From positions 82,305-146,304 of the forward strand of contig JBEKRX010000017.1 in NCBI GenBank assembly GCA_049518415.1: a stretch of DNA of 64,000 nt, given 5' to 3'. Below, piece by piece: positions 1-64,000 of this stretch. Positions within the stretch are counted from its first letter, which is position 1. Each line of letters starts with the position of its first letter. Source of the stretch: Verrucomicrobiota bacterium. GTDB taxonomy: Bacteria > Verrucomicrobiota > Verrucomicrobiia > Limisphaerales > UBA8199. Made by a program: the position numbers and the translations under genes. The notes below the pieces were generated by a model that had not been told where the DNA came from, made no database searches, and was given only the letters and a program-made list of their open reading frames with translations.

Positions 1-255
1 AATAGCAGGGACGAAGCCTCCGCACCACATGATAAGCAGGGCCGTCAAGTTATTCATGAGGTAGAGGACGAAGGCCGGAAATCCCGTCTCAGGATTTCCA
101 TGAAGGTGCTCCACCAGTTGTTCAATCAGGGCCGGTTTTGCAATGCCAAGCACTACTGCTCCAGCGAATCCGAAGCAGAAAAGGCAAAGAGTAAGGGCCA
201 ACCATTTTTTCGCACCGCGAATCAGGTCCCAGTAAGCTTGAGCCAGAGTCAGCAT
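1..255 (-). CDS. Membrane protein, N-terminal part (possibly SpoIIM/DUF95-like); continues beyond left edge of window
   Basis: Open minus-strand frame from ATG at 253-255 to the window edge; absent from the ORF track because it is open-ended. Translation: MLTLAQAYWDLIRGAKKWLALTLCLFCFGFAGAVVLGIAKPALIEQLVEHLHGNPETGFPAFVLYLMNNLTALLIMWCGGFVPAI. Two hydrophobic spans. Visibly lower GC than the rest of the window. The family call is a weak recollection. Confidence 0.35.
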   Translation of the reverse strand, partial: MLTLAQAYWDLIRGAKKWLALTLCLFCFGFAGAVVLGIAKPALIEQLVEHLHGNPETGFPAFVLYLMNNLTALLIMWCGGFVPAI

Positions 256-317
256 TTGTATCAACCTGCGTTGTGTGAATAGAAGTTCAGCGCCCGGCCC
301 CGACCGACAGACCAGCT

Positions 318-449
318 ATGCAGCTCCAAGTTAAGACCCTGCTCAACGCCGTTCAACACTTTGTTGGCTTCGTTTACCACGACATCCGCCTGCTGCGCGA
401 CCGCAAAGGCCGCCCCCGCCAAATCCAAAAAGGGGTCAGAGATGACTAA
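318..449 (+). pseudogene. ISL3-family transposase, N-terminal ~35-aa remnant
   Basis: MQLQVKTLLNAVQHFVGFVYHDIRLLRDRKGRP resembles the conserved ISL3 transposase N-terminus (KTILNRV.KFKGFVY). The frame ends at TAA 447-449, exactly where the 37-nt dispersed motif begins. No remainder of the transposase is present. Confidence 0.5.
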
Positions 450-468
450 TGGAGCATTTCGTGGCCCC
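432..468 (+). repeat. Dispersed 37-nt motif GGGGTCAGAGATGACTAATGGAGCATTTCGTGGCCCC (copy 1 of 4)
   Basis: Near-identical copies at 696-732 (same orientation), 921-950 (inverted) and 30675-30711 (inverted). Confidence 0.85.
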
Positions 469-485
469 TGCTAAAGGTTTGCCCC

Positions 486-690
486 CTACCACGGCTTCAA
501 CTGGTTCATGGCCTTGACCAGGGCGCGCCTGAGGGCCAGGGGCTCCATGCTGCCAGTTTGGCGATAGACGATCTTGCCGTCCGGCGCGAGCAGGACCGTG
601 TAGGGCAGGGCGCCCTGCCAGTCGGGGTCAAACGCGTCAATGAGCCTTTCCCGGTCGGCCGAGGAAAAGATCAAGTTCCGGCAGGAGGCC
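486..690 (-). pseudogene. 3'-terminal fragment of a thioredoxin-like/redoxin gene; truncated duplicate of the end of CDS 29539..30657
   Basis: The 62-aa ORF MIFSSADRERLIDAFDPDWQGALPYTVLLAPDGKIVYRQTGSMEPLALRRALVKAMNQLKPW matches the last 62 aa of the 372-aa redoxin at about 57/62 positions. Nucleotide similarity extends over 432-690 versus the reverse complement of 30453-30711. Confidence 0.85.
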
Positions 691-695
691 TTCTA

Positions 696-950
696 GGGGT
701 CAGAAATGACTCATGGAGCATTTCGCGTGACCGGATCATTCTTCCGAGGTTCGGCTGACCAACCGCAGCGCATTGGCGGCGGTGCGCCAGCAGCCCCTAA
801 TCAGTTCCCTCGCGGTCCAGCTCCACGTCATCGTCGTCCCCGCACGGAGCGCTGCGGCTATGCGTGCCTTCCCGCTCCAAGCGTAGCTTGCGTGGCGCGC
901 AGCAAGTCTGCCGGAGGAAGAAAAATGCGTCAATAGTCATCTCTGACCCC
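696..950. mobile_element. MITE-like 255-bp element bounded by inverted copies of the 37-nt motif
   Basis: Left end GGGGTCAGAAATGACTCATGGAGCATTT (696-723). Right end, reverse-complemented, GGGGTCAGAGATGACTATTGACGCATTT (950-923). That is about 24/28 matching terminal inverted repeats. No credible ORF inside and no obvious target duplication. Confidence 0.5.
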
Positions 951-998
951 TGCCCGACCAGGCGCAAGGACGGGCGCTGGGAACGCGGACTGGCCGGC

Positions 999-2396
999 TC
1001 ACTTCGCCGCGGGCGCCGGAGGGGGTTGGGCCGGCTCAGGGGGCTTGGCCGGCAGAGGGGTGACTTGCGATTGCAGGCCCAGCTTCGCGCACAGGAAATA
1101 AACGATGGCGCCGACGACAAACGCTGCCACGGGCGCGCAAGGCACGTTCACCCGGAGGGAGACCGGGAGCATTTCATTCGGCAGAATACCCACAATGAAC
1201 CCGAGCAACCAGGCAATCCACCCGGCGGGGTTGAAACCGGCGCGCGGACCCGCCCAGCGGCTGCGGCAAAGCAGGTAATCCACGACCATGGCCCCGACAA
1301 TCGGGCCGAACGACGCCCCAATCAGGCCAAAGACGTTGGCGAGGTCGCTCGCCACTTTGGTCACCGCAAGGAGAATGCTGACCACCGCGCCAATCCCGAC
1401 CGAGATAAAGGGATTCACCTTGGGCAGCGTGGTCTTGAAGCTGTTGGCGGCAATAAACGAGGAGAAGCAGGCGCCGGGGAACGCGGCCAGCGGCAGACCA
1501 ATCATCATGGCGGCGTACAGGGCCGGGGAAAGCTTCTTCTCCAGCGCGTCGGTCATGTTGATGACCGAGGAATCCACTACGCCGGCCGCGCGGGCGCCCG
1601 CCACCACGATGACCGAGATGCCGGCCGTCACGACAATGGCGATGAGGATGCCGAAGATGCCGCCCAGGCTCACGTCCTTTTCGTTGCGGTTGCTCATGCA
1701 GATATCCACCCCGGCCGCTCCCGCCGTGGCGAAGAATCCCACAATAATGCCGACCATGATCAATACGGTATTAAGCGTGCTGCCCGACGCTCCGGCGGTG
1801 GCGTCCGGCTGGTAGTCAAAGGCCGAGCCGGCGAACATCACCAGGCCAATGACGAGCACCGCCAGTGGGATGACCGGCAGGTAGGTCGCTACCCGGGCGA
1901 CGTATTGAATGCCTTTCAGACCGACGAAGGCGGCCGCCAATGCGAAGATGATGCACAGGGGCATGAAAAGACCCGGGGCACCCAGCCCTTTTGCCAGCGC
2001 CAGCGAGGAGATGCAGGCGTTGACCCCCAGCCAGCCGAACTGCAGCACCCCCATAAGGAAACCGGGCATGAGCAGCCCGCCCACCGCCCCGAACGTGGAA
2101 GTGCCCACAATATAGAGCGGCAGGCCGGTCCGCATGCCCAGCAGCCCGGGAACCAGGTAAAACAGGTAGTGGCAAATCACCGCGCCCAGGACAATGCCCA
2201 CGAGCGTGGCAGCCAATCCTCCCGTGGAGAGGCTGTGCTTGGATATGGAGTCCCAAAACACGAACCATAGGAAAACTCCCGCATAGGTTTGGGCGGTGGT
2301 CTTATACCACGGCGCGCGCTTGTCCAGGGGATTGGGCGACGCGCTCGTGATGTAGGAAGGAAGGGAACTGACTGGTTGCTTCTCTTGATTATTCAT
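999..2396 (-). CDS. NCS1-type purine-cytosine permease family transporter
   Basis: 465-aa polytopic membrane protein with about 12 hydrophobic helices. The pattern is typical of CodB-like permeases (GTSTFGAVGG, ATAGAAGVDICMSNR). Pro-rich C-terminal tail. The antisense 468-aa ORF is Arg/Gly-rich junk. Confidence 0.75.
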   Translation of the reverse strand: MNNQEKQPVSSLPSYITSASPNPLDKRAPWYKTTAQTYAGVFLWFVFWDSISKHSLSTGGLAATLVGIVLGAVICHYLFYLVPGLLGMRTGLPLYIVGTSTFGAVGGLLMPGFLMGVLQFGWLGVNACISSLALAKGLGAPGLFMPLCIIFALAAAFVGLKGIQYVARVATYLPVIPLAVLVIGLVMFAGSAFDYQPDATAGASGSTLNTVLIMVGIIVGFFATAGAAGVDICMSNRNEKDVSLGGIFGILIAIVVTAGISVIVVAGARAAGVVDSSVINMTDALEKKLSPALYAAMMIGLPLAAFPGACFSSFIAANSFKTTLPKVNPFISVGIGAVVSILLAVTKVASDLANVFGLIGASFGPIVGAMVVDYLLCRSRWAGPRAGFNPAGWIAWLLGFIVGILPNEMLPVSLRVNVPCAPVAAFVVGAIVYFLCAKLGLQSQVTPLPAKPPEPAQPPPAPAAK

Positions 2397-2752
2397 AGGG
2401 GTGGGTTATCGGTTTTTCCGGCGACCGACATGCACTGGCGGGCAGGGCAAGCGCGGCGCCACGCCGCGCCCTCGGTTCTGCCAATCCATCGGGCGGACCT
2501 TTGGTTAAGAGCCTGTCTCTGCAGGGCCGGCCTTCTCTCGACACCTCGGGACCGGTTCAGGCGGCTTTCGGACGGGCCATTTCGACGCCGGGCCGGAAAG
2601 CCCGGCGAACCGGCAGCCTGGAATGGCTGTCCGGCTGAGATGAGCACAAAGCGGCCTGATTGCAAACAGAGGCCAAGCATTAGCCAAGCATACTCCCGGT
2701 GCCCGCCGCGCTGTCAATCGCAAATTGTCGAGGATGAACGACGGGGGGTGGA

Positions 2753-2798
2753 GGCGACAAAATTGCCAGAATCAGGCCGCCGCGGCCAGGCCAGCGCG
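2753..2798 (+). repeat. 46-bp direct repeat, copy A (GCGACAAAATTGCCAGAATCAGGCCGCCGCGGCCAGGCCAGCGC)
   Basis: Near-identical second copy at 3090-3134. The two copies bracket the hairpin-rich element at 2873-3000. Confidence 0.85.
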
Positions 2799-2872
2799 TT
2801 TCTGTTCTGCGCGGGGGGCGCATCCTGAGACTGCCCCCGAGCGCGGGCGGAAGCCCTCCCCCCATCCCCCCT

Positions 2873-3000
2873 CCCATGCGCTCGGAGCGCATGGGATGGG
2901 GGCGATCCCTTTTTCCACTTTACCCAGGGCGGCGGCCCGTCCCGCTGGGAGCGGGACGGGCCTTGCCCTGGGCTACTGTCTTGTTGCCCCTTCGGGGCAA
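2873..3000. repeat. Hairpin-rich intergenic element (family member 1)
   Basis: Three perfect or near-perfect hairpins: CCCATGCGCTC-g-GAGCGCATGGG (2873-2895); CAGGGC..GGCCCGTCCCGC-tggga-GCGGGACGGGCC..GCCCTG (2925-2970); TTGCCCC-ttcg-GGGCAA (2984-3000). Conserved linkers CCCTTT..TTTACCC and GGCTACTGTCT are shared with 9149-9260. Confidence 0.7.
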
Positions 3001-3089
3001 AAGGATGCCGCGCTGCGCGCGGGTAGAGTGGAATTAGCGGCAGTGTCGGGATGCGCCCAGTGCGGAGGGCCGACAGGCCGACAGGGGTG

Positions 3090-3134
3090 GGCGACAAAAT
3101 TGCCAGAATCAGGCCGCCGCGGCCAGGCCAGCGC
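3090..3134 (+). repeat. 46-bp direct repeat, copy B
   Basis: Matches 2753-2798. Confidence 0.85.
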
Positions 3135-3164
3135 CTTTTTGCTCCAACGTGAATTGGAATTGCA

Positions 3165-3196
3165 GCCCTTCAGCGCTGCAACGCTTCAAGGCAGTA
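3165..3196. repeat. Imperfect 8-mer tandem repeat (RSGCTTCA)x4 overlapping the stop of CDS 3170..4954
   Basis: gcccttca gcgctgca acgcttca aggcagta. Same 8-mer family as 5087-5118 and 7193-7232. Confidence 0.7.
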
Positions 3197-4954
3197 AACA
3201 TTAGTCACTCCCCGCAGGAAGATTTTCCCCGGCGCGAAGGCGGGGCTGGCGTGGAAGGCATCGCCCATTTGCGTGCGGAACAGTTCTTTGAATTGGCGCG
3301 CCGCTTCGACCACGACCGCGGCGCCTTTTTGGCTGAAGAGATAAAGCCGGTTTCCGGCCAGGGCCGGCGAGGCGTGGCATTCCATATCGAAGTCGTGCTC
3401 CCATTGCTTCTTTCCGTCTTTGGCGTCGAAGCAGGTGAGCAGGCCGCCGGTGGTGACGGTGAAGACCAGTTCGCCGTTGCTGGCCGGGCTGGTCACGTCG
3501 GGCACGTTCTCTTCGCTCACCCAGGCCACATGGGTTTTGGTCACGTCGCCTTGCCCGTCGGGACGAATAGCCAGCAGTTTTTCCGACGGGCTGGCCACGA
3601 AGACCAATCCGCCGGCGAAGATGGGCGAGGGGGTAATTTCGCCGTTGAGCCCCTCGACGCGCCAAAGTTCGGCGCCGTCGGTGGCCGCATAGGCAATGAC
3701 CCACGGGACGGCCAGGGTAATCACCTGCGCCTTGCCGGCCGTCTCGATGACGATGGGCGAGGCCCAGGAAGCGCCCACCTGGCGTGGCCGTTGCCAAAGA
3801 GTCTGGCCCGTGCGCCCATCCAGCGCCAGGAGCTTCGATTTGCCTTCCTCGCTCTCGCCCTGGTCCAGTTGGAGGAGGAGCCGGTCCTGCCAGGTGGCCA
3901 GCGAGGCGGCATGGCCGTAAGGATTCTTGAGCGGGCCAAGGCTCTTGGCCCAGACCAGCTTGCCCTCGAAAGTAAAGGCCGCCGTGTCGCCATTGGCAAA
4001 GAGCACATAAAGGCGCCGGCCATCCGAGGCCATCGTGGAAGCGGCATAGCCGGTCGTGTCCGGGACCTCCGCCAACTGGGCGGCGCCGCCGGGGACATTG
4101 GTCACTGCCTGCCGCCAGAGCAACTGGCCGGTCTTGCCGTCGAGGCAGAACACTTCACGCCGGGCGGCGTCCCCGCCGGAGAAAAAGACGCGGTCACCCC
4201 AAGTGATGGGCGAATTGAACCCAGGGGCCGGCACGGCAGTTTTCCAGGCAATTCCCGCGCCGGTGCTTACGTCCCAGCTCGCCGGGGCATTGGTAAAAGC
4301 CGAGACCCCTCCGCCGCCCGCGCCGCGGAAGCGGGGCCAGTTGTGGCTCAGTTCGTCGAGCGGCGCGGCATCGCTGGAGCCGGCGGTGACGGTGTCCGAG
4401 CCGAGGAGTTTGTCCAGGTCGGCGGGCCGCCTGGGCAAGGCGGTGCTCAGGCCCAGACTCAGTAGAAACAGGAATGCGCCGATGGCGGCGCCGCTGGCGG
4501 CCACACACCAGCGCGCGCGGGCGGCGGCGCGGGCGGGTTCGCCGGGGGCATCGCGCCGGGGCCGGGGCCGCTGCTTTTGGTAAGAAGCCAGCCGGGTCAC
4601 GGCGAGCACCAACAGGGCCACCCCGCCGAGCAACAGGTACACGCCTGCATCCATTCGCGACAACTGGCGGAAGTAGCGCGCACGGAGCTGCAAATCGAGC
4701 TGGCGAATGTTCTGCTTGAGCTGCTCATCGGCTGGGCTGAGCCTCAGTTTCTCTTTGTAGGCCTTGAGCCGGGGCGAGTTCAGCGGATCATCCGCTCGGG
4801 CCTGGAGCTGGCCCAGGAGCATCCCGAGACCGACCAGAGCCGCGAAAACGCCGGCCACCCACGCCGTCAGGCGCCAGGCGCGGCAGGCGCCCTGCTCCAC
4901 GCCCTCCGAAACCGGGGCCGTGGCTCTCGGTTGGTCAACCTGATTCCCACTCAT
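3170..4954 (-). CDS. Membrane-anchored PQQ-like (BamB-like) beta-propeller repeat protein
   Basis: 594 aa. Three N-terminal hydrophobic segments, then WPRFRGAGGGG and repeated blade signatures (LLWRQ, LVWAK, TLWQR, ELWRV, KQWEH). Confidence 0.75.
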   Translation of the reverse strand: MSGNQVDQPRATAPVSEGVEQGACRAWRLTAWVAGVFAALVGLGMLLGQLQARADDPLNSPRLKAYKEKLRLSPADEQLKQNIRQLDLQLRARYFRQLSRMDAGVYLLLGGVALLVLAVTRLASYQKQRPRPRRDAPGEPARAAARARWCVAASGAAIGAFLFLLSLGLSTALPRRPADLDKLLGSDTVTAGSSDAAPLDELSHNWPRFRGAGGGGVSAFTNAPASWDVSTGAGIAWKTAVPAPGFNSPITWGDRVFFSGGDAARREVFCLDGKTGQLLWRQAVTNVPGGAAQLAEVPDTTGYAASTMASDGRRLYVLFANGDTAAFTFEGKLVWAKSLGPLKNPYGHAASLATWQDRLLLQLDQGESEEGKSKLLALDGRTGQTLWQRPRQVGASWASPIVIETAGKAQVITLAVPWVIAYAATDGAELWRVEGLNGEITPSPIFAGGLVFVASPSEKLLAIRPDGQGDVTKTHVAWVSEENVPDVTSPASNGELVFTVTTGGLLTCFDAKDGKKQWEHDFDMECHASPALAGNRLYLFSQKGAAVVVEAARQFKELFRTQMGDAFHASPAFAPGKIFLRGVTNVYCLEALQR

Positions 4955-5086
4955 TTGAACTTATAGCTCCGGTCAAAAGCATATCCCGGCATCACTCTGC
5001 CTCAAACCCGAAAACCGAAGGCCGAATGACAAAGGCGCAAACTATACCTGCAGGCAGCATGACCTGTTTAACTTACTAGCTCGTCT

Positions 5087-5118
5087 AACGCTTCAACACT
5101 TCAAGGCTTCAGCGCTTG
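5087..5118. repeat. Imperfect 8-mer tandem repeat x4 overlapping the stop of CDS 5093..6505
   Basis: aacgcttc aacacttc aaggcttc agcgcttg, preceded by ACCTGTTTAACT (5062-5073), which is identical to 7175-7186. Confidence 0.7.
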
Positions 5119-6505
5119 AACATATTCCCTCGGTCGGCGCCCGAGCCGGACGATTTCGCGGGCAATACTCGAAGCAGCGCGCGCAGGCGACGCAGGCGCC
5201 GCGATCCGGCTCGTAATCAGTCCGCGGGCGATAAACCGAGAGACTGATGAGCTTTGCGCCGATGACCAGCCCCACCCAGGCGCCGAAAATCCAGCCGCCG
5301 ACCAGGAATCGCTGCCGGATGGCCGCGGCGTCGGTCAGGAGTTCTTTTGGGCTTTGGCGGGCGCGTGCGAGCGCCAGGTCGGCGTCCGTCAGGGTGCCGG
5401 TCTTGGGCGGGGTGTCGCGCTCGCGCACGAAGCGCTCGGCGAGCTTAACGGTGGGGTGCAACCAGGCGGCGGGGACGCTGAAGCGCCCCCCGAGCCAGAC
5501 GCCGCCGGCCAGGAGCACCGGCAGAAGCAGGAGCAGCCAGGCCAGCCGGCGGCGGTCTTCGGCCAGTTGCGGTTCGGCTCTGGCGGCCTGCGGTCGGCGC
5601 ATCGCGCCATAGGGGCAAGCGGCCTCGCACAACCGGCAGCGGGCACAGTCATCGGTCGCCACGCGCACGCCCCATTTCGCGACTGCCGCGCCCAGCTTGA
5701 GCAAGGCGCCATAGGGACAAAGAAACCGGCAGTAAGGGCGGCCGACGAACACGCCCAGCAGCAGCAGGGCCGCCCCCGCCAGCACCATCAAGGTGCGCCC
5801 GTTCAGCCGGAAGATGGGCACGAAGGGATCGTATTGACAGATGATAAACGCGCTGCCCGTCGCCGCGAACAAGACCCCCGCTCCCAAGTAGATGAAGGGC
5901 AACACACTCAGGCCATGTTCCAGCCAGGAGGGCACTTTCACCGGTTTGAGCAGGAGCAAATCCTGCAACGCCCCGTGCGGGCAGACGCCCGCGCAGAAGG
6001 TCCGGCCCGCGAACAGCGCGAACGCCAGCGGCAACACAAAGAAAGCCGTCACCACCAGCGGCACCGCGTAGCCGCCGTCTCCCAGCGCCAGCGCCACATT
6101 CTGCAGCGAGCCGATGGCGCAAACGCAGCCTTTGCGCCAGAACCCGAAGTAGAGGAGCGAGAACCCTGACAGCGCCAGCACGCCCCGGCGCGAGCGTTTC
6201 CGGTACACCACCCAGGTAGCCAGGCCCAGCATCACCCCCAGCACGGCGACATCCAGGTACTGCAAGAGCACCGCGCGCGCCGCCGGCGTGGGCATGACCG
6301 GGAGTTGATGGCCGCTCTCGAATTCGGGCGGGGGAAAGCGTTGCTCGGCCAGCCCGCTCGCACAGCAGAGGGTGAGGAGCAAGGCGTAAAGCGCAAACCG
6401 CAAAATCCAGCCCGACGCCGAGGCAGGCTCGACCGAGGGACCAGCGCCGCCTGCGCGCGCCGCCCGCCGCCTGCTGCACTGCGCACTGGCTTGGCGCCAA
6501 GTCAT
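5093..6505 (-). CDS. NapH/MauN-type membrane polyferredoxin (4Fe-4S binding protein)
   Basis: 470 aa and multi-TM. Motifs CAGVCPHGALQD and CRFLCPYGALLK, plus two CxxCxxCxxxCP motifs (CARCRLCEAACP, CVACARCFEYCP). Its ATG directly abuts the upstream stop (TGAATG at 6503-6508). Confidence 0.8.
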   Translation of the reverse strand: MTWRQASAQCSRRRAARAGGAGPSVEPASASGWILRFALYALLLTLCCASGLAEQRFPPPEFESGHQLPVMPTPAARAVLLQYLDVAVLGVMLGLATWVVYRKRSRRGVLALSGFSLLYFGFWRKGCVCAIGSLQNVALALGDGGYAVPLVVTAFFVLPLAFALFAGRTFCAGVCPHGALQDLLLLKPVKVPSWLEHGLSVLPFIYLGAGVLFAATGSAFIICQYDPFVPIFRLNGRTLMVLAGAALLLLGVFVGRPYCRFLCPYGALLKLGAAVAKWGVRVATDDCARCRLCEAACPYGAMRRPQAARAEPQLAEDRRRLAWLLLLLPVLLAGGVWLGGRFSVPAAWLHPTVKLAERFVRERDTPPKTGTLTDADLALARARQSPKELLTDAAAIRQRFLVGGWIFGAWVGLVIGAKLISLSVYRPRTDYEPDRGACVACARCFEYCPRNRPARAPTEGICSSAEALKC

Positions 6506-7078
6506 TCAGTGGCTCCTGGTCTTGAGCAGGTAGGGTTGCTCCGCCGGCACCCGGCGGAAGGCATCACCGGCGCAGACTTTGGCGATGGCGCATTCATTGC
6601 AATTGACACAGCGGTCGTGGCGGACCTGGAGGAAGAGCGAGCCGTTGCCGAAACGGTTGCAGCCCTCCACGCATTTGGCGCAGCCGATGCAGAGCCCCTC
6701 CTCAATCGTGTATTCGTAATACGGGTCCTCGACGAAGGTGCGTTTGATGGCGCCGGTCGGGCAGAGGCAGTTCTCGGCGCCAGTGTTGAGGTCGTTCGGC
6801 TCCGGCTCGAAATAGCCGGTGCAGAGCTGGCAGTAGCCGCAGATGGCGAAGGCATGCACGCACTTCACCGCCGACTGTTCCAGCACGCAGTGGGTGGCGC
6901 AATTGCCGCAACGCACGCACTTCTGCGGATCGATTTGCCAGACCGTGCCTTGGGCCGCGCTGCGCCCGGCGACCACCCCGATCAGACCGCCCAGGCTCGT
7001 CAAGGCCGCCGCGCGCGCGCCCTCGCGCAGGAACTGCCGGCGGCTGACCGGCGGCTGGCTTGGAGGTTGGTTAGCCAT
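6506..7078 (-). CDS. Tat-exported multi-cluster 4Fe-4S ferredoxin (NapG-like)
   Basis: 190 aa. Twin-arginine signal VSRRQFLREGARAAAL. Cys clusters CVRCGNCATHC, CGYCQLC, CIGCAKCVEGC and CVNCNECAIAKVC. Confidence 0.85.
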   Translation of the reverse strand: MANQPPSQPPVSRRQFLREGARAAALTSLGGLIGVVAGRSAAQGTVWQIDPQKCVRCGNCATHCVLEQSAVKCVHAFAICGYCQLCTGYFEPEPNDLNTGAENCLCPTGAIKRTFVEDPYYEYTIEEGLCIGCAKCVEGCNRFGNGSLFLQVRHDRCVNCNECAIAKVCAGDAFRRVPAEQPYLLKTRSH

Positions 7079-7132
7079 GGTTTTTCAGCAGAGACGAGCT
7101 TTCAAGAGCCTTGCGGGGCAGGGTGGCGGGGG

Positions 7133-7160
7133 CCGAGGGTCGAGGGCCGAGGGTCGAGGG
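7133..7160. repeat. Heptamer tandem repeat (YCGAGGG)x4
   Basis: ccgaggg tcgaggg ccgaggg tcgaggg, in the spacer between the NHL gene and the ferredoxin gene. Confidence 0.8.
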
Positions 7161-7192
7161 AGGTCACTTATTTAACCTGTTTAACTCCTTTA

Positions 7193-7232
7193 ACGCTTCC
7201 ACGCTTCCAGGCTTCCACGTCTTCACGTCTTT
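7193..7232. repeat. 8-mer tandem repeat x5 overlapping the stop of the NHL gene
   Basis: acgcttcc acgcttcc aggcttcc acgtcttc acgtcttt, preceded by AACTCCTTTAACGCTT (7183-7198), which is identical to 61323-61338. Confidence 0.8.
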
Positions 7233-8266
7233 GCTTTCATCACCCGCACATCGGCGGCGACCAGGTCCAGCACATAAATCCGGCCTTGCGAATCCACGGC
7301 GGCATCCAGCCCGCCCAGCAGGCCGTCGCTAGTGTCCTTGAGGGCCCCAGCCCTGGCGTTTTCCGGTAACGATTCGGGCCCGACTACGACGCTCTCGAAG
7401 GCGCCTGAGGCCGAATAGATTTTCACGCGCGGCAATCCTTTTTCACAGGTGACATAGCGGCCGTCGGCCAGCAGGGCCACGGCCACCGGGTTGCAGCACC
7501 CGCAAAAGCCTTCGATGCCCGCCCCGGGTTTGCCCCAGGCAAACTCCAGGTCGCCCTTGACGGTGTAAACCTCCACGCAATGCCGCCCTGGATTGTTCAC
7601 GCGCAGCAGGCCGTCGCGGGCCACTGCCACGTCCAGGTAAGGGCTGGGGACGATGAGCCCGGGGATGTGGCGGTCTTTATTTTTCTCGCCGATGCGACCG
7701 GCCAGTTGGCCGGACTTGTCGTAATGCAGCACGACCCGGTTGCCGGCGTCGGCCACGAACACGTCTTGCCCGGCCACCGCCAGGCCCGTGAGCCAGGCCT
7801 TTTTGCCCGGCGAGCCCCACGCCGCCAGGCGCTGGCCTTTGCGGTCGAACACTTCCACATGCTCGCGCAGCCCGGCATAGACCGTCCCATCGGTGGCGAC
7901 GGCCACGCACCGCGCTGGGGCTGGCAAGGCAATCTCGTCCAACTGGGCGCCCGCGCGGTCAAGCACGCTCACGCCGTTGCTGGCCGCGATGTACAAGCGG
8001 TCCTCCGGGCCGACGGCCAGGCGGCGCGGCGCGGGACTCGGCGAGGCGAAGCGCGCGACTTGCTCGTAACGGATCAGCCTGGGGTCGGTCTTGCTCACCC
8101 GTTCCAGGTCGTAGGCAAAAGGGTTGGCGCCCTTTTGAGCGGCGCCGGCGCTTCCCACCCGCCCCGAGGCGGCCAGCCAGGCGCTGCCGACGCCAAACCA
8201 TCCGGCCCCGCGCGCGCTTTGCCGGAGGAATTGACGTCGGGTGATGGCCGGATTCCGATTTTTCAT
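7223..8266 (-). CDS. Tat-exported NHL-repeat beta-propeller protein
   Basis: Start moved to ATG 8264-8266, which has AGGAGG 6 nt upstream. MKNRNPAITRRQFLRQSA is a Tat signal. Blade-like repeats: LYIAASNGVSVLD, VYAGLREHVEVFD, VFVADAGNRVVLHYD, LLRVNNPGRHCVEVY, IYVLDLVAADVRVM. Unusual FCGCCNP motif. Confidence 0.75.
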   Translation of the reverse strand: MKNRNPAITRRQFLRQSARGAGWFGVGSAWLAASGRVGSAGAAQKGANPFAYDLERVSKTDPRLIRYEQVARFASPSPAPRRLAVGPEDRLYIAASNGVSVLDRAGAQLDEIALPAPARCVAVATDGTVYAGLREHVEVFDRKGQRLAAWGSPGKKAWLTGLAVAGQDVFVADAGNRVVLHYDKSGQLAGRIGEKNKDRHIPGLIVPSPYLDVAVARDGLLRVNNPGRHCVEVYTVKGDLEFAWGKPGAGIEGFCGCCNPVAVALLADGRYVTCEKGLPRVKIYSASGAFESVVVGPESLPENARAGALKDTSDGLLGGLDAAVDSQGRIYVLDLVAADVRVMKAKT

Positions 8267-8268
8267 GT

Positions 8269-8496
8269 TCAACCTCCTGATGGCGCGCCCCTGGCGGAAA
8301 GGGCTTGCGGCAGGCCGCAAGAGCCGAACACGGCGCAGCCGCGGCAGAGGCCGCGGTTGACGCAGCGTTGGCCGGCCGGCGTGCGCGACCGCGCGGCCAG
8401 CCCGCCGGCGGCAGTCAGCAGGGCCAGCAGACCGCCGCGCGCGGCCGCGCGGAAAAACTCGCGCCGGCTTTCAATCCTTGCCGAAAAAGAGCGCAT
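8269..8496 (-). CDS. Small Tat-signal Cys-rich protein (75 aa)
   Basis: MRSFSARIESRREFFRAAARGGLLALLTAAGGLAARS followed by CVNRGLCRGCAVFGSC (C-x5-C-x2-C-x5-C). Its stop TGA lies 2 nt before the NHL ATG, inside that gene's SD region. Start uncertain; an alternative ATG is at 8526. Confidence 0.5.
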   Translation of the reverse strand: MRSFSARIESRREFFRAAARGGLLALLTAAGGLAARSRTPAGQRCVNRGLCRGCAVFGSCGLPQALSARGAPSGG

Positions 8497-8660
8497 AATC
8501 GCCAATGTAGCCAATGGAGGCAACATAGCAAATAGAGCTTCCCCTACGAACAGAAAATGGGCTACAGCAGGATTGTCAATTACCAACCATTTTTTGCCAT
8601 GCCCATAGCCGTTTTTGCGAAAGCCCGCCGGCCGCCTCTTGCTCCAACCCAAGGTAACCG

Positions 8661-9092
8661 ATGCTCTTGCTGGGCGTCCGGGGCGTGCGCCGGCTCCAAA
8701 AGCCCTGGCCTGGCCACCCAGGGGTGAAGGAGGGGCGGGCCAACCGCGCCACCGATTTCCTCTACGAGGACCAATTGCTGGCCTGGCAGCGGCAAGGCAA
8801 ACTGCACCGGCTGGACCTGGCCTTCTCCCGCGACCAATCGCACGAGCTTTACGTCCAGCACCGCCTGCTCGAAGAGGCCCGGGAACTCTGGGCCTGGCTC
8901 CAGCACGGGGCTTACTTCTACGTCTGCGGCGACGCCAAACACATGGCCAAAGACGTGCACCAGACGCTCATCCAAATCGCCGGCGAACAAGGCGGTCTCG
9001 CCCCGGCCGCCGCCGCCGAGTACGTGAACGTGACTTTAATGAAGACCCAGAAGCGTTATTTGCGCGATGTGTATGCACCGTTGAGGGGTTAA
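8661..9092 (+). pseudogene. C-terminal fragment of a CysJ / NADPH-cytochrome-P450-reductase-type flavoprotein (NAD-binding end only)
   Basis: DFLYEDQLLAWQRQGKLHRLDLAFSRDQSHELYVQHRLLEEARELWAWLQHGAYFYVCGDAKHMAKDVHQTLIQIA..RYLRDVY matches the conserved last ~120 aa of sulfite reductase flavoprotein. The first ~30 codons look degenerate. The ~450 aa that normally precede this region are absent. Confidence 0.65.
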
Positions 9093-9148
9093 GGGTTCAT
9101 GCAGGAACAAGTTCCGAAGGCGAGGCGTAATGCCGACATTATTCTCTG

Positions 9149-9260
9149 GCACCCCTCCGGGGTGCGACGGCCAGTCCCGATTCGGAATCGGGAGCCCGGT
9201 GGTCGTTCCCCCTTTACCCTGAACGACCACCGGCTACTGTCTGCCAACCCTCGGGGTTGG
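9149..9260. repeat. Hairpin-rich intergenic element (family member 2)
   Basis: Four hairpins: GCACCCC-tcc-GGGGTGC; TCCCGAT-tcgga-ATCGGGA; GGTGGTCGTTC-(CCCCTTTACCCT)-GAACGACCACC; then GGCTACTGTCT and CCAACCC-tc-GGGGTTGG. Shares the CCCTTTACCC and GGCTACTGTCT linkers with 2873-3000. Confidence 0.7.
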
Positions 9261-9287
9261 AGAGAATCGGAATTTATTTTTCGCCGC

Positions 9288-10328
<1,041 letters not shown>

Positions 10329-11348
10329 TCAGTGTCCCACCACCTCGACCGCGGCCTTGCTATGCCGCGTGCGCCATTCCCCCGGTGAAGTGCCTTCCCA
10401 GACGTGAAAGGCGCGAATGAAGGAGTTGGCATCCTCGTAGCCCAGCAAGAAGGCGGCCTCGTTCAATTCAACCGTGCTGTGTTTGAGATAGTGGTGCGCC
10501 ATTTCGCGCCGGGTGTCTTCCACAAGTTGCCGGAAGGTAATGTCGGCATCGGTAAGGCGACGTTGTAGTGTGCGCACGCTCATGCAGAGGTCTCGCGCGA
10601 CCTGCTGGAGCGTTGGGCGTTTCCCGGCGAGGGAGCGCTTGAGCGTGTGCTTGACCTGTCCTCCCACATCGGCGCTGGCATTGCGCTCCTGAAGCTCGGA
10701 TTCCAGGTGGGCCCCAATCGCCGTGAGCAGTTCCACGTTGTGGGTTATGAAGGGCAGATCCAAGTCACTGTTGCGAAAGACCAGCGCGTCGCGGCTGGCT
10801 TTGAACCGCACGCGGCAGCCGAAGTGGGATTCGAGCAACTCGCGGCTGCGAACAGGGCGGGTCAGTTCCAGGCGCAGGGGCGTGATTCGGCCGTCGGTGC
10901 CTCGGCGACCGATGCCTAGAATCCATGAAAGAACAAGGTCCCCCAGAATGTCGGGCTGGGGTTCCTGGGCTTGAGGGTAGATGAACTCCACGGAGGCTTC
11001 GTCCCGAGTGGTGAGAACACGGATTTCTTGCGGACACGTCAACTGCTTGAAGCGGGCGATGCGGTGCAGGGCGTCGCGGAAGGACTGGCTGCAAACGGCC
11101 GCGACGGTGGTGGGGTGGTAAAGCCCAAAGCGTGGCTCCTCGCCCATTTTCAGGCCAATGGCGGGATCTGGAGTCATTTCGCGGACCGCACGCCATAGGG
11201 CGAAGACTTGAGCGGTGGTGGCGTAGATTTTCTCCTGCTGGAAGAAGATTTCCGGCAATCCGGCCCGGCGGAGCAGGGCGGGAAGCGGGATCTTGAATTC
11301 GGTCAGCCGCTGTGCCCACGCGCTGGGGAGGTGGAATCGGTCACTCAT
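10329..11348 (-). CDS. AraC-family transcriptional regulator
   Basis: C-terminal HTH region: TLQQVARDLCMSVRTLQRRLTDADITFRQLVEDTRREMAHHYLKHSTVELNEAAFLLGYEDANSFIRAFHVWEGTSPGEW. Start set at MSDRFHL (ATG 11348) because the longer ORF overlaps the upstream gene. Confidence 0.85.
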   Translation of the reverse strand: MSDRFHLPSAWAQRLTEFKIPLPALLRRAGLPEIFFQQEKIYATTAQVFALWRAVREMTPDPAIGLKMGEEPRFGLYHPTTVAAVCSQSFRDALHRIARFKQLTCPQEIRVLTTRDEASVEFIYPQAQEPQPDILGDLVLSWILGIGRRGTDGRITPLRLELTRPVRSRELLESHFGCRVRFKASRDALVFRNSDLDLPFITHNVELLTAIGAHLESELQERNASADVGGQVKHTLKRSLAGKRPTLQQVARDLCMSVRTLQRRLTDADITFRQLVEDTRREMAHHYLKHSTVELNEAAFLLGYEDANSFIRAFHVWEGTSPGEWRTRHSKAAVEVVGH

Positions 11349-11419
11349 GCAGTGACGTGAGCTTGTTAGGCATGCGCCTTTGCCTTGCGTCATAAGAAGT
11401 TCAATGGGGGAAGGGTGCG

Positions 11420-13399
11420 TCACGGCCCTAGGCGAACTCTGTAAAACTTGGCCGGCAGGTTCGTCGCGCCTCCGACGTCGAGGTAGTTGGTGCTCGCGAG
11501 ATAATTGCCGCGAGGGACGACCACCGGGCTGAGATTGGTGAAAGTGTTGGAGGCACTGCCACTGGTAAAGCCCGGAGCGACTTGCACGCGGTTGGTTGAG
11601 CCGCCCTGAGTCGTCCACCTGATAAGAATATCGTTGCCTTGCCGCGTGATAGAGGTTAAGCGGAATGGCGTCGAATTGGTATCCATCGGGTCGGTGCCGG
11701 CCTGATACTCAGTGGTATTGTTCATCCCATCACCGTCCGGATCGCCGTCGGGGCCGCCCCGGGGGAGCAGTTCGATGCCTTCGGTTCTGCCTAGATTACG
11801 GGAGTACAGCTTGTCCACCGCGTTGTTCCAGTGCTCGTGGACGCCGAGACTGGCCAGACGAGATCCGGTGCTGCCGGGGTCGTAGAAGCTGCCCGAGGGC
11901 GGATTGGCCGCCTGGGCTGCCTCGTGGAGGTAATTGTCAACGCCTTGGCCGGTGCAGTTGCTGGCCATCAGCGGTTCATTCCGCAGGATGTCCACCACGA
12001 CCGAATCGATCGCGATGGGGTCCTGCGACGCAAACACGCTGGCGGTCCAATTGGTGCCAAAGGACCTGTAGCGGAGCACCGTGGTGATCGCGTTGTCGGA
12101 ACCATAGAGACCATCCACCAGGAACAGCAGCGTCTTACCGCCGAGTTGCGGGTGGCCAATGAGATCGACAATACAGTTGTAGGAGCCCATGGGATTATTG
12201 CGAAGACCGAAGTTGTGCAGGGGCGAGGGCGTCCAGCCACCGTTCCACGACCCATAATTGGCATTCGTCCGCCAACAGACCGAGCCAAACCAGTTTTTGC
12301 CGCACACGGTCACACCGAACATGCTATGCGCCGAGAGCGGGGCCATATCGATCAGATATTTGGCTTCGGTCACGCAGGTTGGCAGATAAGCCGTGGCATG
12401 GTTGGCGGGGCTCACGTTCGGATTGGCGAAGTGGACGGGATAAGCGGGGTCATAAACCGCACCGATGCGGCCGTTGCCCGTGGTATTGGCAACGAACCTC
12501 ACGTTCTGGAAATTCGGGTCCGAATCGCCGTGGATCCGGTTGTAGAGCGGATCGGCAATGGCCCGCGAGGCATCATAAATGGTGACGTTTGATCCGGAGA
12601 CATGCACCTTGTCGAAGAGTTGGGCAAGGAGGGAGTGAATCGTCTGCGGGCTTGGCATGCGGCCGTTGCCGCCATAAGCGGGGCCGTATCCCTCCTCGTT
12701 CAGGTTGATCTTGATTGCGATCTTTTCGCCCGGCTGGTAGCCGACGTCACCAGCACCGTGAGTGCGATTGAAATAGCGCAAGAGGGCGTCCCAGGCGGCC
12801 GCATCATTCTGCTCCGCCGTCAGAGTCCGCAGGGCATGCGAGAGCATCTTATCCACCGCCTGCTGATCCAGGTTCTGCACGTCCCACCAGTGGCCGGTCA
12901 CGCCATCCCACTTGGTTGCATTTGGGTCGTGGACCCATACGACCCGCCCCGGATAGATGCCCTTGCCGACGCCCATCGGGCTATTGGGCGGATCGCTCGG
13001 AGTAAAACCCGCACGAGCGCCATTGATGGTGGGCAACCAACAGATAGCTGCCACCGCCACCGCCACCGTCGCGAGGAGTGCAGCAGCCAAGTAGCGGCCT
13101 CGGCCCGCCAGACGCTTGGCCTTGCAATACGCCAGACTCGACGCGACTATGCTGGCCAGCCACACCACGAAACCGCCCGCGAGGGGAAAGGCTGCCCGCT
13201 GGCATGGATAGGTGGCCCGCGAGGGCTTGGGGAGCACACGTATCAGGAACCACAGCAGCGACACCAACCCCACAAAGGGCAGCGCCCAAGACGCCCAGCG
13301 GCGTTCCCTTCCGCGCTCGACACGACGCCCGGTCTTCGGGCAAATCCTCGCAGCATTCTCATCGTTGCCCGAGGAGGGCTGATTCATTGATGTTCTCAT
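11420..13399 (-). CDS. Secreted/anchored DUF362-like protein with Asp-rich Ca-binding-type linker and C-terminal FYRV-ending beta domain
   Basis: 659 aa. N-terminal hydrophobic anchor with KPSRATYPCQRAAFPLA. Central region (GEKIAIKINLNE, DPIAIDSVVVDIL) recalls DUF362. PDGDPDGDGMNNTTEYQAGTDP is a thrombospondin-type-3-like motif. Ends AKFYRVRLGP. The coding call is strong; the family call is moderate. Confidence 0.55.
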   Translation of the reverse strand: MRTSMNQPSSGNDENAARICPKTGRRVERGRERRWASWALPFVGLVSLLWFLIRVLPKPSRATYPCQRAAFPLAGGFVVWLASIVASSLAYCKAKRLAGRGRYLAAALLATVAVAVAAICWLPTINGARAGFTPSDPPNSPMGVGKGIYPGRVVWVHDPNATKWDGVTGHWWDVQNLDQQAVDKMLSHALRTLTAEQNDAAAWDALLRYFNRTHGAGDVGYQPGEKIAIKINLNEEGYGPAYGGNGRMPSPQTIHSLLAQLFDKVHVSGSNVTIYDASRAIADPLYNRIHGDSDPNFQNVRFVANTTGNGRIGAVYDPAYPVHFANPNVSPANHATAYLPTCVTEAKYLIDMAPLSAHSMFGVTVCGKNWFGSVCWRTNANYGSWNGGWTPSPLHNFGLRNNPMGSYNCIVDLIGHPQLGGKTLLFLVDGLYGSDNAITTVLRYRSFGTNWTASVFASQDPIAIDSVVVDILRNEPLMASNCTGQGVDNYLHEAAQAANPPSGSFYDPGSTGSRLASLGVHEHWNNAVDKLYSRNLGRTEGIELLPRGGPDGDPDGDGMNNTTEYQAGTDPMDTNSTPFRLTSITRQGNDILIRWTTQGGSTNRVQVAPGFTSGSASNTFTNLSPVVVPRGNYLASTNYLDVGGATNLPAKFYRVRLGP

Positions 13400-13432
13400 A
13401 ATTTGAGTCTTTCCACGGGAACCAAGGACGCC

Positions 13433-15433
13433 TTACCTCGCCTTCACATCGTAACAGAACAGGAGGTCCTGATCGCGGATGTACAGTTTGCCGTTGGCAA
13501 TGACCGGGTGCGTCCAGGCCGGCTGCTGGCTGCGGTCGGGCTGGTCGAAGCGGCCACGCTCGAGGTATTGCTTCGGGTTCGGCTCAATCAGGAGCATGGT
13601 GCCCTTCTCGGTGCGATAGTAGAGTCGGCCATCCGCCAGGGCCAGCGAGCCTTTCGGCGCCCGGCGCTCGGCGTCGTCGCGCTCGTCCCAGAGAACGTTG
13701 CCGGTCTGGAAGTCGAGACAGACGAGGAAGCCACCCTCATTGCCGCCGTTGGCGCCATACAGGCAGCCGTCGAAGAAGATCATGCCGCCGTGGTGGTTTT
13801 GCATCTTCCTGGAGGAATAGACTTCTTCGGCCTTGACACCACCATTCGCATCCTTGCTCAGCTTCACCAAGCCACCGCCCGCACCATAGGCCGAGGCGGC
13901 GAACACCGTGCCATCGTGATAGACCGGCGTGGAACAGTTAATAGCCATGCCGTTGGCGGGCCGGTCATACCGCCAGAGGAACTTGCCGTCGGACGCCGCG
14001 ACCCCGACGAGTGCCCTCGCGGTGAGCTGCACGTACTGGCGCTGCCCGTCGAAGTCGATTGCGATGGCCGAGGCGTAGGCCGCTCCAGAACCGCCGAAAC
14101 CACCGGCACCACGGCCGGAGCCACCGGGACCGCGGCCGGGACCACCGGGACCGCGGCCCGGGCCGCCTGGACCACCATCGCGATTACCCCGACCGCCGCC
14201 GAAACCGCCGGCCACCTGGCTCATCATGCCTCCCTCAAAACCTTCATCCGGCTTCCAAACCTGGCCGCTCGAATCCGTAAATGGCGCGGACAGGCCGGCC
14301 TTGATCCGTAGGGTCGCTGCGGATGGCGCCGCACCGGTTACAGCCTCTGCCTGCGGAATGAGTTCAATCCCCTTAATTGCCGCGTTCTCGATCTGAGGCG
14401 TGAAAACAATGCGAAACTCTCCGTTGGTGACTTCCACAGGCACCGTTTCGATGTAGGCGCGGTTGGGACCGCCGGCCTTCGCCCAAACGTCAAAGTCCTT
14501 GAATTCATGCCCCTGGACATTGTAGGAAAAAACGCGCTGGCCAGGGCCGGTAATCCCTTCATAGGTCTCCGCAAAGTAGAGCTTCGCGAGATACTTGCCA
14601 TTGGGAACCTTGGAGGAGAAAGCTGTCATCCCCCAATGCTCGCTCATGAACAAGCCTGGGTCTTTGGTTCCGGTCACCACCGGGGCCGAGCCAGCGCCCC
14701 GTCCGCCGAGACCACCGGGGCCGCCGCCGGGACCGCCAGGCCCGCCCGCGGAACCACCCGGGCCACCGGGACTGCCACCGGGGCCGCCACCGGGACCGCC
14801 GGGCACCTGGCTCTTCCAGATCGTGTTGCCGGTCAACTTGTCGAGGGCCACCAGGATCGCGTCCTGGCCGCCGGGGGTGCAGATGACCTTATCACCATCA
14901 ACGAGCGGCGATTCGCGGTAACTCCAGGTTGGTACGCGCCCGCCAAAATCCCTCTGAAGGCTGCGTTGCCAAATGATCTTGCCGTCTTTGACCTGCAGGC
15001 AAGCCAGGTCGCCGCCCAAGCCCAGAACATAGAGCCGTTCGCCATCTACGGTCGGCGTGCACGCCGGCCCCTCTTTTCCCTGCGGCGCTTGCTGCTTGAA
15101 AGCGGACCCAAGGCGCGTCACCCAAAGTTCCTTGCCATCCTTTTCGGACAGGGCCCAAATGACTTCGTCGTCGCCGCGATTGCTCATGCCGAAGATCCGG
15201 CCAGCGGCAATGGAGGGACCGCTGTAGCCACCGCCGAGTCCGTTGATTTTCCAGGCGAGCGGTGGGCCGTCTTTCGTCCATTCCTTGAGCAGGCCGCTTT
15301 CCTTGGACATGGCGTTGCGGTCGGGACCCTGCCACTGCGGCCAGTCGTCAGCGCGCGCGCAGGACAGCAGGATGGTCCAACAAAGGGCGCTGATGACCGT
15401 CCTCTCAAGGTGCCCAGGTTCTTTCGTTCTCAT
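13433..15433 (-). CDS. Secreted PQQ-like beta-propeller protein interrupted by a malectin-like domain flanked by Gly/Pro-rich linkers
   Basis: 666 aa. Signal peptide followed by [13 protein letters not shown]. Propeller blades lie at aa 30-210 and 451-666. The insert at aa 211-450 has [30 protein letters not shown], then [41 protein letters not shown], then [28 protein letters not shown], then [21 protein letters not shown]. Confidence 0.75.
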
Positions 15434-15549
15434 ATTGCGTTTCGCGTTTTTTGGTCATTTGACCGTTTTCCGGCATTTAGCTGACGTGACATGCGGACAT
15501 TCAAAACGAAGTCCGCCAACTTTTTCGGACGTGCTCCCGCGCCGCGATG

Positions 15550-16926
15550 TCATTGAGCCACCTTCACGCACTTTAATTGTCTCTGATCCCGCACGAGGAG
15601 CCTTCCATCGGCAAGCGCCATCGGCGCCCAGTTCTGAGTTTGACCTCCAACTCGTGAAGCCAACGGATCATTTTCTGATCCTGTTCCTCCTTCTCCAAGC
15701 AACTTTGCTGATGCAAGCTGCTTAAAGCCGGATGGATCAGGCTCTATAAGGTATAACGTCTGCGCACCATCGCTGGCCAGAATCAGCCCATCGACCAGAA
15801 TCATACTCCCTTTATTAAAATCAGGTGAACGCTTGGTCTGCCACATGATCTTGCCATCCATGCTCATACACACCATGCCGTCACGCCGTTCATTGGTGCC
15901 GTATTCACCATAAAAGTAGCCTTTGTAGAATATCGGCGGTTTCGTCTGGTCGCCAAATTGCCTGGTGGTAAACAGTTCGGTTGTGCCGTAGCTGCCTTCC
16001 GCCTTTTTTTCGACCTTGATCATCGTTGCACCGAGTTCATATCCCCCGACAACCAGCACTTTGTTGTCACCAGCATCAACCGCACTGGGCACGGAGATGT
16101 GACAATGCCACTTCGCATATTTCCACAGGATTTCTCCCGTAAGCGGCTCTATGCCGATGATGTTCCCCATTTCATTTTCATCCGCTCTCGCCCGTTGGAA
16201 AGGATTGGTGGATGGGGTTACCATAACAACCTGGTCTTTCCCGTCCACCTTTACGATTGCGGGGCTGACGTATCCGACATAGCCCAGGGAAGGCGTGCTC
16301 CATTTAACTTTCCCCGTGAGCTTCTCATACGCCACCACGCCAGCCTTGGGCGCTTGGGAGGCCACAATCAGCAGGTCATCGTAAATCAGCGGGTTCTGGG
16401 TGATGGCCCACGTTGGAAATCGGCCTTCGGGTCCCGCTCCAAACGCCGATCCACCGCCTGCCAGACCGCCGAAGTCCGTCCCAATGTTCTTATTCCAGAC
16501 TGGTTTGTGTGTGTTTATGTCTATGCAATAAAGGTCGCCGTTGTGACCGCATGAATAGACGTTCTTGCCGTCCACAGTTGGGACGCTTCGTGAGCCGGGA
16601 AACATAACAGTTCCGGGAGCGTCATAAGCAAGATTCCAGAGCTCTTTACCGTTGGAAAGGTCTAAACAACGAAGATTATCGCCTACCTTATCGTCCCTAT
16701 CGAGCAAGTAAACCTTGCCCTCTTTGACAACAGGTCCACCAAAGCCTCTGCCAACAGTAACAGTCCATACAACTTCCGGCCCATTCTGAGGCCAGGAGCG
16801 TAAAATGCCTTTCTGGGCTGATGTGCTGTTCCTATTTGGTCCAAGATATTGCGGCCAATCCTCCGCGACCGCGGAAGACATCAGGATTGCCCAAGAAAGG
16901 GCGCTGACTAAGGTTTTGGTATTCAT
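15550..16926 (-). CDS. Secreted PQQ-like beta-propeller protein (paralog, markedly lower GC)
   Basis: 458 aa. [36 protein letters not shown] parallels the N-terminus of 13433..15433. The gene and its flanks look ~50% GC, against ~65% for the neighbours. Confidence 0.8.
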
Positions 16927-16932
16927 AGAATG

Positions 16933-17316
16933 TTATCTATCAGCTTTATTAGTTTGAGTGTTATACGTGAGGGTGGGAAAAGAGAGGCAGTACTGTTCGA
17001 GCCCCGCTCGGCAGTTGTCACAGGTGCGGCACGAATCCACCATGCACCCCACCGCGCTCAGGTCCCCCGGCTTGAACTTGGCAACGCGGGAGCCCGCCCG
17101 GGTGACGCGGCCGAGAATCTCATGACCCGGCACGCAGGGATAAATGGTGTTGTGCCATTCATTCCGGGCCTGGTGCAGGTCCGAGTGGCAGACCCCGCAG
17201 TATAGAATTTCGATTTCGACGTCCAGGGGGCCGGGTTCACGCCGGGTGATACCAAACGAGGCCAGGGCCGAAGTGGCGCTCTGCGCTGCATAGGCTTGGA
17301 CTTTGGTCGTAGTCAT
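16933..17316 (-). pseudogene. Zn-dependent alcohol dehydrogenase (YahK/CAD-like), N-terminal third only
   Basis: EILYCGVCHSDLHQARNEWHNTIYPCVPGHEILGRV and CRTCDNCRAGLEQYC are the catalytic and structural Zn motifs. Homology stops after ~120 aa and runs into AT-rich sequence upstream of the low-GC PQQ gene. The remaining ~230 aa are absent. Confidence 0.75.
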
Positions 17317-17468
17317 GTTCTCAAGATAACTTCGGTCCAAAAGGTGTCACTAGCAGAGCGCGCCAATCGGCTTGCAAAACACGCCACTGGGCAGCCTCGG
17401 CAATCGCCTCCGGCTTAAAATCCCTCCGACTTATTTTCCGGAAAGGCTCTAAGCGCAAAGGCTGCGCC

Positions 17469-18254
17469 TCAGGCTTCCAGGCGCGTGAGCACTTCCTGGG
17501 CGAGCAGTTCATAGGCCGCGGCGCCGGCGTTGTATTTGTCGTAGTAGATGATCGGCTGGCCAAAGCTGGGCGCCTCGGCCAGGCGGGTAGCGCGGGGAAT
17601 GAGGGTCTGGAAGGCCTTTTCGCCGAAATGCTGGCGGACTTCGCCCACGACCTGCTGCGAGAGCTTGGTGCGGCCGTCGAACATGGTCATCACCACGCCG
17701 AGCAACTGCAGCCGGGGATTGACCCCGCTATCGTGCAACTGGGCCATCACCCGGTTGAGCATCGAAAGCCCTTCCAGCGCGTAATACTCGCATTGCAACG
17801 GCACCAGGACGCCGTCCGCCGCCACAAAGGCGTTGAGGGTCAAAATGCCCAGCGAGGGCGGGCAATCGATGAAGATGACGTCGAACCGCTGCGCCTCCAG
17901 CACCGGCTGCAAGGAGCGGGCGACCCGTTGGAGATGGTTTTCTGCCCGGGCCAACTCCACATCCGCCCCGCACAAATCCACTTCGCTGGGGATTAGCTCC
18001 AGCCCTTTGAAGGCCGTGGGCTGGATCTTTTCCAGGAGACCGCCTTCGCCCAGCAAGACCCGGTAGGCGCTGGCGCCCGCGATCTTCTCGAGGCCCAGGC
18101 CGCTGGTGGCATTGGCCTGCGGGTCGAGATCAAACAACAGCACCCGGCGGCCCACGGCGGCGACGCAGGCGGACAGGTTGACGGCGGTGGTCGTCTTGCC
18201 GACGCCGCCCTTTTGATTGGCCACTGCAATGACTTTGGCAGGCACTCCGCACAT
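17469..18254 (-). CDS. parA: ParA/Soj-type partition ATPase
   Basis: KVIAVANQKGGVGKTTTAVNLSACVA is the deviant Walker A. DLDPQANATSGLG and IDCPPSLGILTLNA are also present. No parB is adjacent. Confidence 0.9.
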   Translation of the reverse strand: MCGVPAKVIAVANQKGGVGKTTTAVNLSACVAAVGRRVLLFDLDPQANATSGLGLEKIAGASAYRVLLGEGGLLEKIQPTAFKGLELIPSEVDLCGADVELARAENHLQRVARSLQPVLEAQRFDVIFIDCPPSLGILTLNAFVAADGVLVPLQCEYYALEGLSMLNRVMAQLHDSGVNPRLQLLGVVMTMFDGRTKLSQQVVGEVRQHFGEKAFQTLIPRATRLAEAPSFGQPIIYYDKYNAGAAAYELLAQEVLTRLEA

Positions 18255-18325
18255 GTAATCAAAGGCGGGCGCCGATTCAAGTTTTCCGGCTGGATTTTGT
18301 CCGCCGCTGGCGGCATCATCGGACC

Positions 18326-18679
18326 ATGAACATGATCCTTTCGACGCACAATGTGACCCTGACCAAGGCCATCGAAGATCACATTATCAGCCGGCTCCAG
18401 AAGCTCGAGCACCTGCATCCGTATGCGACCAGCGCTCGGGTCACGCTGGAACACGACTCCGCCAAAGCCCCAGAGCGCCAGTTTTCCTGCGCGCTCCGGC
18501 TCTCCCTGCCGGGACCCGACCTGTTCGCCGAAGACGTCCAAAGCGACCTCTACGCCGCCATCGACCTCGTCGTCAAAAAAATCGAGCAGCAAATCCGCAA
18601 GCGGCGCAACAAATACAAGGCCCGGAAACATAAGACCGCGGCCCGCGGCAAACGCACCCGCCAGGAAAAGGGAATGTGA
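18326..18679 (+). CDS. hpf: Ribosome hibernation promoting factor / RaiA family (short form)
   Basis: 117 aa. THNVTLTKAIEDHIISRLQKLEHLHP...YAAIDLVVKKIEQQIRKRRNKYK. Confidence 0.85.
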   Translation: MNMILSTHNVTLTKAIEDHIISRLQKLEHLHPYATSARVTLEHDSAKAPERQFSCALRLSLPGPDLFAEDVQSDLYAAIDLVVKKIEQQIRKRRNKYKARKHKTAARGKRTRQEKGM

Positions 18680-19929
18680 TCCTCCGCGCCCGCGTGGTCC
18701 TGCCCATCCGGCAGCCGCCGATCCCCGATGGCGCCGTCCTGCTGTGGCGCAATCGCATTGCCGCCCTCGGACGCTGGCGCGACCTGTCGGCTGGCCCGCG
18801 CCCGGCCATCGACTTGGGCGAAGTGGCCCTGCTGCCCGGCCTGGTCAACGCCCACTGCCATCTCGATTACACCAACATGGCTGGCCACTTCGCGCCCCCC
18901 AGGGTTTTCACCGATTGGCTCAAACTGATGAATGCCACCAGGACCGGCTGGACCCTGGCCGATTACACCCAATCCTGGCGCCAGGGCGCGCAGATGCTCC
19001 TCCGCACCGGCACCACCACCGTGGGCGACATCGAAGCCGTGCCCGACCTCCTGCCGGCGGCCTGGCAAACCACGCCCTTGCGCGTCCTCTCGTTCCTGGA
19101 AATGATCGGCCTCGGTCGCCGTCCCGCGCGGGACATTGTCCAGGAGACGGTCGCCCGGCTCGCCTCGCTGCGCGGCGCCCGCTGCCGCCCCGGCCTGGCG
19201 CCGCACGCGCCCTATTCGACGCTGCCGGAACTGCTGCGCCTGAGCGCCGCCACCGCCCGCCGCCGCCGTTGCCGCCTCGCCACCCACGTCGCCGAGTCCG
19301 CCCTGGAGTTCGAAATGTTCACCCGCGGCCGGGGCGAAATGTTCGACTGGCTCCGGGGCAACGCGCGGGACATGTCCGATTGCGGCCTCGGCTCCCCGGT
19401 CCAGCACCTGGAACGATGCGGGATGCTGAACGAAAACCTCCTGGCGGTCCACGTCAACTACCTGGCACGGCAGGACGCCGCCCTGCTGGGCAAACGCCAG
19501 GTCAGCGTCGCCCATTGTGCGCGCAGCCATTTGTATTTTCGCCACCAGCCCTTTCCGCTGCGCGCCTTGCGCCAGGCGCGGGTGAACATCTGTCTGGGCA
19601 CGGACAGCCTCGCCAGCGTCTATAAAACCGCCCGGCAAAGCCTCGAACTGAACATGTTCGAGGAGATGCGGGCGGTGGCGGAGCGCAACTCCACACTCCC
19701 GCCGTGCGAGGTCCTGCAAATGGCCACCCTCAACGGCGCCCGCGCCCTGGGCTTGGAAGGCCAGGTCGGCGAGCTTGCCCAGCACGCCTTCGCCGACCTC
19801 ATCGCCCTCCCGTTTGCCGGGAACATGCCCGACCTTTACCAGGCCATCCTCGAGCATCGGGGCCCTGTGGCGGCGAGCATGATTGATGGCCGGTGGGCGA
19901 TTGCGCCCCGCGATCATGAGCGCCTTTAA
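18676..19929 (+). CDS. Amidohydrolase-family protein (nucleoside/aminofutalosine-deaminase-like)
   Basis: LLPGLVNAHCHLDYT metal-binding motif and HVAES motif. GTG start overlaps the hpf stop (GTGA). Confidence 0.7.
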   Translation: MILRARVVLPIRQPPIPDGAVLLWRNRIAALGRWRDLSAGPRPAIDLGEVALLPGLVNAHCHLDYTNMAGHFAPPRVFTDWLKLMNATRTGWTLADYTQSWRQGAQMLLRTGTTTVGDIEAVPDLLPAAWQTTPLRVLSFLEMIGLGRRPARDIVQETVARLASLRGARCRPGLAPHAPYSTLPELLRLSAATARRRRCRLATHVAESALEFEMFTRGRGEMFDWLRGNARDMSDCGLGSPVQHLERCGMLNENLLAVHVNYLARQDAALLGKRQVSVAHCARSHLYFRHQPFPLRALRQARVNICLGTDSLASVYKTARQSLELNMFEEMRAVAERNSTLPPCEVLQMATLNGARALGLEGQVGELAQHAFADLIALPFAGNMPDLYQAILEHRGPVAASMIDGRWAIAPRDHERL

Positions 19930-21154
19930 CCAAGAACTGGCCCGCCGCCTGGCCGCGCTGCGCGAACAGGGACTCTATCGCGAATTGCGCCGCGTCGATT
20001 CGCCCCAAGCCCCTCACCTCGAGGTCGACGGCCAGGCCCTGCTCAACTTTTCTTCCAACGACTATTTGGGCCTCGCCAATGAGCCCGCTCTGAAAGAGGC
20101 CGCCTGCCAGGCCGTGCAGCGATACGGGGCCGGGGCCGGCGCCGCCCGGCTCACCTGCGGCTCGCTCGCGCCCCACCACGAACTGGAGGAAGCGCTGGCC
20201 GCCTTCAAAGGCGCCGCCGCTGCGCTGAGCTTTTCCACCGGCTACGCCGCCGCCCTTGGGGCCATCGGCGCGCTGGTGGGCAAAGACGACTTCCTCATTC
20301 TCGATAAACTCGTGCACGCCTGCATCGTCGACGCCGCCCGCCTCGCCGGCGCCAAACTCCGCATCTTCGCCCACAACGATACCGAAGACCTCGAGCACAT
20401 CCTCCAATGGGCGGAGCGGCAAGTCGGCCGCCCGAAGTCCACAGCCGACGCCTCGCGCCCGCGCGTGCTCGTGGTGACGGAGAGTGTTTTTTCGATGGAC
20501 GGCGACCAGGCGCCGTTGCGGGAGCTTGTGGCGCTCAAAGAGAAATACGGCGCGTGGCTGATGGTGGACGAGGCCCATGCCACCGGGCTCTATGGCCCGA
20601 ACCGGCGCGGCCTGGCTGAGGAACTCGGCGTCAGCGAGCAGATCGAAGTCCAGATGGGGACCCTGGGCAAAGCGCTGGGCGCGGCGGGCGGCTATATCTG
20701 CGGCTCACGGACGCTCATCCAGTACCTGGTCAACCGCGCCCGGACCTTCCTCTTCTCGACCTCGCCCGTGCCCGCGGCCGTCGCCGCCGCCACCGCCGGC
20801 ATCCGCTTCGTGCAATCCACCGCCGGCCAGCAGCGTCGCAACCTCCTCTGGCAACGAGTCTCCGACCTGCGCTCAGCTCTCGCCAACCAAGCCCCAGGGC
20901 CGCGCCCCCCGGCCCTCGCCCCTCTCCGCTCACCCCTGCCCGGCGCCATCATCCCCCTCCTGGTCGGCGACGAAAACCGCGCCGTGCAAATCTCCGCCGC
21001 CCTGCGCAGCCGTGGCATTTTCATCCCTGCCATCCGTTACCCAAGCGTCGCCCGCGGCCAGGCCCGCCTGCGCCTCACCCTCACGGCCGGCCACAGCCTG
21101 GCCGACCTCGAACAACTCCTGGCCGCGCTGCGGACCCTCGACTTCGGCGCTTGA
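19916..21154 (+). CDS. bioF: 8-amino-7-oxononanoate synthase
   Basis: LREQGLYRELRRVDSPQAPHLEVDGQALLNFSSNDYLGLANEP, TESVFSMDGDQAPL and MVDEAHATG. Start set at MSAFNQ (ATG 19916). Confidence 0.9.
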   Translation: MSAFNQELARRLAALREQGLYRELRRVDSPQAPHLEVDGQALLNFSSNDYLGLANEPALKEAACQAVQRYGAGAGAARLTCGSLAPHHELEEALAAFKGAAAALSFSTGYAAALGAIGALVGKDDFLILDKLVHACIVDAARLAGAKLRIFAHNDTEDLEHILQWAERQVGRPKSTADASRPRVLVVTESVFSMDGDQAPLRELVALKEKYGAWLMVDEAHATGLYGPNRRGLAEELGVSEQIEVQMGTLGKALGAAGGYICGSRTLIQYLVNRARTFLFSTSPVPAAVAAATAGIRFVQSTAGQQRRNLLWQRVSDLRSALANQAPGPRPPALAPLRSPLPGAIIPLLVGDENRAVQISAALRSRGIFIPAIRYPSVARGQARLRLTLTAGHSLADLEQLLAALRTLDFGA

Positions 21155-21231
21155 ACCTCAGACGCATTTCACTTTTTTTTGGTAGCCTTTCTGGCTTTTT
21201 ATCTTAATCCTCGCTCCTGATCTTCATCCGA

Positions 21232-21609
21232 ATGAATCGCCTCTTCGACCATGAGAAACTGGAGGTTTATCGGGAGTCTCTGGCCTTCGTCGCCTGGCTC
21301 GAGCCCCTGCTGCGAAAGCTGCCCAAATCGGTCGCCGTGCGTGACCAATTGGATCGGGCCAGTACCTCGATGGTTCTGAACCTTGCCGAAGGCAACGGAA
21401 AGTTCACCTCACCCGATCGTTGCCGTTTTTTTGACATTTCGCGCGGGTCGGCTCTGGAGTGTGCCGCGGCGCTGGATGTTCTGGCCTCCCCAGGCCGGTG
21501 TGAGTTGGGTGTGGTCGCCTCCGGGAAAGAGCGGCTACGCAGAATTGTTTCGATGCTCGTGGGGTTAATCAAAGCCAATTCTGATTGGCGGTTGCACGAG
21601 GGAGATTAG
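21232..21609 (+). CDS. Four-helix-bundle protein (23S rRNA intervening-sequence protein / Avd-like family)
   Basis: 125 aa. MNRLFDHEKLEVYRESLAFVAWLEPLLRKLPKSVAVRDQLDRASTSMVLNLAEGNGKFTSPDRCRFFDISRGSALECAAALDVL is the characteristic pattern of the TIGR02436 family. Confidence 0.85.
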   Translation: MNRLFDHEKLEVYRESLAFVAWLEPLLRKLPKSVAVRDQLDRASTSMVLNLAEGNGKFTSPDRCRFFDISRGSALECAAALDVLASPGRCELGVVASGKERLRRIVSMLVGLIKANSDWRLHEGD

Positions 21610-21665
21610 GATTAGGAGATTAGGATTAGGATTAGGATTAAGATTAAGATTAGGATTAAGGTCAG
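21604..21665. repeat. Hexamer tandem repeat (GATTAG/GATTAA), ~10 units
   Basis: gattag gattag ga gattag gattag gattag gattaa gattaa gattag gattaa ggtcag. Starts on the stop codon of the four-helix-bundle gene. Confidence 0.9.
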
Positions 21666-21730
21666 GAGGGACCACCCAAAAAAGTGAAGTGCTCCCTTGA
21701 ACCTCAGACTCTGGAATCAGGCCTTGAAAC

Positions 21731-23287
21731 ATGCACCCCCTCGCCAAACTGGATCACCTCTACCTCTGGCACCCCTTCACCCAGATGCGCGATTGGCTCA
21801 AGCGCGAGCCCCTGGTCATTGTGCAAGCCTGCGGCGCCGTGCTGCGCGATGCCCAGGGCCGTGAATACCTCGATGCCAACTCCTCCATCTGGACCAATCT
21901 CCATGGCCATAATCAGCCCCGGATCAACGCGGCCATCCGGCAGCAGTTGCGCAAAATCGCCCACAGCTCGGCCCTCGGCTACGCCAACGAACCCGCCAGC
22001 CGCCTGGCCGAACAACTGGTCAAGGCCGCCAATCCCTGCTGCGTGGCGCAGGCTGGAAGCGTGCACCGGGCGAGGACATTAGTGGGGCAGGCGGCCCGCC
22101 TGCCAGGAGGGCGTCTCGCCCTCGAAACCAACGCGGGCGAGACGCCGGCCCCACTACCCGTGCCGGCCCTGCGGAAAGTCTTCCTGTCCGACGACGGCGC
22201 CACAGCCATCGAGGTCGCCCTCAAACTCGCCTATGAGTTCACCCGCCGCGCTGGCCGCAGCGCCAAACCCAAATTCCTCTCGCTGGACGGCGCCTATCAT
22301 GGCGACAGCCTTGGGGCCGTGGCCCTGGGCCACATTGACCGGTTTCACAAGGCCTACGCGGGCCTGTTGTTCAAGACCGACAAGGTCATGGCGCCCTACT
22401 GCTATCGGTGCCCGTTCAATCGCGCCAGACCCGAGCGCGCCGACGCCCGCCAGTATCGCAAGTGCCGCTGGCAATGCCTGGACGCGCTGGAACGGAAATT
22501 CGAGGTCCAGCGGAAAAGGGGCAACCCTTATGCCGCCTTCGTCTTCGAGCCCTTGTTGCAAGGGGCGGCCGGCATGATTCCTCAGCCCGCAGGCTGGCTG
22601 CGCCGCGCCGCCCAAATCGCCCGCGCCCACGACGCCTTATTGCTCGCCGACGAAGTCATGACCGGCTTCGGCCGCACCGGGTTCCTGCACCCGCCCACTC
22701 CCTCACCCGCTCAGGCCCTCTCTCCCGCCCCCGCCCCGCCTCTCTTCGCCTGCCACCATGAGGCCGTCCAACCCGATTTTCTCGCCCTGGCCAAGGGCCT
22801 CACCGGCGGCTATCTGCCCATGGCGGCCACGCTCACCAGCCAAGCCGTCTTCGACGCGTTCCTCGGCGAATACGGTGAATTCAAGACCTTCTTCCACGGC
22901 CACAGTTTCACCGGCAACCAACTCGGGGCCGCCGCCGCCCTGGCCAGCCTGCAACTCCTCCAAGGGGCCCGGTCCATCCGTGCCCGGCAGCAACTTCAGC
23001 AAGCGTTGCGGGACCAATTGCCCGCCCTATGGTCCCTGCCACTCGTCGGCGACATTCGCCAGGTCGGCCTGGTCGCCGGGGTCGAACTCGTTCGCGACTG
23101 GCGCACGCGCGAACCGTTCGACCTGCGCGACCGCGCGGGCCTCCGCGTGTGCCAGGCCATGGCCAAACGCGGCGTCCTCACCCGCCCGATCGGCAACGTC
23201 ATCGTGCTCATGCCCCCCTATTGCACGACCCCGGAGCAGGTGCAATGCATCGTGGCCGCCCTGCGCTGGGCGGTCAGCACGCTATGA
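21731..23287 (+). CDS. bioA: Adenosylmethionine-8-amino-7-oxononanoate aminotransferase with two in-frame insertions
   Basis: DHLYLWHPFTQM, SDDGATAIEVALKLAYEF, DEVMTGFGRTG and LAKGLTGGYLPMAA are BioA signatures. 518 aa against the usual ~430-450. Extra segments lie at about 22034-22167 and 22682-22741. Confidence 0.9.
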   Translation: MHPLAKLDHLYLWHPFTQMRDWLKREPLVIVQACGAVLRDAQGREYLDANSSIWTNLHGHNQPRINAAIRQQLRKIAHSSALGYANEPASRLAEQLVKAANPCCVAQAGSVHRARTLVGQAARLPGGRLALETNAGETPAPLPVPALRKVFLSDDGATAIEVALKLAYEFTRRAGRSAKPKFLSLDGAYHGDSLGAVALGHIDRFHKAYAGLLFKTDKVMAPYCYRCPFNRARPERADARQYRKCRWQCLDALERKFEVQRKRGNPYAAFVFEPLLQGAAGMIPQPAGWLRRAAQIARAHDALLLADEVMTGFGRTGFLHPPTPSPAQALSPAPAPPLFACHHEAVQPDFLALAKGLTGGYLPMAATLTSQAVFDAFLGEYGEFKTFFHGHSFTGNQLGAAAALASLQLLQGARSIRARQQLQQALRDQLPALWSLPLVGDIRQVGLVAGVELVRDWRTREPFDLRDRAGLRVCQAMAKRGVLTRPIGNVIVLMPPYCTTPEQVQCIVAALRWAVSTL

Positions 23288-23354
23288 TTTGCCGCGCGCG
23301 AGCCAGGTGCTCCGCGGTGAGCTTGTCCTGCTTTTACGGGTGGGAGACCCCTGG

Positions 23355-24011
23355 TCAATCAGTTCGTTCTCCGAGCAATAACCGCCCAATTTCCTCGTAG
23401 GACTGCACGACATGGGTCGCCAGGCGCAGTGCCTCGGCCGGATGCGTGTTAGTTATCGCAATCACCTGCATGCCGGCCGCCAGGCCCGCGGCAACCCCGG
23501 GTTTGGAATCCTCCACCACGCAGCAGCCCTGGGGCGCGACTCCCAGCAGTTGCGCCGCGCGCAGGAAAATGTCCGGGGCAGGCTTGCCGCGGGGCACCTC
23601 CGTGTCGGTGACCACTGCCGCAAAGAACCGGCCCAGGCCCTCCAACCGGAGGACTTCCTCGACGATCGGGCGCTCGGAACCCGAGGCCAGGGCCAAGGGA
23701 TAGCGCGCCGCCAGTTTCTCGACCAGTCTTGGCAGTCCCGCGAACAGGGGCTGCTCGCGCCGGATTAGTTCCACCATCCGCTCCCGCTTCATGGCCAGCA
23801 GTTCCTCGGCGGCCTGGCTGGGCTTGTGCCGCGCGATGAAATCCATCCACAATTCCTGGTCCGAGCGGCCCACATAGTCCGAGAACCGCAAGCCGTGCGT
23901 GTCGGCGTAGCCGAGTTGGCGCACGACCTCCAGGAAGGCGCGTTCGTGGCGCGGCTCGCTGTCCACGATCACGCCGTCCATGTCGAAGATGACCGCTGCC
24001 AACGCTTTCAT
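23355..24011 (-). CDS. HAD-family hydrolase (beta-phosphoglucomutase-like subfamily IA)
   Basis: MKALAAVIFDMDGVIVDSEP (DxDG motif I), ALASGS, and KPAPDIFL..VVEDSKPGVAAGLAAGM. Start set at ATG 24011; the longer ORF extension is Arg/Pro junk. Confidence 0.85.
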   Translation of the reverse strand: MKALAAVIFDMDGVIVDSEPRHERAFLEVVRQLGYADTHGLRFSDYVGRSDQELWMDFIARHKPSQAAEELLAMKRERMVELIRREQPLFAGLPRLVEKLAARYPLALASGSERPIVEEVLRLEGLGRFFAAVVTDTEVPRGKPAPDIFLRAAQLLGVAPQGCCVVEDSKPGVAAGLAAGMQVIAITNTHPAEALRLATHVVQSYEEIGRLLLGERTD

Positions 24012-24109
24012 GGGGCCGTGCTCTCCGCCAGTTTCAGCCGCCTGGCAACCGGCGGCGTTCTTGGCGGCCAATCCCTTGAACCGTCTTCCCTTTGCTATGA
24101 AACGTCGTG

Positions 24110-24529
24110 CTAGACATCGATGACCGGACCGTCGCCATCGCCGTGGGAATCGGGCCGGCGCCGGCGTTGGAAGCGGACCCGGGCGCCGCCGCCGGTCAGG
24201 GCGTTGAGGACAGTCGAAATCAGGCTGATGGTGAGCGCGCCCCAAAAAGCAGCCGAGAAACCGTTGACCGAGAAGTGCGGCCGGAGGACGTAGCCAACCA
24301 AAAGCAGGAGCAAGGCATTGATGACGAACCGGAACAAGCCCAGCGTGATAAGCACGATCGGGAAGGTCAGGAGCATCAGGACCGGCCGCAGCACCGTATT
24401 GAGAATCCCCAGCAACAGCGAGGCGACCAACAAATCCAACGCCTTCTGATAGCCGATGCCCTTTACCACATACACCGCTACCAACACGGCCAGCGTGTTG
24501 ATCACCCAGCTTTGCAGGAATCGTTTCAC
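24110..24529 (-). CDS. Small 4-TM membrane protein of the phage-holin-4 / DUF360 family
   Basis: VKRFLQSWVINTLAVLVAVYVVKGI..LLGILNTVLRPVLMLLTFPIVLITLGLFRFVINALLLLLV. GTG start at 24529 overlaps the manA stop (GTGA). Confidence 0.65.
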   Translation of the reverse strand: MKRFLQSWVINTLAVLVAVYVVKGIGYQKALDLLVASLLLGILNTVLRPVLMLLTFPIVLITLGLFRFVINALLLLLVGYVLRPHFSVNGFSAAFWGALTISLISTVLNALTGGGARVRFQRRRRPDSHGDGDGPVIDV

Positions 24530-25578
24530 ACAACGGCCATTGCCACGCAACCTTGAATGCCTAAATGCCCGTCTCGCCGGGGCAGGCCTTCGTGCCTGCC
24601 GCTGCAGGCCCCTGCTTCGGCGCGCAATAAGCTGGCGGCGGTTTCGGCTCGGAGCTCGACCTTGGGCAGCCCGGCGGGAACCAGGCAGCACTGACCGGCC
24701 GCCAGGGCGAGTTCACTCTGGCCGGCCCGCACGCACAACTGCCCGTTCAGGACCCCGAGAATATGCATCCGACCCGGACCGAGCGGCACCTGGGCGGCCG
24801 CCTGGATTTGCCAGGCTTCAACCCTAAACAGCGGCTCACGCACCAGCGGCCGCACCCTGGCCGGCCCGGCGCCGGCAAAATCGGCCCGCACCAGCGCCGG
24901 CTCGAAGTCGTTGAAATCAATGCTGGCCAGCGACTGCGGGACGTGCAGTGCGCGGGGTTTGCCGTCCAGGCCGACGCGGTTCCAATCGAACACGCGATAG
25001 GTCGTGTCCGAGTTCTGCTGGATTTCAAAGACGACCAGGCCCGCGCCGAGGGCGTGGACACGACCGCTGGGCAGGAACATGGCGTCGCCCGGGCGAACGG
25101 CGACGCGGTGGAAGCACTCGGCCACGCTGCCGGCCTGGAGTTTGCGCTCGAATTCCGCCCGGCTGACCCTGCGCTTCAGGCCCACGTACAACTCCGCCCC
25201 CGGCGCAGCCTCGGCGATGTACCACAGCTCGGCCTTGGGTTCACCGCCCAACGCCGCCGCCTTGGCGGCCGGCGGATGGACTTGCAGCGAAAGCGTCTCC
25301 CGGCTGTCCAGGAGCTTGACCAGCAGCGGAAACCGCCCACGCCACGAGCCGGCCGGGCCGAGCAACTCGGCGGCCTGGCGCTCCATGAGCCAATGAAGGT
25401 CTTTGCCCGCCAGCGCGCCGTTGGCGATGACGCTGGCATCGCCGGGGCGGTCGCTGATTTCCCAGGACTCGCCGATCGGGATGCCGGGCGGCAGCCGCTT
25501 GTGGTAGAGTTGTTCCAGCCGGCGCCCGCCCCAGACGCGTTCCTTAAAAATGGGGTGGAAGGTCAAGGGATAGAGCAT
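24526..25578 (-). CDS. manA: Type I phosphomannose isomerase
   Basis: MLYPLTFHPIFKERVWGGRRLEQLY..IGESWEISD and LSLQVHP. Confidence 0.8.
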   Translation of the reverse strand: MLYPLTFHPIFKERVWGGRRLEQLYHKRLPPGIPIGESWEISDRPGDASVIANGALAGKDLHWLMERQAAELLGPAGSWRGRFPLLVKLLDSRETLSLQVHPPAAKAAALGGEPKAELWYIAEAAPGAELYVGLKRRVSRAEFERKLQAGSVAECFHRVAVRPGDAMFLPSGRVHALGAGLVVFEIQQNSDTTYRVFDWNRVGLDGKPRALHVPQSLASIDFNDFEPALVRADFAGAGPARVRPLVREPLFRVEAWQIQAAAQVPLGPGRMHILGVLNGQLCVRAGQSELALAAGQCCLVPAGLPKVELRAETAASLLRAEAGACSGRHEGLPRRDGHLGIQGCVAMAVV

Positions 25579-25583
25579 GGCGG

Positions 25584-26576
25584 TCAGGCCTGAGCTTTTT
25601 CCACCACCGCGGGTTGCTTTTCGACGAAGTGTCCGAAGTTGCGGAACTTGGCATAGCGCTGTTTCAGGCGGTCCGCAGGGGACAGCTTGAGGAGTTCTTC
25701 CAGGTGCTTGAGCAGAGCATCCCGCACCGTCCCGGTGGTCTGGTCTGGGTCGTTGTGGGCACCGCCGAGAGGCTCGGGGATGATTTCATCCACCAGGCCC
25801 AACTGAAGGAGGTGCTGGGCGGTGATCTTTAGGGCCTCGGCGGCCCTTGGCGCGGCCGAGCGGTCTTTCCACAGGATGGCCGCGCAACCCTCCGGGCTGA
25901 TCACCGAGTAATAGGCATTTTCCAGGATCACAACCCGGTCGGCCACCCCGATGCCGAGGGCGCCGCCCGAACCGCCCTCGCCCACGACGGCGGCGATAAT
26001 GGGCACCTGGAAGAGCATCATCTCGCGCAGGTTCACGGCGATGGCCTCGGCGATGTGCCGTTCCTCGGCGCCGATGCCGGGATAGGCCCCCGCCGTATCG
26101 ATGAGCGAAATAATCGGCAGGCCGAACTTGTCCGCCAGCTTCATCAGCCGCAGCGCCTTGCGATAGCCTTCCGGGTGGGCGGACCCGAAATTGCGGAGGA
26201 TGTTTTCCTTGGTGTCGCGGCCTTTTTGGGTGCCGACTGCCATCACCTTGTGCCCGCCCAGGCAGGCAAAACCCCCCACTACCGCCCGGTCCTCGGCAAA
26301 CAACCGATCCCCATGCAACTCGCTGAACCCGGTGAAGGCCGATTCCAGGTAATCCAAGGTGAACGGTCGCTTGGGGTGGCGGGCAATCTTGATCCGATCC
26401 CAGGCGCTGAGGTTCGCGTAGATCTGGCGCTTGGTCTCCGCCAGCTTCTTTTCAATCAAAGCGACTTCTTCCGCGAAGCTGATCCCCAGGGCAAGCCTTT
26501 CCGGATGTCTTTTCAACTCCTCCAGCGCGTTCTGCAATTCCGCAATCGGCTTTTCGAAGTCGAGTTGGTGTTTCAT
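25584..26576 (-). CDS. accA: Acetyl-CoA carboxylase carboxyltransferase alpha subunit
   Basis: LDFEKPIAELQNALEELK, ARHPKRPFTLDY, IISLIDTAGAYPGIGAEERH and GEGGSGGALGIGV. Start set at MKHQLDFEKP (ATG 26576). Confidence 0.9.
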   Translation of the reverse strand: MKHQLDFEKPIAELQNALEELKRHPERLALGISFAEEVALIEKKLAETKRQIYANLSAWDRIKIARHPKRPFTLDYLESAFTGFSELHGDRLFAEDRAVVGGFACLGGHKVMAVGTQKGRDTKENILRNFGSAHPEGYRKALRLMKLADKFGLPIISLIDTAGAYPGIGAEERHIAEAIAVNLREMMLFQVPIIAAVVGEGGSGGALGIGVADRVVILENAYYSVISPEGCAAILWKDRSAAPRAAEALKITAQHLLQLGLVDEIIPEPLGGAHNDPDQTTGTVRDALLKHLEELLKLSPADRLKQRYAKFRNFGHFVEKQPAVVEKAQA

Positions 26577-26632
26577 CAGCCCGGAGCTTAGTGCTTCCCA
26601 GGCGGGCAGGCAACGCCCTTTTGGTACAGGCA

Positions 26633-26658
26633 AAGAGCCGGATTTGCATCCGGCTCTT
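26633..26658 (-). terminator. Candidate stem-loop between pgl and accA (weak intrinsic terminator or leader structure)
   Basis: AAGAGCCGGAT-ttgc-ATCCGGCTCTT, an 11-bp stem. On the minus strand it is followed only by TGCCTGT, so the U-tract is poor. Confidence 0.3.
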
Positions 26659-26931
26659 AGTGGTGATGAGGTTTATACGCCTTCACCCAGGCGCTCAGAA
26701 GGGTAATGCGGCCAACTATTTGCTCGCTGTTCGAACCGCATTACAAGCAAAACCTCTATACTAACCCTAAACGAACAGCGAAATCGTTATCGCCTTCTTC
26801 CATTCGCCCTGCACCTTTATAGATAACATCAGAAAGCGACTTGTTCAAAGTTTTTTTCGCTTTTCAAAGAGCTCTTTCTCTTCGCCTCGCGAAGAACTGC
26901 GACGTCCTCGCACCCGCCATTGCAACCCTGT

Positions 26932-27714
26932 TTATTCCTTTCCATCAGATCCCCCGCCCGTCAAGTGCAACCGCCGATTTTTCTGAAAAATCGCGTCCAG
27001 AGCCAGGTCCGTGAGAATCCGGGTGTGGCGGCGCTGCCTGAGCACCCGGGCCAGCGGGGTATTGCCCGCCGGGGTGAGAGACTGGCGCAGAGCGGCCGCC
27101 TTGCCTGGGCCAGAGGCCAGCACCCAGACCTGGCCGGCGGCGCGGATAGCCGGGTAACCCAGCGTAATCCGGCGCGGCGGCGGCTTGGGCGCCGTCACCG
27201 GCCGATAAACAGCCGGGCTCGCCCTTAGCTCTTCGGCTTCCCCGGCAAATAAAGACGCCACATGCCCTTCCTCACCCATCCCAAGGAACACCAGGTCGAG
27301 CGCGGGTTGGCCCCCCTTGCCGGGAGGCGCAATGCGCCGCAATCCCGCCTCCGCCTCGGCCGCGGCGGCCTCCGGGAGCGCCTCCCCGCGGATGCGATGG
27401 ACCTGCCCGCCGGCAATGCCCAGCGGACCGAGCAGACATTCATTGGCCAGGCCAAAATTGCTTTCCGGGTTGTCCGGCGGCACGCACCGCTCGTCGCCCC
27501 AGAAGAAATGGACCCGCCCAAGGTCCAGCCGGCGCGCCCGGACCTGGTCCCTCACGGCCAGCAAGAACCGGCGCGCTATCCGTCCCCCCGAAAGCGCCAC
27601 GCAGTACGGCCCGGCGCGCCGGCCAGCCGTTTCCAACTGCTTCAGCCACTGAGCCGCCGCCGTCTGGGCCAGCGCCTCCTCATCGCCGAAAGTCAAGAGG
27701 TCGTAGGTGCCCAT
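26932..27714 (-). CDS. pgl: 6-phosphogluconolactonase
   Basis: [13 protein letters not shown] and [19 protein letters not shown]. Confidence 0.9.
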
Positions 27715-29312
27715 GGGTCTCCGGCAGAGGCGCGCTGGTTAGCCGCCTCGTTGACCGTCCTCGGCTCATGCCAGGCATGGCCGGCCTGGGCCAGCAAATC
27801 ATCCGCCGCCACCGGACCCCAGGTGCCGGCGGCGTAGAATTCGCGGTTGGTCAGCGGCTGGCCCGCCCAGCTCCGGCGCAGCCCGTCGACGAATCGCCAG
27901 GCGGTTTCGACCTCGTCGCGGCGGATGAAAAGGGTGGCATCGCCGGCCATCGCGTCCAGCAGGAGCCGCTCGTAGGCCTCGGGCGTGTAAGCGCCGAACT
28001 CGGCGTCGTAACTGAAATGCATGCGCACCGGCCGCACGGCCACACTGGTCCCGGGGACTTTGCCATTGAACCGCAGGGAGATGCCCTCATTGGGCTGGAG
28101 GCGCAGGACCAGCGAGTTCGAATCCAGCCGCTGGCCGCATTGGGCGGCAAACAGGACATAAGGGGTGGGCCGGAATTGGATGCGCACTTCACTGGCGCTG
28201 GCGGGCAGGCACTTGCCGGTGCGCAGGTAAAAGGGCACGCCCGACCAGCGCCAGTTGTCAATGAACAGCTTGAGCGCGACGTAGGTTTCCACATGGGAAT
28301 CGGATTTGACCCTGGGTTCCTGGCGGTAGCCCGGGTGCAACTCGCCCGCGACCACCCCGGCGAAATACTGTCCGCGCACGACCTGTTTGGCCACCTCCTC
28401 CGCGGTCAGCGGGCGGAGCGACCGGAGCAGCTTGACCTTTTCGTCACGAATCGCCTCGGCCTCCAGTGAGACCGGCGGCTCCATCGCCACGAGCGACAGG
28501 ACCTGCAGGAGATGGTTCTGCACCATGTCGCGCAGCGCGCCGGCCTCCTCGTAATAGCCCCCGCGCTGCCCCACCCCCGGTTGCTCGGCCACGGTAATCT
28601 GCACCTGCTCCACCGAGTCGCGGTTCCAGAGCCGCTCGAAGATCGAGTTGGCAAAGCGGAACATGAGGATGTTCTGCACGGTTTCCTTGCCCAGGTAATG
28701 GTCGATGCGGAAGACCTGCTGCTCACGGGCATAGCGGGTCAGTTCGTCGTTGAGTCGCAGGGCCGAGGCCAAATCGTGGCCGAACGGTTTCTCCACCACG
28801 ACCCGCTGCCAGCCCTCCTCGCCTGGCTGATGCAGCAAGCCGGCGCGATGCGCTTGCTCGACCACCTCGCCGAACTGGCTGGGCATGGTGGCCAGGTAAA
28901 ACAGCAGATTCTGCCGCAGGGGCGGGCGGCCGAAGGCGCTAAGCTGCTGCTCCAGCTTCCGGTATGCGCCCGGCTCCGTGAGGTCACCCTGGCAATAAAA
29001 AATGTGCCCGGAAAACTCCTGCCAAATCGCCTCCTCCACCGGCTTAGTCCGGGAAAACTCCTCCAACGCCCGCCGCAACTCCTCGCGCCACGAGGCGTCC
29101 GTCTTCTGGCGCCGGGCAAGGCCGAGGATGCGAAAATCCGGCGGCATCTGCCCCTCTTTGCACAGATGATAGAGCGCGGGGACGAGCTTGCGGGCGGTCA
29201 AATCGCCGCTCGCCCCGAAGATCACGATGGAACAGGGTTCCGTCAGTTTGCGCGCCTGCCCCAGCCGACACGTCATCACCTCCTCATATTCCGCCCCTTC
29301 AGTTTGGTTCAC
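27693..29312 (-). CDS. zwf: Glucose-6-phosphate 1-dehydrogenase
   Basis: [35 protein letters not shown] and [34 protein letters not shown]. Overlaps the pgl start by 22 nt. Confidence 0.95.
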
Positions 29313-29459
29313 AGGCCAATTATTGCCGAGGTTGCCCCGGATTTCAACGTTTCCGCCCTACCCACTTGCCTGGAAACACGGCTCTTGGGGATTTTTCCCC
29401 CCATTGCCGGGGCCAGCCGGCGCCTATTCCAACGGGCGAATTAGTGCTATCTTGAAGGC

Positions 29460-29536
29460 GAATTGGAATTAAGATTGCGATTAGAGATTACGGGATTAGG
29501 ATTAGGATTAAGATTAGGATTGGAATTAAGTTAAAG
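29460..29536. repeat. Degenerate hexamer tract (GATTAG/GATTAA/GAATTG family) ending 2 nt before the redoxin ATG
   Basis: gaattg gaatta agattg cgatta gagatta cgg gattag gattag gattaa gattag gattgg aattaa gttaaa. Same unit as 21604-21665. Confidence 0.85.
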
Positions 29537-29538
29537 CC

Positions 29539-30657
29539 ATGAAACGAATTTCTTTCGCCTTGCTCGCCGGCCTGGCCCTGCTCCCTCCTGGCTTCGGGGC
29601 CGATTTTCAACCTGCCACCCTGCCGCTGGGCGCGCCCGCGCCGGATTTCGACCTGCCGGGCGTGGACGACCGCCGCCATGCGCTCAAGGACTTCGCGCCG
29701 GCCAAAATCCTGGCGGTCATCTTCACCTGCAACCACTGTCCTACCGCCCAGTACTATGAAGAGCGCATCAAGAGCATCGTGACCGATTACCAGGCCAAAG
29801 GCGTGGCCGTGGTCGCCATCATGCCCAACGACCCCAAATCCGTGCGCCTGGACGAACTGGGCTGGTCCGACCTGGGCGATTCGTTCCAGGAGATGAAACT
29901 CCGCGCCCGCGACCGGCAGTTCAATTTCCCTTACCTTTATGACGGCGATACCGAGGCGGTGGCCCGCGCTTACGGCCCGGTGGCCACGCCCCACGCCTTC
30001 CTCTTCGATGCCGGCCGCAAGCTCCGTTACCTCGGCGCCATCGATGACTCGGAACGCCCGGCGCGGGTCACGAAAAACTACCTGCGCGACGCCCTCGACG
30101 CCCTGCTCGCCGGCCAGGAACCCCCCGTCGCCCGGACCAGGGCCGTCGGCTGCTCCGTCAAATGGGCCGGAAAGGCCGAGGCGGTCAAGGCTTACCTGGA
30201 CCAACTGGCCGCCGAACCCGTCTCCCTCGCCCCGGCCGATGCGGAGGCCCTCAAGGCCCTGCGCAAAAACCAATCCGGCAAGTTCCGCCTGGTGAGCTTC
30301 TGGGCGACCTGGTGCGCCCCCTGCGTGGCCGAATTCCACGAATTGGTCACCCTCAACCGCATGTATCGCCATCGCGATTTTGAACTGGTCACCGTCTCGC
30401 TCAACCGGCCGGACGAGGACAAGGACGTGCTCGAGTTCCTGAAGAAGAAACAGGCCTCCTGCCGGAACTTGATCTTCTCCTCGGCGGACCGGGAAAGGCT
30501 CATTGATGCGTTTGACCCCGACTGGCAGGGCGCCGTGCCCTACACGGTCCTGCTCGCGCCCGACGGCAAGATCGTCACTCGCCAAACCGGCAGCATCGAT
30601 CCCCTGGCCCTCAGGCGTGCCCTTGTCCAAGCCATGAACCAGTTGAAGCCGTGGTAG
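29539..30657 (+). CDS. Secreted two-domain thioredoxin-like (TlpA/redoxin family) protein
   Basis: Signal peptide MKRISFALLAGLALL. Two CxxC centres: FTCNHCPTAQ and FWATWCAPCVAEF. Confidence 0.85.
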   Translation: MKRISFALLAGLALLPPGFGADFQPATLPLGAPAPDFDLPGVDDRRHALKDFAPAKILAVIFTCNHCPTAQYYEERIKSIVTDYQAKGVAVVAIMPNDPKSVRLDELGWSDLGDSFQEMKLRARDRQFNFPYLYDGDTEAVARAYGPVATPHAFLFDAGRKLRYLGAIDDSERPARVTKNYLRDALDALLAGQEPPVARTRAVGCSVKWAGKAEAVKAYLDQLAAEPVSLAPADAEALKALRKNQSGKFRLVSFWATWCAPCVAEFHELVTLNRMYRHRDFELVTVSLNRPDEDKDVLEFLKKKQASCRNLIFSSADRERLIDAFDPDWQGAVPYTVLLAPDGKIVTRQTGSIDPLALRRALVQAMNQLKPW

Positions 30658-30674
30658 GGGGCAAACCTTTAGAA

Positions 30675-30732
30675 GGGGCCACGAAATGCTCCATTAGTCA
30701 TCTCTGACCCCTTTCTGACCCCTTTCCTTTCC
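30675..30732 (-). repeat. 37-nt dispersed motif (copy 4, inverted) followed by (CTGACCCCTTT)x2
   Basis: ggggccacgaaatgctccattagtcatctctgacccc is the reverse complement of copy 1. It is followed by ctgacccctttctgacccctttcc. Confidence 0.85.
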
Positions 30733-30844
30733 GCGTGCGCCCGTCCCCGCACCCAAGGTGCTTGGACGTGCCGCCGGCCCTCCGGCCGGGCGGCCGAGCG
30801 GGCCTGGCTTGCCACTGGAGAACGACTGGCGCTAACATTGCCGC

Positions 30845-33748
30845 ATGAACGAACCCCTTTCCCGCCCTGAGAGGTTGAAAAAGACACTCGCCGGCGCCGC
30901 CACTCGTCCGCCGATTTCCACCGCGGCGCTCCGGAGCGTGGCGGTTGGCACTTTGGCCGGCCTGTGGTTCGCTGCCTTGTCGCTCGGGCTGGCGCAAGAG
31001 GCAAAAGGCCTTGGGAACGAGAACTCACCCGCCGTACTGCCACTGCCTGAGACGCCCACGCCCCGCGAAGATTCTCTGAGCCGAGCCACCAAGCCTGTCC
31101 CGATCCACTCTCCCCGGCGCGACAGCGCCGCTTTCAGCGCGGCGGGGGAAGGCTCTGAGAGCGCCCTGGGCCGCGCCCAGGTCAATTCGTTCACCAGCGG
31201 CCAGCTCCGATTGCAGGCGCTGACTCCGACGCTCCTCCGGATGGAATTTTCCCCTTCCGGGCAGTTTGTGGACGCGCCCAGTGTCTCCGTCATCAATCGG
31301 CAACGGTGGCCCTGGGTGGCCTTGACGACCAAGGAAGCCAATGGCTGGCTCACAGCCAGCACCGGCCCAATCACGCTCTCTTACAAGTTGAACTCAGGCC
31401 CGTTCAGCGCCCAGAATCTTCAGGTCAGTTGGCGAGACGGAGTTGGCCGGCATGAGTGGAAACCGGGTGACCCGGACGGGCAGAATCTGGGGGGCGTTCC
31501 GGCCAGCCTCGACAACCGCAGCACCAAGGCGGTGACCGAGCCAGGTCCGCTCAGCCGCAAAGGCTGCTTCCTGCTCGATGACAGCAAGAGCGCGCTCTTT
31601 GTCCGCGCCGACAATTGGGTCAAAGCCCGAACGCCCAACGACAGTCTGGACTGGTATTTTCTGGCTTATGGGACTGACTATAAGTCAGCGCTCAAGCAAC
31701 TGTCCGACCTGCTGGGCCCAATCCCGCTGCTGCCGCGGTATGTCTTCGGCGCCTGGTTTGGTTCGCGCGCGGGCTATTCGGGCGAGCAATGGCAGATGAT
31801 CGTCCAGCAGTTCCGCGACGAACACCTCCCGCTCGACCTGGTCGTCCTCGACTCCGATTCCAAGTCCAAGATGGTTTGGTCCGGCTACGATTGGGACTTG
31901 GAGCAGATGCCTGATCCGGCCGGCTTTTTCGCCTGGATGGCCCGGCAGGGCGTCAAGGTGACCGTCAACGAACATTATCAGCCCCTGACCCGCCAGAGTG
32001 ACAGCCGCTTCGAGACCATTCGGCAGGCCCTGGGGCTGCCTGCCGACGTGAAAGAAATCCCGCACGCCATTGGGGACAAAAAGTATGCCGGGTTGTTCAT
32101 GGACCTGTTGCACCAGCCGGATTTGGAGCGGGGGCTGGCATTTTGGTGGCAGGACGGAGCCGCCCCGGCCGGTGTGGAGGGACTGGACGACCTGTTGTGG
32201 ACGCGCCATGTCGAGTATCAAGGCAGCGAGCGCATCACGGGCCGGCGCACCACGGCCTTCTGCCGCCTGGGCAATCAGTGGGGCTCGCACCGCTATGGCA
32301 TCTTTTTCACCGGCGACCTGCACGGCGTCTGGGCCTCGCTGCCAGTGCTGATCCCGGCGACCGTCCGCGGTGGCAATCAACTTGTGCCTTACATGAATAA
32401 TTTGTGCGGCGGGGTTTTTGTCGTGGACCTGCCACCAGAACTCTACTGCCGGTGGGTGCAATTCAGTTCCTTGAGTCCCTTGCTCTGGTTCCACGGCCTT
32501 TGGGGGCTGCGCTTGCCCTGGGAGTACGGGCCCGACAACGTGGCCAACTACCGCAACTTCGTCGGCTTGCGCTATACTCTGCTCCCCTACATCTATACCT
32601 GCGCGCGGGTGGCTCATGAAACGGGCCTCCCGCTCGTGCGCGGGACCTACCTGGAATACCCGGACCAGGAAGCCACCTACACTTTCGACCAGCAATACCT
32701 TTTCGGCGACCAACTCCTGGTCGCCCCCATCACCGCCCCGGGCAATGGCCACCCCGTCCGCAAGCAAGTCTTTCTGCCGGCCGGCGATGACTGGTTCGAT
32801 TTCTTCACCGGCGACTTCTATCCCGGCGGCAGGACCATCCTGCATGAGTGCCCGCTTGACCGGATGCCGCTCTTCGTCCGCGCCGGCTCGATTCTGCCCC
32901 GGGCGCCGTTGATGGACTTCAGCGACCAGAAACCGGTCGACCCGCTCACCCTCGAGGTCTATGCCGGAGCGCGTCCTGCCGCGTTCAATCTCTACGAGGA
33001 CGACGGGCTTTCGTTGGCCTATCGCGCCGGGGCGTACGCCTGGACGCCATTTCATTTCCGCCCGGCGCCGGCGGGGAACTACACCTTGAGCCTCGGGGCG
33101 GCGCAAGGCAACTTTAAGGGTCAACTGGCCAAGCGCCGTTATCTCGTGCGCCTGCACGGCCTGTGCCAGCCCCAGGCAGTCGCCCTCAACGGCCGCAGGC
33201 TCACCGAGGTTGACCCGGAACAGGGCCTCGACGGATGGTGGTGGGATGCGCGCGCGCGCACCATCATGGTTCGTCTGAACAAACCGCTTTCCGCCGGCCA
33301 AGAGAACGTCCTCTCTTTTTCGAACGCGGGGACGAGCGCCGATCTCGCTGCCTGGCAGCGGGCCAGCAACCTGCGGGCCCAACTGCGCCAGCTCAAACGG
33401 GACGTCAAACTCAAACACGCCGCCCTGGTCAGCGGGCCGGGCATCAAAAAGCCCCCGCGCGCCATGCGCGAAATCGAAGCGGTCGAACGCCTCCTGACCG
33501 ACGTGGTGGATCACCCCAAGGGGCGCGGAACCAACCCGCCTGATTATCCGGCCCTGGAGAGCCGAATTGTTGCCGCCTTGGCCAACGACCCTTTCGAGTC
33601 CAATCGGGCCTTGCCGGAGCTCGATCCGGAATCGCGCGCCGGCATGGACCTGTGCAAGGGAGCAAAGTTCACCAGCCAGGAAATGACCGCCATGACCAAC
33701 CGCCTCCGCGGCGCCGACTCCCCGGCGTGGTTGTGGCCAGCGCGCTGA
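30845..33748 (+). CDS. Glycoside hydrolase family 31-like enzyme with long C-terminal helical extension
   Basis: 967 aa. DLVVLDSDS..WSGYDWD, GVKVTVNEH, LAFWWQDG, and a C-terminal-domain pattern LYEDDGLSLAYRAG typical of GH31. Confidence 0.7.
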   Translation: MNEPLSRPERLKKTLAGAATRPPISTAALRSVAVGTLAGLWFAALSLGLAQEAKGLGNENSPAVLPLPETPTPREDSLSRATKPVPIHSPRRDSAAFSAAGEGSESALGRAQVNSFTSGQLRLQALTPTLLRMEFSPSGQFVDAPSVSVINRQRWPWVALTTKEANGWLTASTGPITLSYKLNSGPFSAQNLQVSWRDGVGRHEWKPGDPDGQNLGGVPASLDNRSTKAVTEPGPLSRKGCFLLDDSKSALFVRADNWVKARTPNDSLDWYFLAYGTDYKSALKQLSDLLGPIPLLPRYVFGAWFGSRAGYSGEQWQMIVQQFRDEHLPLDLVVLDSDSKSKMVWSGYDWDLEQMPDPAGFFAWMARQGVKVTVNEHYQPLTRQSDSRFETIRQALGLPADVKEIPHAIGDKKYAGLFMDLLHQPDLERGLAFWWQDGAAPAGVEGLDDLLWTRHVEYQGSERITGRRTTAFCRLGNQWGSHRYGIFFTGDLHGVWASLPVLIPATVRGGNQLVPYMNNLCGGVFVVDLPPELYCRWVQFSSLSPLLWFHGLWGLRLPWEYGPDNVANYRNFVGLRYTLLPYIYTCARVAHETGLPLVRGTYLEYPDQEATYTFDQQYLFGDQLLVAPITAPGNGHPVRKQVFLPAGDDWFDFFTGDFYPGGRTILHECPLDRMPLFVRAGSILPRAPLMDFSDQKPVDPLTLEVYAGARPAAFNLYEDDGLSLAYRAGAYAWTPFHFRPAPAGNYTLSLGAAQGNFKGQLAKRRYLVRLHGLCQPQAVALNGRRLTEVDPEQGLDGWWWDARARTIMVRLNKPLSAGQENVLSFSNAGTSADLAAWQRASNLRAQLRQLKRDVKLKHAALVSGPGIKKPPRAMREIEAVERLLTDVVDHPKGRGTNPPDYPALESRIVAALANDPFESNRALPELDPESRAGMDLCKGAKFTSQEMTAMTNRLRGADSPAWLWPAR

Positions 33749-33865
33749 ATCCCCTCAGAACGGGCGGCCTTGGCCGACTGCTCAAACGCGCGGCCAGAGT
33801 GCGATTACTCCCTTGAGCCAGGCCTCCCTGGACCTGCTGGCCGAGCGGTTCATTCCAATGAGCGT

Positions 33866-33976
33866 TCAAGATGGCAATGACGCCGATCACCACCAGCAAC
33901 TCGATCAGGGTGAAACCGGCGGGGGCTTGGCCCTCTGGCGTCCGGGATAACGGAGTCCAGGAATCCCGTTTTTCAT
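33866..33976 (-). pseudogene. Prepilin-type N-terminal methylation-domain fragment, frameshifted and truncated
   Basis: [17 protein letters not shown] is encoded at 33917-33866. The only upstream ATG (33976) is in the +1 frame, across an A5 run. Sequence after AIL is non-pilin and overlaps the GH31 3' end. Confidence 0.5.
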
Positions 33977-34027
33977 CGCCCTAACCTTTCGCCTGACCCC
34001 GTCGGATGGCGGTCAGAACCCCGGGTC

Positions 34028-37000
34028 TTATTGAGATTTTATCGCATAGAAACGTGCGCTGTCCCCGGCCGAATAGGGGAGGCTGACGCTGAAATTGCCA
34101 CGGCCATCGAACGTATTGACGCCAATCACCGTCCAGTTGGTGAAAGAAAGCGCCGCGTTGGTGGAGGTCAACACGTAATAGACACTGTTGGCCAGGCCGT
34201 TGGTGCCGCTGATGACCAAACTACTCGTTGCCGATTGAAAGCTGACGGCGGTAATTTTCGTCCCAGTGGTGGAGAAAGGCGGAGCGGCAGTGACCACCAG
34301 TTGGACGGCGGTGCTGTCAGCGCTCTCCTGGAGGGTCGCGTTGTAACCTGCGGGAAGAGTGCCCAGAACAAAGTCGTAGGTGCCACTGATGGGCGTGAGC
34401 GATTGGATCAGTGTCACTGTGCTGGGAACCCTGGCAAGCAGCGGCAATTCGGTCACATTGATGGTGTCGGTGCTGCCGGAAATCGTCAAGTTGCTCGTGA
34501 CGACTGGCGCGCCCGGTCCGCCGACCGCCAGGTTCAGCGTCGAATTGGCCAGGGTGATGCTGCCGATCGGCGCCGCCGCCGTGCCGATCGAACCAGCGAC
34601 CGAGGTCAGACTAACGGTGCCGTTCGTCACCGCAATCGAACTGACCCCGCCGCTGACGATGGTGCTGGCCGCCACCGTGCCGGCGACGTTCAAGCTGCCG
34701 TACGCCAACGTGGACGTGCCCCCGCCAAACGCCTGCCCCAAGGCAAGCTGATTGTTGACCACCACGGTGCCGCCGGGATTGACGGCGAGCGTTCCAGTGA
34801 CAGGCCTGTTCCCGGCGGCGGAGGACATGACTCCGAGTCCCAGCGTGTTTACATTCAAAGCGCCACCCCCCAGGTTGAAGATTCCTGCCGAATAGCCGCC
34901 GTCAGCGGCATTACGGCCCTTGCCCACTATGAGGGTGTCTATCATAATATCTGAAGTGCCGGCGCTGAGATCCACCAAGCCGGCGCTCGCAACCTGAAAG
35001 CCTCCAGGAGGCACAACAATGCCTGAACCTGGAGCGGCATTACAATTGCCGCCATTTTGTGTGTTATCGGCGACAATAAACTCCAACACGCGATCCGAAC
35101 TGGCGCCGCGAAGGTAAAGCTGTGACGGCGGCGTGAAATCGGGATTGAACTCGAAAACCGCAGTGCGGCTACATTGTTCCCTGCCGATGGTTATCGTGTC
35201 AGCGTAGATGGCATTGGTTTGTCCCAAATACAAATAATCCCCGTAGTCCCCAAACCCGGCAACGTCGTTTAGGACAAGCGCGGGCCCGGCGGTAGCCGCA
35301 TAGCCAGTCCCCTGAATGTTTCCCACCTGGGTCAGGCTTATGACGTTCGTTTTGGCCAGGTACACAATCCCATCCTGACGGCCGGCGTTGACGTAGGTTG
35401 CCTGCCCGGGGGTCGGGCCGTTTCCCTGAATGCCAATCAGAAAACGGCCGACGGTGGCTTTGAAGGTATCCAGGCCTGACATATCCAGAGTGGCATACAA
35501 ACCGATCTGCCCGCCTTGGTAAGTGCTGCTGCCTTCGGAGACGTATATGGCTGACCCAACGTTGGTGTTGTTGACGACCAGAGTCCCACCGGCGCCACTG
35601 ATGGTATTGTAACAGGTTCCGTAGCCTCCCGTATCCGTGTCCGTTCCAGAGCTCAGCATTATGCTAATATTCGTATTGAAAACCGTCAGCGTCACGCCGG
35701 GGTTAATAACGGTGTTGTGGGCATAGTCGTGGTTGCCGTAGGCGCTGCCGTTGGTCGCCGCGTACCACAACCCGCCCACCGTGATGTCGGCGTCCACGAT
35801 GTTGTCGGCCCCTGCCGTGGCGGAGGCGGACTCGCCGGTGTTAGCAAAAAATGCCGTGTCATACGTGGCCGGCAGCGGCGGCCACAGCCAATTGGCGCCG
35901 TCGGACCAGTTGATGTTGTTCGCGTTCGCGACATCGGGGCCATTCCAGAAGACGTTTCCCCGGGGTATAATCGGGCCGCTGCTGAACGTCGCCAGGATGG
36001 ACATCGAATCCCCGCTCTCGGTTACGTTTTGGACGACAAAACCGCCGGGGGCGCCGACCTGGAAGTTGGCGGCGCCGCCCACGATGGAACTGGCGGACTC
36101 GACGACGGTTACGGTCGCGGGATATGACTCGATGGGCGGCAGTGACAACAGATTGATCGTATTGATGCCGCTCGCGCTGACATTCTCGGCGTACATGTAG
36201 GAGGTGGCGAAGCCCGAGGCGCTCACGGTAATCGTCGCGTTGGTGAGGTTCAAACTGGTCAACGGAGCCGCGGCCGTGCCAATGCCATTGGTGGCTGCCA
36301 GCGAACCGCCATTCATGTTGATGATGCTGGTGCCGGCGCCACTGGCGCCGGGCGAGGTGGCGACCTGGGTGCTGGCCAGGATATTGTTCGCCAGGACTGA
36401 ACCGCCGTTGATGTTGAGCGTGCCGATCGGAGCGCCGGCCAAGGGGCCGCCGGCAAAGGCCAGATTGAGAGTGTCGTTGACTATCAATGTGCCCGTGCCG
36501 TTCACGTTGACCGTTCCCACAGCGTAGTTGTAAACATTGCCGTCGCTGTAAGCCGGGTTATAACTGACATTGACGGTATCCGCAGTGATGGTCCCCGCGT
36601 TGAAAGTGAGCGCGCCGGTCACCGCCGCCCCGCTGTTTAAGCTATTGCGCGAGGCTTTGCCGATTTGCAACGTGTTCACCAATGCATTGACCGTCCCGCC
36701 GGTAAAATCATTGGTGCCGGAACCTCCGCCGGAGGTTAAAGCGTTTGCCACTCCGTCTCCAATATTCCAACTCGCCACCGCGCCGCCGCTGGCGCCGCCA
36801 ATATAAACCGTCGGATTCCCATTCGTGAAAGCAGGATTGAAGAATATGCCGCCGCTCGCCCATTGGCGGCCGACACTAATGTAGTCGGCAAAGATGGCGT
36901 TGGTCTGGCCCAGGTAAAGGGACGAAGCCATATTATTCCCGTAACCCGCCTCGGTTTCGCCGTCGCCGGCGTCACCGACGTCGAGAGCGACCAGCGAAGA

Positions 37001-39400
37001 GTCGCTGGCGCCGGTCCCGGAGGACGCCGTAATGGTGTTGGTTTGGGCCAGATAGACGGTCCCGACCGGCTGAAGGACGGTGGTTGGACCGACCGCACCC
37101 ACGCCCACCAGGAAGCTTCCCACGCTGGCATTGAAGGTGCCCAATCCGGACATATCCAGAGTGGCTTGGGCGGTGGAGGACGCGTCGCTGTGGCCCAGGC
37201 CGACGTAAATGTTGCTATTGGTGACGTTGAGCGTGCCGCCGCCACCGGTCACTGTGACATTGCCGGTCGTATTGCCGAGATCGAGCACTGGACTGCCGAC
37301 CGTCAGGCCGCCCAGGGTGACGGTCAAGGTGTCATTGTTGGCAATGGAGGTGTTTTGATAAGTCCCGTTCGTGTTGGCGTAGGTCAGCTCGAACACCGTG
37401 ACATTGCCGTCCACGATGTTGTTGATTGTCGAAGGAGACGTCACGGATCCGGTGTTGTTGAAAAACGCCGGGTTGCCGGAGCCTGGTTCAGCGTGCGTTG
37501 ACCAATTGAGGCCATCAGACCAGTTGGCACTATTGGCCAGGTCAGCGCCGGTCCAGTTGATCGTCAGGTAGGGGCTTTGTGTGAGGACCAGTTGCACTGA
37601 GGAGGCGGTGGTCTGGAGCGTTCCGACGTAACCCGCCGGCAAAGTGCCCAGCTTAAAGTCCGTAGCGCCATTACCCCCGATGGCATTGCCCGATGAAATC
37701 AGTGTAATGACAGGTGACACACCCGCAAGCTGCGATATGGAAATGATGTTGATGGTATTGCCGACCGTGCTGCTATCCGTCGTCAAATCGTTCGCGACGA
37801 CTGCCCCCGTCAGGCTGCTCACCGCCACATTCAGCGTCGAATCGCCAATCGTCATGCTGCCGATCGGCGCCGCCGCCGAGCCGATGTTGGCGGCGGTAAC
37901 GGTGGCGTTGGCCAGCGTAACCGTGCTGGCAGAGCGGCCGCTGTCAACAATCCCATAATTGCCATCGGCCACGTTGAGGGTGGCGCCGTTGGTGAGAGTC
38001 AAGTACCCCGTCGCAACCGCGTTTGCGGAAGTGCCGAGCTTGACCCCCAGGGCCAGGTTGTTAGAATTGACCACCACATTGCCGGAATTCACGTTGAGCG
38101 TTCCAAGGACAGGCGTTGTCCCGGCGGCGGCGGACATGACTCCGAGGCGCAGCGTGTTGACATCCAAAGTGCCAGCCCCCATGTTGAAGACGCCTACCGT
38201 ATAGCCGCCGCCAGCAGCATTGTGGCCCTTGCCCACGAAGAGCGTGTCTATCTTAATATCGGAAGTGCCCTGGCTTAGATCCACCAAGCCGGCGCACCCG
38301 GCATAGGCACCTCCAGGATTCTGGGCAGCCGTCGGGTTGCCAATGCCTGCGCCTGGAGCTACACCTGCATTCCCATTGCCGCCATTGATTGTGTCATCGG
38401 CAACAACAAACTCTGGGACGCGATCCGAACTGGCGCCGCGAAGGTAAAGCGTTGGCGCGGTGAAATTGGGATTGAACCTGAAAACCGCAGTGTGATATGC
38501 TTCGTGCCTGCCGATGGTTATCGTGTCAGCGGAAATGGCATTGGATTGTCCCAAATATATATAGCTGCTGAAGTCGTCAAAATTCTGGTAAGTGTCCAAC
38601 AGGACAAGCGCCGGCCCGGCGGCAGCCGCATTGCCAGTCCCCTGAATGTTTCCCGCCTGGGTCAGGTTTATGACGTTGGTTTTGGCCAACCACAGGACCC
38701 CCGTAGCACGCGAGTTGTTGAAAAGGTTTACCTGCCCCGGGGTCGCGTTGACTCCCTCAACGCCTACGAACAAACGGCCGACGGTGGCCTGGAACGTATC
38801 CAGGCCTGACATATTCAGAATGGCCCATTGATCGATGGCCCCCGCGTAAGTGGCGCTGCCTTGTTCGACGTTTATGATTGACGCCTGGTTGGTGTTGTTG
38901 ACGACCAGAGTCCCACCGTCGCCACTGATGGTATTGTAACAGTGTGTGAGGCCGCCGGCCGGATCGCTCAGGCTTCCAGAGTCCAGCATTATCGTAATAT
39001 TCGTATCGAGAACCGTCAGCGTCACACCGGGGTTAATCACGGTGTTGTGCCATCGGTTGTTGGTCTGCCGGTAGAGCAAGCCGGTCACCGTGATGTTGGC
39101 GTCCACGATGTTGTCCACGTTGGCTGCCCCGGCGGCTGCGGACGTGCCGGCCCCAACAAAAGTTACCGTGTTGGTGGCCCCCGGTACGACGCCGCCCGTC
39201 CAATTGTGGGTGTCGGACCAGTTGATATCGGTGAGAACATTGGCTCCGCTCCAAGTAATGTTTTGAGCCGGCGCATCGGCGCAGAGGGCAAATAATGCGT
39301 ACAGAGCCGTGACGCGCCGCAAAACAAGGAACGATGGCTTCATCATGGATGGCTTCATAATGTGTACGGTGTTATACCGCGGTTTTTGCCGAATGAACAT
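34028..39400 (-). CDS. Giant (1790 aa) secreted autotransporter-associated beta-strand-repeat protein
   Basis: Signal peptide MKPSFLVLRRVTALYALFALCADAPAQ; the true start is probably 39343-39358. Recurrent N.TW.G....NWSD..NW and GGTLVVNNTN modules, Gly/Asn/Thr-rich beta-helix-like sequence. Three internal modules. Ends ARFYAIKSQ. Confidence 0.85.
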   Translation of the reverse strand: MFIRQKPRYNTVHIMKPSMMKPSFLVLRRVTALYALFALCADAPAQNITWSGANVLTDINWSDTHNWTGGVVPGATNTVTFVGAGTSAAAGAANVDNIVDANITVTGLLYRQTNNRWHNTVINPGVTLTVLDTNITIMLDSGSLSDPAGGLTHCYNTISGDGGTLVVNNTNQASIINVEQGSATYAGAIDQWAILNMSGLDTFQATVGRLFVGVEGVNATPGQVNLFNNSRATGVLWLAKTNVINLTQAGNIQGTGNAAAAGPALVLLDTYQNFDDFSSYIYLGQSNAISADTITIGRHEAYHTAVFRFNPNFTAPTLYLRGASSDRVPEFVVADDTINGGNGNAGVAPGAGIGNPTAAQNPGGAYAGCAGLVDLSQGTSDIKIDTLFVGKGHNAAGGGYTVGVFNMGAGTLDVNTLRLGVMSAAAGTTPVLGTLNVNSGNVVVNSNNLALGVKLGTSANAVATGYLTLTNGATLNVADGNYGIVDSGRSASTVTLANATVTAANIGSAAAPIGSMTIGDSTLNVAVSSLTGAVVANDLTTDSSTVGNTINIISISQLAGVSPVITLISSGNAIGGNGATDFKLGTLPAGYVGTLQTTASSVQLVLTQSPYLTINWTGADLANSANWSDGLNWSTHAEPGSGNPAFFNNTGSVTSPSTINNIVDGNVTVFELTYANTNGTYQNTSIANNDTLTVTLGGLTVGSPVLDLGNTTGNVTVTGGGGTLNVTNSNIYVGLGHSDASSTAQATLDMSGLGTFNASVGSFLVGVGAVGPTTVLQPVGTVYLAQTNTITASSGTGASDSSLVALDVGDAGDGETEAGYGNNMASSLYLGQTNAIFADYISVGRQWASGGIFFNPAFTNGNPTVYIGGASGGAVASWNIGDGVANALTSGGGSGTNDFTGGTVNALVNTLQIGKASRNSLNSGAAVTGALTFNAGTITADTVNVSYNPAYSDGNVYNYAVGTVNVNGTGTLIVNDTLNLAFAGGPLAGAPIGTLNINGGSVLANNILASTQVATSPGASGAGTSIINMNGGSLAATNGIGTAAAPLTSLNLTNATITVSASGFATSYMYAENVSASGINTINLLSLPPIESYPATVTVVESASSIVGGAANFQVGAPGGFVVQNVTESGDSMSILATFSSGPIIPRGNVFWNGPDVANANNINWSDGANWLWPPLPATYDTAFFANTGESASATAGADNIVDADITVGGLWYAATNGSAYGNHDYAHNTVINPGVTLTVFNTNISIMLSSGTDTDTGGYGTCYNTISGAGGTLVVNNTNVGSAIYVSEGSSTYQGGQIGLYATLDMSGLDTFKATVGRFLIGIQGNGPTPGQATYVNAGRQDGIVYLAKTNVISLTQVGNIQGTGYAATAGPALVLNDVAGFGDYGDYLYLGQTNAIYADTITIGREQCSRTAVFEFNPDFTPPSQLYLRGASSDRVLEFIVADNTQNGGNCNAAPGSGIVVPPGGFQVASAGLVDLSAGTSDIMIDTLIVGKGRNAADGGYSAGIFNLGGGALNVNTLGLGVMSSAAGNRPVTGTLAVNPGGTVVVNNQLALGQAFGGGTSTLAYGSLNVAGTVAASTIVSGGVSSIAVTNGTVSLTSVAGSIGTAAAPIGSITLANSTLNLAVGGPGAPVVTSNLTISGSTDTINVTELPLLARVPSTVTLIQSLTPISGTYDFVLGTLPAGYNATLQESADSTAVQLVVTAAPPFSTTGTKITAVSFQSATSSLVISGTNGLANSVYYVLTSTNAALSFTNWTVIGVNTFDGRGNFSVSLPYSAGDSARFYAIKSQ

Positions 39401-39726
39401 TGGACCAGGATCCTGGTGTGAAAAGAACCGGGAAGAAGACCAGAAAGTTTTGGCATTTATTCTTAATCACGACTTTGCGGGTGTTAACGGCGTTATTGGT
39501 TCAACATGACCGATTGATGACGAAACTGCAAAAACATAATAAAATCTGGCCATTGATTCACGTATATGCTGAGGGACTCCCCATTGTCGAGACCATTTTT
39601 CAGTTAATTTAAGATCGTGAAATTCCGGGCCTCTCAGGGAGGCGAGTAGCGAGGTAAACCAGCGTATTGGCTCAAGTCGAGCATGTACGCTTGATAGATT
39701 TTTCCCTGCCGCGTGTTCTTGACCGT

Positions 39727-39751
39727 GAAAGGGAAAGGGAAAGGGAAAGGG
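39727..39751. repeat. Hexamer tandem repeat (GAAAGG)x4
   Basis: gaaagg gaaagg gaaagg gaaagg g. Confidence 0.9.
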
Positions 39752-39814
39752 TCACTCCCGGAAATCGGAAACATGGCCTGACGGAACGGCCGATTGAGGG
39801 CAGGATGGGCGCCG

Positions 39815-39942
39815 ATGGCTCGGAAGATTCGCCTCGAGTATGCCGGGGCTGGCTATCATGTGGCCCGGGGAAATCAGGGCCGCGATATTTACGCCGAGGA
39901 TCGCGACCGGAAGCTGTGGCTGAAAACGCTGGCAGAAATTTC
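39815..39942 (+). pseudogene. IS200-like / REP-associated tyrosine transposase (RAYT-type), N-terminal ~42-aa remnant
   Basis: MARKIRLEYAGAGYHVARGNQGRDIYAEDRDRKLWLKTLAE matches the conserved N-terminus (MAR..R.E..GA.YHV..RGN.R..IF.DD.DR..FL..L.E). It is cut off by the 9-mer repeat at 39943. Confidence 0.6.
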
Positions 39943-39976
39943 CCAATCCAGCCAATCCAGCCAATCCAGCCAATGG
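39943..39976. repeat. Nonamer tandem repeat (CCAATCCAG)x3.7
   Basis: ccaatccag ccaatccag ccaatccag ccaatgg. Confidence 0.9.
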
Positions 39977-40280
39977 AGTATTTGCCATTTCGCCCAAAAC
40001 CCGCTATAACTGTCACCCGGTGAATGCCAAACTGACAGCGCCGCCTCGCTTCGCGCCCGGCCAGGAACCGGTTCCTGCCCGTTTCCACGCGCGCGGCCCG
40101 CCGTTTTTGCAGCTATTTCCAGTTATTTCCACTTAAAAATTCGCTGCTTCAATGACCTGTGGCCGGAACACCGAATCCTTCGCAACCATCCCCTCCGCCA
40201 GGAACAATTGCGCGCTTGCGTCGCTTATCCCCAGGCCCGCCTCAGCCAGGAGAAGGTGTTGGCAACCGCCGCCTGAGCAG

Positions 40281-41585
40281 ATGAAGCACTACACTCGCCG
40301 CCAGTTTTTGGCCCGGGCCGGCGGGCTGGGCGCGCTGGCGGTTTGCGCCGGGCCGGTCCTCGCCTCGAGCAGCCGCCTGGGGAACAAGCTGCCGCTGGCC
40401 GAGGCCTTTGACCGGGAGATGGAGCGATTCATGTCGGCGCGGAAGGTCCCGGGCGGCGCGCTGGCGGTGCTGAAGGACCAGCGCCTGGTCTATGTCCGCG
40501 GCTACGGCTGGGGGGACCGGGAGAAAAAGGAGCCGGTGAAAGCGGAGTCTTTGTTCCGGATTGCCAGCATCTCCAAGCCGTTCACCGCGGCGGCCGTGCT
40601 CAAGCTGAGCGAGAGCCGCCGCCTGGACCTCGAGGCGCCCGTGCTCGAACTCGTGCGGCTGGAGCCGGTGCTGGCGAAAGGCAAACAGCCCGATGCACGC
40701 TGGCAGCGGGTCACGGTTCGTCATTGCCTGCATCATACCGGCGGCTGGGATCGCGCAGCCAGCGGCGACCCGATGTTTCGTTCGGGCGAGATTGCCCGGG
40801 CGGTGGGCGTTCCGGCCCCGGCCAACCAGGAGGCGATCATCCGTTACCTGCTGGGCCAGCCGCTCGATTTCGAGCCCGGCGCCCGCTATGCTTATTCGAA
40901 CTTCGGATATTGCCTGCTCGGGCGCGTGATTGAGAGAGTGAGCGGCCAACCCTACGAGCAATTCGTGCGGCAGGCAGTGCTGGCGCCCATGGGCATTCGG
41001 CGGATGCGGCTGGGGGTTTCGCTCGCCAGCGGGCGGGCGGAGGGCGAAGTGAGATACTACACCCCCAACAACCGCCGAAGCCCCAGCGTGTTCCCCGGGC
41101 AACCCGCCAAAGTCCCCGAGCCGTACGGCAGCTTCTGCCTGGAAGCGATGGACGCGCACGGGGGTTGGCTGGCCTCGGCGGTCGAGCTCGCCCGGTTTGC
41201 AGCGGCGCTGCAGGCGCCGGCGGGCAATGCCTCTTTGCAAGCCGACACCCGGCGAATCTTCTACGAGCCGCCGGCCCCGCCCGTCAGCCGGAAAGCCGAC
41301 GGCTCACTGGCGGATTATTATTACGGCTGCGGCTGGAACGTGCGCCCGGTGGGAAACCAGGGGCGCGCCAACTACTGGCACAACGGCAGTCTGCCCGGAA
41401 CGTTCACTCTGCTGGTGCGCCGCTTCGACGGCCTCAGTTGGGCGGCCCTCTTCAATCAACGCTCGGAATCTTCCCGCCTGCCCGATGGCGCCATCGACTC
41501 GGCCTTGCACCGCGCCGCCGATGCCGTGGCCGAATGGCCGGCGGATGATCTCTTTGCCCACGGACCACGGACCGGACGAGCGTGA
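40281..41585 (+). CDS. Tat-exported serine hydrolase (class C beta-lactamase / PBP4-like family)
   Basis: MKHYTRRQFLARAGGLGALAV is a Tat signal. FRIASISKPFTAAAVLKL contains the SxxK motif. Start set at ATG 40281. Confidence 0.85.
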   Translation: MKHYTRRQFLARAGGLGALAVCAGPVLASSSRLGNKLPLAEAFDREMERFMSARKVPGGALAVLKDQRLVYVRGYGWGDREKKEPVKAESLFRIASISKPFTAAAVLKLSESRRLDLEAPVLELVRLEPVLAKGKQPDARWQRVTVRHCLHHTGGWDRAASGDPMFRSGEIARAVGVPAPANQEAIIRYLLGQPLDFEPGARYAYSNFGYCLLGRVIERVSGQPYEQFVRQAVLAPMGIRRMRLGVSLASGRAEGEVRYYTPNNRRSPSVFPGQPAKVPEPYGSFCLEAMDAHGGWLASAVELARFAAALQAPAGNASLQADTRRIFYEPPAPPVSRKADGSLADYYYGCGWNVRPVGNQGRANYWHNGSLPGTFTLLVRRFDGLSWAALFNQRSESSRLPDGAIDSALHRAADAVAEWPADDLFAHGPRTGRA

Positions 41586-41614
41586 GTGGGTGAGTGGGTG
41601 AGTGAGTGGGTGGG
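41582..41614. repeat. Octamer tandem repeat (GTGAGTGG)x4, starting on the stop codon of the hydrolase gene
   Basis: gtgagtgg gtgagtgg gtgagtgagtgg gtggg. Confidence 0.85.
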
Positions 41615-41680
41615 AGCCAAAGCGGCGTCTCCCGACGGGTCGGGATTGCCGCCCTGCTCCATAGCCCCGCCGGCGATGCC

Positions 41681-42544
41681 CTATCCAACGCGCGCACGAT
41701 ACCCCAGACGCGCCACCGCCTCATCCCCGGCGCCAAGAGCTGCCAGAGCGGGCGAGGAGCCGTCCCATTCTAGGCGCTTGAGCGCCGCCATCGAGGCCGC
41801 GAGGTAGGGAAATCTCAGGTCATAAGTTCGATAGATTGTCTCGAAAAAGGCGACAAGGTTCAGGGGACTATCGGCGGGCGGGAAGCCGCCAAAAACCGTT
41901 CCAGGCGCCTCTGCCCCGGGATTTACCAAAGCAAGCGAAACGGCTTCGTAGCGCGTGAAATCGTCGCGAACGAATCGCCGTCCAGCCAGACCAAGCAATA
42001 TGTCGTGGTATCGGCGGATGGCTTGAACCACTTCCCCCTTTTCATCCACGGCGATGTCGTTGGGCGCAAGCCCCTCCGCTCCGGCGCGGTGGGCTTTCAT
42101 CACGTGGAGGAAGGCGTAAACGAGTCCGGGGTACATTATATGGAGGTTGGTGGAATCGCCGATCGCTTCCTCCATGCGATTAGTCAAATTCCGAAATGCG
42201 CCGCCGGTACCCTTTACAGAGATTGCAATCACCGGCCCAATGCCGGGCTTGGCTATGACGACATCGATGCCCTTGGTCTTCAAACCGCCGAGGACAGTTT
42301 GCTCTTTCTCCTGCTGTGCCCCCTCGTCGAAGACCAGCCTGCGGCGACCTGCGCCGGTTTGCACGATCAGCGGCGGGTGCGGCGTGATCTCGTCAGGATG
42401 AAAGCCGCCCTCGATAACCAAGCGGATCGCGATGTGCTGGTGGAGCGGCTTAATGTGGCGCTGTCCCTGGGTCTCGAGGACGGCGATGAACTGTGCCAGT
42501 GCTGCGTCAAGCCACAGGTAGGACGGGATCCAAGGGTCAGGCAT
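41681..42544 (-). CDS. Putative type II restriction endonuclease (PD-(D/E)xK-like), partner of the adjacent methyltransferase
   Basis: 287 aa from ATG 42544, which overlaps the MTase stop by 8 nt. GIDVVIAKPGIGPVIAISVKGTGGAFRNLTNRMEEAIGDSTNL is a candidate D...S-x-K nuclease core, with the N..NR.EE.IG pattern seen in several REase families. The call rests on position and motifs only. Confidence 0.55.
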   Translation of the reverse strand: MPDPWIPSYLWLDAALAQFIAVLETQGQRHIKPLHQHIAIRLVIEGGFHPDEITPHPPLIVQTGAGRRRLVFDEGAQQEKEQTVLGGLKTKGIDVVIAKPGIGPVIAISVKGTGGAFRNLTNRMEEAIGDSTNLHIMYPGLVYAFLHVMKAHRAGAEGLAPNDIAVDEKGEVVQAIRRYHDILLGLAGRRFVRDDFTRYEAVSLALVNPGAEAPGTVFGGFPPADSPLNLVAFFETIYRTYDLRFPYLAASMAALKRLEWDGSSPALAALGAGDEAVARLGYRARVG

Positions 42545-43991
42545 AATGCCTCCAGCGACGTGCTTCCGTGAGCGTTTCTTCAAGAGTGGCGGCGTCGGCC
42601 CGGCTGATGGCTGGGCTGCTGAGTGGAAGTCTCACGTTGGCGACCTCTCCCGGCTCCAGCTTGAGCATTCCTCCGCCTAGCGGATGCCCCTCAATTTCGC
42701 AGCTTAGCTGGCACAGCGGGGTTTGCCATGCCCGCTGGACGTCTGCGATCTTGAAGCCAGGGGCCAGCCCGACCGCATGAACGGAGTTCGTGCAGACGCA
42801 CTCGGCCTCATTGGCAACGAGGGTTGGAGCTAAGCCGCTCATGTAGGAGAGGAATGCGTCAGGGCTCTTCACATCGGGCACCACATACCAGGGTTTGCGG
42901 TTTCGGCATTTGTAGGTCTCCTTGGCGTCCTGGCCGGCGTCGGTTTCCAAGTACTGGCGAACTGGGGTTGGCAGGGGGCTCACCCCGAGCAAGTGCAAAA
43001 GGAGCACGGGTTCATCGTTGGCTATCCAATTGCGGACGGTCCGCTGGTCCACACAGCGTTCTGGGAGTTGCTCGCCCTTGCGCACCGTGACTCGAAGGAC
43101 TTGCGGGGGTAGGCCCCAGAACTGTGCTTCGGTGGGTCTCAGGTGGAAGAAGTCGTTTGCGCCCGTAACATACCCGACTCCCGCATGGGCGAGTTCGGAA
43201 AAACGACGGACGTTTGGCAGGCCGATGAGCCGGTCGTAGAGCGCTACGCCACGCTCCGGCAGGAGGAACTTCCGCAATCGGCCGCCCGATTGACGCCAGG
43301 TTGCAAGGCCCACCCGCCGCACTTCTTGGGGAGGGGCCTCAAGGGGCCTAAACACGTCCAGTGCGCTGAGGAGGATTTCCTCCGTGCGCCCGCCGAAACC
43401 AGCGCAGTGCAGCAGCCAACAATCCTCGGAGAGCGCCGGGAAGAGCTTCTCCCGGACGGCGATGATGTGAACTCGATCAAAATGGCCGCACAAGGCCGCC
43501 AAGAGCGGTTCGGCATAAGTAGCATGACCGATCTCCGCAGGCACCACAAAGGCCATAGCTCCCCCGGGCCGAAGCAGACCCGCAGTGACAACGAGGAAAG
43601 GAGCCCAGGAGGAGCAGAGCCCATTGAACCGCGCCCCGAGCCGGGCCGCTTCCGCCAGGGCCCGTTGTCGCGTCTCACCAGAGAAGAACTGGTAGCGGAT
43701 GAAAGGAGGATTGCCGGCTGCCGCATCGAATCTTTCAGGGCTGCGAGATGCCCACCGGAAAAACTCCCCCTCATGAACCAAAGCCCAAGGCGCACGAGAG
43801 CGTGCCAAGAGCGCATGCTCGCGCCCCACGTCAACTCCCACGGCCTCACGATGGCAGACCAGAAACTCGCCGTCACCGCAGGCGGGGTCCAAAAGGCGCT
43901 GGCGCGGGTTGGTGATCAACCATTGCACCAACGTGCGCGCCACCGCCGGCGGCGTGAAGAACTGGCCCAGTCTCTTGCGGGAGTCGCCCAC
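42537..43991 (-). CDS. N6-adenine DNA methyltransferase (gamma class, Eco57I/TaqI-like)
   Basis: GQFFTPPAVA (motif X), LLDPACGDGEFL (motif I), AAGNPPFIRYQ (motif IV), and a long C-terminal target-recognition region. Confidence 0.85.
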   Translation of the reverse strand: MGDSRKRLGQFFTPPAVARTLVQWLITNPRQRLLDPACGDGEFLVCHREAVGVDVGREHALLARSRAPWALVHEGEFFRWASRSPERFDAAAGNPPFIRYQFFSGETRQRALAEAARLGARFNGLCSSWAPFLVVTAGLLRPGGAMAFVVPAEIGHATYAEPLLAALCGHFDRVHIIAVREKLFPALSEDCWLLHCAGFGGRTEEILLSALDVFRPLEAPPQEVRRVGLATWRQSGGRLRKFLLPERGVALYDRLIGLPNVRRFSELAHAGVGYVTGANDFFHLRPTEAQFWGLPPQVLRVTVRKGEQLPERCVDQRTVRNWIANDEPVLLLHLLGVSPLPTPVRQYLETDAGQDAKETYKCRNRKPWYVVPDVKSPDAFLSYMSGLAPTLVANEAECVCTNSVHAVGLAPGFKIADVQRAWQTPLCQLSCEIEGHPLGGGMLKLEPGEVANVRLPLSSPAISRADAATLEETLTEARRWRHYA

Positions 43992-44068
43992 GGCTCCTTA
44001 ATGCCACGGTTGCCGCGCCCCGTCCAGTCCGAATATGGTGCTGCTGGCAGGCGGCAGGACAAGAGTGG

Positions 44069-44977
44069 CTACTCCCGCAAGTACTGGTCAAACCAATCCG
44101 CAAAGCGCCGAATGTCCCAGATCATGGTGGGCCAGCCATGTTTGCCGCCGCGGTGGATGACCAGCTTTACGGTGCAGCCGGACTGCCGCGCCTGGGCCTG
44201 GAAGCGTTGTGATTGGTCCAGCGGCACCAGCGTGTCAGCATCGCCGTGGTAGATAAGCGTGGGCGGGAGATTGGAGGTGATGTGGAAAATCGGCGACAGG
44301 TCGCGGCCGATGACTTTCCAAAGGGCGAGGTTGGTGGACTCCGGGCCGAAGGCTTGCACGAAATGGATGGGCGGCCCGCCATTGCCGGGGTTCTCGGTCG
44401 AGGTGCCGAGGTTGAGCAGGTCGGTGACGGGAAAGAAGATCGCGACGGCTTGCACGGCGCTGCTTTCCCGGTCAACCGGGTCGGGTGCGCTCGCCGGGCC
44501 GGGACCGCCGCCAGTCGCCAGCAGCAGGCTCAGGTGGCCGCCGGCGCTGCCGCCAGTGACCCCGAGCCGCTGCGGGGCCACCGCGTAATCGCGGGCATGA
44601 TGCCGGATGTAGCGCACCGCGCGGTTCATGTCCTCGGCTATCTCCCGCACCGTGGCCTCCGGTTGGGAGACGTGATAGACGGCGAAGACCGTGTAACCAC
44701 GGCGCAGCAGCGGCGCGGCGACCCAAGGCTCAAAGGAGCCGGGCGGCGACCGCCAGCCGCCGCTGACCACCACGACCACCCCGAGCCCGTTTGGCTTGGC
44801 GGGGCGCATGACCTCCAGCGTCAGGTTCCGGCCGTGGCGCTGCCCATAGACCACCCCGCCCGTCCGCGTGACGCGCGGGTGCAGGTAAAGCCAGAGTGAG
44901 CCGAGCATCGCGCCGGCGACCAGCACAACCACCGCCACCAGGACCAGCAGCATCCGAAAAACCCGCCGTGCTTTCAT
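44069..44977 (-). CDS. Alpha/beta hydrolase (esterase/lipase-like) with N-terminal anchor
   Basis: Hydrophobic N-terminus. LGVTGGSAGGHLSL contains the GxSxG nucleophile elbow. YHGDADTLVP acid motif. GGKHGW His motif. Confidence 0.8.
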   Translation of the reverse strand: MKARRVFRMLLVLVAVVVLVAGAMLGSLWLYLHPRVTRTGGVVYGQRHGRNLTLEVMRPAKPNGLGVVVVVSGGWRSPPGSFEPWVAAPLLRRGYTVFAVYHVSQPEATVREIAEDMNRAVRYIRHHARDYAVAPQRLGVTGGSAGGHLSLLLATGGGPGPASAPDPVDRESSAVQAVAIFFPVTDLLNLGTSTENPGNGGPPIHFVQAFGPESTNLALWKVIGRDLSPIFHITSNLPPTLIYHGDADTLVPLDQSQRFQAQARQSGCTVKLVIHRGGKHGWPTMIWDIRRFADWFDQYLRE

Positions 44978-44989
44978 GCCGGAGAATCC

Positions 44990-45724
44990 TCAATCCGTTC
45001 GCTGGCGGCGCAGGAGCCGGCGCAGGCCAATCCAGATCACCACGGCCACGGCCACGGCCAGGCTGATGACCCCGACGCTCCTGGCAAACGAGGCCTCCAG
45101 GGCGCCGGCGCCGATCAGCGTGCAGGGCACGGCCTCGGGCAACTGGCCGATCAGGCTCCCGACCAGAAAATGCCGGTGGCGGAGAGGGAACAGGCCGCAG
45201 GCCAGGTTCACCAGCAAGCCTGGGACCGGCAGTTGCCGCGCCAGGATGACCCCCGAAATTCCTTCCTGTTGCAGCAGGCTATGCAGCTTGCCGCGTTTGG
45301 AAAGGTACTGCTCGGCCCATTGCCTGGCGCCAAAGCGCGTCACGAGGAAGAGCGCGTAATTGCCCAGCAAAGTGCCCAATTGGGCCCAGAGCAGCCCGGA
45401 CCAAAAGCCCAAGGCCATGCCCGCAACAAAACAGAACAGCAGCCGCGGGAAACCTATGGCCACCAGCGCGGCCACGCTCCCCGTGACCACCAGCGGGGCC
45501 AGTATTCCCAGGCCCCGGATTTGCTCGCTCACCTCCCGCAACCGCCCAAGGTAGGCGCGCAGCGGAGACAAATAGACGATCGCCAGCAACACCCCCACAA
45601 TCACCGCCAGCAAGGCGATTCTTCGCCAGGGCGGCCTGGCAGCCACGCCGCCCTCAGCCGTTTCGCTCAACTGCGGCCTCGGTTCCGTCATTGGGTTCGC
45701 GCCCGCGGTCATCCCTAATACCAT
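44990..45724 (-). CDS. TVP38/TMEM64 (DedA-related, SNARE-associated) family membrane protein
   Basis: FPRLLFCFVAGMALGFWSGLLWAQLGTLLGNYALFLVTRFGARQW and LPVPGLLVNLACGL. Confidence 0.8.
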   Translation of the reverse strand: MVLGMTAGANPMTEPRPQLSETAEGGVAARPPWRRIALLAVIVGVLLAIVYLSPLRAYLGRLREVSEQIRGLGILAPLVVTGSVAALVAIGFPRLLFCFVAGMALGFWSGLLWAQLGTLLGNYALFLVTRFGARQWAEQYLSKRGKLHSLLQQEGISGVILARQLPVPGLLVNLACGLFPLRHRHFLVGSLIGQLPEAVPCTLIGAGALEASFARSVGVISLAVAVAVVIWIGLRRLLRRQRTD

Positions 45725-45857
45725 GCGCCAGCGCCCTCGAAAAATGAATCCTAAAAAAACCGCCGGAATTTGAAGCTTGCAAATTGGGATGGGATTGCGT
45801 ATGCCGGCAGGGTTCTGGCAATAACTTGTTCGGCAATTTCACTAACCATCAGGAACC

Positions 45858-46640
45858 ATGAACAAGAAGCATAAAGCAGGAGGCCTGGACAAACTGCCGA
45901 CCGGCATCACCGGTTTTGATCACATCACCGGCGGCGGTCTGCCGGCGCGGCGCACGAGCCTGCTGGCCGGCGGACCCGGCAGCGGCAAGACGGTGCTCGC
46001 CCTGCACACACTGGTCAGGGCCGCCCAGCGCGGCGAGCCGGGCGTTTTTGTGAGCTTCAACGAGTGCCCGCGCCAGTTGATGGAGAACGCCGGCGCCTTC
46101 GGCTGGGGCCTCGAGGCGCTGGAAAAGAACAAGCTGGTGTTTCTGGACGCGCGCTTGCGGCCTAAGGTGGTCCGGGCCGGACAGTATGATTTGACCGGCA
46201 TGCTGGCGGGCCTGCGCACGGTGGCCACGGACCTGGGCGCCCGCCGGTTGGTGTTCGATTCGATTGACGTGCTGCTGACACTCCTGGACGATCGCCTGGC
46301 CGAACTGCACGAAGTGCTCCGCCTGCACGATTGGCTTTGCGAAAACGAATTCACCGCCCTCATCACCGTCAACGTCGATGGCGGCGACCCCCGCGCCGCC
46401 CAACGCTATGCCTGCGTGCAGTCCATCGCGGATTGCGCCATTCTGCTCGACTATCGCCTGACCGAGCGCGCCGCCCGCCGCAGCTTGCGCGTCCTGAAAT
46501 ATCGCGGCTCCCGCTTCCTGGAACAGGAATTTCCGTTTGTGATCGCCGATTCCGGGATCGAGGTGTTGCTCCCGCGCCCCGCGAGCGCGGCGGCCGCCAC
46601 GGCGCCCCCGGCTGAGTCTTACGGATTGCGTCTTTCTTGA
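45858..46640 (+). CDS. Single-domain KaiC/RecA-superfamily ATPase
   Basis: TGITGFDHITGGGLPARRTSLLAGGPGSGKTVLALHTL contains the Walker A. RLVFDSID is the Walker B. RSLRVLKYRGSRF is the typical KaiC-like pattern. Confidence 0.8.
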   Translation: MNKKHKAGGLDKLPTGITGFDHITGGGLPARRTSLLAGGPGSGKTVLALHTLVRAAQRGEPGVFVSFNECPRQLMENAGAFGWGLEALEKNKLVFLDARLRPKVVRAGQYDLTGMLAGLRTVATDLGARRLVFDSIDVLLTLLDDRLAELHEVLRLHDWLCENEFTALITVNVDGGDPRAAQRYACVQSIADCAILLDYRLTERAARRSLRVLKYRGSRFLEQEFPFVIADSGIEVLLPRPASAAAATAPPAESYGLRLS

Positions 46641-46713
46641 AGTGATGAAACGCTCGGGTCTCAGCGAGGCCATCGCGCGGGAGGAGGACTTCGCCGCCCA
46701 AGGGCGCGCTTCC

Positions 46714-48201
46714 ATGAACCGCAAACTTCCCCGCAGCCTACGAGCCTGTTCGGCTGGCGCAGCGCCGGAGCCAGGCACTATCACTGGTCCGTCCCGATTT
46801 TCTCGTCGCCTCTTCATCAAGCGGTCTGCGACCGCCGGCCTCGGCTTAGCCTCGGTCGCGGGCTTGGGTCTGTTGCCCAAGGGCTTAGGGGCCGAGGAAT
46901 CATCCGCCGACGGTCAGCCGTTGGTTGGCAGGATTGCCGATGCGGAAATCCGCGCCGGGGTCGAGGCCGCGATTGCCAGGAACCTGATTCCCTCGGCTAG
47001 CGAGCAGGCCTACCCCGGCCATTTCACTATTACCGCGGACGGCAATGGTTACGGCGGCAATACGACCTGGCCGGGGTTGGATTCATGGCAGATGAGCGGG
47101 GCCTATCTCCTCCTTGGCCGCCGGCGGCTGGTGCTGGACTACTTTGAATTCGTAAGGGCTTCCCAACGAAAAGACGGCAATGTCCCGTTTGCCATTTTTG
47201 CAGGCGACACCCGGCCGGACAAAGGTTGCCTGCGCGGTCTGAAGTACCCGGACGATGTCTTTGCCTACAAGCCCCCCAAACGCGAAGGTCTGCCCGTGGC
47301 CGCCCAGGAAACGCGCACCTGGATCGGCCTGTTCGAGCATTGGCAACCCAAGGCCAATCCGCTGAGCACCCTCGGTTCCATCTGCTACCTCCTCACGGCG
47401 GCAGAGATCTTCGACGCCACTGGCTCGCTGGCCTGGCTGCGCCTCAGACTGCCCTCGCTCCAAGCGGCTGCGAACTACCTGCTGAGCCGGCAGAATGACC
47501 TCGGGCTGCTCGGTGGCTCGGGCTTTTACACTGAATTGCCGCCCCGCTATGGCTCGGACGGCGTCACCCAGTGCTATGCCATCCATGCCTTCCGCCAATT
47601 GGCAAGGCTATGCCGGGCGGTCGGCGAAAGGACCAGCGCCGGCGTTTGGTCCCGCCACGCCGAGAAGCTGGCCAAGACGTTTGTTGCCGCCTTCTGGCGC
47701 CAGGACCATTTCGCCGAATACATTCACGCCGAACACGGTCTGGTCGATGCCCACGGCCTGTCCGATGTCAACTGGGCGGCGGTCGCCTTTGGCATTGCCA
47801 CCGGTCGGAACCTTAAATTGCTTTGGCCGCGGCTCTTGCACGAGCCGGGCTTCTGGCACGGAGACATGCCGACGCAGACGGTCACCAAGCCCTTTACCTA
47901 CCAGCCCTGGGAACATAATGAGCCGGTCCCCTTCCCGGTGCAACCGCTGCAGGACGTGGCCGCGATGGGGCGAGCATGGTATCTGGAAGCCACCGCCTGC
48001 CAGCGCCTGCAGGCGCGGCAACGGCTGCTCGACTCGGCGCGCAAGGTGTGCCGCGCCGCCAAAACCGATGGCTATTGGCGCGAGCGCTACCATCCCCAAC
48101 CCAACGGCACGGTTTCCCCTGCCGGCGTTCAGAAGTACTGCGAATACCCGGCGGTCCTGGTGCGAGTCGTCTTTAAGAATCCAACTGCCTTCTGCCTGTG
48201 A
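46714..48201 (+). CDS. Tat-signal protein, possibly (alpha/alpha)6 six-hairpin glycosidase-like
   Basis: SRRLFIKRSATAGLGLASVAG is a Tat motif. The helical repeat composition and Trp-rich motifs (WPGLDSWQM, YAIHAFRQLARL) suggest a six-hairpin fold. The start is uncertain (46645 or 46714). The function call is weak. Confidence 0.4.
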   Translation: MNRKLPRSLRACSAGAAPEPGTITGPSRFSRRLFIKRSATAGLGLASVAGLGLLPKGLGAEESSADGQPLVGRIADAEIRAGVEAAIARNLIPSASEQAYPGHFTITADGNGYGGNTTWPGLDSWQMSGAYLLLGRRRLVLDYFEFVRASQRKDGNVPFAIFAGDTRPDKGCLRGLKYPDDVFAYKPPKREGLPVAAQETRTWIGLFEHWQPKANPLSTLGSICYLLTAAEIFDATGSLAWLRLRLPSLQAAANYLLSRQNDLGLLGGSGFYTELPPRYGSDGVTQCYAIHAFRQLARLCRAVGERTSAGVWSRHAEKLAKTFVAAFWRQDHFAEYIHAEHGLVDAHGLSDVNWAAVAFGIATGRNLKLLWPRLLHEPGFWHGDMPTQTVTKPFTYQPWEHNEPVPFPVQPLQDVAAMGRAWYLEATACQRLQARQRLLDSARKVCRAAKTDGYWRERYHPQPNGTVSPAGVQKYCEYPAVLVRVVFKNPTAFCL

Positions 48202-48236
48202 TCATGGTTTGATTGCAAAGGTTTGATTTGCCGGAT

Positions 48237-49583
48237 TCATTTTTTCTCGCTGCGGAATTGGCGAAACAGCTTTTGTGCCAGGGGGAAGGCCGGGCTTTGG
48301 CGGCCCTTGTCCAGACAGTAGGTGACCACACCCTCGCACTTGCCTTCCTGCCGGGCCTGCAAGGAGAGGCGGAGTTGTTCGGCTATGCGCTCGGGCGAGG
48401 CAGGGTCCCCGTGGCGCAACCGAAATTCCTCCGCGTCCCCGGCGGTCATCGAGATGAAGGGGATGTGGAACCGGCGCGCGCCGGTTTTGGGCGCGCTGCC
48501 GAATCCGCTCTCGAAGGGTCCCTGGCGGTTCACCTTCCAGGCCTGTGCCTGGCCCAAGTCAGCCTGGAATTGCAGGCCTTCCGCCCTCAAGCCGCCCAAC
48601 TGCCAGCGGACGCCAAAGTTGCTTACACCCTTCTTATCCCACAGCCGAAACGCCACCGTCACATTGGTCTTGCCACGCAGGTTCGGGCTCACGTCCACGC
48701 TGACCTGGCGCCAATTGGCCGGCCCGCCCGCCACGTCCTCGGCCCAGACCACGCTTTCGTTCACCAGCAGTTGCTTGAAGTGGTAGCCGGCGGTCGGCCC
48801 GGAGAAATTGTCGCGCTCGCGAAACTGAACCAGGCATCGGTCAGCGGGCAGCACTTTGGCCGGCTGACTGGCCATCACAAAGTCGCCCGCGCGCGAGGGT
48901 GTGTTCCCCGGGCAAACCAGCTCGGCGGCCGGAGGGACGGTCGCATCGTTGAGGACGGCCCAGGTCCTCTCAATCTCCTCCCGGTCCTGCAAATAGGCCA
49001 CGACCACACCGTCGATGACGGCCCGATAGTCCTCGGCGAACCGGGCGTTGACTTCGTCAAAATACATCAGCGGCAGGAAGGCCAATTGCGGGTTGAGGCC
49101 CTTGGCCCGCGCCTGCAGGGCGCGCACGTAGGAGGGTGTGAAAAACTCATGATTGGCATAGAAGTCGTCGATCACCCACGCCGTGAGGTTGGGGTGCTGC
49201 CGCGACAGCCGCGCGATTCCCTCCGCCCAGCGTGGATAGTCCAGGCGAAACGGTTCCGCCGGCGGCCCTTCCGAGGGCGGCACCAGGTAAACCCAGACCT
49301 CGAGACCCGCCGCGGCCGCCCTGGGCAGAAACAGCTTCAGATCCTCCCAGTCCGTGGCGGCGTGCCAGATCAGCCAGTAGTAGGTGGTGACGCCCAATTC
49401 CTGGAGCCGCTTGACCATCAAGTCGATGTCCACGCGGCCGTCGGGCCGGCGCAGTTCGGAATCATAGTCAGCCAGGTGCTGGCGGCCGACCGCTGGACCT
49501 GGCGAGGCAGCGCCCGCCACGCCATTGGACCCAGGCGTGGTCAGGAGGAGGACGGAGAAGATGGAGCATAAATACCTTTTCAT
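48237..49583 (-). CDS. Secreted hypothetical protein (possible TIM-barrel glycosidase-like N-domain)
   Basis: Start set at MKRYLCSIFSVLLLTTPG (signal peptide). Coding-like composition throughout. No family recognised with confidence. Confidence 0.5.
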   Translation of the reverse strand: MKRYLCSIFSVLLLTTPGSNGVAGAASPGPAVGRQHLADYDSELRRPDGRVDIDLMVKRLQELGVTTYYWLIWHAATDWEDLKLFLPRAAAAGLEVWVYLVPPSEGPPAEPFRLDYPRWAEGIARLSRQHPNLTAWVIDDFYANHEFFTPSYVRALQARAKGLNPQLAFLPLMYFDEVNARFAEDYRAVIDGVVVAYLQDREEIERTWAVLNDATVPPAAELVCPGNTPSRAGDFVMASQPAKVLPADRCLVQFRERDNFSGPTAGYHFKQLLVNESVVWAEDVAGGPANWRQVSVDVSPNLRGKTNVTVAFRLWDKKGVSNFGVRWQLGGLRAEGLQFQADLGQAQAWKVNRQGPFESGFGSAPKTGARRFHIPFISMTAGDAEEFRLRHGDPASPERIAEQLRLSLQARQEGKCEGVVTYCLDKGRQSPAFPLAQKLFRQFRSEKK

Positions 49584-49805
49584 AGCTGTCGCCTTCGAGG
49601 GCCAGGATGAACCGCTGGCCGGCTGAAAGCAAGGAAAGAGGAGTGCGCCTGGAGTGCCGATCGTGGTGGCTGCGGCTGGTTCATAATCCGGGGCGATGGG
49701 GGGGCCAAAGTCCAATGGCCTTCGGCCCCGATGACAGCCTCCATTTCCGTGTTGACGCCGCGGCCTGGCCGGCTACGATCAGGCTGCACGGTGTCAGTCT
49801 CCGTC

Positions 49806-50546
49806 ATGAAACGCGCCATCCAGCTTGCTTCCCTCCTTTTACTATTGATTTTGAGCTTTGGATTGGTGGAAGCGCAGTTTCATATCTTGCGCGGCCTTTT
49901 CGGCGGCCGGCCATTAGGCCAACGCGAATTGGCCACCCAGTTCCTCGGGCAGTATCTTGCCAGCCAATATCCCGGCAAGCGGGCCATCGTCTTTTCCAAC
50001 CCGTTCTCCAACCGGCCGGGCCAGCCGCCGGAGATATACCAGTACGAAAAAGCCGGGTTGCGCGGCCTGCGGCGGGGTTTGGGGAGCGCGGTGAAAATCG
50101 AGCAGGTCGTGTTCCCGGACTTAAGGCCGGGCGCCCTCCAGAATCCCCGCGCGGTTGAGATTGATCGCGGCACCACGACCCCGCTGAGTTACCTCGTGGC
50201 GGACGACGCCCTGGACCACCTCGCCAATCAATACCCGGGCGCGGAACTTTTAGTGAGTCTCATTGGGTTGCCAGTCCATATCCGACAAACTGAAACCTGG
50301 AAGCCGGGCAATGCCAGGAAGTTTGCCCTGCTGTTGCCGGATTTGCGCATGGTGGGCAATCAAGCCGCTATTCGCCAGGCGGTCAAAAGCGGCAAGCTCG
50401 CCGCCCTGGTCCTGAACAAGCCCGGGGCTCCGCCGGAAGACCAGCCGCTCGGCAAGGACGCAAAAATGGAATTTGACCAGCGATTCCTGTTGCTCACGCC
50501 GGCGACCGTGGATGAATATTTGCGGGCCTATCCGCGTTTGTTTTAG
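49806..50546 (+). CDS. Secreted hypothetical protein
   Basis: Start set at MKRAIQLASLLLLLILSFGLVEAQ (signal peptide). 246 aa. No family recognised. Confidence 0.5.
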   Translation: MKRAIQLASLLLLLILSFGLVEAQFHILRGLFGGRPLGQRELATQFLGQYLASQYPGKRAIVFSNPFSNRPGQPPEIYQYEKAGLRGLRRGLGSAVKIEQVVFPDLRPGALQNPRAVEIDRGTTTPLSYLVADDALDHLANQYPGAELLVSLIGLPVHIRQTETWKPGNARKFALLLPDLRMVGNQAAIRQAVKSGKLAALVLNKPGAPPEDQPLGKDAKMEFDQRFLLLTPATVDEYLRAYPRLF

Positions 50547-50557
50547 AGCGTCTCCCC

Positions 50558-51739
50558 TCAGAGATTGACAAGCCTGACCCGGAAGAAGGCGGGGGAGGGG
50601 TAGTTGGCGACGGTATAAGTGTTGGTCGTCAGGACGGGTGACACGGCCGAAAAGCTGGGCTCCGAGAGGGAAGGACTTGTCTCGACCACGTAACCATGCA
50701 CGCGCCGCGTCGTGCCGTGGACCGCATCATAGAGGTCGGCCGCCGGGCCATCCCATTGCAGGGTCAAGCTGCCATCCGCCAGGGAATACTGCCACTGCCT
50801 TAGCCTCGGCAAAGGATGATAGACAATAACCCCTCGCACGGGCAGATTGGCCTCCCAGAGCGCCGAGGTCCAGGCATGCATACTGTTATTGCCGCTCGCC
50901 CAGCTTGTCCGGTATCGCGCGTAGGAGACGCCGTTATTCACATAATAGCCGTAGGCCAGCATGCTATGGATGTGCGGGTTGACATGCGGCGTTGAATTCA
51001 CGGTTCGTGACATCTCGGTATAACTCTGGAGCGACAGCAACACCGGATAGCCCGCGTCGATTTCGGCTTCCAGATCGTTGAAAGTAAATCCTGTGCCCGC
51101 GGGTATGTTAGGATTGAAGTCCACCAATTGCGAGATGACCGTGCAATCATAGCCTCGGAATTGGGTCCAGGCGCGAAGGCCGGATTGAACGTCGCTGGCC
51201 GGCAGGCCCGCCGCGGCATCGGGCACGAAATTCGTCCGTCGGTCGCCGTTGGTATCCCAGTAATTAAAGCAAAAGCCGTCAATATTGCCATCGCACTCAT
51301 TGGCCATATTTGTCCATTTCAATTGACTCATTCCGATGAAATCCCCAAGGCAATCCGGGGTGTGTTCCGGTCGCTGGGCGATAACGTAAGGGTCGGGACC
51401 GGTGTTTTCGTATCCGGCCCAATAATCGTCCACATGGCCTGGTTGATCAGCCGGGCGTCCGTCGTGGCCGGCTTGAGAGGCCCACAGCGACACGATACCC
51501 GAGTTGGCCCCGCTATCATTCAGCGGGGCCACCCCGCCGTTCACCGGTCCGGTGTAAAAATCAGGGAACCCGTGCCGGTCCCAAAAACCCATCAGGTTGC
51601 CAGCGGCTGTCCCCATACAGCCGTAGGCCCAGTTATAATCCGGCACCCCGGTCAAATAGACCGAGGTCGAGCCGCCGGCCGGGGCGGCCCAGAAGGCGAC
51701 CGAGGCTCCAAGGATGCCCAGTTTGGCCAGCGTCTTCAT
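50558..51739 (-). CDS. Secreted papain-fold (C39-like) cysteine-peptidase-like protein with C-terminal FFRV-ending beta domain
   Basis: Start set at MKTLAKLGILGAS (ATG 51739, AAGGAAG SD). YNWAYGCMGTAAGNLMGFWDRHG is the candidate catalytic Cys helix. IHSMLAYGYY is the candidate catalytic His strand. Ends AFFRVRLVNL. Confidence 0.5.
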   Translation of the reverse strand: MKTLAKLGILGASVAFWAAPAGGSTSVYLTGVPDYNWAYGCMGTAAGNLMGFWDRHGFPDFYTGPVNGGVAPLNDSGANSGIVSLWASQAGHDGRPADQPGHVDDYWAGYENTGPDPYVIAQRPEHTPDCLGDFIGMSQLKWTNMANECDGNIDGFCFNYWDTNGDRRTNFVPDAAAGLPASDVQSGLRAWTQFRGYDCTVISQLVDFNPNIPAGTGFTFNDLEAEIDAGYPVLLSLQSYTEMSRTVNSTPHVNPHIHSMLAYGYYVNNGVSYARYRTSWASGNNSMHAWTSALWEANLPVRGVIVYHPLPRLRQWQYSLADGSLTLQWDGPAADLYDAVHGTTRRVHGYVVETSPSLSEPSFSAVSPVLTTNTYTVANYPSPAFFRVRLVNL

Positions 51740-51752
51740 TTTCTTCCTTTGC

Positions 51753-52436
51753 TCACGGCGGGAAATAACCCGGTATGGTGTCCTGGCCGTAAAGGGCCTG
51801 GATGCCCAGGCGCTCGAGTCGCACCCGGTTGCAGGACTCCACATGGCCCTCCATGAAAAGACCATTGGCGTGGAGATTGTGGCGGGCGTGCACTTCATAT
51901 TGGTGGTCCGCGTCGAAGTAATAATATTGCCTGGCCCCGGCGCCGCTCCGGCCCCGGCTGGTGGTATCGGCCAGGAACAGGTATTCCGTTGGCTGGCGCA
52001 GCAAAGTGGTGTTGAGAATTTCCCCAAAGTCACCCTGGGTATATTCGGGCGGCGGGTCCTGGCGGACGCCATAAATGTAAAACCAATTCTCGAACCGTCG
52101 CGGAGCATAGGCAGGACAGACAAACACATCCAGCGCCTTCAGTGGCTGGTTGGTGTTGAGAATACTGGCCCAGGTCGTGTCCGGCTCCAGGGGAGCATCA
52201 ATCTGAATGCGCCCGTTAAATTGTTCGAGATAAAGGGCTATAGCAACCCCTAACTGGCTTAAATTACTGGCGCATTGGGCGCGTCGCGCCCGCTCCTTGG
52301 ACCCGCTTAGCGCCGGCAACAGCAGACTGGCCAGGATGCCGATGATCGCAATCACCACCAGCAATTCAATGAGCGTGAAGGCCCGGCCGCGCCAGCCCGC
52401 CACGGCCTGTGGTATTGCAACCCGCGGCTTTCTCAT
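51753..52436 (-). CDS. Prepilin-type N-terminal cleavage/methylation domain protein (pseudopilin-like, H-x9-DG-type C-terminus)
   Basis: [43 protein letters not shown], and near the C-terminus [17 protein letters not shown]. Confidence 0.85.
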
Positions 52437-52590
52437 TTGGACTTTTTAAACTGTGGCGTTACCGGCGCCCAGAAAATAGCTTAAGGAAATCCCACAGTGA
52501 GTCAATAAGCAATCGTGAACCGGGGGGCCGACGCCCCGCTTGGCCGAGAGCCTGCTTCCCTGTTTCGCGCAAATTGTGTAAGCTGGCGGC

Positions 52591-55092
52591 ATGAGAACAA
52601 CTCGGTTCAAAACTCTTCAAGTCGTGACGTTTTTCTGCGGGGCCGCTCTTTGGCTGGGGCCGAACCCGGCCCGGGCGGAGCGGACTTGCCTCTCCCTGGA
52701 CGGCACCTGGGCGGTCGCGGAGGGGAACTTAAGCCAGGCGCCCTCTTGGTTTAATCACCGGGTGCCGGTGCCGGGGCTGCTCGATGAGGCGCGGCCGGCC
52801 TTCGCCCAGGTCGGCCTCAAAAGTCCCTTGCGTGAGGCCTTCTGGTATCGCCGCGAATTTCGCATCCAAGGCGAAGTGCCGGCAGTCGCCAAGCTCAAAG
52901 TCCACAAGGCCGCCTACGGAGCGCGGGTCTGCCTGAACGGCATTTTCCTGGGCGAGCACCTGCCCAGCTTCACGCCGGGTTACTTCGATGTCCGGCGGGC
53001 CTTGCGCGGCCACGGGGCGGCCAATGAGCTGGTCATCCGGGTCGGGGCCTTGCCTGATGCGCTGCCAGCCTCGCTCCCCTCGGGGTTTGATTTCGAAAAG
53101 AGCCGTTACATTCCGGGGCTGTTCGATTCGGTGGAACTCATCCTGTCCGGCACGCCGCACCTGGAACAGGTCCAGGTCGCGCCCGACCTCGCCAACCGGG
53201 CGATTCGGGTGCAGGCCGCCGTGCGCAATGCCGGTCCGAAGACTGACGCCCGGCTGTTTTTCCGCGTGCGCGAGGCGCGCTCGCAAAGGCTGGTCGCCGA
53301 GAGCAGTTCGGAGCCGCTCCGTCTCGACCGCGAGGCGGAGCAGACCGTCGAGGTCCGCATCCCCATGCCCAAGTGCCGGGCCTGGAGCCCGGAGGACCCC
53401 TTCCTCTACGAACTGGAGGCCGGCACCAGCGCCGACAGCCTGCGCACGCGCTTCGGCATGAGGGAATTTCATTTGGACCCGGCGACGGGCCGCGCGGTAT
53501 TGAACGGGCGGCCGTATTTTTTGCGGGGCAGCAACGTGACGCTTTACCGGTTTTTCGAGGACGCGCAATGCGCTGACCATCCCTGGCGGGCGGACTGGGT
53601 GCGCCGTCTCCACCGGCAGTTCAAGGCCCTGCACGGCAATGCCCTTCGTTACTGCATCGGCTTCCCCCCCGAGCTCTGGTACCGCATCGCCGACGAGGAA
53701 GGCCTGCTCATCCAGGACGAGTTCCCCCTCTGGTTTGGCGACCGCTGGCCGGCCGAACTCAAAAGCCAGGAGTTGATCCGGGAATACACCGAATGGATGC
53801 AGGAACGCTGGAACCACCCCTGCGTGGTCATCTGGGACGCCCAAAACGAGTCTGTCACCGCCGAGACCGGCAAAGCCATCGCCCAGGTCCGCAGCCTGGA
53901 CCTCTCTCATCGTCCCTGGGACAACGGCTATGGCCAGCCCCAATCCCCGGCAGACACTTTCGAGTCCCATCCCTATCTGTTCAGCAATCCACGGTTCAGA
54001 CTCTCCGGTTTGGCTCAGGTTTCCGGCGTCCCGCAGGGCAACGCCATTGCCAATGCCGGCCACAACCCGATCATCATCAATGAGTACGACTGGCTGTGGC
54101 TCAACCGGGACGGCTCGCCGACGACCCTTTCGGGGAAAGTTTACGAGAACCTGCTCGGCCCCAAAGCCACGGCGGCGCAGCGGCGGCTGCTTTGTGCCAG
54201 GTACAACGCGGCCCTGACCGAGTTCTGGCGCGCGCATCGGGCCTGCGCGGGTGTGCTGCACTTTTGCGGCCTGGGCTATTCGCGCACCAACGGCCAGACC
54301 TCGGACAACTTCATCGACCTCGAGCGGCTGAAATTCGAGCCGCACTTTCAGCACTACATGGCCGACGCCTTTGCCCCGGTGGGATTGATGATCGATGAGT
54401 GGCGCCCGGTGCTGCCCCCCGGAGTGGAACAGACGACTGCGGTCGTCGTCATCAATGACCTCTACCAAAAGTGGCAGGGCTGGGTCCGGTTTCGGGTCCT
54501 GCGCCGGGGCCGGCCGGTCGCCGAGCAGGTCCGCCCCTGCGCCGTGGCGGCGCTGGGCGAGACGAAATTGAACTTCCGCGGCCGCACCCCAAAAACGCCG
54601 GGCCATTACCAACTCGAGGCCTCCTTGCTCCATGCCGGCGCCCGCCCGGTCCGCAGTCTGCGCGACTTCCGCATCGCCGCCACGGAGAGCAACCGGGACG
54701 GGGGAATCGCCCTGCACCAGCCCGTGAAGGCCTCCTCCAGCCATGTCGAGCCGGGCGCCAATTACGGGCCGGAGAATGCGGTGGACGGGGCGGACGATAC
54801 GCGGTGGTCGTCTGAGTTCAGCGACCCGCAATGGCTGGCGATTGACCTGGGCAGCCCCAGGCAGTTATCGCGGGTGGTGCTCGAGTGGGAGGCGGCTTAC
54901 GCGCAAAGCTATGCCATCCAGGTCTCCGACGATGGCGCCACCTGGCGGGAGGTCTATACGAACACCAGCGGCAAGGGCGATACGGAAGAGATCAGATTTG
55001 CCCCGGTCTCAGCCCGCTGGGTGCGGTTCTATGGCACGAAACGGGCCACGCCCTACGGCTACTCGCTCTGGGAGATAAGAGTCTTTCCGTGA
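52591..55092 (+). CDS. Glycoside hydrolase family 2-like enzyme with C-terminal discoidin (F5/8 type C) domain
   Basis: Signal peptide. WYRREF..AKLKVHKAAYGARVCLNGIFLGEH is the GH2 sugar-binding domain. WNHPCVVIWDAQNES is in the catalytic region. C-terminus: NAVDGADDTRWSSEFSDPQWLAIDLG..YSLWEIRVF. Confidence 0.8.
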   Translation: MRTTRFKTLQVVTFFCGAALWLGPNPARAERTCLSLDGTWAVAEGNLSQAPSWFNHRVPVPGLLDEARPAFAQVGLKSPLREAFWYRREFRIQGEVPAVAKLKVHKAAYGARVCLNGIFLGEHLPSFTPGYFDVRRALRGHGAANELVIRVGALPDALPASLPSGFDFEKSRYIPGLFDSVELILSGTPHLEQVQVAPDLANRAIRVQAAVRNAGPKTDARLFFRVREARSQRLVAESSSEPLRLDREAEQTVEVRIPMPKCRAWSPEDPFLYELEAGTSADSLRTRFGMREFHLDPATGRAVLNGRPYFLRGSNVTLYRFFEDAQCADHPWRADWVRRLHRQFKALHGNALRYCIGFPPELWYRIADEEGLLIQDEFPLWFGDRWPAELKSQELIREYTEWMQERWNHPCVVIWDAQNESVTAETGKAIAQVRSLDLSHRPWDNGYGQPQSPADTFESHPYLFSNPRFRLSGLAQVSGVPQGNAIANAGHNPIIINEYDWLWLNRDGSPTTLSGKVYENLLGPKATAAQRRLLCARYNAALTEFWRAHRACAGVLHFCGLGYSRTNGQTSDNFIDLERLKFEPHFQHYMADAFAPVGLMIDEWRPVLPPGVEQTTAVVVINDLYQKWQGWVRFRVLRRGRPVAEQVRPCAVAALGETKLNFRGRTPKTPGHYQLEASLLHAGARPVRSLRDFRIAATESNRDGGIALHQPVKASSSHVEPGANYGPENAVDGADDTRWSSEFSDPQWLAIDLGSPRQLSRVVLEWEAAYAQSYAIQVSDDGATWREVYTNTSGKGDTEEIRFAPVSARWVRFYGTKRATPYGYSLWEIRVFP

Positions 55093-55139
55093 ATTGAATT
55101 GCCAATCGCCAATGGCCGAGTGGTCTAAGGCGCAATGGT

Positions 55140-55322
55140 GGAGGTCCTGAGAACCGCTTTCCCACGGCTGGCGTCATGGGCTGCGCCCCCCGCGCTCCCT
55201 GGCAGGCGAGACGCCTGCCCCACTACCTCGTTGGCGTCACGGGCTGAAATGTCTGCGCCCCCCGGCTCCCCCCGAATCCGTTCGGCCTTGGGCCTGCCTG
55301 GCGCCGGAGGCGCCCCCGAACT
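55140..55322. repeat. Hairpin-rich intergenic element (family member 3) with internal duplication
   Basis: TGGCGTCAYGGGCTG..GCGCCCCCC occurs twice. GGCAGGCG-aga-CGCCTGCC CCACTACC and GGCGCC-gga-GGCGCC hairpins. GGGCTGAAATGTCTGCGCCCC parallels GGGCTACTGTCTTGTTGCCCC at 2970-2990. Confidence 0.6.
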
Positions 55323-55562
55323 CTATTCCACCGGGATGTTCTCGCCCTTGGCTTGGGGCTTTGAATAGTGCGCAATGCGCGCATCGAGCATCGCCCGGAG
55401 GCCTTTGAGCAGTTCCATCCGGGCGGCCTCGAAGTGGCGTCGTGCCTCCTCGGGCGGCCCCAACCGCCGCAAAAAGTCGCTCAGGCCAGGGCCTGCCCCC
55501 TGGCAGAGACACGGACCATACTCCGGTTTTGAAGATTTTTTGGCTCTCTTCTTATTATTCAT
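55323..55562 (-). CDS. Small (79 aa) basic protein translationally coupled to the ArsA-like ATPase
   Basis: MNNKKRAKKSSKPEYGPCLCQGAGPGLSDFLRRLGPPEEARRHFEAARMELLKGLRAMLDARIAHYSKPQAKGENIPVE. Its ATG overlaps the ArsA stop (ATGA at 55559-55562). Confidence 0.5.
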   Translation of the reverse strand: MNNKKRAKKSSKPEYGPCLCQGAGPGLSDFLRRLGPPEEARRHFEAARMELLKGLRAMLDARIAHYSKPQAKGENIPVE

Positions 55563-56749
55563 ACTGCCTCCTGCAGTTCTACCACCAACAGGCCGCCCTC
55601 GAGCCGCGCTCGGACCGGCGCCAACCCCATCATCGAACTGGGCAAACCAATGTGCCGCCGCACGGTCCCGATCTCGATGACCAGTTCTTCCCCTTTTTTG
55701 AAAACCCCAACCTCGCCCTTGGCCGCAAACGGCGCCTGCATCCGCACTTCGTACCGGCCGTCCCGCTTGCTGAACGAATAAGGCCGCTCGGTGCGCGTCA
55801 CCGCGCTCGGGTCTTCCCGTTCGCTGAAGGTTGCGCGGGCGAGTTGGCGAATCCGCTCCAGGCCCAGCACCTCCTGCCGGAACAGCGGCACCTGCCGCAC
55901 CGGCACCGGGGCGAAATAGGCCTCGACCTCCTTGAGAAACTTCTCCTGGGTGCGCCGCCACTCCCGGAAGAATGCATCCTCCACCTGCTCTGGCAGCACC
56001 CGATTGACCAGCACCTGGTCCACCGTCAGACCATGCAAGGAAAAATAAACGAACGCCCGCTGGGTCTCCCGCACCACCATCTTCTCCGCATTGGTCACCA
56101 ACCGCACGCTCGTCACCCGGGGGTCTTCCAAGAGTTGATCGATCCCCTCAATCTGGCCAAACAGCTCCTTGACGCTCGCAAAATAGCTGTCCGGCGGCAG
56201 CTCGAAAGGCGCTACCCGGTTGGCGATTGGGCGCACCGCCTTTAACAAGCCGCGCTGGAGGGGGAAGACATGCTGCATGTACCACTTCATCGTCGTGGGC
56301 ATCGCGATGAACCGCAGGCTTTCCCCCGTCGGCGCGCAGTCCAGCACGATGACATCATATCGCCCTTCCTTGTGCCATTGGTTGACGTAGAGCAAGGCGC
56401 TCAGTTCCTCCATGCCCGGAAAGATGGCCATCTCCTCCGCCTCCACCTCGCTCAACCCCGACGTCCGCAACAGCGAACTGATGTACGACCAGATCCGCTG
56501 CCAATGCCGCTTGATCTCTTTCTGGATGTTGACCTCGTGAATCCAGAGATTATCGGCGATGCGGTAGGGATCGGCGGTCCTGGCATCGAACAGGCCGGAC
56601 TCCAGGTCGAAGGCATCGCCCAGCGAATGCGCCGGGTCCACGCTCATCACCAGCGTGCGATAGCCCAACTCCGCCAGGCGCGTCCCCGTCGCCGCCGACA
56701 GACTGGTCTTGCCCACGCCGCCTTTGCCGCTAAACAGAAGTATGCGCAT
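55559..56749 (-). CDS. ArsA/GET3-family ATPase with C-terminal HSP20/CS-like domain
   Basis: MRILLFSGKGGVGKTSLSAATG (P-loop), VMSVDPAHSLGDAF, and DVIVLDCAPTGESLRF. C-terminal beta domain: RYEVRMQAPFAAKGEVGVFKKGEELVIEIG. Confidence 0.9.
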   Translation of the reverse strand: MRILLFSGKGGVGKTSLSAATGTRLAELGYRTLVMSVDPAHSLGDAFDLESGLFDARTADPYRIADNLWIHEVNIQKEIKRHWQRIWSYISSLLRTSGLSEVEAEEMAIFPGMEELSALLYVNQWHKEGRYDVIVLDCAPTGESLRFIAMPTTMKWYMQHVFPLQRGLLKAVRPIANRVAPFELPPDSYFASVKELFGQIEGIDQLLEDPRVTSVRLVTNAEKMVVRETQRAFVYFSLHGLTVDQVLVNRVLPEQVEDAFFREWRRTQEKFLKEVEAYFAPVPVRQVPLFRQEVLGLERIRQLARATFSEREDPSAVTRTERPYSFSKRDGRYEVRMQAPFAAKGEVGVFKKGEELVIEIGTVRRHIGLPSSMMGLAPVRARLEGGLLVVELQEAV

Positions 56750-56761
56750 CCAGCAATAAAC

Positions 56762-56989
56762 TTACAGACGTGAAGGGTCGAGCGGCTCGGCCGGGCCTTC
56801 ATGCAGCGCATCTGCCACAAAAGCATCCAACTTTGGACGCGCACGGGCATCGCCGATGATACGTTCCCATTCCAGGTCGCTGGCCTGTTGTTGGAGAAAA
56901 CGCGCGAAATCCACCGCCTCCCGCGCCTTTTCCTCCGGCAGGGCCTCTACAATCTCAATCAATTCTTGGGCGACTGCGCTCATGTTCAA
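56762..56989 (-). CDS. DUF2281-like small protein (antitoxin-type N-terminal helix)
   Basis: 75 aa. ELIEIVEALPEEKAREAVDFARFLQQQ is the typical DUF2281 motif. Stop lies 12 nt before the ArsA start. Confidence 0.55.
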   Translation of the reverse strand: MNMSAVAQELIEIVEALPEEKAREAVDFARFLQQQASDLEWERIIGDARARPKLDAFVADALHEGPAEPLDPSRL

Positions 56990-57129
56990 AGACTAGCCCG
57001 CCCGGCTGGGTATGGCAAGCAAAGCGATCCGCGCCTGTAATACCGTGCTCGCGGTGGGCCGCGGGTTGCCCGGTGCCCCGCTCCGCCACGAGTTCGCGGA
57101 CCTGTGTGCCGGGTCGGGGCCGAGCTCGA

Positions 57130-57228
57130 GTGCCAAGGTGCCGGAGCCAGGGGGATCTTCCCGATAGCCGATAGCCAATAGCCGATAGCCGACAGGTGCC
57201 AAGGTGCCGGAGCCGGGCGGATCTTCCC
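57130..57228. repeat. 33-bp direct repeat pair flanking a (GATAGCC)x4 heptamer tract
   Basis: GTGCCAAGGTGCCGGAGCCAGGGGGATCTTCCC (57130-57162), then gatagcc gatagcc aatagcc gatagcc (57163-57190), then GTGCCAAGGTGCCGGAGCCGGGCGGATCTTCCC (57196-57228). Confidence 0.85.
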
Positions 57229-57537
57229 AGGGAGACTTTTGCAACGCATTGACTGCCAAGGACTCGCGGACTGACGGCTGGCCCCGAAAGCCTTCGGGGC
57301 ACTGGCCGGCTGGGAGCCTGCCGCTACCGGCCTGGTGGTATTCTCCAGGTGCCTCCGCCGGCCTAAGTGGCACATAAAAAGTTGCATTCCTGGCTGGGTA
57401 TGCTTTAGTGTCTCTCCGCGACCAAGCGAATCATACTTGACGAAGGCAAACCGGCATTCAAAACCATGAATCCTGGGCGAACATGCAAACGGGGGGGTAT
57501 GGGTAGGTAAGGCTTTGGGACATCTGACCACTGCCGC

Positions 57538-59181
57538 ATGACATATCTTCTTATAGTTGTCGGCCTCATAGGCGCGGGTACTGTTTCGGTGCTGATCCCG
57601 CTGATCCTTAGGCAGTGCGCCCAGCGGCGGATGTTTGCTCGCTCGCCCGACCTGCACCACACCCACAAGCGCCCTGTCCCGCGGCTGGGGGGAGTGGCGC
57701 TGGCGGTGGCTTTTCTCGTCATCGAAGGCTTCATCGCCCTGGTCAGGCCGGAAGACCGCGCCCTCACTCCGGAACGCAATGTCATTGTGCTCACTTGCCT
57801 GGCGATGTTCGGGCTGGGGTTGTGGGATGACCTTCGCGCATTGGGCGCAAGGAAAAAACTTCTGGGCCAGGTGCTGATTGCTCTGGTGGTCTGTTATTTT
57901 GGGCTTGGCGTCCAGCGTTTCAAGATCCCCTTCGGCGGGGATGTGATTGAGTTGCATGGCTGGGGGCTGTTGGTCACGGTCATCTGGCTAGTGGGCATGA
58001 CCAACCTGATCAACCTCATTGACGGGGCCGATGGGTTGGCCGGGGGTATTTGCCTCATGCTGATGGTGTTGCTGGCTTATGTCGGCCATCAAGTCGGGCA
58101 CTTCGAACTGCTGACCGCGGGCATGGCCGGGGCATTGCTGGGCTTTTTGTGGTTCAATTTTCCCCCGGCGCGAATTTACCTGGGTGACGGCGGGGCCTAT
58201 TTCCTGGGCTTCCAGATCGGCTTGTTTTCCCTGGTCAATTCGCACAAAGGGGAGGTGTTTGCGGCGCTGGCCGCGCCGATGTTGGCGCTGGCGCTGCCGA
58301 TCCTGGACACGGGCCTGGCGATCGTGCGGCGGGGGTTGCGGGGGCTGCCGCTCTTCCGGCCCGACCGGCGGCATCTCCATCATCATCTCCAGGGCATCGG
58401 CTTTTCGCGGCGCAAAGTGCTGTTCTCCTTTTACGGGGTAACGCTGGTGTTTCTCATGCTGGGCGCGGCGGCGATTTGGTCGCGCGGCCAGTGGCTGCCG
58501 GGACTGGTTGGTTTTGGGGCGCTGGTGTTGGTGATCTGCGCGGGCAACCTGAGTTTCAGCCGGGAATGGTTTGATGTCGCTCGGGTGGTGGGCAGTTCCC
58601 TGGAGATGCGGCGGGAAATTCGGTATGCCCTGAGCCTGACGCGCTGGCTGGAACTGGAAGGCGAGCGGCAGGTCTTGCTCGAGGACCTTTGGCAGGACTT
58701 TGTCTTTGTCGCGAGGAAGCTGGGTTTTGCGTCGGTCACGCTGACTTTGGCGGATGGCCAGCGGGTGTGGGCAAGGCCGGGGGCCAGTGGGCCGAGGCAT
58801 TCGATCCGCCACGAAATGCACGGCGGGGATTCGGGGGCGCTGGAGTTGTCGGCCCTCACTTGCGAGTATCGGGATGCTGGGCCGGGTCTGGCCCTGCCAT
58901 CGCCCTCCTGCAATCGCGCTTTATGCCCCTGCGTTGGGGACGCCAAGCTGTTTGAGGTGTTGAGTGAATTGCTCGCCGAAGCCTGGATGAAGGCCGTCAC
59001 CCGGTGGAAAAACGGCGAGCGGCTCCCCGTCCGGTTCGATTCCCGGAGCTTGGCCTCGAGCGACGCGGTGGCCCGCGAGCCTGGGCTCCGTTCCGTCGGC
59101 GCGCCGGTTCCCCAGGGCAAGGGCAATCCCCAAAGGTCCACCACCGGGCCGGACACGGATAACCTCATCCGCAACCGCTAA
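57538..59181 (+). CDS. MraY/WecA-family polyprenyl-phosphate sugar-phosphate transferase with ~200-aa C-terminal extension
   Basis: HKRPVPRLGGVAL, WDDLRALGARKKL, MTNLINLIDGADGLAGG and NFPPARIYLGDGGAYFLG. Confidence 0.85.
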   Translation: MTYLLIVVGLIGAGTVSVLIPLILRQCAQRRMFARSPDLHHTHKRPVPRLGGVALAVAFLVIEGFIALVRPEDRALTPERNVIVLTCLAMFGLGLWDDLRALGARKKLLGQVLIALVVCYFGLGVQRFKIPFGGDVIELHGWGLLVTVIWLVGMTNLINLIDGADGLAGGICLMLMVLLAYVGHQVGHFELLTAGMAGALLGFLWFNFPPARIYLGDGGAYFLGFQIGLFSLVNSHKGEVFAALAAPMLALALPILDTGLAIVRRGLRGLPLFRPDRRHLHHHLQGIGFSRRKVLFSFYGVTLVFLMLGAAAIWSRGQWLPGLVGFGALVLVICAGNLSFSREWFDVARVVGSSLEMRREIRYALSLTRWLELEGERQVLLEDLWQDFVFVARKLGFASVTLTLADGQRVWARPGASGPRHSIRHEMHGGDSGALELSALTCEYRDAGPGLALPSPSCNRALCPCVGDAKLFEVLSELLAEAWMKAVTRWKNGERLPVRFDSRSLASSDAVAREPGLRSVGAPVPQGKGNPQRSTTGPDTDNLIRNR

Positions 59182-59304
59182 TAAGTGCGGAGCGTGGAGC
59201 GCGGATTGGGCGGTGGTCGGCCGCCAGTTCTGGCGGAGGCGGCAGAATGCAGGCTCTCACACCGGGAGCCGCCCTCCTGGTTCCCACCCACTGACCCCAC
59301 GCAC

Positions 59305-61167
59305 TCATTCCTCATCGGCTCGCAGAGGCCTTGCCGGCGCCGGCCCGGCGGCGGCGGCCTCGAACTGCAATTCATACATGCGGTAATAGCAACCGCGCGC
59401 CTCAAGCAAGTGGGCGTGGGTGCCGCTTTCCACGATTCGCCCGTTGTCCAGGACGACGATGAGTTGAGCGTTTTGGATGGTGGAGAGCCGGTGGGCGATG
59501 CAGATCGTGGTGCGGCCCTGCATGAGTTGCTCCAGGGCGGCCTGCACCGCGCGTTCGGATTCGGAGTCAAGCTGGCTCATGGCCTCGTCCAGGACCAGGA
59601 TGGGCGCGTCCTTGAGAATGGCCCGGGCGATAGCAATGCGCTGGCGTTGGCCGCCGGAGAGGGTAGCCCCCTTCTCGCCGACAACCGCTTCATAGCCTTG
59701 GGGCTTTTCCAGGATGAAGTCGTGCGCGTAGGCATGTTTGGCGGCCGCTTCGATTTGGGCATCTGTAGCGCCGGGCCGGCCCAGGGCGATATTATTGCGC
59801 ACGGTGTCATTGAAGAGGATGGTTTCCTGGGTTACCAGGGCGATTTGGCGGCGCAGGTCCTTGACCGCCACCTGGCGCAGGTCGGTGGGGCCGATGCGGA
59901 CGGAGCCGCGTTTGGGGTCGTAGAAGCGCAGCAGGAGATTGGTGAGCGTGGTCTTGCCCGAACCGCTGCTGCCGACCAGGGCGACCATCTGCCCGGCCTT
60001 GACCCTGAGGTTAATGCCGCGCAAGACCGGCTTGTCGCCGTAATCGAAATCGATGTCCGCGAAATGAATGTCGGCCCCGTGGGCCTGGAGCGGGACCGGC
60101 ACGGGGGGATCCACCACGGTGCTCGTTTCCTGCAGCAACTCAAAGACCTTCTGGCTGGCGGCCGCGGCCTGGTGGAGCTGGTTGTGCAGCCGGGTGAGCG
60201 CCTTGATGGGCTGGTACATCACCACAATGCTCAGGATAAAGGCGACAAAGTCGCCCGGGGCCTTGATGTTGGCCATGGCGGCATAGACCAGGACCAGGGC
60301 CACGCCCAGGGCGCCGAGGAACTCGGTGAATTGGCCGGGGATTTCATTAGCCCGCACCAGGCGCATCACGTGGCCGATATATTTCCCGGTGGTTGCCTGG
60401 AACTGCTTCAGGACCGTCCCCTCCAGGTTGTAGGCCTTGATGATACGGTTGCCGGTAAACGATTCGTGCATCAGGTCGGTCAACTCCGAAACGTGGCCCT
60501 GCATGAGCCGGGCCGACTTGCGGGCTTTGCGGCCGTAAACGATGATGGGCACCAGGCAGAGCGGCAGCACGATCACCGAGACCAGCGCCAGGACCCGCTG
60601 CTCGGCTTGGGCCAACATCATGCCCAGCAGCACCAGCACAGTCACGGGGTCCTTGATCAGCGAGCCGAGCGAACCGCTGATCACGCCGTAAAGTACGTGC
60701 GTGTCACTGGTGATCCGGGCGATCAAATCCCCCGTGCGCGCGTTGCTGAAAAAGTCCTGCGAGAGGTTTTGGAGGTGATCAAAGAGCCGCGTCCGCAAAT
60801 CGGCAATGGCCCGCACCGCCGCCCAGTTCAGGAGGTAAATATTCAAGTAGGCGAAGAAGTTTCGGAGCAGCATGACTGCCGGAATGGCGGCAATGAGCAC
60901 CAAGCGGCCCAGGGTGGGAGACTGCAGGCCGTGGAGCCAATCGGCAAGGCCCTGGAGCAGCGAGTGCAGCAACGCAGGGGCCTGTTTGAGGGCTGGCCCC
61001 GAGGAACTGGCGCCGCTTCCCTCAAACTGCAGGTTGACCACGAGCTTGATCACCAGGATGAGGGCGCCGTTGGTCAGGGCGCTGAGGACGCCGCAGCCCA
61101 GCCCAAGAAACAGCCGGCCCCGGTAGGGTCGCACGAACGTCCAGATTCTCCGCAAGAATAACAGCAT
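59305..61167 (-). CDS. ABC transporter, fused permease/ATPase (MsbA-like lipid exporter)
   Basis: Six-TM N-domain. GSSGSGKTTL is the Walker A, LSGGQRQRIAIARA the signature motif, ILVLDEAMS the Walker B. Start set at MLLFLRRIWTFVRPY (ATG 61167). Confidence 0.9.
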   Translation of the reverse strand: MLLFLRRIWTFVRPYRGRLFLGLGCGVLSALTNGALILVIKLVVNLQFEGSGASSSGPALKQAPALLHSLLQGLADWLHGLQSPTLGRLVLIAAIPAVMLLRNFFAYLNIYLLNWAAVRAIADLRTRLFDHLQNLSQDFFSNARTGDLIARITSDTHVLYGVISGSLGSLIKDPVTVLVLLGMMLAQAEQRVLALVSVIVLPLCLVPIIVYGRKARKSARLMQGHVSELTDLMHESFTGNRIIKAYNLEGTVLKQFQATTGKYIGHVMRLVRANEIPGQFTEFLGALGVALVLVYAAMANIKAPGDFVAFILSIVVMYQPIKALTRLHNQLHQAAAASQKVFELLQETSTVVDPPVPVPLQAHGADIHFADIDFDYGDKPVLRGINLRVKAGQMVALVGSSGSGKTTLTNLLLRFYDPKRGSVRIGPTDLRQVAVKDLRRQIALVTQETILFNDTVRNNIALGRPGATDAQIEAAAKHAYAHDFILEKPQGYEAVVGEKGATLSGGQRQRIAIARAILKDAPILVLDEAMSQLDSESERAVQAALEQLMQGRTTICIAHRLSTIQNAQLIVVLDNGRIVESGTHAHLLEARGCYYRMYELQFEAAAAGPAPARPLRADEE

Positions 61168-61275
61168 TGCCGCCCCTGAGTATGTCGCTGCCGGGCGGCC
61201 CAAGGCGAGTACTTTGTGGCCCCAATTCTTAGCGAGGCCGCGCCTCAGACCGACGAGGCATGTCATTCATTCGCG

Positions 61276-61338
61276 CCTCGGGTGGCCTCGGGTGGCTGGG
61301 CCGACTTGGGAATTGGAAATTGAACTCCTTTAACGCTT
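61276..61338. repeat. Mosaic simple-repeat module: (CCTCGGGTGG)x2, GAATTGGAAATTG, AACTCCTTTAACGCTT
   Basis: The 16-mer AACTCCTTTAACGCTT (61323-61338) is identical to 7183-7198. GAATTGGAA(A)TTG recurs at 3151 and 29460. Confidence 0.8.
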
Positions 61339-61384
61339 GTTCTGTGGGCGGCCGCGGGCTACTTAAGTGCCGGAAAAACTCCGT

Positions 61385-62530
61385 ATGAAAGTCGCCGTGC
61401 TCATCCGCCGCTACATTACCACGGGGGGGGCGGAGCGTTACGCCGTGGAGGTGGCGCGGCGGCTGGCCAAGGGGCACGAGGTCCATGTCTTTGCGCAGGA
61501 GTGGGACCATGAGCCCGCCGGGATGGTCCTGCATCGCGTCTCCCGGCCAGTGCGCAAGCCCAATTACCTCAACGCGTGGTGGTTTTCCTGGCGCGCCGCC
61601 AGGCTGGCCCGGGGGTTCGACGTGGTCTATTCGCACGAGCGGGTCACCCGATTTGACGTGATGAACATTCACTGCGGCACGTTTGTGGGCGGGCTTTGGG
61701 GCGCCGAGCGCAGCGAACCGAAAGGGGCTTTCCGCACTTGGCTCAAGCTCCTGACCGGACCGAGTATCTGGAGTCACTGGCTCCTGGAGAGATGCAACAA
61801 CCGCCTGGCCCCGGGCCGGTTCTGGGTGGCGGATTCCCAAATGGTGAAGCGGGAGGTCCAACGCTACTATCCGATCCCTGAGGAGCGCTTTTTCATCGCT
61901 CCCTCGGGGGTGGACGCCCCGGTGCCGGACGCCGCCCGAAGGCGGGCCGAGTGGCGGGGCAGGCTGGGCTTCAAGGAGCATGACGTGGTGGCGTTGTTCG
62001 TGGGTTCGGAGTTTCGGAGGAAAGGCCTCGGCGCCCTCATCGAGGCCCTGGGGAGGTTGGGCGACCGCGGGCCCAGGCTGCTGGTCGTCGGCGGCCAGGA
62101 CCGCACAGCCTATGAGCGGCGCGCCGCCCAGTTGCAGGCCGGCCAGCGCATCACCTGGGCCGGCCCCGTAAACAATATCCAGGACTATTACGCCCTGGCT
62201 GACATCTTCGTCCTGCCGACGCTCTCCGACCCCTCGCCCCTGGCGCCGTTGGAAGCGATGGCCTACGGGTGCGCCACGGTGGTGAGCTGCGGGCGCTTTA
62301 CGGGGGCGGCCGAACTGGCCAGCCGCGGCGAGGCGCTCTTGCTGCAAGACCCGAGGGACCCGTGCGAGCTCGCCAAGGCCCTGGAATCCCTTATGGACCC
62401 CGCCACACGCAGAGGCTACGCCGAACGGGGGCGGCAACTAAGCCGGCAATGGTCGTGGGACCGCACCGCGGAGGTGGTCCTGGCCGCGCTCGAAAAATCC
62501 GCGCGCGAACGTGGCCGGGCATGCTCCTGA
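61385..62530 (+). CDS. Glycosyltransferase (GT-B, Glycos_transf_1 / GT4-like)
   Basis: MKVAVLIRRYITTGGAERYAVEVARRLAKGHEVHVF is the N-terminus. C-terminal region: FVGSEFRRKGL..LPTLSDPSPLAPLEAMAYGCATV (E-x7-E region). Confidence 0.85.
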   Translation: MKVAVLIRRYITTGGAERYAVEVARRLAKGHEVHVFAQEWDHEPAGMVLHRVSRPVRKPNYLNAWWFSWRAARLARGFDVVYSHERVTRFDVMNIHCGTFVGGLWGAERSEPKGAFRTWLKLLTGPSIWSHWLLERCNNRLAPGRFWVADSQMVKREVQRYYPIPEERFFIAPSGVDAPVPDAARRRAEWRGRLGFKEHDVVALFVGSEFRRKGLGALIEALGRLGDRGPRLLVVGGQDRTAYERRAAQLQAGQRITWAGPVNNIQDYYALADIFVLPTLSDPSPLAPLEAMAYGCATVVSCGRFTGAAELASRGEALLLQDPRDPCELAKALESLMDPATRRGYAERGRQLSRQWSWDRTAEVVLAALEKSARERGRACS

Positions 62531-62540
62531 AAGCTAACGC

Positions 62541-63437
62541 TTAGAATCTTTGGTCGCAACATCCACGTTTTTGCGTGAATGTCTTGGCATGTTTCCTTTG
62601 GAGGGGCCTGATTCTTCGGCGCGGAGCGCCGCATTTAACGCGGCGGGGAAAGGCCCACGTTGCTCTTCGGTCGCGCGGGCCGCCGGTATCGCCGGAATTG
62701 CGCAAGTCAACCGTCCGGGCGCGCAAGCCGCGCCGGCGGGCGGCCTGGAGCAAGCCGCAGATGGGTCGCCGGCCACAGGCGCCCTCCTCGCGGATGTCTT
62801 CCGGCGCCAGGGCCTCGATGGCCCTGGCCGTGGCGCTGTCCAGTTGCCGGGCGATGGCGGGCGTGCAGTAATGGCTGAGGTCGGAGCTGATGACGATGCA
62901 GGTTTCCGCCCCGCCCCAGAGCGCCTCCAAGACCTGGCTGATGGCTTGGGTGTCGGCTTGGCCGGCCAGCAGCGGGACGAGCGCAAAGCCGCTCAGCAGA
63001 GTCTGCAGGAACGGCAATTGCACCTCCAGCGCGTGCTCCCGGGCGTGGGCTTGGTCATGCACCACAACTTGCGCAAGCGAGGCCAGTTGCCGGCCGGCCT
63101 CGGCATCCACCGGCACCAGGCCCAGGGGCGTCGCAAAGGCCGAGGCGGAGACCGCGGCCAGGCCGTCAAAGGCAGCCCGATGCGACGGCCCCAGCAGAAC
63201 AACACGTTCGATCGTGTCCCGCGCCGGCGCCAGGAGCGCGTAGGCCGAGGCGGCGACAGGACCGGAGAACTGGTAGCCGGCGTGCGGCACGATGAGGGCC
63301 TTGGGCGCCGGCCCGGCTACGGACGGCGCATTGGCGAGCAGGGACCCGATCATACTGCGCAATTCGTCCGGGTCGCTCGGATAAAACCAGCCGGCAACTG
63401 CGGGCGGACGAACGCCCTTCGGTTGGATGTCATTCAT
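62541..63437 (-). CDS. AmmeMemoRadiSam system protein B (Memo-like) with atypical C-terminal tail
   Basis: RPPAVAGWFYPSDPDELR, LIVPHAGYQFSGPVAASAY, EHALEVQLPFLQ and ISSDLSHY. ATG 63437 overlaps the upstream stop (ATGA). The last ~45 aa (RRVKCGAPRRRIRPLQRKHAKTF...) look non-native. Confidence 0.8.
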   Translation of the reverse strand: MNDIQPKGVRPPAVAGWFYPSDPDELRSMIGSLLANAPSVAGPAPKALIVPHAGYQFSGPVAASAYALLAPARDTIERVVLLGPSHRAAFDGLAAVSASAFATPLGLVPVDAEAGRQLASLAQVVVHDQAHAREHALEVQLPFLQTLLSGFALVPLLAGQADTQAISQVLEALWGGAETCIVISSDLSHYCTPAIARQLDSATARAIEALAPEDIREEGACGRRPICGLLQAARRRGLRARTVDLRNSGDTGGPRDRRATWAFPRRVKCGAPRRRIRPLQRKHAKTFTQKRGCCDQRF

Positions 63438-64000
63438 CTCATTAAGAGCCAGAGGCCCGGAATGGGTGTCCGACACTTGGGACACTGCCCGGCCGGCGTG
63501 AGGTTGTATTCGCGCACCTGGTAGCCGCAGCGGGCAATCAATCGCTCGTGGCATTTCGGGCACCAGGTGTCTTCCCAGGCGCCGACCCGGCCGGCGGCGT
63601 TGCCGGCATAGACGAAGCGCAGCCCCTCTGCGGCGCCAATTTCGGCCGCCCGCACAAGCTGCGCCGCGGTGGTGTTGGGCGGCCCGGTCATCTTGTAGTC
63701 CTGGTGGAACGCGGTGACGTGCCAGGGGATGTCGGGGCTCACCGAACGTATAAACCGCGCCATCTGGCGCACTTCCTCCTCGCGGTCGTTAAACCCGGGC
63801 ACCAGCAGGGTCACGATTTCCAGCCACAGCCCGCGGGCGTGGACCATCCGGATGCCCTCGGTGACGTGTTCGAGCGTGCCGCCCAGCGAGCGGTAGCGCC
63901 GGTCATCGAAACTCTTCAAATCGATCTTGTAGGCAGCCATCCACGGGCGCAGCAAATCCAGCGCCTCAGCCGTGGCGTTGCCGTTGGACACGAAGGCGCA
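63434..64000 (-). CDS. AmmeMemoRadiSam system radical SAM enzyme, C-terminal part (continues beyond right edge)
   Basis: SNGNATAEALDLLRPWMAAYKIDLKSF, EIVTLLVPGFND, and C-terminal CPKCHERL..CPKCRTPIPG. The frame is open to the window end. Confidence 0.85.
   Translation of the reverse strand, partial: CAFVSNGNATAEALDLLRPWMAAYKIDLKSFDDRRYRSLGGTLEHVTEGIRMVHARGLWLEIVTLLVPGFNDREEEVRQMARFIRSVSPDIPWHVTAFHQDYKMTGPPNTTAAQLVRAAEIGAAEGLRFVYAGNAAGRVGAWEDTWCPKCHERLIARCGYQVREYNLTPAGQCPKCRTPIPGLWLLMR

Follow-up and report, generated by a model that had tools for sequence, protein, structure and literature searches.

Degenerate short-unit tandem repeats at the gene junctions of a peat Limisphaerales genome

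Introduction

The window analysed here (the whole stretch of 64,000 nucleotides, part of which is displayed above) belongs to a Limisphaerales (Verrucomicrobiota) metagenome-assembled genome (MAG) from peat with a GC content of 63%. The most AT-rich spots of this genome are four short modules (L1–L4, at loci 1 to 4) situated at gene boundaries, which raises the question of what they are, how they came to lie there and whether they serve the neighbouring genes. A sequence-only reading had taken them for an element class rather than random low complexity, knew of no described family, and offered as candidate roles a translation insulator or re-initiation pad, a protein-binding array or the footprint of a cassette.

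Sequences compared

The family was searched for in ~85 kb, including two 8–10-kb extensions of the contig, and in a further 20 kb, taken from a second contig of that sample. NCBI lists the NHL-like protein as ABSF95_07830, and the JGI sample is 3300038426. L5 denotes a fifth family member outside the window, and three-digit labels (L003, L007 and so on) denote the other sequences compared. The relatives comprised one that is 94% identical in protein sequence and others with 78% identity in the NHL protein; the word search covered 1.27 Mb of relatives. Across the loci the arrays are identical in six assemblies, but these are essentially clonal and their identity is therefore uninformative on mutability. 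L003 shows 28 mismatches, all at its contig end.

A sequence family at gene junctions

The modules within the window are composed as follows:

3151..3196, minus strand: locus 1 module, units TTGAAGCGT, TGCAGCGC, TGAAGGGC, TGCAATTC, CAATTCAC
5062..5121, minus strand: locus 2 module, units TTCAAGCGC, TGAAGCCT, TGAAGTGT, TGAAGCGT, TAGACGAGC, TAGTAAGT, TAAACAGGT
5004..5026, minus strand: heptamer run in the locus 2 spacer, (TTCGGNN) x3, of the unit family CCGAANN, as in the hairpin arms of relatives
7166..7232, minus strand: locus 3 left array, a single degenerate array (nhmmer family match E = 4e-5), units AAAGACGT, GAAGACGT, GGAAGCCT, GGAAGCGT x2, then the 9-mers TAAAGGAGT, TAAACAGGT, TAAATAAGT
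7130..7160, minus strand: locus 3 right array, (CCCTCGA/CCCTCGG) x4.4 heptamers, found by Tandem Repeats Finder (TRF) with period 7 x4.4 or period 14 x2.2 at 100% matches
61315..61345, minus strand: locus 4 core, ACAGAACAAGCGTTAAAGGAGTTCAATTTCC, in a divergent ABC-transporter / glycosyltransferase spacer
61275..61296, minus strand: locus 4 decamer pair, (CCACCCGAGG) x2, found by TRF as (GCCTCGGGTG) x2.2 at 100%

The exact words reported to be shared between the loci were all recovered by word search within the window: AACTCCTTTAACGCTT occurs only at 7183 and 61323, ACCTGTTTAACT only at 5062 and 7175, and GAATTGGAA at 3151, 29460 and 61310, the last of these having been placed 1 nt too low. Two of the reported 8-mer arrays were also detected by TRF (5087–5121, (AACGCTTC) x4.4, and 7193–7224, (ACGCTTCC) x3.9), whereas the third, at 3165–3196, fell below the TRF score but was recovered by profile and alignment. 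A profile of the family without locus 1 still retrieved this locus with E = 0.04. The repeats of loci 1 and 4 are weaker, with 2–3 imperfect units.

A single exact 16-mer is in itself unremarkable, since each Markov shuffle of the window contained 0–4 repeats of 16 nt or longer. The stronger evidence comes from local alignment against 400 shuffles, in which L2 and L3 scored 45 (null maximum 27), L3 and L4 scored 33 (null maximum 26) and L3 and L5 scored 30 (null maximum 28), while the alignments of L1 with L2 and with L3 gave p values of about 0.003–0.005. Module comparisons on opposite strands were all at chance level. L2 and L3 are about 88% identical over 42 nt with one 8-nt gap, locus 2 being a paralogue of locus 3, and the family core can be written as AAGCG(Y)T..RARG..GTTAAAC, built from degenerate 8–9-nt tandem units. 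L1–L5 are a genuine sequence family beyond random low complexity, and the alignment scores uphold both the proposed element class and the common orientation of its four loci, to which a fifth is now added. The evidence from orientation is weaker than it appears because three of the four loci share one operon.

Five related loci occur within ~85 kb, four of them inside 10 kb; neither the two contig extensions, apart from L5, nor the 20 kb of the second contig yielded a further member. A metagenome scan with the 16-mer gave at least 119 matches, which among the matches listed all came from unrelated organisms and never from this one, and as such chance matches they are uninformative on the spread of the family. 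In one metagenome match, L167, the 16-mer word lies within a (NNNGTTAAA)n 9-mer array.

The reported overlap with stop codons of minus-strand genes was confirmed at three loci, the stops lying inside the arrays or at their edges. Unit 1 of locus 3 consists of the final codons and the stop (7223–7225) of the NHL-like gene, the stop codon of the NapH-like gene (5093–5095) falls within the third unit of locus 2, and the last five codons and the stop (3170–3172) of the PQQ-propeller gene come from the locus 1 module. Locus 5, some 2.6 kb to the left of the window, lies at the stop codon of dnaE. Along the left array of locus 3 the unit length drifts from 8 nt (GGAAGCGT) to 9 nt (TAAAGGAGT, TAAACAGGT, TAAATAAGT), and the 16-mer word straddles this change. 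In the window as a whole, AT-rich arrays with a period of 7, 8 or 10 are found in spacers or gene ends, and arrays within genes are of period 6, 9 or 12 unless they are weak GC-rich runs.

Turnover among relatives

The shared words had been described as conserved, and this did not hold: they are absent from the 1.27 Mb of relatives and are mutated already at 94% protein identity, where the module is present but AGTTAAACAGGT reads GGTTGAATAGGT. The locus 2 array is 80% identical to its orthologue in this relative (20% substitutions) and differs by one 8-nt unit indel. The flanks are 90–95% identical, so that the array evolves faster than its surroundings (Fisher p = 0.007). In the relatives whose NHL protein is 78% identical, as well as in L007, L032 and L042, ATGA-type stop/start overlaps join the genes at the orthologous NHL-Fer4 and NapH-PQQ junctions, and there is no module. 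Comparison of orthologous junctions, as the sequence-only reading had proposed, accordingly revealed both a change in unit number, in the 94% relative, and the outright lack of modules in the 78% relatives. The family is recent and fast-evolving and changes by unit indels. Since the arrays are positioned after stop codons, they would not be expected to switch the frame of a gene.

Arrays as such are common in the close relatives, with a density of 24 per 100 kb (56 of 109 being heptamers), and one and the same junction may be filled or empty depending on the species, with differing units. Gene junctions of Limisphaerales and of other members of the PVC group (Planctomycetota-Verrucomicrobiota-Chlamydiota) are colonised by arrays of 6–10-nt units, mostly heptamers. 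Tandem-repeat hairpins, some carrying a PF05635 gene and some lacking one, have repeatedly colonised conserved operon junctions of Verrucomicrobiota and Planctomycetota.

Inserted cassettes of the same repeat class

Further arrays of this class lie on the plus strand of the window:

21150..21709, plus strand: inserted cassette of the same repeat class, with a four-helix-bundle gene at 21232–21609 in its loop
29460..29536, plus strand: solo array, (GATTAG/GATTAA)n, reaching the ATG (29539) of an AhpC/thioredoxin-like gene
41582..41614, plus strand: class array outside the L1–L5 family, (GTGAGTGG) x4, beginning within the stop of a beta-lactamase-family gene

The cassette is bounded by 14-bp direct repeats (CTTGAACCTCAGAC, at 21150–21163 and 21696–21709) that represent a target duplication. 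It carries an outer inverted repeat (GCATTTCACTTTTTT / AAAAAAGTGAAGTGC) and inner arms made of (CTTAATC..) and, at 21597–21671, (GATTAG)n. The gene matches PF05635 (E = 3.5e-17) and also TIGR02436, and its protein has 7277 homologues at E<1e-5; divergent four-helix-bundle homologues were missed by tblastn with the window protein and found by an iterated HMM. Array-flanked PF05635 genes also occur in L206/L210/L211/L214, L007, L008, L010, L012, L014, L019, L027 and L032. The arms of hairpins without an ORF match the cassette arms of the same genome, at 61/62 nt in L032, and a miniature in L220 (18080–18236; z = −8.3), in which the 5′ end of a cassette including the first 19 nt of its ORF is joined to the 3′ end, is a clear internal-deletion derivative. 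The solo array at 29460 and the 3′ arm of the window cassette share an irregular 24-mer (24-nt exact match, 21623 and 29493). Cassette, miniature and solo-arm forms of the (GATTAG)n arrays all exist.

By analogy with these forms, the GAAGCGT-type family of L1–L5 would also derive from a cassette. The link is one of analogy: none of the four-helix-bundle genes found had arms of the GAAGCGT type, and loci 1–4 show neither terminal inverted repeats nor target duplications against the empty sites in L218/L219. Among the roles initially considered, the footprint of a cassette or mobile element nevertheless fits best, given that the modules are missing at the junctions of the nearest relatives and that other arrays are cassette arms.

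Origin of the modules

It seems to us about evenly balanced whether or not L1–L5 are paralogues of one young, lineage-specific intergenic repeat that belongs to the short-unit array class, presumably as solo or decayed arrays, and that serves as inert spacer. Under this reading an array would have been inserted or seeded at a junction with formerly overlapping stop and start codons, would then have been copied into nearby junctions, and would later have changed by gain or loss of whole units through slippage together with rapid substitution. In this and related genomes arrays of the class are the arms of hairpin cassettes with a four-helix-bundle gene (23S-rRNA-IVS-protein / Avd-like), or of their ORF-less deletion derivatives, or persist as solo arms; the modules are best read as slippage-prone spacer repeats of this class and may be decayed solo arms. 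With four members inside 10 kb and none found in the 20 kb of the second contig, local copying fits better than transposition. The heptamer run at 5004–5026, which is weakly base-paired to the locus 2 array in the MFE fold (spacer z = +0.53), may be a decayed right arm; the right and left arrays of locus 3 show no complementarity.

A more far-reaching version, possible but rather doubtful, would see in the modules the decayed solo arms of a so far undescribed kind of selfish "messenger-RNA intervening sequences" of PVC bacteria. These would be hairpin cassettes with arms of 6–10-nt repeats and an IVS-protein / Avd-like gene in the loop, preferring ATGA junctions, duplicating their target, riding on host transcription with putative excision by RNase III, and decaying via ORF-less hairpins to solo arrays. 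The 23S rRNA intervening sequences would then be one habitat of such elements, and most short intergenic tandem repeats of PVC bacteria their footprints.

The modules might instead be unrelated to cassettes and of purely local origin, slippage having copied the final 8 nt around a stop codon and template switching (microhomology) or gene conversion having carried the product to neighbouring junctions. Locus 3 does open with two exact copies of the gene-terminal AAGACGTG, its unit 1 being the gene's own terminal octamer, and the ancestral end of the NHL gene, AAGGCGTGA, resembles an array unit, which suggests an origin in situ. A unit-length indel separating close relatives and the clustering of members on one contig would also be expected, and polymerase slippage has been held responsible for the bacterial excess of heptanucleotide repeats, at least in the summary of Mrazek 2007 given in PMC4679880. 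However, slippage alone leaves unexplained why separate loci share the order of units and a non-repetitive part (…GAAGCGTTA.A.GAG…TTAAACAGGT), nor does it account for locus 4 at a distance of 54 kb, and other arrays of the same organism demonstrably travel within inserted cassettes. We consider this local origin unlikely.

Functional readings

The young intergenic repeat described above would serve as a spacer and nothing else. A post-transcriptional element, on the other hand, would be an unstructured purine-rich pad after stop codons that terminates stray ribosomes in all three frames and offers the next cistron a putative standby or loading site, or a binding array for CsrA-, S1- or Csp-like proteins (GGA / single-stranded RNA). 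All five members are sense-oriented with the adjacent genes and four of the five begin at a stop codon, the TGA-containing 8-nt units provide stops in three frames, and GGA recurs in many units. Folding of the RNA is equal to or worse than that of shuffles at loci 1–4, with z values of +1.34 (whole locus 3 spacer), +0.53, −0.13 and +0.04 and no stable hairpin on either strand. A comparable role has been proposed for the TAACTGA repeats (PMC4679880). Against this stand the core words, which have already changed at 94% protein identity and are missing in other species, and the same junctions of close relatives, which function without a spacer. The spacing between a module and the start downstream of it is not constant (57 to about 120 nt), and GAAATCC, the commonest unit in relatives, has no stop in any frame. 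Of the five members only two contain the SD-like AAGGAG previously pointed out in the modules, and no start codon lies at a workable distance from it. Taken together, these findings do not support an insulator of translation, a pad for re-initiation or a protein-binding array whose words are conserved, and we judge a post-transcriptional role of the modules to be quite improbable.

The inverted-pair arrays of relatives do form long hairpins (z = −5.6 to −10.8), and no sense-strand bias was found in their stability: at four operon junctions the difference between sense and antisense stability ranged from −30 to +26 kcal/mol with no consistent direction, for which reason an RNA-only function of the hairpins is not claimed. 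The complementarity of the heptamer arms derives from their constant CCGAA/TTCGG core, and no co-variation was seen by eye in the two variable nucleotides. Within the modules there is no terminator-like site (GC-rich stem-loop followed by a T run), and Rfam 15 gave no match at gathering score across the whole window, which contains no rRNA.

Internal promoters or UP-like elements for the downstream genes, formed by the AT-rich words (TTAAAC…TAAAT), are very improbable. The modules are the AT-richest sites of the genome and locus 2 has one weak sigma-70-like match (TAAACA, 18-nt spacer, TATAGT, 9/12), measured against a consensus that may not be that of this phylum; yet this is one match where 0.3 are expected, loci 1, 3 and 4 have none, and the −35-like word is mutated in the 94% relative. 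Chance resemblance among low-complexity intergenic stretches is hardly credible in view of the module alignments, for although the single 16-mer lies within the Markov range and is common by chance in unrelated metagenomes, three pairs score beyond all 400 shuffles, the similarity is strictly orientation-specific and the profile retrieves a left-out member.

Most likely the modules are inert spacers only, which keep once-coupled genes apart and provide stops, among them those of the genes themselves. We infer that they are not sequence-specific regulatory sites and that the family has no function. The lack of conservation across species leaves room for a species-specific role, and the sense orientation and the starts at stop codons could reflect function rather than tolerance.

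Relation to described repeats

That no described family matches the modules is true in part, in that repeats of this kind are known: long simple-sequence repeats with 5–11-nt units, STRR heptamers, and the GGGAATC and TAACTGA repeats. The STRR of cyanobacteria are heptamer tandem repeats. The GGGAATC repeats of Xanthomonas and the GGGGA(T/C)T repeats of Nostoc are long simple-sequence repeats, and STRR heptamers have been mentioned for Calothrix (PMC4692102); a general excess of heptanucleotide repeats in bacteria goes back to Mrazek 2007, here as far as it is summarised in PMC4679880. Like long simple-sequence repeats, the modules consist of head-to-tail units of 6–10 nt whose lengths are not divisible by three, and at least three copies are present at 5087–5121 (x4.4), 7193–7224 (x3.9) and 7130–7160 (x4.4). 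The arrays are intergenic, also within operons, some as inverted pairs, and the non-triplet units are enriched outside coding sequence. Unlike long simple-sequence repeats, the units here are degenerate and drift from 8 to 9 nt along an array, many unit types occur per genome, arrays are physically tied to PF05635 cassettes, and no G-quadruplex potential was seen in the L1–L5 family.

The TAACTGA direct repeats of marine Beggiatoaceae, Cyanobacteria and Bacteroidetes have one unit conserved across phyla and lie a few nucleotides upstream of start codons (PMC4679880). They resemble the modules as heptamer-scale intergenic tandems near gene boundaries, co-oriented with genes and patchily distributed in phylogeny; L1–L5, by contrast, are species-specific, lie at stop codons and have unconserved words.

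Intervening sequences (IVS) of 23S rRNA with an S23p / PF05635 ORF are known from Coxiella and Leptospira, and their functionality and origin have been called unclear (PMC4990558). The cassette at 21150–21709 and its homologues are similar in that a PF05635 ORF of ~125 aa lies inside terminal inverted repeats that could form a long stem, with a length of about 0.4–0.6 kb and a sporadic distribution. They differ in lying between protein-coding genes and not in helix 9/25/45 of 23S rRNA, in having arms of tandem 6–7-nt units, in the 14-bp target duplication of the window copy and in the existence of ORF-less miniatures. A long terminal stem around an optional S23p/PF05635 ORF is found in the cassettes only, the L1–L5 modules having neither stem nor ORF.

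REP, BIME and REPIN sequences and MITEs are short intergenic non-coding repeats. The arrays share with them the intergenic location, the hairpin doublets often seen in relatives, presence or absence at orthologous sites and the existence of ORF-less derivatives beside a gene-carrying parent. Unlike REP, BIME or REPIN sequences they have no conserved palindromic core, and loci 1–4 form no stable hairpin. Terminal inverted repeats with a target duplication, as in MITEs, occur in the window cassette and not at loci 1–4, and the L220 miniature provides the relation of deletion derivative to parent, although the cassette gene encodes a four-helix-bundle protein and not a transposase. Neither a RAYT nor a transposase was found in the part of the genome analysed; a 45-aa fragment at 39815–39950, which looks RAYT-like (N-terminal), has no Pfam or NCBIfam match.

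Consequences for annotation

Shared AT-rich words in a GC-rich genome invite regulatory readings, against which the present case advises caution, such words being here the residue of a fast-turnover repeat. The cassettes and their derivatives offer a concrete and testable source for an old and unexplained observation, the surplus of heptamer repeats between the genes of bacteria, bear on the origin of the 23S rRNA intervening sequences and provide a handle on the role of the very large family of stand-alone four-helix-bundle/Avd-like proteins. For annotation, some genes have real stop codons that are array-derived, and false N- or C-terminal extensions arise when ORF callers read through arrays, as with the NapH-like protein (470 vs 436 aa) and the ABC transporter (653 vs 620 aa).

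Repeat modules at loci 1-4

Exact word search recovered all the words and coordinates that the sequence-only reading had listed at four loci (near 3141-3200, 5055-5120, 7127-7232 and 61276-61345), with a single slip: GAATTGGAAATTG lies at 61310, not 61309. The arrays found are as follows.

Short tandem arrays in the window (first four lines, loci 2-4, from Tandem Repeats Finder)
5087-5121: (AACGCTTC) x4.4, locus 2
7130-7160: heptamer/14-mer array, locus 3
7193-7224: (ACGCTTCC) x3.9, locus 3
61275-61296: perfect decamer pair, locus 4
21604 and 29468: (GATTAG)n, spacers
Further spacer arrays: (GAAAGG)4, (CCAATCCAG)3.6, (TTTCCAGTTA)3, (GTGAGTGG)4, (CCGATAG)4.6

On the minus strand, a single uninterrupted degenerate array (AAAGACGT, GAAGACGT, GGAAGCCT, GGAAGCGT, GGAAGCGT, TAAAGGAGT, TAAACAGGT, TAAATAAGT) makes up the left half of locus 3; its first unit is the final two codons and stop of the NHL-like gene, and the 16-mer word of the earlier reading is the junction where 8-nt units give way to 9-nt units. 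The same progression is seen in locus 2, whose third unit contains the NapH-like stop; the PQQ-propeller gene takes its five C-terminal residues and its stop from locus 1. In L167, an unrelated metagenome contig of 57% GC, the 16-mer falls within a tandem array of 9-mers, (NNNGTTAAA)n (GAGCGTTAA AAGCGTTAA AGGAGTTAA AAGGGTTAA AAGGGTTAC), whose unit type is that of the locus 3 9-mers.

Against dinucleotide shuffles, loci 1-4 show no excess folding stability on either strand (z -0.13 to +1.34), and Rfam has zero matches anywhere in the window. A scan of the modules detected no terminator-like sites and a single weak match of sigma-70-like type, which lies in locus 2.

Mechanical ORF calls run into the repeat or spacer DNA and overstate gene length for the NapH-like ORF (5093-6505; 470 aa versus 436 aa as called and conserved) and the ABC transporter ORF (59305-61266; 653 versus 620 aa). 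The NapH-like proteins of 440-544 aa in relatives probably include translated arrays.

A low-copy family with a fifth member

An exact 16-mer is unremarkable in 64 kb, first-order Markov shuffles yielding 0-4 repeats of at least 16 nt, and at least 119 metagenome contigs from unrelated organisms match the word in question by chance. Local alignment scores exceeded all 400 shuffles for locus 2 against locus 3 (45 versus a null maximum of 27; ~88% identical across 42 nt, allowing one 8-nt gap), for locus 3 against locus 4 (33 versus 26) and for locus 3 against a fifth member, L5 (30 versus 28), which was found by extending the contig and begins at the dnaE stop codon, ~2.6 kb to the left of window position 1. 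Locus 1 aligned to loci 2 and 3 with p ~0.003-0.005 against shuffles, and all comparisons in opposite orientation were at chance level. A profile made without locus 1 recovered it at E = 0.04 and found no further members across ~85 kb or along 20 kb of a second contig of this sample. Four of the five members lie inside 10 kb. Alignment, orientation and profile searches thus establish a real family of few copies, clustered locally and lying in the same orientation as the genes next to it. This bears out the earlier observation of related co-oriented modules and extends it by L5.

Conservation among relatives

The source of the window is a genome from a peat metagenome (Verrucomicrobiota, order Limisphaerales). 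Loci 1-3 belong to one minus-strand cluster (NHL-like, Fer4 of 190 aa, NapH-like polyferredoxin, PQQ propeller) that is conserved across Verrucomicrobiota and Planctomycetota, so that ~80 orthologous regions could be used for comparison. The closest relative compared, with a NapH-like protein 94% identical to that of the window, carries locus 2 at the equivalent position; array identity there is only 80%, with a length difference of exactly one 8-nt unit, versus 90-95% identity in the flanks (Fisher p = 0.007). Relatives one step further away (NHL 78% identical) and several species representatives lack a module at the NHL/Fer4 and NapH/PQQ junctions, which are plain stop/start overlaps or spacers of a few nucleotides. 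The words regarded as conserved are not: none occurs in 1.27 Mb of relatives, even with mismatches allowed, and AGTTAAACAGGT has already become GGTTGAATAGGT in the 94% relative. Judging by the module-free junctions and the diverged array, the modules are younger than the split from the NHL-78% relatives, have spread to several junctions, and evolve faster than their surroundings via substitution and unit slippage.

PF05635 cassettes and their derivatives

The ORF at 21232-21609 encodes a four-helix-bundle protein that matches PF05635, '23S rRNA intervening sequence protein' (E = 3.5e-17), and TIGR02436; Avd, an accessory protein of DGRs, is of the same family (PMC10053308). It lies in a 532-nt insert with perfect 14-bp target-like direct repeats on each side, the first of which takes in the upstream gene's stop codon. 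Around the ORF lie nested inverted repeats, whose inner 3′ arm, (GATTAG)n, is the source of the ORF's own stop codon. This architecture is like that of the Coxiella 23S rRNA intervening sequence (IVS), in which an S23p ORF lies between terminal inverted repeats, with a stem cut by RNase III and an unexplained origin (PMC4990558).

Homologues at 77-95% identity form more than 120 clusters. The layout (CTAATC)n - ORF - (GATTAG)n recurs in homologues, and a neighbouring, more divergent PF05635 gene is bracketed by (TCAGAGG)n and (CCGCTGA)n. An iterated HMM search found PF05635 genes in eight relatives, seven of them at the same NuoF/NuoG-like junction and all between heptamer arrays, CCGAANN-type or other.

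Hairpins lacking the ORF, elsewhere in these genomes, share arms with the cassettes (61/62 nt in one arm and 87.5% in the other in comparison region L032; 90% and 87% in L007). One such hairpin of 157 nt, on the second contig of the sample (L220, 18080-18236; z = -8.3), aligns to the cassette 5′ end, which takes in 19 nt of the ORF start, joined to the cassette 3′ end, and on this alignment to both ends it is an internal-deletion derivative of the cassette. The solo array at 29460-29536 has an irregular 24-mer in common with the cassette arm. With these three forms, the series from cassette to ORF-less hairpin to solo array is documented for the (GATTAG)n lineage.

Short arrays occur at 24 per 100 kb in close relatives, 56 of 109 being heptamers, and at 7 per 100 kb in more distant, mostly planctomycete, loci. 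Those of the relatives are very often inverted pairs, e.g. (AAATCCG)8 - loop - (CGGATTT)8, forming long hairpins (z -5.6 to -10.8) without a consistent sense-strand bias in stability, so that an RNA-only function cannot be claimed. Each junction of the conserved cluster is empty in some species and holds arrays or hairpins in others, with a unit that varies by species. Inserts that split a stop/start overlap have ATGA(+1) on either side, a pattern that would be expected of a small target duplication, although selection to retain stop and start could yield the same.

In a NuoE/F-like fusion gene, (TAATCT)n and (CAGTCCA)n arrays lie inside the linker of the coding sequence (L219 11729-12007; L008 ~14100-14200) and are translated, e.g. 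as '…LDLSRNPNPPPNLP…'; arrays can thus be absorbed into proteins. A direct repeat of 33 bp, GTGCCAAGGTGCCGGAGCC.GG.GGATCTTCCC, 94% identical, lies on either side of the (CCGATAG) x4.6 array at window 57130-57228.

Origin of the modules

The modules of loci 1-4 and L5 are recent, unconserved, unstructured and slippage-prone, and their family is part of a class of short-unit arrays that colonise gene junctions. By analogy with the (GATTAG)n series, we infer that a cassette lineage left them behind as decayed solo arms. The sole hint is a (TTCGGNN)3 run in the locus 2 spacer, an arm type found throughout the Limisphaerales; among the cassettes found, no PF05635 gene had arms of the GAAGCGT type to which the modules belong. 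The earlier proposal of an element class or cassette footprint is partly supported.

The chief alternative is that the modules arose purely locally. In its favour are the start of locus 3, where the terminal octamer of the gene stands in two exact copies, the resemblance of the unit to the ancestral gene end (AAGGCGTGA) and the clustering of the members. A functional pad after the stop codon, which would be purine-rich, unstructured and GGA-rich with stops in three frames, is unlikely, since the modules are unconserved and close relatives do without them. The regulatory interpretation put forward earlier is not supported. The modules are taken to be inert spacers, which would uncouple genes that once overlapped and supply stop codons incidentally.

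Intergenic repeats of 5-11 nt with an excess of heptamers are described in other phyla, without established function, e.g. GGGAATC-type in Xanthomonas and Nostoc (some as inverted pairs), heptamers in Calothrix and TAACTGA in Beggiatoa (PMC4679880, PMC4692102). The present family is an ordinary member of this known kind. A limited literature search, which is not proof of novelty, gave no report of such repeats in Verrucomicrobiota or Planctomycetota, nor of tandem-repeat arms around PF05635 genes. The interest lies in the context: tandem-repeat hairpin cassettes with an IVS-protein gene at operon junctions, and their miniatures.

Other elements in and around the window

Immediately adjoining locus 1, a 45-55-bp direct repeat (GGCGACAAAATTGCCAGAATCAGGCCGCCGCGGCCAGGCCAGCGC…) surrounds a 282-bp GC-rich element (2753-3144), which holds several small, perfect hairpins and whose terminal inverted arms, 40 nt long, are imperfect; it may be another insertion, with a very long target duplication. 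A segment of 260-530 bp, spanning the 3′ end of an AhpC/thioredoxin-like gene and a downstream (TCTGACCCCTT)2, is present at least four times, in copies 94-96% identical and in part inverted (window 429-955 and 30450-30715; comparison region L001 16388-16650 and 17727-18252). The window contains the 18-mer TAGTCATCTCTGACCCCT three times. A short ORF at 39815-39975, starting MARKIRLEYAGAGYHVARGNQGRDIY… and cut off by the (CCAATCCAG) x3.6 array, has no Pfam or NCBIfam match; it may resemble the N-terminus of IS200/RAYT-like Y1 transposases. At 62668 the window lacks 89 nt, including the 3′ end of a Memo-like gene, relative to the otherwise identical JGI contig Ga0427943_000221 (L216 11285-11373), which is either an assembly difference or a real deletion. 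Finally, the ~1800-aa ORF at 34028-39466 has a long internal direct duplication, with many exact 15-33-mers offset by ~3.3 kb, e.g. at 35088 and 38418.

Follow-up and report, generated by a model that had tools for sequence, protein, structure and literature searches.

The window (the whole stretch of DNA analysed, 64,000 nt) contains a small cassette between two biotin genes, bioF and bioA. The features of the locus are listed below.

19883-21154, + strand: bioF (8-amino-7-oxononanoate synthase), the upstream host gene (TIGR00858, 411 bits; PF00155)
21150-21163, + strand: target-site duplication, left copy CTTGAACCTCAGAC (exact repeat; abuts the element end set by paralog alignment)
21164-21695, + strand: cassette of 532 bp, between bioF and bioA and co-oriented with both
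21164-21182, + strand: left outer terminal inverted repeat, GCATTTCAC-T8-GG (inverted-repeat pair I2; homology among copies begins here)
21183-21231, + strand: left subterminal arm, GTAGCCTTTCTGGC followed by degenerate units of the NTAATC type (TTATCTTAATCCTCGCTCCTGATCTTCATCC) (complementary to the hexamer array in pairs I1 and I3)
21232-21609, + strand: 125-aa four-helix-bundle gene of the S23p/IVS-protein type (PF05635 and TIGR02436 profile HMMs)
21604-21671, + strand: right subterminal arm, a GATTAG/GATTAA array of about 9 units and then AAGGTCAGGAGGGA (TRF, hexamer positions)
21672-21695, + strand: right outer terminal inverted repeat, CCACCCAAAAAAGTGAAGTGCTCC (inverted-repeat pair I2; homology among copies ends here)
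21696-21709, + strand: target-site duplication, right copy CTTGAACCTCAGAC (exact repeat; 21 nt upstream of the bioA ATG)
21731-23287, + strand: bioA (adenosylmethionine-8-amino-7-oxononanoate transaminase), the downstream host gene (TIGR00508, 435 bits, above cutoff)

The coordinates given in an earlier note on this DNA were all verified against the sequence. With profile HMMs, bioF scored 411 bits for TIGR00858, slightly short of the cutoff (426). The bioF stop codon (TGA, 21152-21154) is inside the left 14-mer copy and the bioA ATG is at 21731; when the cassette and one 14-mer were deleted, 30 nt were left from TGA to ATG, which is the compact junction that the earlier note had reconstructed. 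As it had also described, the cargo is less GC-rich than the bio genes (cassette 52.6%, bioF 69%, bioA 67%), and no transposase, integrase or reverse transcriptase (RT) was present among the genes called within 6 kb on either side of the cassette. No promoter-like site was found in the cassette, no terminator-like site was found on the cassette strand between the cassette ends, and positions 20900-21900 gave no match to rRNA or any other Rfam family.

The flanking repeats and inverted termini were exact at the positions first described and far beyond chance. CTTGAACCTCAGAC occurs only twice in the 64 kb, even with 2 mismatches allowed (chance mean 0.25), and both occurrences are at the cassette ends; it is not the common word that it might have turned out to be. 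The outer terminal arms are 15 nt long and 93% complementary (pair I2), the inverted partner of the left terminus being CCAAAAAAGTGAAGTGC at 21676-21692, and the right-terminus motif is found within the window at the two cassette ends only. The family consensus is GGGCGCATYTCAC-Tn-GG for the left terminus and CCACCCAAAAAGTGAAATGCKCCC for the right.

Copies of the inverted repeats around other four-helix-bundle genes, for which the earlier note had proposed a search, were found at unrelated loci. The alignment of the window copy with four of them (A1, with L085, L086, L087 and L092) showed about 95% DNA identity and unrelated flanks. The identity block runs from G(G)GCGCAT to ATGCKCC(C); homology among copies opens at GGGCGCAT.TCAC and closes at GTGAAATGCKCCC, exactly the inverted termini. 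Internal differences were mostly indels in multiples of 6 nt, and dS between the window copy and the near-identical A1 copies was 0.03-0.09. The L087 element and the window contig both come from the same two metagenome samples.

Duplications were assessed in 14 independent elements with window-type termini: end-anchored direct repeats (score of at least 7) were detected in 6 of the 14, against a null rate of 1.6% (p=5e-8), and 8 of the 14 had no clear duplication. Outside the window, duplications are 8-10 bp long (L085, L089, L101, L114, L149; 1-mismatch cases L088 and L096), for example AATCGGAGA in L089 (gaps 0/0) and CGCGTAATCG in L149; the lengths seen were 14, 10, 9, 9, 8, 8 and 8. Because the duplicated sequences differ between copies, they are target-site duplications, and the conserved att core that the earlier note had offered as the other possibility is dropped. 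Insertion at the bioF-bioA junction by a staggered cut duplicated 14 bp of target.

Empty bioF-bioA junctions of 16-54 nt, in which the gene is absent, were found in about 35 Verrucomicrobial relatives with BioA only 60-76% identical to that of the host. No near-identical empty site was found in the databases, because these hold no close relative of the host (no database relative of the host BioA exceeds 77% identity). Pseudogenised or internally deleted copies also exist (L118, L135, L138, L047), among them an internally deleted derivative that lacks the ORF but retains its two arms and the left terminus (L047, 6931-7100).

That the 14-mers arose by chance or local tandem duplication next to an ordinary resident gene was considered, since the bioF-bioA junctions of relatives carry short tandem repeats (7-8 nt units) and two or more CTTGAACCTCAGAC matches at up to 2 mismatches turned up in 4 of 100 shuffles. 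This account is refuted, and its probability next to nil: the exact 14-mers lie right at both ends of a segment that recurs elsewhere at about 95% identity, duplications are likewise found at other copies (the p=5e-8 above), relatives lack the gene at bioF-bioA and the cassette GC is 15 points below that of its flanks. The earlier reading as a non-autonomous mobile cassette is upheld by the repeated copies, the varying target duplications and the empty junctions in relatives. It is very likely that a mobile family of elements with terminal inverted repeats (TIRs) and target-site duplications is involved, and the window cassette is best read as a copy of a non-autonomous mobile element that has been active recently in a Verrucomicrobiota (Limisphaerales-like) genome. 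No transposase with matching termini was found in the window or in the fetched loci.

Between the outer termini and the ORF lie the subterminal arms. The hexamers that the earlier note had placed after the gene are present (nine exact GATTAG/GATTAA units at 21604-21659; TRF, period 6, 8.8 copies), yet they are no downstream appendage: they are one arm of an inverted tandem-repeat bracket. The first hexamer unit of the right arm contains the TAG stop codon of the ORF, and the arms pair over 23 nt at 83% (I1) and over 14 nt at 93% (I3). Since the region upstream of the ATG (21198-21233) is a degenerate complement of the hexamer run, the inverted repeat is composite and about 60 bp when folded, not 15-17 bp. 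The left subterminal arm, with a reported end 3 nt before the ATG, contains 2-8 intact CTAATC/TTAATC units in sister copies.

Of 70 homologous loci, 62 show the same arrangement: (NTAATC)n just ahead of the ATG and (GATTAN)n just behind the stop, strictly inverted and with at least 2 units on each side. Arrays with 3 or more units adjoined four-helix-bundle genes in 125 cases and stood alone in 5 (about 1 Mb), and the type of repeat unit correlates between the arms (GTAATC with GATTAC, r=0.61). Cassettes of other protein clades (L165 FHB2, L171, L174 and the cyanobacterial L170) have different repeat units in the same inverted design and occur in Acidobacteriota, in a Clostridia-labelled genome and in a cyanobacterium. 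Among the non-coding features of the cassette family, the inverted short-tandem-repeat bracket is the best conserved; throughout the protein family and in different phyla the ORF is bracketed by inverted arms, whose repeat units differ. Operons for polysaccharide biosynthesis and for CRISPR type III-B contain cassettes repeatedly, in several phyla. Both neighbours were in the sense orientation at 30 loci and both antisense at 4; a second orientation method gave 23 sense and 5 antisense, and database gene calls gave 8 both sense, 2 both antisense and 1 mixed. The window subfamily includes an insertion antisense to both neighbours (L176).

Folding of the cassette RNA, as the earlier note had advised, paired the cassette termini and the two arms in the minimum-free-energy structure (z=-2.5). 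In the terminal helix, double (compensatory) changes were seen in 6 of 13 pairs, and 85% of terminal-stem cells were paired against 77% in shuffles, a value that none of 500 shuffles equalled. The strand asymmetry pointed out before holds for the window copy: at the single terminal substitution the sense RNA has U-G and the antisense RNA A-C, and the arm-only stem energy is -68.9 kcal/mol for sense and -48.5 kcal/mol for antisense. It is no property of the family, in which neither an excess of G-U over A-C in the arms (115 vs 89 mismatch types, p=0.08) nor a difference in arm energy between the strands (sense favoured at 25 loci, antisense at 33, p=0.72) was found. Being restricted to the window copy, the asymmetry cannot serve as proof of RNA-level structure; since the family shows none, a DNA-level role of the arms fits the data as well as selection on the RNA does.

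The arms may then act on DNA only, either as transposase sites or as cruciform/hairpin DNA held complementary through intramolecular gene conversion, with the RNA stem a by-product that has no role. We place this on the unlikely side. In Ac/Ds-type elements, subterminal repeats bind the transposase. Such a role agrees with the missing family asymmetries, with the demonstration of DNA-level transposition by the termini and duplications, and with arms that slip by whole units and remain matched; the compensatory terminal changes are equally expected of paired TIRs co-evolving with one enzyme. However, arm sequence varies between clades while complementarity is kept, which is more natural for pairing than for sequence-specific binding; the arms adjoin the start and stop codons, with the stop codon within the first unit; and the sense bias and spacer-filling position argue for a constraint on the transcript. 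Given its well-established activity, RNase III is expected to cut any near-perfect RNA duplex of about 60 bp, and the predicted transcript duplex would be of that kind. In addition, rRNA intervening sequences (IVSs) of like anatomy are processed as RNA (PMC4990558).

The encoded protein was assigned by HMM search to the four-helix-bundle (S23p, 23S rRNA IVS protein) family, in line with the Avd / 23S-IVS-protein family proposed from the letters alone (PF05635, 63 bits against a cutoff of 33.8; TIGR02436, 54.9 bits against 24). The AlphaFold2 monomer model has four helices (pLDDT 79.4, pTM 0.77). In Foldseek searches with this model, 2GSC (E 4.5e-5, TM 0.78-0.86) and 2RLD (TM about 0.8) were nearer, at E around 1e-4, than the Avd structures 4DWL and 8UB7 (TM 0.70-0.8, E around 1e-2), and phmmer also matched 2GSC (E 3e-8). 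Avd, a small basic protein, forms a pentamer that binds RT and RNA. The window protein had no match in the PHROG search, and the sister-clade protein L165 FHB2 matched the PHROG "Avd protein of DGR". 2GSC is given as a homopentamer in a passage of PMC4990558 that cites Lin 2006. By analogy with 2GSC or Avd, our best guess is that the protein forms a nucleic-acid-binding ring that would act on the cassette's own arms.

A common fold with Avd (4DWL, 8UB7) and the L165 FHB2 match could also be expected if the gene were a remnant of a diversity-generating retroelement (DGR), left over once its RT and its template and variable repeats had been lost. This idea is effectively refuted and very improbable: no RT was found within 6 kb on either side and no repeats other than those of the cassette were seen, PHROG gave no match for the window protein, which is closer to 2GSC/2RLD than to Avd, and dozens of homologous single-gene cassettes carry termini and duplications and no DGR parts.

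Across the cassette family, ORFs had a median dN/dS of 0.14, and same-site orthologous pairs had pN/pS of 0.06-0.17 over pS 0.2-0.55; purifying selection acts on the ORF family, also where different organisms share a copy fixed at one site. The copies that multiplied recently, the window copy among them, were near-neutral (pN/pS 0.5-1.8 on 3-9 synonymous differences), so the window ORF itself may have no activity.

Selection on same-site orthologs over that range of pS is what a domesticated, host-beneficial cassette would show, whether as a regulatory or insulating unit of the operon or as a defence or maintenance gene, with a protein of use to the host wherever it is inserted; the recurrence in operons for polysaccharide biosynthesis and CRISPR type III-B in several phyla and the sense bias among retained copies point the same way. 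We nevertheless judge domestication unlikely, given that no known defence family was matched in PADLOC, that the window subfamily inserts freshly at unrelated sites, in part antisense (L176), and drifts near-neutrally, and that decayed or deleted copies are among those found (L118, L135, L138, L047). It is moreover compatible with a mobile origin, as a later stage and no true alternative.

Distinctly unlikely, in our estimate, is that the four-helix-bundle protein is the cassette's own propagation factor, which would bind the arms and recruit a host nuclease, a recombinase or an RT and so make the element autonomous in a novel way. Ralph and McClelland reportedly proposed the ORF protein as a factor for the propagation of rRNA IVSs, and Avd recruits the RT of DGRs. 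The ORF is the sole constant cargo across clades with unrelated arm sequences; a family dN/dS of 0.14 alongside near-neutral recent copies is the pattern of selection via propagation; the unit type is matched between arms (r=0.61) and shifts with the protein clade; and the fold is related to that of Avd, a cofactor that binds RT and RNA. The ORF-less L047 derivative resembles MITEs derived from autonomous elements, and duplications that vary between 8 and 14 bp suit insertion through nicking or repair better than the work of one DDE enzyme. Against this stand a helical bundle of 125 aa without a catalytic motif, the lack of any RT or nuclease linked to the cassettes, the same-site pN/pS of 0.06-0.17, which points to a function in place and not to transposition alone, and a duplication that abuts the full stem base, as fits recognition of the terminus in DNA.

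Taken as a whole, we moderately favour a cassette that resembles rRNA IVSs, is bounded by TIRs and target-site duplications, rides host transcripts, has its stem processed and is moved in trans. The element consists of termini GGGCGCATYTCAC-Tn-GG ... CC-An-GTGAAATGCKCCC, subterminal 6-nt arrays and the single 125-aa gene. Apparently lacking its own promoter and terminator, the cassette would rely on read-through from the host operon; expression by this route is likely, and dependence on it would explain why retained copies are mostly sense and fill the spacer from stop to start. In the transcript the arms would pair into a stem of about 60 bp with the ORF looped out. RNase III would act on this stem, by analogy with the 23S rRNA IVSs that encode proteins of the same family. 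Cleavage of the stem, which we favour only marginally, would free the mRNA of the cassette and give bioF and bioA fragments whose ends are base-paired. Insertion would be catalysed in trans by a putative transposase that reads the termini; for a trans-acting enzyme of the DDE type we would lean slightly against. The spread of duplication lengths (8-14) is wider than in most single DDE families and counts against the favoured explanation.

Purifying selection on fixed copies is unexpected for a purely selfish passenger, and it too counts against the explanation that we favour.

The 23S rRNA IVSs were described around 1990, and their mobility and the role of the conserved ORF were never settled (PMC4990558). 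The termini, duplications, paralogs and ORF-less derivative reported here are direct genomic evidence for transposition of the IVS type of anatomy and protein, and such elements colonise ordinary operons in several phyla, beyond rRNA genes. We found no published description of such operon cassettes across phyla. At 50% identity the four-helix-bundle family falls into 4,962 clusters, which bear no annotation beyond "four helix bundle protein" and can be recast as mobile-cassette cargo. RNase III processing sites are predicted within biotin, polysaccharide and CRISPR operons, and a long stem that loops inserts out of the transcript suggests a low-cost way of inserting into operons. The element is a compact experimental system (0.5 kb, one small protein, simple repeat arms), and the inverted short-tandem-repeat bracket is a simple search signature, possibly also for small-ORF passengers like PDDEXK_3; small genes of the PDDEXK_3 type may use the same bracket. 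A bolder proposal, quite improbable at present, is that PF05635 genes are the signature cargo of widespread self-insulating cassettes, rRNA IVSs being a special case, with the protein as mobility or maintenance factor; if true, the protein would bind the arms and recruit RNase III, a nuclease or an RT, and the cassettes would represent minimal autonomous elements of a new kind.

Among known systems, REPIN/RAYT and IS200/IS605 share with the cassette dispersed intergenic hairpin inverted repeats moved in trans. They use HUH transposases on single-stranded DNA, make no target duplications and have no conserved ORF; the cassette differs by making duplications. Integron cassettes are likewise promoterless, single-gene and externally driven, with an imperfect inverted-repeat element. 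They have one 3' attC, are inserted by an integrase at attI without target duplication and form arrays at one locus, unlike the present cassettes, in which the ORF is bracketed on both sides, the sites are scattered, the duplications differ and no integrase is found within 6 kb on either side. Avd (bAvd; PDB 4DWL, 8UB7) belongs to a four-helix-bundle superfamily common with the cassette protein, at a marginal identity of 11-12%; the closest solved relatives of the cassette protein are instead the orphan proteins 2GSC and 2RLD. In contrast to Avd of DGRs, the cassette has no RT or template/variable repeat nearby, and is a single gene with termini and duplications.

Correia elements of Neisseria are non-autonomous, intergenic MITEs that are read through from promoters of the host, form mRNA hairpins cut by RNase III and affect neighbouring genes. 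Like other MITEs they are non-coding, and they measure 100-160 bp with a fixed TA duplication. The cassette is like them in its small size, TIRs, target duplications and non-autonomy, and differs by its selected ORF, its subterminal tandem-repeat arms and its 8-14 bp duplications. The strict, non-coding definition of a MITE does not apply to it, and the ORF-less L047 derivative is a MITE-like form.

The cassette family is built like the intervening sequences of rRNA genes and is present in operons of several phyla; the likeness to stem-bounded 23S rRNA IVSs that the earlier note pointed out is supported by the same protein family and by a predicted inverted-repeat stem around the ORF, here within an mRNA operon. 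The 23S rRNA IVSs of Coxiella burnetii and Leptospira have the same protein family and a similar length (0.43-0.76 kb, against 0.5-0.6 kb for the cassettes), an ORF enclosed by inverted repeats that form a long stem, variable short tandem repeats adjoining the ORF start and a sense orientation within the host transcript. In that of Coxiella, the stem formed by the terminal inverted repeats is 28 bp long and variable heptamer repeats precede the S23p ORF; RNase III cuts this IVS in vitro (PMC4990558). A selfish or mobile nature of rRNA IVSs was suggested decades ago (PMC4990558). The two differ in location, helix 25 or 45 of the 23S rRNA for the IVSs and a site between protein-coding genes of an mRNA operon for the window cassette, and in the cassette arms, which are long inverted arrays of 6-nt units. 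RNase III cleavage was shown for rRNA IVSs and would apply to the cassette by inference only; target duplications and near-identical paralogs are found for the cassette, and transposition evidence of this kind is unreported for rRNA IVSs in PMC4990558. Finally, the Coxiella IVS ORF is decaying and apparently untranslated, whereas the cassette ORF family is under purifying selection.

The coordinates that the earlier note had assigned to the bioF-bioA junction were re-checked against the sequence and were all correct. The parts of the inserted cassette and its surroundings are as follows:

21150-21163: left copy of the exact 14-mer direct repeat, CTTGAACCTCAGAC, which includes the bioF stop codon
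21164-21182: left terminus, GCATTTCAC-T8-GG, directly inside the left 14-mer
21232-21609: ORF encoding the 125-aa four-helix-bundle (FHB) protein
21676-21692: right terminus, CCAAAAAAGTGAAGTGC, the inverted partner of the left terminus
21696-21709: right copy of the 14-mer, ending 21 nt before the bioA ATG
21731-23287: bioA

The concern that the 14-mer might be a common word was dispelled for the 64-kb window, where CTTGAACCTCAGAC had two matches only, even at ≤2 mismatches (chance mean 0.25). The terminal arms are 15 nt long and 93% complementary, the pair being GGGCGCATYTCAC...GTGAAATGCKCCC in the cassette family, and no further terminus motif was found in the window besides the two cassette ends. 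Reconstruction of the empty junction with a single 14-mer (...GGCGCTTGAACCTCAGAC joined to TCTGGAATCAGG) gave a spacer of 30 nt. The enclosed segment has a GC content of 52.6%, compared with 69% in bioF and 67% in bioA. The termini of the inverted repeat were as first described, but an upstream complement of the GATTAG run had been overlooked: the ~35 nt upstream of the ATG complement, in degenerate form, the run that follows the stop codon, which makes the inverted repeat a composite one that folds to ~60 bp. Consensus scans found no promoter-like site in the cassette and no terminator-like site on its own strand between its ends; the terminator-like matches lay on the minus strand within the ORF and in bioF. 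An Rfam scan of window 20900-21900 (E≤1) gave no match, and no second FHB gene was found in the window by tblastn. Typical BioA proteins are ~430 aa long; the BioA encoded here has 518 aa, and its HMM matches fall in three separate stretches, which implies inserts specific to this lineage and rich in Pro/Ala, at about residues 95-145 and 318-338.

The family assignment of the 125-aa protein held, with scores above the curated cutoffs of both PF05635 and TIGR02436. The modelled structure is a four-helix bundle (pLDDT 79); among solved structures, it is closest to the orphan pentameric proteins 2GSC and 2RLD. No match was obtained by PADLOC defence annotation or by PHROGs phage annotation of this protein. 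The FHB family comprises 4,962 clusters at 50% identity (E≤1e-3), or 1,376 at E≤1e-10. Many cluster representatives (P0297-P0311 and many others) are ~250-280 aa long with two FHB stretches, and at the comparison locus L161 (202-1098) two FHB copies lie within a single 298-aa reading frame; the two-FHB representatives are either genuine fusions of two domains or cassettes in tandem called as a single ORF.

Ten contigs of independent assemblies (JGI and ENA) share the bioF-cassette-bioA order, which is thus not an assembly artefact; the host, a Limisphaerales-like member of the Verrucomicrobiota, comes from metagenomes of peat and soil. Empty junctions, reconstructed in the earlier note, were found in ~35 Verrucomicrobial relatives (BioA 60-76% identical to that of the host), in which the bioF-bioA gap is 16-54 nt and contains no FHB gene. 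The cassette is therefore a lineage-specific insertion, and the reconstructed 30-nt junction is typical of the relatives. Outside its own 100% cluster, the nearest BioA to the host's is 77% identical, and no near-identical empty site was found in public data.

Cassette copies at wholly different loci encode proteins of 90-94% identity, with dS of only 0.03-0.09. The window copy was aligned with four copies: identity was ~95% from G(G)GCGCAT.TCAC to GTGAAATGCKCC(C), the flanks were unrelated, the internal differences were mainly indels of 6-nt multiples in the repeat arrays, and the right terminus was absent from one copy (L086). One aligned copy shares both metagenome samples with the window contig and lies on a similarly large contig, which suggests several cassette copies within one genome. 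Frameshifted or truncated copies also exist. An internally deleted, ORF-less derivative, a MITE-like form, was observed at L047 6931-7100: in it, the left terminus (GGGCGCATTTCAC) and five CTAATC/TTAATC units are followed by the final ~20 nt of the ORF (CTGCACGAAGGAGATT) and then by three GATTAA/GATTAG units, and the right end is degenerate. The bioF and bioA genes of L047 are not adjacent: 3.2 kb separates them. Tandem repeats of short units, (GTAAATC)n, (GACTTTA)n and (ATCACGC)n, make up the compact bioF-bioA junctions of the relatives L005, L007, L012, L014, L022 and L026 (just upstream of position 4001), where they overlap the bioF stop and reach the bioA ATG; these may be a general trait of such genomes, or scars of lost cassettes.

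Target-site duplications were assessed in elements anchored on the terminal motif, with mismatched left/right flanks as the null. A direct repeat abutting both ends (score at least 7) was detected in 6/14 independent elements, for a null rate of 1.6% (binomial p=5e-8). Examples are AATCGGAGA-GGGCGC...GCGCCC-AATCGGAGA at L089, CGCGTAATCG at L149 and CCGCATGA at L114. The duplication is 14 bp at the window cassette and 8-10 bp at other copies. The duplicated sequences are mutually unrelated and are thus target duplications, not a conserved att core; the site-specific recombination reading of the 14-mer was rejected on the unrelated sequence and length of the repeats at other copies. With near-identical copies at unrelated loci, recurring target duplications and empty junctions in relatives, the original reading as a non-autonomous mobile cassette is upheld.

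Between its termini and the ORF, the cassette carries inverted hexamer arms, (NTAATC)n before the ATG and (GATTAN)n after the stop, which form a bracket around the gene. These were surveyed in 80 metagenome loci whose encoded relatives are 62-95% identical; 70 of the loci had enough flank. At least two NTAATC units just upstream of the ATG, together with at least two GATTAN units from the stop codon onward, were present in 62/70 loci, and wrong-orientation units were essentially absent from the 70. Arrays of at least three units numbered 125 beside FHB genes versus 5 elsewhere in ~1 Mb of sequence, two of the five belonging to the ORF-less derivative (L047 6931-7100). The upstream unit type correlates with the downstream type (GTAATC with GATTAC, r=0.61). 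In the outer terminal helix, compensatory changes were found in 6/13 pairs, and 85% of cells were paired versus 77% in shuffles (0/500 as high) and 28-49% in slid registers. A second, solo array of the GATTAG/GATTAA type (~8.5 degenerate units) was observed at window 29468-29530. It lies in the spacer of a divergent gene pair, a zwf-like gene (27693-29312 on the minus strand; identified by its translation alone) and a thioredoxin-like gene, and ends 9 nt before the ATG of the latter at 29539. No FHB gene, upstream-type arm or terminal repeat was found near this array, which may have remained as a single arm after loss of a cassette.

Both neighbouring genes were co-oriented with the FHB gene at 30 loci and anti-oriented at 4. 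A second strand-calling method gave 23 versus 5, and database gene calls gave both neighbours sense in 8 cases, both antisense in 2 and mixed in 1; ORF-based calls are noisy at single loci (L176 was called -+, for which database gene calls give --). The proposal that young copies are randomly oriented and old copies sense-biased was not supported (young 5:1, old 18:4; Fisher p=1). The element commonly takes up the entire spacer between genes, and the downstream arm ends ≤15 nt from the next long plus-strand ORF start in 20/60 loci. The cassette would ride on transcripts of the host operon. The FHB ORF is under purifying selection (median dN/dS 0.14, 258 pairs), and the constraint extends to same-site copies in different organisms (pN/pS 0.06-0.17 at pS 0.19-0.55); the recent burst to which the window copy belongs is in near-neutral drift (pN/pS 0.5-1.8, small counts). 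The FHB protein may be the element's own propagation factor, and long-fixed copies may have been domesticated.

The sense-strand asymmetry claimed in the earlier note was recovered for the window copy, with arm-only stems of -68.9 kcal/mol in sense versus -48.5 in antisense RNA (whole cassette, -211 versus -185 kcal/mol), but did not extend to the family. Since GC-rich host flanks dominate duplex energies computed over 200-nt flanks and make them uninformative, mismatch counts and arm-only folds were used instead: mismatches of the G-U-in-sense type numbered 115 versus 89 G-U-in-antisense (p=0.08), and arm-only energies favoured sense at 25 loci and antisense at 33 (p=0.72). The window's own subfamily alone leans sense (7/9), a count that is not independent because its copies share recent ancestry. 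As the asymmetry is not family-wide, the case for a role in RNA rests on the orientation bias, the closeness of the arms to the start codon and the stop codon, and the precedent of the intervening sequences (IVSs) of 23S rRNA genes, by analogy with which the paired arms likely form a long stem, a probable RNase III substrate. Alternatively, the arms may act on DNA only; this reading, the propagation factor and domestication are not all mutually exclusive.

In other FHB clades the bracket is kept with different repeat units:

L165, Limisphaerales: second, bAvd-like gene adjoining a hexamer-type cassette; arrays of RGGTCAG before the gene and of CTGACCG after it
L171, Terriglobales (Acidobacteriota): heptamer arms (z=12.6), with the TGA stop falling within the first unit
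L174, metagenome contig: heptamer arms (z=18.3)
L172, 'Clostridia' MAG: heptamer arms (z=4.2)
L170, Picosynechococcus sp. PCC 7003 plasmid NZ_CP016476, 647-1076: GGAGATAA-type upstream and CTCCTAATC-type downstream, inverted

The L170 cassette occupies the cas10/cmr2-cmr3 spacer of a type III-B CRISPR operon; the plasmid collection, used as a cross-phylum sample, gave one match only. In a few copies (L173, L175) the bracket is one-armed or weak. Complementarity is conserved across clades; arm sequence is not. At L165 3001-4119 (also L166 and L167) two different FHB cassettes, one hexamer-armed and one heptamer-armed, form a tandem pair flanked by a Wzz-like kinase gene and a DUF218 gene, with a ParE/antitoxin pair 1.2 kb downstream. 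The polysaccharide locus L171 (1-2384) holds three FHB genes (one cut by the locus end) and an 87-aa GIY-YIG gene within 2.4 kb, with a long (AGTCAGT/TGTCAGT)n array after the second FHB gene. A small PDDEXK_3 (PF13366) gene at L169 11488-12217 has the same kind of bracket (inverted heptamers CTCTGCG upstream and CGCAGAG downstream, 28 nt, 100% complementary, with a second such pair outside the first), and at L175 3095-3481 a PDDEXK_3 gene adjoins an FHB cassette in a polysaccharide operon; PDDEXK_3 may be a second small-ORF family using this bracket.

Elsewhere in the window, a low-GC (53%) intergenic pocket at 39300-40150 has a high density of short tandem repeats: (GAAAGG)4 at 39727-39751, (CCAATCCAG)3.6 at 39943-39974 and (TTTCCAGTTA)3 at 40106-40135. 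An ORF fragment at 39794-40009 (RKIRLEYAGAGYHVARGNQGRDIY...) resembles the N-terminus of IS200-like/RAYT Y1 transposases; it had no Pfam or NCBIfam match, and a transposase fragment is not claimed. A 21-nt repeat (CCGGGACCGCGGCCGGAACCA-like) forms two arrays of 3-5 copies, at 14093-14173 and 14703-14803, which probably encode Gly-Pro-rich repeats in a large gene, and a 1790-aa repetitive protein is encoded at 34028-39400 (minus strand). Low-GC pockets (52-56%, window mean 63%) lie at 15000-17000, spanning PQQ-repeat beta-propeller genes and the gene of a 127-aa ADH_N product, and at 26000-27000.

The best-supported interpretation is a non-autonomous element of IVS-like anatomy, bounded by terminal inverted repeats and target duplications and carried on host operon transcripts. 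A decayed diversity-generating retroelement (DGR), an integron-type cassette and chance were each excluded by membership tests. In a literature search that covered few subscription journals, so that prior mention is possible, no description was found of such elements in mRNA operons, of their target duplications and paralogous bursts, or of the inverted short-tandem-repeat bracket and its cross-phylum generality. The mobility of rRNA IVSs is an old idea (Burgin 1990; Ralph and McClelland 1993, as cited in PMC4990558), and rRNA IVSs carrying an S23p-type ORF are already known. Avd, the DGR accessory protein, is a structural relative of the cassette protein, but a more distant one than 2GSC and 2RLD. 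The Coxiella IVS, which is cut by RNase III in vitro, encodes the same protein family as the cassette; its terminal stem measures 28 bp, and variable heptamer repeats precede its ORF (PMC4990558).

Follow-up and report, generated by a model that had tools for sequence, protein, structure and literature searches.

An in-frame palindromic element, probably a mobile REP doublet, within the bioA gene of a Verrucomicrobiota bacterium

The bioA gene occupies positions 21731–23287 (+) of the window, by which we mean the whole 64-kb stretch of DNA that was analysed, and lies downstream of a bioF-like gene, a bioF–bioA context that recurs in independent assemblies. It is an intact reading frame for a 518-residue class III PLP aminotransferase of the adenosylmethionine-8-amino-7-oxononanoate aminotransferase type, as indicated by Pfam (PF00202) and by the source names. 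Among solved structures, the product best matches the BioA enzymes of B. subtilis (3DOD; E = 1.6e-108) and E. coli. The catalytic, PLP-binding residues D307 and K355, like many other positions, do not vary across 44 homologues. The full-length similarity to solved BioA, the PLP Lys and Asp and the bioF neighbour together argue that the product is a BioA. With 518 residues, compared with 429–448 in the solved enzymes, it is indeed 70–90 residues longer than usual, as an earlier note on this DNA had stated.

The alignment with 3DOD spans residues 2–98 and 146–515 of the product. Residues 99–145 stand opposite just four residues of 3DOD, which gives a first insertion of ~43 residues where ~45 codons had been claimed. 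This insertion (22040–22168, +; residues ~104–146) is located between helix 87–100 and strand 147–153, in the BioA loop that joins a helix to the first strand of the PLP-binding domain, and the length at this site ranges from 0 to 52 residues in an alignment of 120 homologues. In an AF2 model built with 44 close homologues the insertion is coil with a pLDDT of below 50. Because this model is mediocre (mean pLDDT 65) and was used for secondary-structure context alone, it weakly suggests that the insertion forms a disordered, exposed surface loop.

Within the first insertion lies a composite palindrome of 77 nt (22080–22156, no strand assigned) with the ends TAGTGGGG...CCCCACTA, which encodes about LVGQAARLPGGRLALETNAGETPAPL and ranks first among the inverted repeats of the whole window. 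An inverted-repeat search recovered both of the hairpins that had been described here: the arms GGCAGGCGG/CCGCCTGCC (22086–22094 / 22096–22104) are 100% complementary, and those of the central hairpin, GGCGTCTCGCCCTCG/CGCGGGCGAGACGCC (22110–22124 / 22132–22146), are 93% complementary. The left terminal unit (22080–22104, −; reverse complement GGCAGGCGGGCCGCCTGCCCCACTA; hairpin I5) has an 8–9-bp stem with a 1–3-nt loop and matches the family pattern exactly. The right terminal unit (22133–22157, +; GCGGGCGAGACGCCGGCCCCACTAC) is degenerate or fused. It shares its 5′ arm with the central hairpin (22110–22146, no strand assigned; I3), in which that arm is the 3′ one; the central hairpin is also found in the minimum-free-energy structures. 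The outer arms, TAGTGGGGCAGGCGGCCCGCCTGC/GCGGGCGAGACGCCGGCCCCACTA (22080–22103 / 22133–22156), are 24 nt long and 83% complementary. The element is predicted to fold with z = −5.8 as RNA (−54.1 kcal/mol) and with z = −6.4 as DNA (−32.2 kcal/mol), and 0 of 200 shuffles equalled either value. An Rfam search of 21100–23500 with E up to 1 returned no known RNA, no terminator-like site was found in the element and a tRNA search of the window with ARAGORN was negative. As insertion ends, the limits 22080–22156 are approximate; an empty-site relative was sought in the protein collection and none was found, the 90%-identity cluster being one sequence and the nearest relatives having ~83% core identity.

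The palindromic element had been given the extent 22034–22167. A palindromic element does lie inside this interval, but it is confined to the 77 nt described above, and the remainder includes an older REP unit. This unit, GTGG-CGCAGGC-TGGAA-GCGTGCA-C (22043–22066, +), is decayed and supplies the loop residues VAQAGSVH. Alignment A3, at the DNA level, sets it in register with GT(A/G)G-CGCAGGC-TTCCA-GCCTGCG of three related loci (L166, L167 and L092), and by this collinearity with the GTAG/GTGG REPs of relatives the arrangement is nested, with the 77-nt element beside the older decayed REP. Of the 120 homologues, 17 have the exact peptide VAQA and 37 match a looser, VAQASS-like pattern.

The second insertion consists of 20 Pro/Ala/Ser-rich codons (FLHPPTPSPAQALSPAPAPP; 22682–22741, +) after GFGRTG, where the earlier note had placed it, and spans 19–20 residues, seen as a 19-residue gap, in the 3DOD alignment. 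It lies three residues past the arginine of GFGRTG, which, going by mutant work on E. coli R253, we take to be an active-site residue, so that tolerance of an insertion at this position is not self-evident. No palindromic structure was found in it (fold z of +1.0 to +1.1), a weak 16-nt tandem duplication was detected at 22688–22720 (TRF), and the nearest relatives have a P/A/S-rich stretch of equal length at the same site. Its candidacy as a repeat copy was rejected, there being neither a hairpin nor a blastn match outside bioA. The second insertion is not recognisably repeat-derived in the source genome; we treat it as a P/A/S-rich stretch, either decayed or arisen by slippage, that is common to the closest subclade.

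The sequence comparisons place the 77-nt element in a dispersed repeat family of Verrucomicrobiota. Its 25-nt end unit, GGCAGGCGnnnCGCCTGCCCCACTA, was found in at least 82 genome stretches, mainly of Verrucomicrobiota MAGs and on many contigs per MAG (among the 80 matches listed, Pedosphaera sp. VAR_18 accounts for 15 contigs and OTE_75_metabat_229 for 13). Other genomes yielded 55 complete elements of the TAGTGGGG..CCCCACTA doublet type, most often 108 nt long, the conservation of the CCCCACTA end among these retrieved copies stemming partly from the search pattern. Full-length elements are composites of three to four hairpins. In alignment A2, family members match the bioA copy from end to end, and its short form corresponds to that at L073, the block of ~26–30 nt of longer copies being absent from both. 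An nhmmer profile of 41 foreign copies matched the window at the bioA element (E = 4e-7 and 1e-6; model positions 1–112 covered) and at 55200–55225 only. At the latter position a REP unit of this family stands alone (GGCAGGCGAGACGCCTGCCCCACTA; 55201–55225, +) in the spacer of the convergent open reading frames 52591–55092 (+) and 55323–55961 (−). The recurrence that had been claimed at 55203–55229 is therefore real by the foreign-copy profile and by the 14-mer GCCTGCCCCACTAC, which has four matches against 0.74 expected, a count reached in 0 of 100 shuffles. The 11-mer GGCGAGACGCC was rejected as evidence of recurrence, since on its own it is not significant (three matches with up to one mismatch against 4.0 expected), and the longer words and the profile were used in its place. 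Many dispersed copies were seen in the related MAGs; the 64 kb of the source genome that were covered contain one complete and one solo copy, and the family may be sparse or inactive there.

The repeats had been regarded as an intergenic palindromic family. They are palindromic and dispersed, but they are not strictly intergenic, because in at least 14 of the 82 sampled stretches the repeat lies inside a Pfam-confirmed gene. The host genes include PSCyt2/PSD1, GDSL/DUF7133, M28 peptidase, radical SAM, GH127, protein kinase, RecQ, UvrD, PurM, GatB, acetate kinase and aconitase (the last in two MAGs at the same site). Several long frames through repeats were judged to be high-GC read-through and were excluded from this count: those in L072, L013 and L008 span a RAYT gene or the neighbouring UDPGP gene, and those in L043, L045, L020, L018 and L021 have no Pfam hit. 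The match of the foreign-copy profile to bioA, together with the intact frame, bears out the proposal that a member of a repeat family lies in the gene without a frame break.

Several features point to the class of the element. The 25-nt unit is a short G+C-rich palindrome (GGCAGGCG-nnn-CGCCTGCC+CCACTA) with an 8–9-bp stem, and its tag strand reads (G)TAG-TGG-GGCAGGCG..., with GTGG immediately 5′ of the stem. Among the retrieved copies this tag is in part a product of the search pattern; support that is independent of the pattern comes from inserts of relatives that start GTGGGGCAGGC, GTGGGGCGAG, GTAGCGCAGGC and GTAGCCGCCG. As in a REPIN, two inverted units form a larger hairpin, which is evident from the outer arms and the whole-element fold. 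The location inside bioA departs from the extragenic location of REPs, but REPs within genes have been documented before, and in the bioA family they are frequent. We read the 77-nt element as a REP doublet (REPIN-like) in a short form. The family also adjoins RAYT genes in other MAGs. A Y1_Tnp gene in L072 (6790–7404) is flanked by units at 6726–6750 (−) and 7449–7473 (+), and Y1_Tnp homologues adjoin units in L013 and L015, giving three MAG loci in total with flanking in one. The best hit of all three proteins is the NCBIfam 'REP-associated tyrosine transposase'; a PDB sequence match for the RAYT protein was sought and none was found. Since the 64-kb window yielded no RAYT gene, we infer the mobilising enzyme, and with it RAYT-mediated insertion in the source genome, from these other MAGs, and a RAYT (HUH/Y1) transposase is most likely what mobilises the family.

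The principal alternative concerns this class assignment. Bacterial MITEs with a TA target duplication, such as Correia/NEMIS, RUP and Nezha, are derived from DDE insertion sequences. The bioA element is like them in its size (~70–150 nt), terminal inverted repeats, terminal TA and strong folding, and could instead be a MITE of the IS630/Tc1-mariner type, similar to the Correia elements of Neisseria, that depends on a DDE transposase and not on RAYT. TA is found at both ends of its terminal inverted repeats (TA-GTGGGG...CCCCAC-TA) and at the ends of most of the 55 complete copies, and taking out 75 nt (the element minus one TA, exactly 25 codons) leaves an in-frame sequence that is collinear with relatives. 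However, the terminal TA belonged to the search patterns, so that its conservation is partly built in, and RAYT genes adjoin the same terminal units (TAGTGGGGCAGGCG) in the three loci. Each end, moreover, folds on itself into a hairpin with GTGG or GTAG before it, a signature described for REPs (Di Nocera, De Gregorio & Rocco, 2013, BMC Genomics 14:522; PMC3733652). A DDE transposase with matching ends was not seen in a non-exhaustive search of the loci, and the sole transposase found beside the ends is of the RAYT-like Y1 type. A MITE is therefore an unlikely identity for the element.

The relatives were compared at both BioA sites. An outcome that would have spoken against a repeat insertion, orthologues that share the peptide in the absence of palindromic DNA, was looked for in 120 proteins and 74 loci and was not seen; the 25-residue peptide of the bioA element is absent from the relatives, which have other sequences inserted at this site. 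Taken over both sites, the inserts of relatives include palindromes by the dozen, unrelated to one another, as well as short tandem arrays, all in frame. Clustering at the DNA level divides 60 inserts into 41 clusters at site 1 and 51 inserts into 41 clusters at site 2. When the two sites are pooled, 55% of the inserts of at least 45 nt fold with z < −2 (control mean −0.05), and 34 of 111 inserts match non-bioA DNA, compared with two of 111 controls. Among pairs with 85–90% core identity, a 14-mer is common to two of 15 at site 1 and three of 12 at site 2. A single frame with no internal stop is nevertheless maintained in all 74 loci despite inserts of 0–147 nt. In the relatives, then, the frame is conserved while the inserts turn over.

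These comparisons bear on whether the extra sequence is a lineage-specific functional loop (regulatory, for interaction or as a translation-tuning mRNA structure) that grew by slippage or duplication, its likeness to repeats being secondary. Nearly all clade members have extra sequence at both sites, from which some loop could be required. At both sites, however, the sequences are unrelated between close relatives, so that no specific peptide or RNA is conserved; site 1 is almost empty in some clade members (P0019 and others), and the bioA element matches a profile made from copies in other genomes and genes. We regard such a loop as improbable. Slightly less probable again is that bioA is a decaying or neutralised pseudogene in which insertions are tolerated since the gene no longer matters. 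The earlier note had left a tolerated surface loop and an inactive gene as alternatives, and the presence of two large insertions, one of them close to the GFGRTG arginine, would suit the latter. The 518-codon frame without a stop, the invariant catalytic Asp and Lys and the conserved bioF–bioA context speak against it, as does the retention of frame in 74 of 74 related loci, where neutral indels would break the frame about two-thirds of the time. This evidence favours a tolerated loop over an inactive gene. Repeats are classic sites of metagenome misassembly, but a chimeric join through the repeat, in assembly or binning, is hardly credible given that the gene and element are identical on contigs of three independent assemblies (flanks 99.995–100% identical over 14–21 kb) and that the sequence flanking the element carries on the BioA alignment in frame.

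The explanation that we consider likely is that a mobile REP doublet lies beside an older REP in a loop of BioA, with the frame kept and the enzyme functional. The 77-nt element would be a non-autonomous mobile repeat, a pair of inverted REP-type hairpin units, that inserted beside an older, decaying REP already in the loop; the net addition is in frame and free of stop codons, and would give ~25 of the ~43 extra residues. The loop is probably disordered and exposed, and BioA activity would presumably be retained. Once opened by a first insertion, the loop could act like intergenic DNA within the gene, with selection on the frame and on the absence of stops only, and later palindromes and tandem arrays could land, decay and be replaced. 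Such a 'neutral zone' would explain the recurrence of inserts and the hypervariability of site 1 and of the site after GFGRTG across the order. A broader proposal, which we put forward tentatively and hold to be somewhat doubtful, is that the two loops are standing 'landing pads' recolonised across this Verrucomicrobiota order by unrelated REP-type palindromes and 6–7-nt tandem arrays; it includes a much faster turnover of the loops than of the enzyme core and the same pattern in aconitase. Selection might not act alone in this colonisation, which may be aided by transposases with a preference for hairpins already in place. If the proposal is true, disordered protein loops in this group could quite generally arise and be reshaped through mobile hairpin repeats in this way.

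Rickettsia palindromic elements (RPE) were reportedly described in frame within genes by Ogata and coworkers in 2000 and 2002. Like the bioA element, they are in-frame palindromes in apparently functional genes, but the likeness is one of behaviour: their hosts are an unrelated lineage with A+T-rich genomes, and their sequences are presumably unrelated to the bioA element. That the proteins carrying RPEs appear to be functional is also summarized by Di Nocera et al. (2013; PMC3733652). The same study describes GTAG/GTGG REPs, REP dimers and their association with RAYTs, finds intragenic GTAG REPs to be most numerous in the verrucomicrobium Opitutus terrae, for which a GTGG tag variant is reported, notes that intragenic REP dimers encode 20–30 residues and records different REPs at about the same site in recB of two Xanthomonas species. 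The O. terrae-type REPs and the bioA family have in common a G+C-rich hairpin after GTGG/GTAG, inverted pairing, many dispersed copies and unit-flanked RAYT genes (for the bioA family, as seen in other MAGs), in-gene copies adding ~20–30 residues and the phylum itself. They differ in that the O. terrae peptides (GTGVPPV, VGPALAAG and GRDARAT) are not that of the bioA family (neither VGQA nor GETPAP was found in the supplement of PMC3733652) and in that full-length elements of the bioA family are ~108-nt, multi-hairpin composites instead of simple dimers. In addition, bioA is absent from the list of interrupted genes in that study, and many unrelated repeats in the same two loops across an order are not described there. 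As translated intragenic repeats are already published for the phylum, the bioA case is a clear new example and not a new phenomenon.

As such, it is a clear-cut and well-delimited case of selfish hairpin DNA that would have become part of an essential enzyme without destroying it, and such repeats account for the greater part of the length variation inside BioA across this bacterial order. For protein evolution, the two loops constitute a natural experiment on the insertions that a PLP enzyme tolerates, and for mobile elements the intragenic copies and RAYT loci provide material from which rules of insertion could be worked out for a REP family that is not proteobacterial. For annotation, odd low-complexity loops of Verrucomicrobiota proteins and 'hypothetical' peptides such as GETPAPL and GRRDACPT become readable as translated repeats. 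In bioA itself the added length is in frame and has no stop, which suggests that the insert is translated; the predicted tryptic peptides that span it include TLVGQAAR, LPGGR and LALETNAGETPAPLPVPALR.

The bioA ORF (21731..23287, + strand) encodes a class III aminotransferase of 518 residues, to which the closest solved structures in the PDB comparison are BioA from Bacillus subtilis (3DOD; E = 1.6e-108) and BioA from E. coli. A bioF-like gene lies upstream; between the two is a 125-residue ORF (21232-21609) from the 23S_rRNA_IVP family of four-helix bundles, which is retained on all three contigs that have bioA. Alignment with 3DOD confirms both of the insertions proposed in the earlier note: query residues 99-145 lie opposite four residues, giving an insertion 1 of approximately 43 residues, and 19 residues past GFGRTG are unmatched in insertion 2 (about 22682-22741). 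Insertion 2 is not palindromic, with a fold z of about +1 and no hairpin structure like that of insertion 1. A weak 16-nt tandem duplication within it (22688-22720; CACCCGCCCACGCCCT × 2.1, 82% matches) hints that slippage contributed to this insertion.

Insertion 1 contains a composite palindrome of 77 nt (22080-22156), which confirms the hairpins noted there from inspection of the sequence. Its 24-nt outer arms (22080-22103 and 22133-22156) are 83% complementary, and the element includes a perfect 9-bp hairpin (22086-22104) and a hairpin with 15-nt arms (22110-22146). The predicted folds are highly stable (RNA, -54.1 kcal/mol, z of -5.8; DNA, -32.2, z of -6.4), a stability reached by 0 of 200 shuffles, and the element ranks first among the inverted repeats of the 64-kb window. 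Neither a known RNA family nor a terminator was found at its position. Contigs of three independent assemblies carry gene and element in identical form, which rules out an assembly artefact.

The left end of the element (minus strand, GGCAGGCGGGCCGCCTGCCCCACTA) and an intergenic copy at 55201-55225 (GGCAGGCGAGACGCCTGCCCCACTA) are one unit with differing loops. The recurrence suggested near 55203-55229 therefore stands, although not on the 11-mer first quoted, which is not significant alone, unlike a longer word and a family profile. A search for GGCAGGCGNNNCGCCTGCCCCACTA with one genome per species returned at least 82 stretches; among the matches listed, Verrucomicrobiota MAGs (Pedosphaera, Limisphaerales and Chthoniobacter) predominate, often with many contigs per MAG. 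From the flanks of the copies, the unit is the terminus of something longer, a TAGTGGGGCAGGCG...hairpin(s)...CGCCTGCCCCACTA element of which at least 55 complete examples were recovered, most commonly of 107-114 nt. The bioA element can be aligned to these over its whole length and is a short form without one internal block, as is a 79-nt copy in another MAG (L073). Derived exclusively from 41 foreign copies, a profile matches 22080-22156 (model positions 1-112; E = 4e-7 and 1e-6) and 55200-55225 (E = 1e-4), with no further match in the window. On either side of the solo unit lie the two copies (55169-55203 and 55232-55266; 71% identity) of an imperfect direct repeat of 35 nt, which may be a duplication made by insertion or a piece of another repeat. 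Several repeat-carrying loci (L014, L016, L017, L022, L034, L050, L057, L059, L060, L062, L065, L070, L073, L077 and L078) bear odd taxon labels (Klebsiella, Chitinophaga pinensis, Bifidobacteriaceae and Akkermansia); these are probably mislabelled or contaminated bins, as such taxa are implausible for a high-G+C Pedosphaera-type repeat.

The earlier reading, a member of a repeat family that landed in bioA with the frame kept, is supported. The boundaries originally given to the insert, 22034-22167, are too wide. Just before the element lies a decayed REP (22043-22066; GTGG-CGCAGGC-TGGAA-GCGTGCA) that is collinear with a REP still intact, and bearing a GTAG or GTGG tag, in three relatives (L166, L167 and L092), as is the sequence 3' of the element. 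Judged from this collinearity on both sides, the 77-nt element was added in this lineage, next to a REP that is older and decayed.

In another MAG (L072) inverted terminal units (6726-6750, -; 7449-7473, +) surround a gene for a 205-residue protein with an IS200-like Y1 transposase domain (6790-7404), and L013 and L015 have homologues at a distance of no more than about 150 nt from units. The top NCBIfam model for all three proteins is 'REP-associated tyrosine transposase' (RAYT), with one of the three above the curated cut-off. A GTGG or GTAG tag immediately precedes the stems, and this tag and the transposase adjacency together match the REP/RAYT system (Di Nocera et al. 2013, PMC3733652). 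Because the 64-kb window holds no RAYT gene, we infer the link for this genome from other MAGs, with a RAYT as the likely mobiliser. A minor alternative is a TA-duplicating MITE, with which the TA at either end of the bioA element and a net addition of 75 nt (the element less one TA), exactly 25 codons, are consistent. We consider the main explanation, a RAYT-linked REP-type repeat lying in frame in a bioA loop beside an older REP, to be probable. In L072 (region 6726-7473) and L013 (region 1874-2714) the RAYT-like gene adjoins a gene of the UDPGP (UTP-glucose-1-phosphate uridylyltransferase) family, and L008 has only a REP pair (2385-2415) near a gene of that family; this suggests a conserved 'REPtron' locus.

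Open frames through the unit in the at least 82 stretches were screened and tested against Pfam, which placed at least 14 copies within bona fide genes. These encode PSCyt2/PSD1, GDSL/DUF7133 and Laminin_G_3/DUF7133 proteins, an M28 peptidase and a protein kinase (both within the domain), a radical SAM protein, a GH127 enzyme, acetate kinase, RecQ, UvrD, PurM, GatB and, at one common site in two MAGs, aconitase (L039 3917-3977; L078 639-744). The aconitases are 73% identical and carry elements of different lengths between LEYLAKGVLS and LYYPDTLVGTDSH, a second orthologous loop occupied by the family. GTAG-type REPs are known to occur within genes, with the highest number of cases in the verrucomicrobium Opitutus terrae, where one family has GTGG instead of GTAG; REP dimers in genes encode 20-30 residues, repeats flank RAYT genes, and in-frame Rickettsia palindromic elements are mentioned as well (PMC3733652). 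As these main features are already reported, the bioA case is a further example of a phenomenon published for the phylum, clear and instructive in itself. It differs in that bioA is absent from the published list of interrupted genes and the O. terrae peptides listed are unlike those of the bioA repeat family.

Among 120 BioA homologues (67-77% identity), nearly all internal length variation is confined to the positions of insertion 1 (site 1, 0-52 residues) and insertion 2 (site 2, 0-57 residues). In the 74 related loci whose insert DNA was examined, many inserts are recognisable palindromes (motifs such as GTGGGGCAGGC.., GTGGGGCGAG.., GTAGCCGCCGACGTGAG.. and TTTGGAGTCCCGCCTTCAGGCGG..), and the remainder include arrays of 6-7-nt units. 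The fold z is below -2 in 55% of inserts of at least 45 nt (n = 76; median -2.3), against a mean of -0.05 for controls of the same length from the same genes, and 34 of 111 inserts match non-bioA DNA in 0.9 Mb of collected loci versus two of 111 controls. Grouped by similarity, the 60 inserts at site 1 fall into 41 clusters, as do the 51 at site 2; pairs with 85-90% core identity have a 14-mer in common in 2/15 (site 1) and 3/12 (site 2) cases. Colonisation on this scale, with dozens of unrelated repeats entering the same pair of loops in a single enzyme throughout an order, seems to be less well documented. Our proposed explanation is that a first insertion would open the loop, creating a neutral zone limited only by frame and stop codons; possibly, the transposase targets existing hairpins.

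Despite the insertions the bioA frame is intact, the PLP-binding Asp307 and Lys355 and many other positions are invariant among homologues, and all 74 related loci keep a single open frame with inserts of 0-147 nt, none of which is expected of a neutral pseudogene. We infer that the insert is translated and the enzyme active. In an AF2 model of moderate quality (mean pLDDT 65), insertion 1 is coil (pLDDT < 50) with helix 87-100 on one side and strand 147-153 on the other, and insertion 2 is coil between helices 310-315 and 340-344, lending weak support to a loop placement of both.

Tandem arrays with periods of 6-9 nt are dispersed in the window: GATTAG × 8.8 directly upstream of bioA (21604-21658), ATTAGG × 8.5 (29468-29521) and shorter arrays at 5087-5121, 7130-7160, 7193-7224, 39727-39751, 39943-39974, 41582-41614 and 57161-57192. 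Relatives have similar 6-7-nt arrays, sometimes inverted, just upstream of bioA and in frame within both BioA loops. Near the solo unit, gccgagtggtctaaggcgc (55110-55135) resembles the D-arm region of tRNA-Ser or tRNA-Leu and may be a tRNA fragment; ARAGORN found no tRNA in the window. Tandem repeats with a 21-nt period at 14093-14173 and 14703-14803 (GCCGGAACCACCGGGACCGCG and similar) are probably a Gly/Pro-rich coding repeat.
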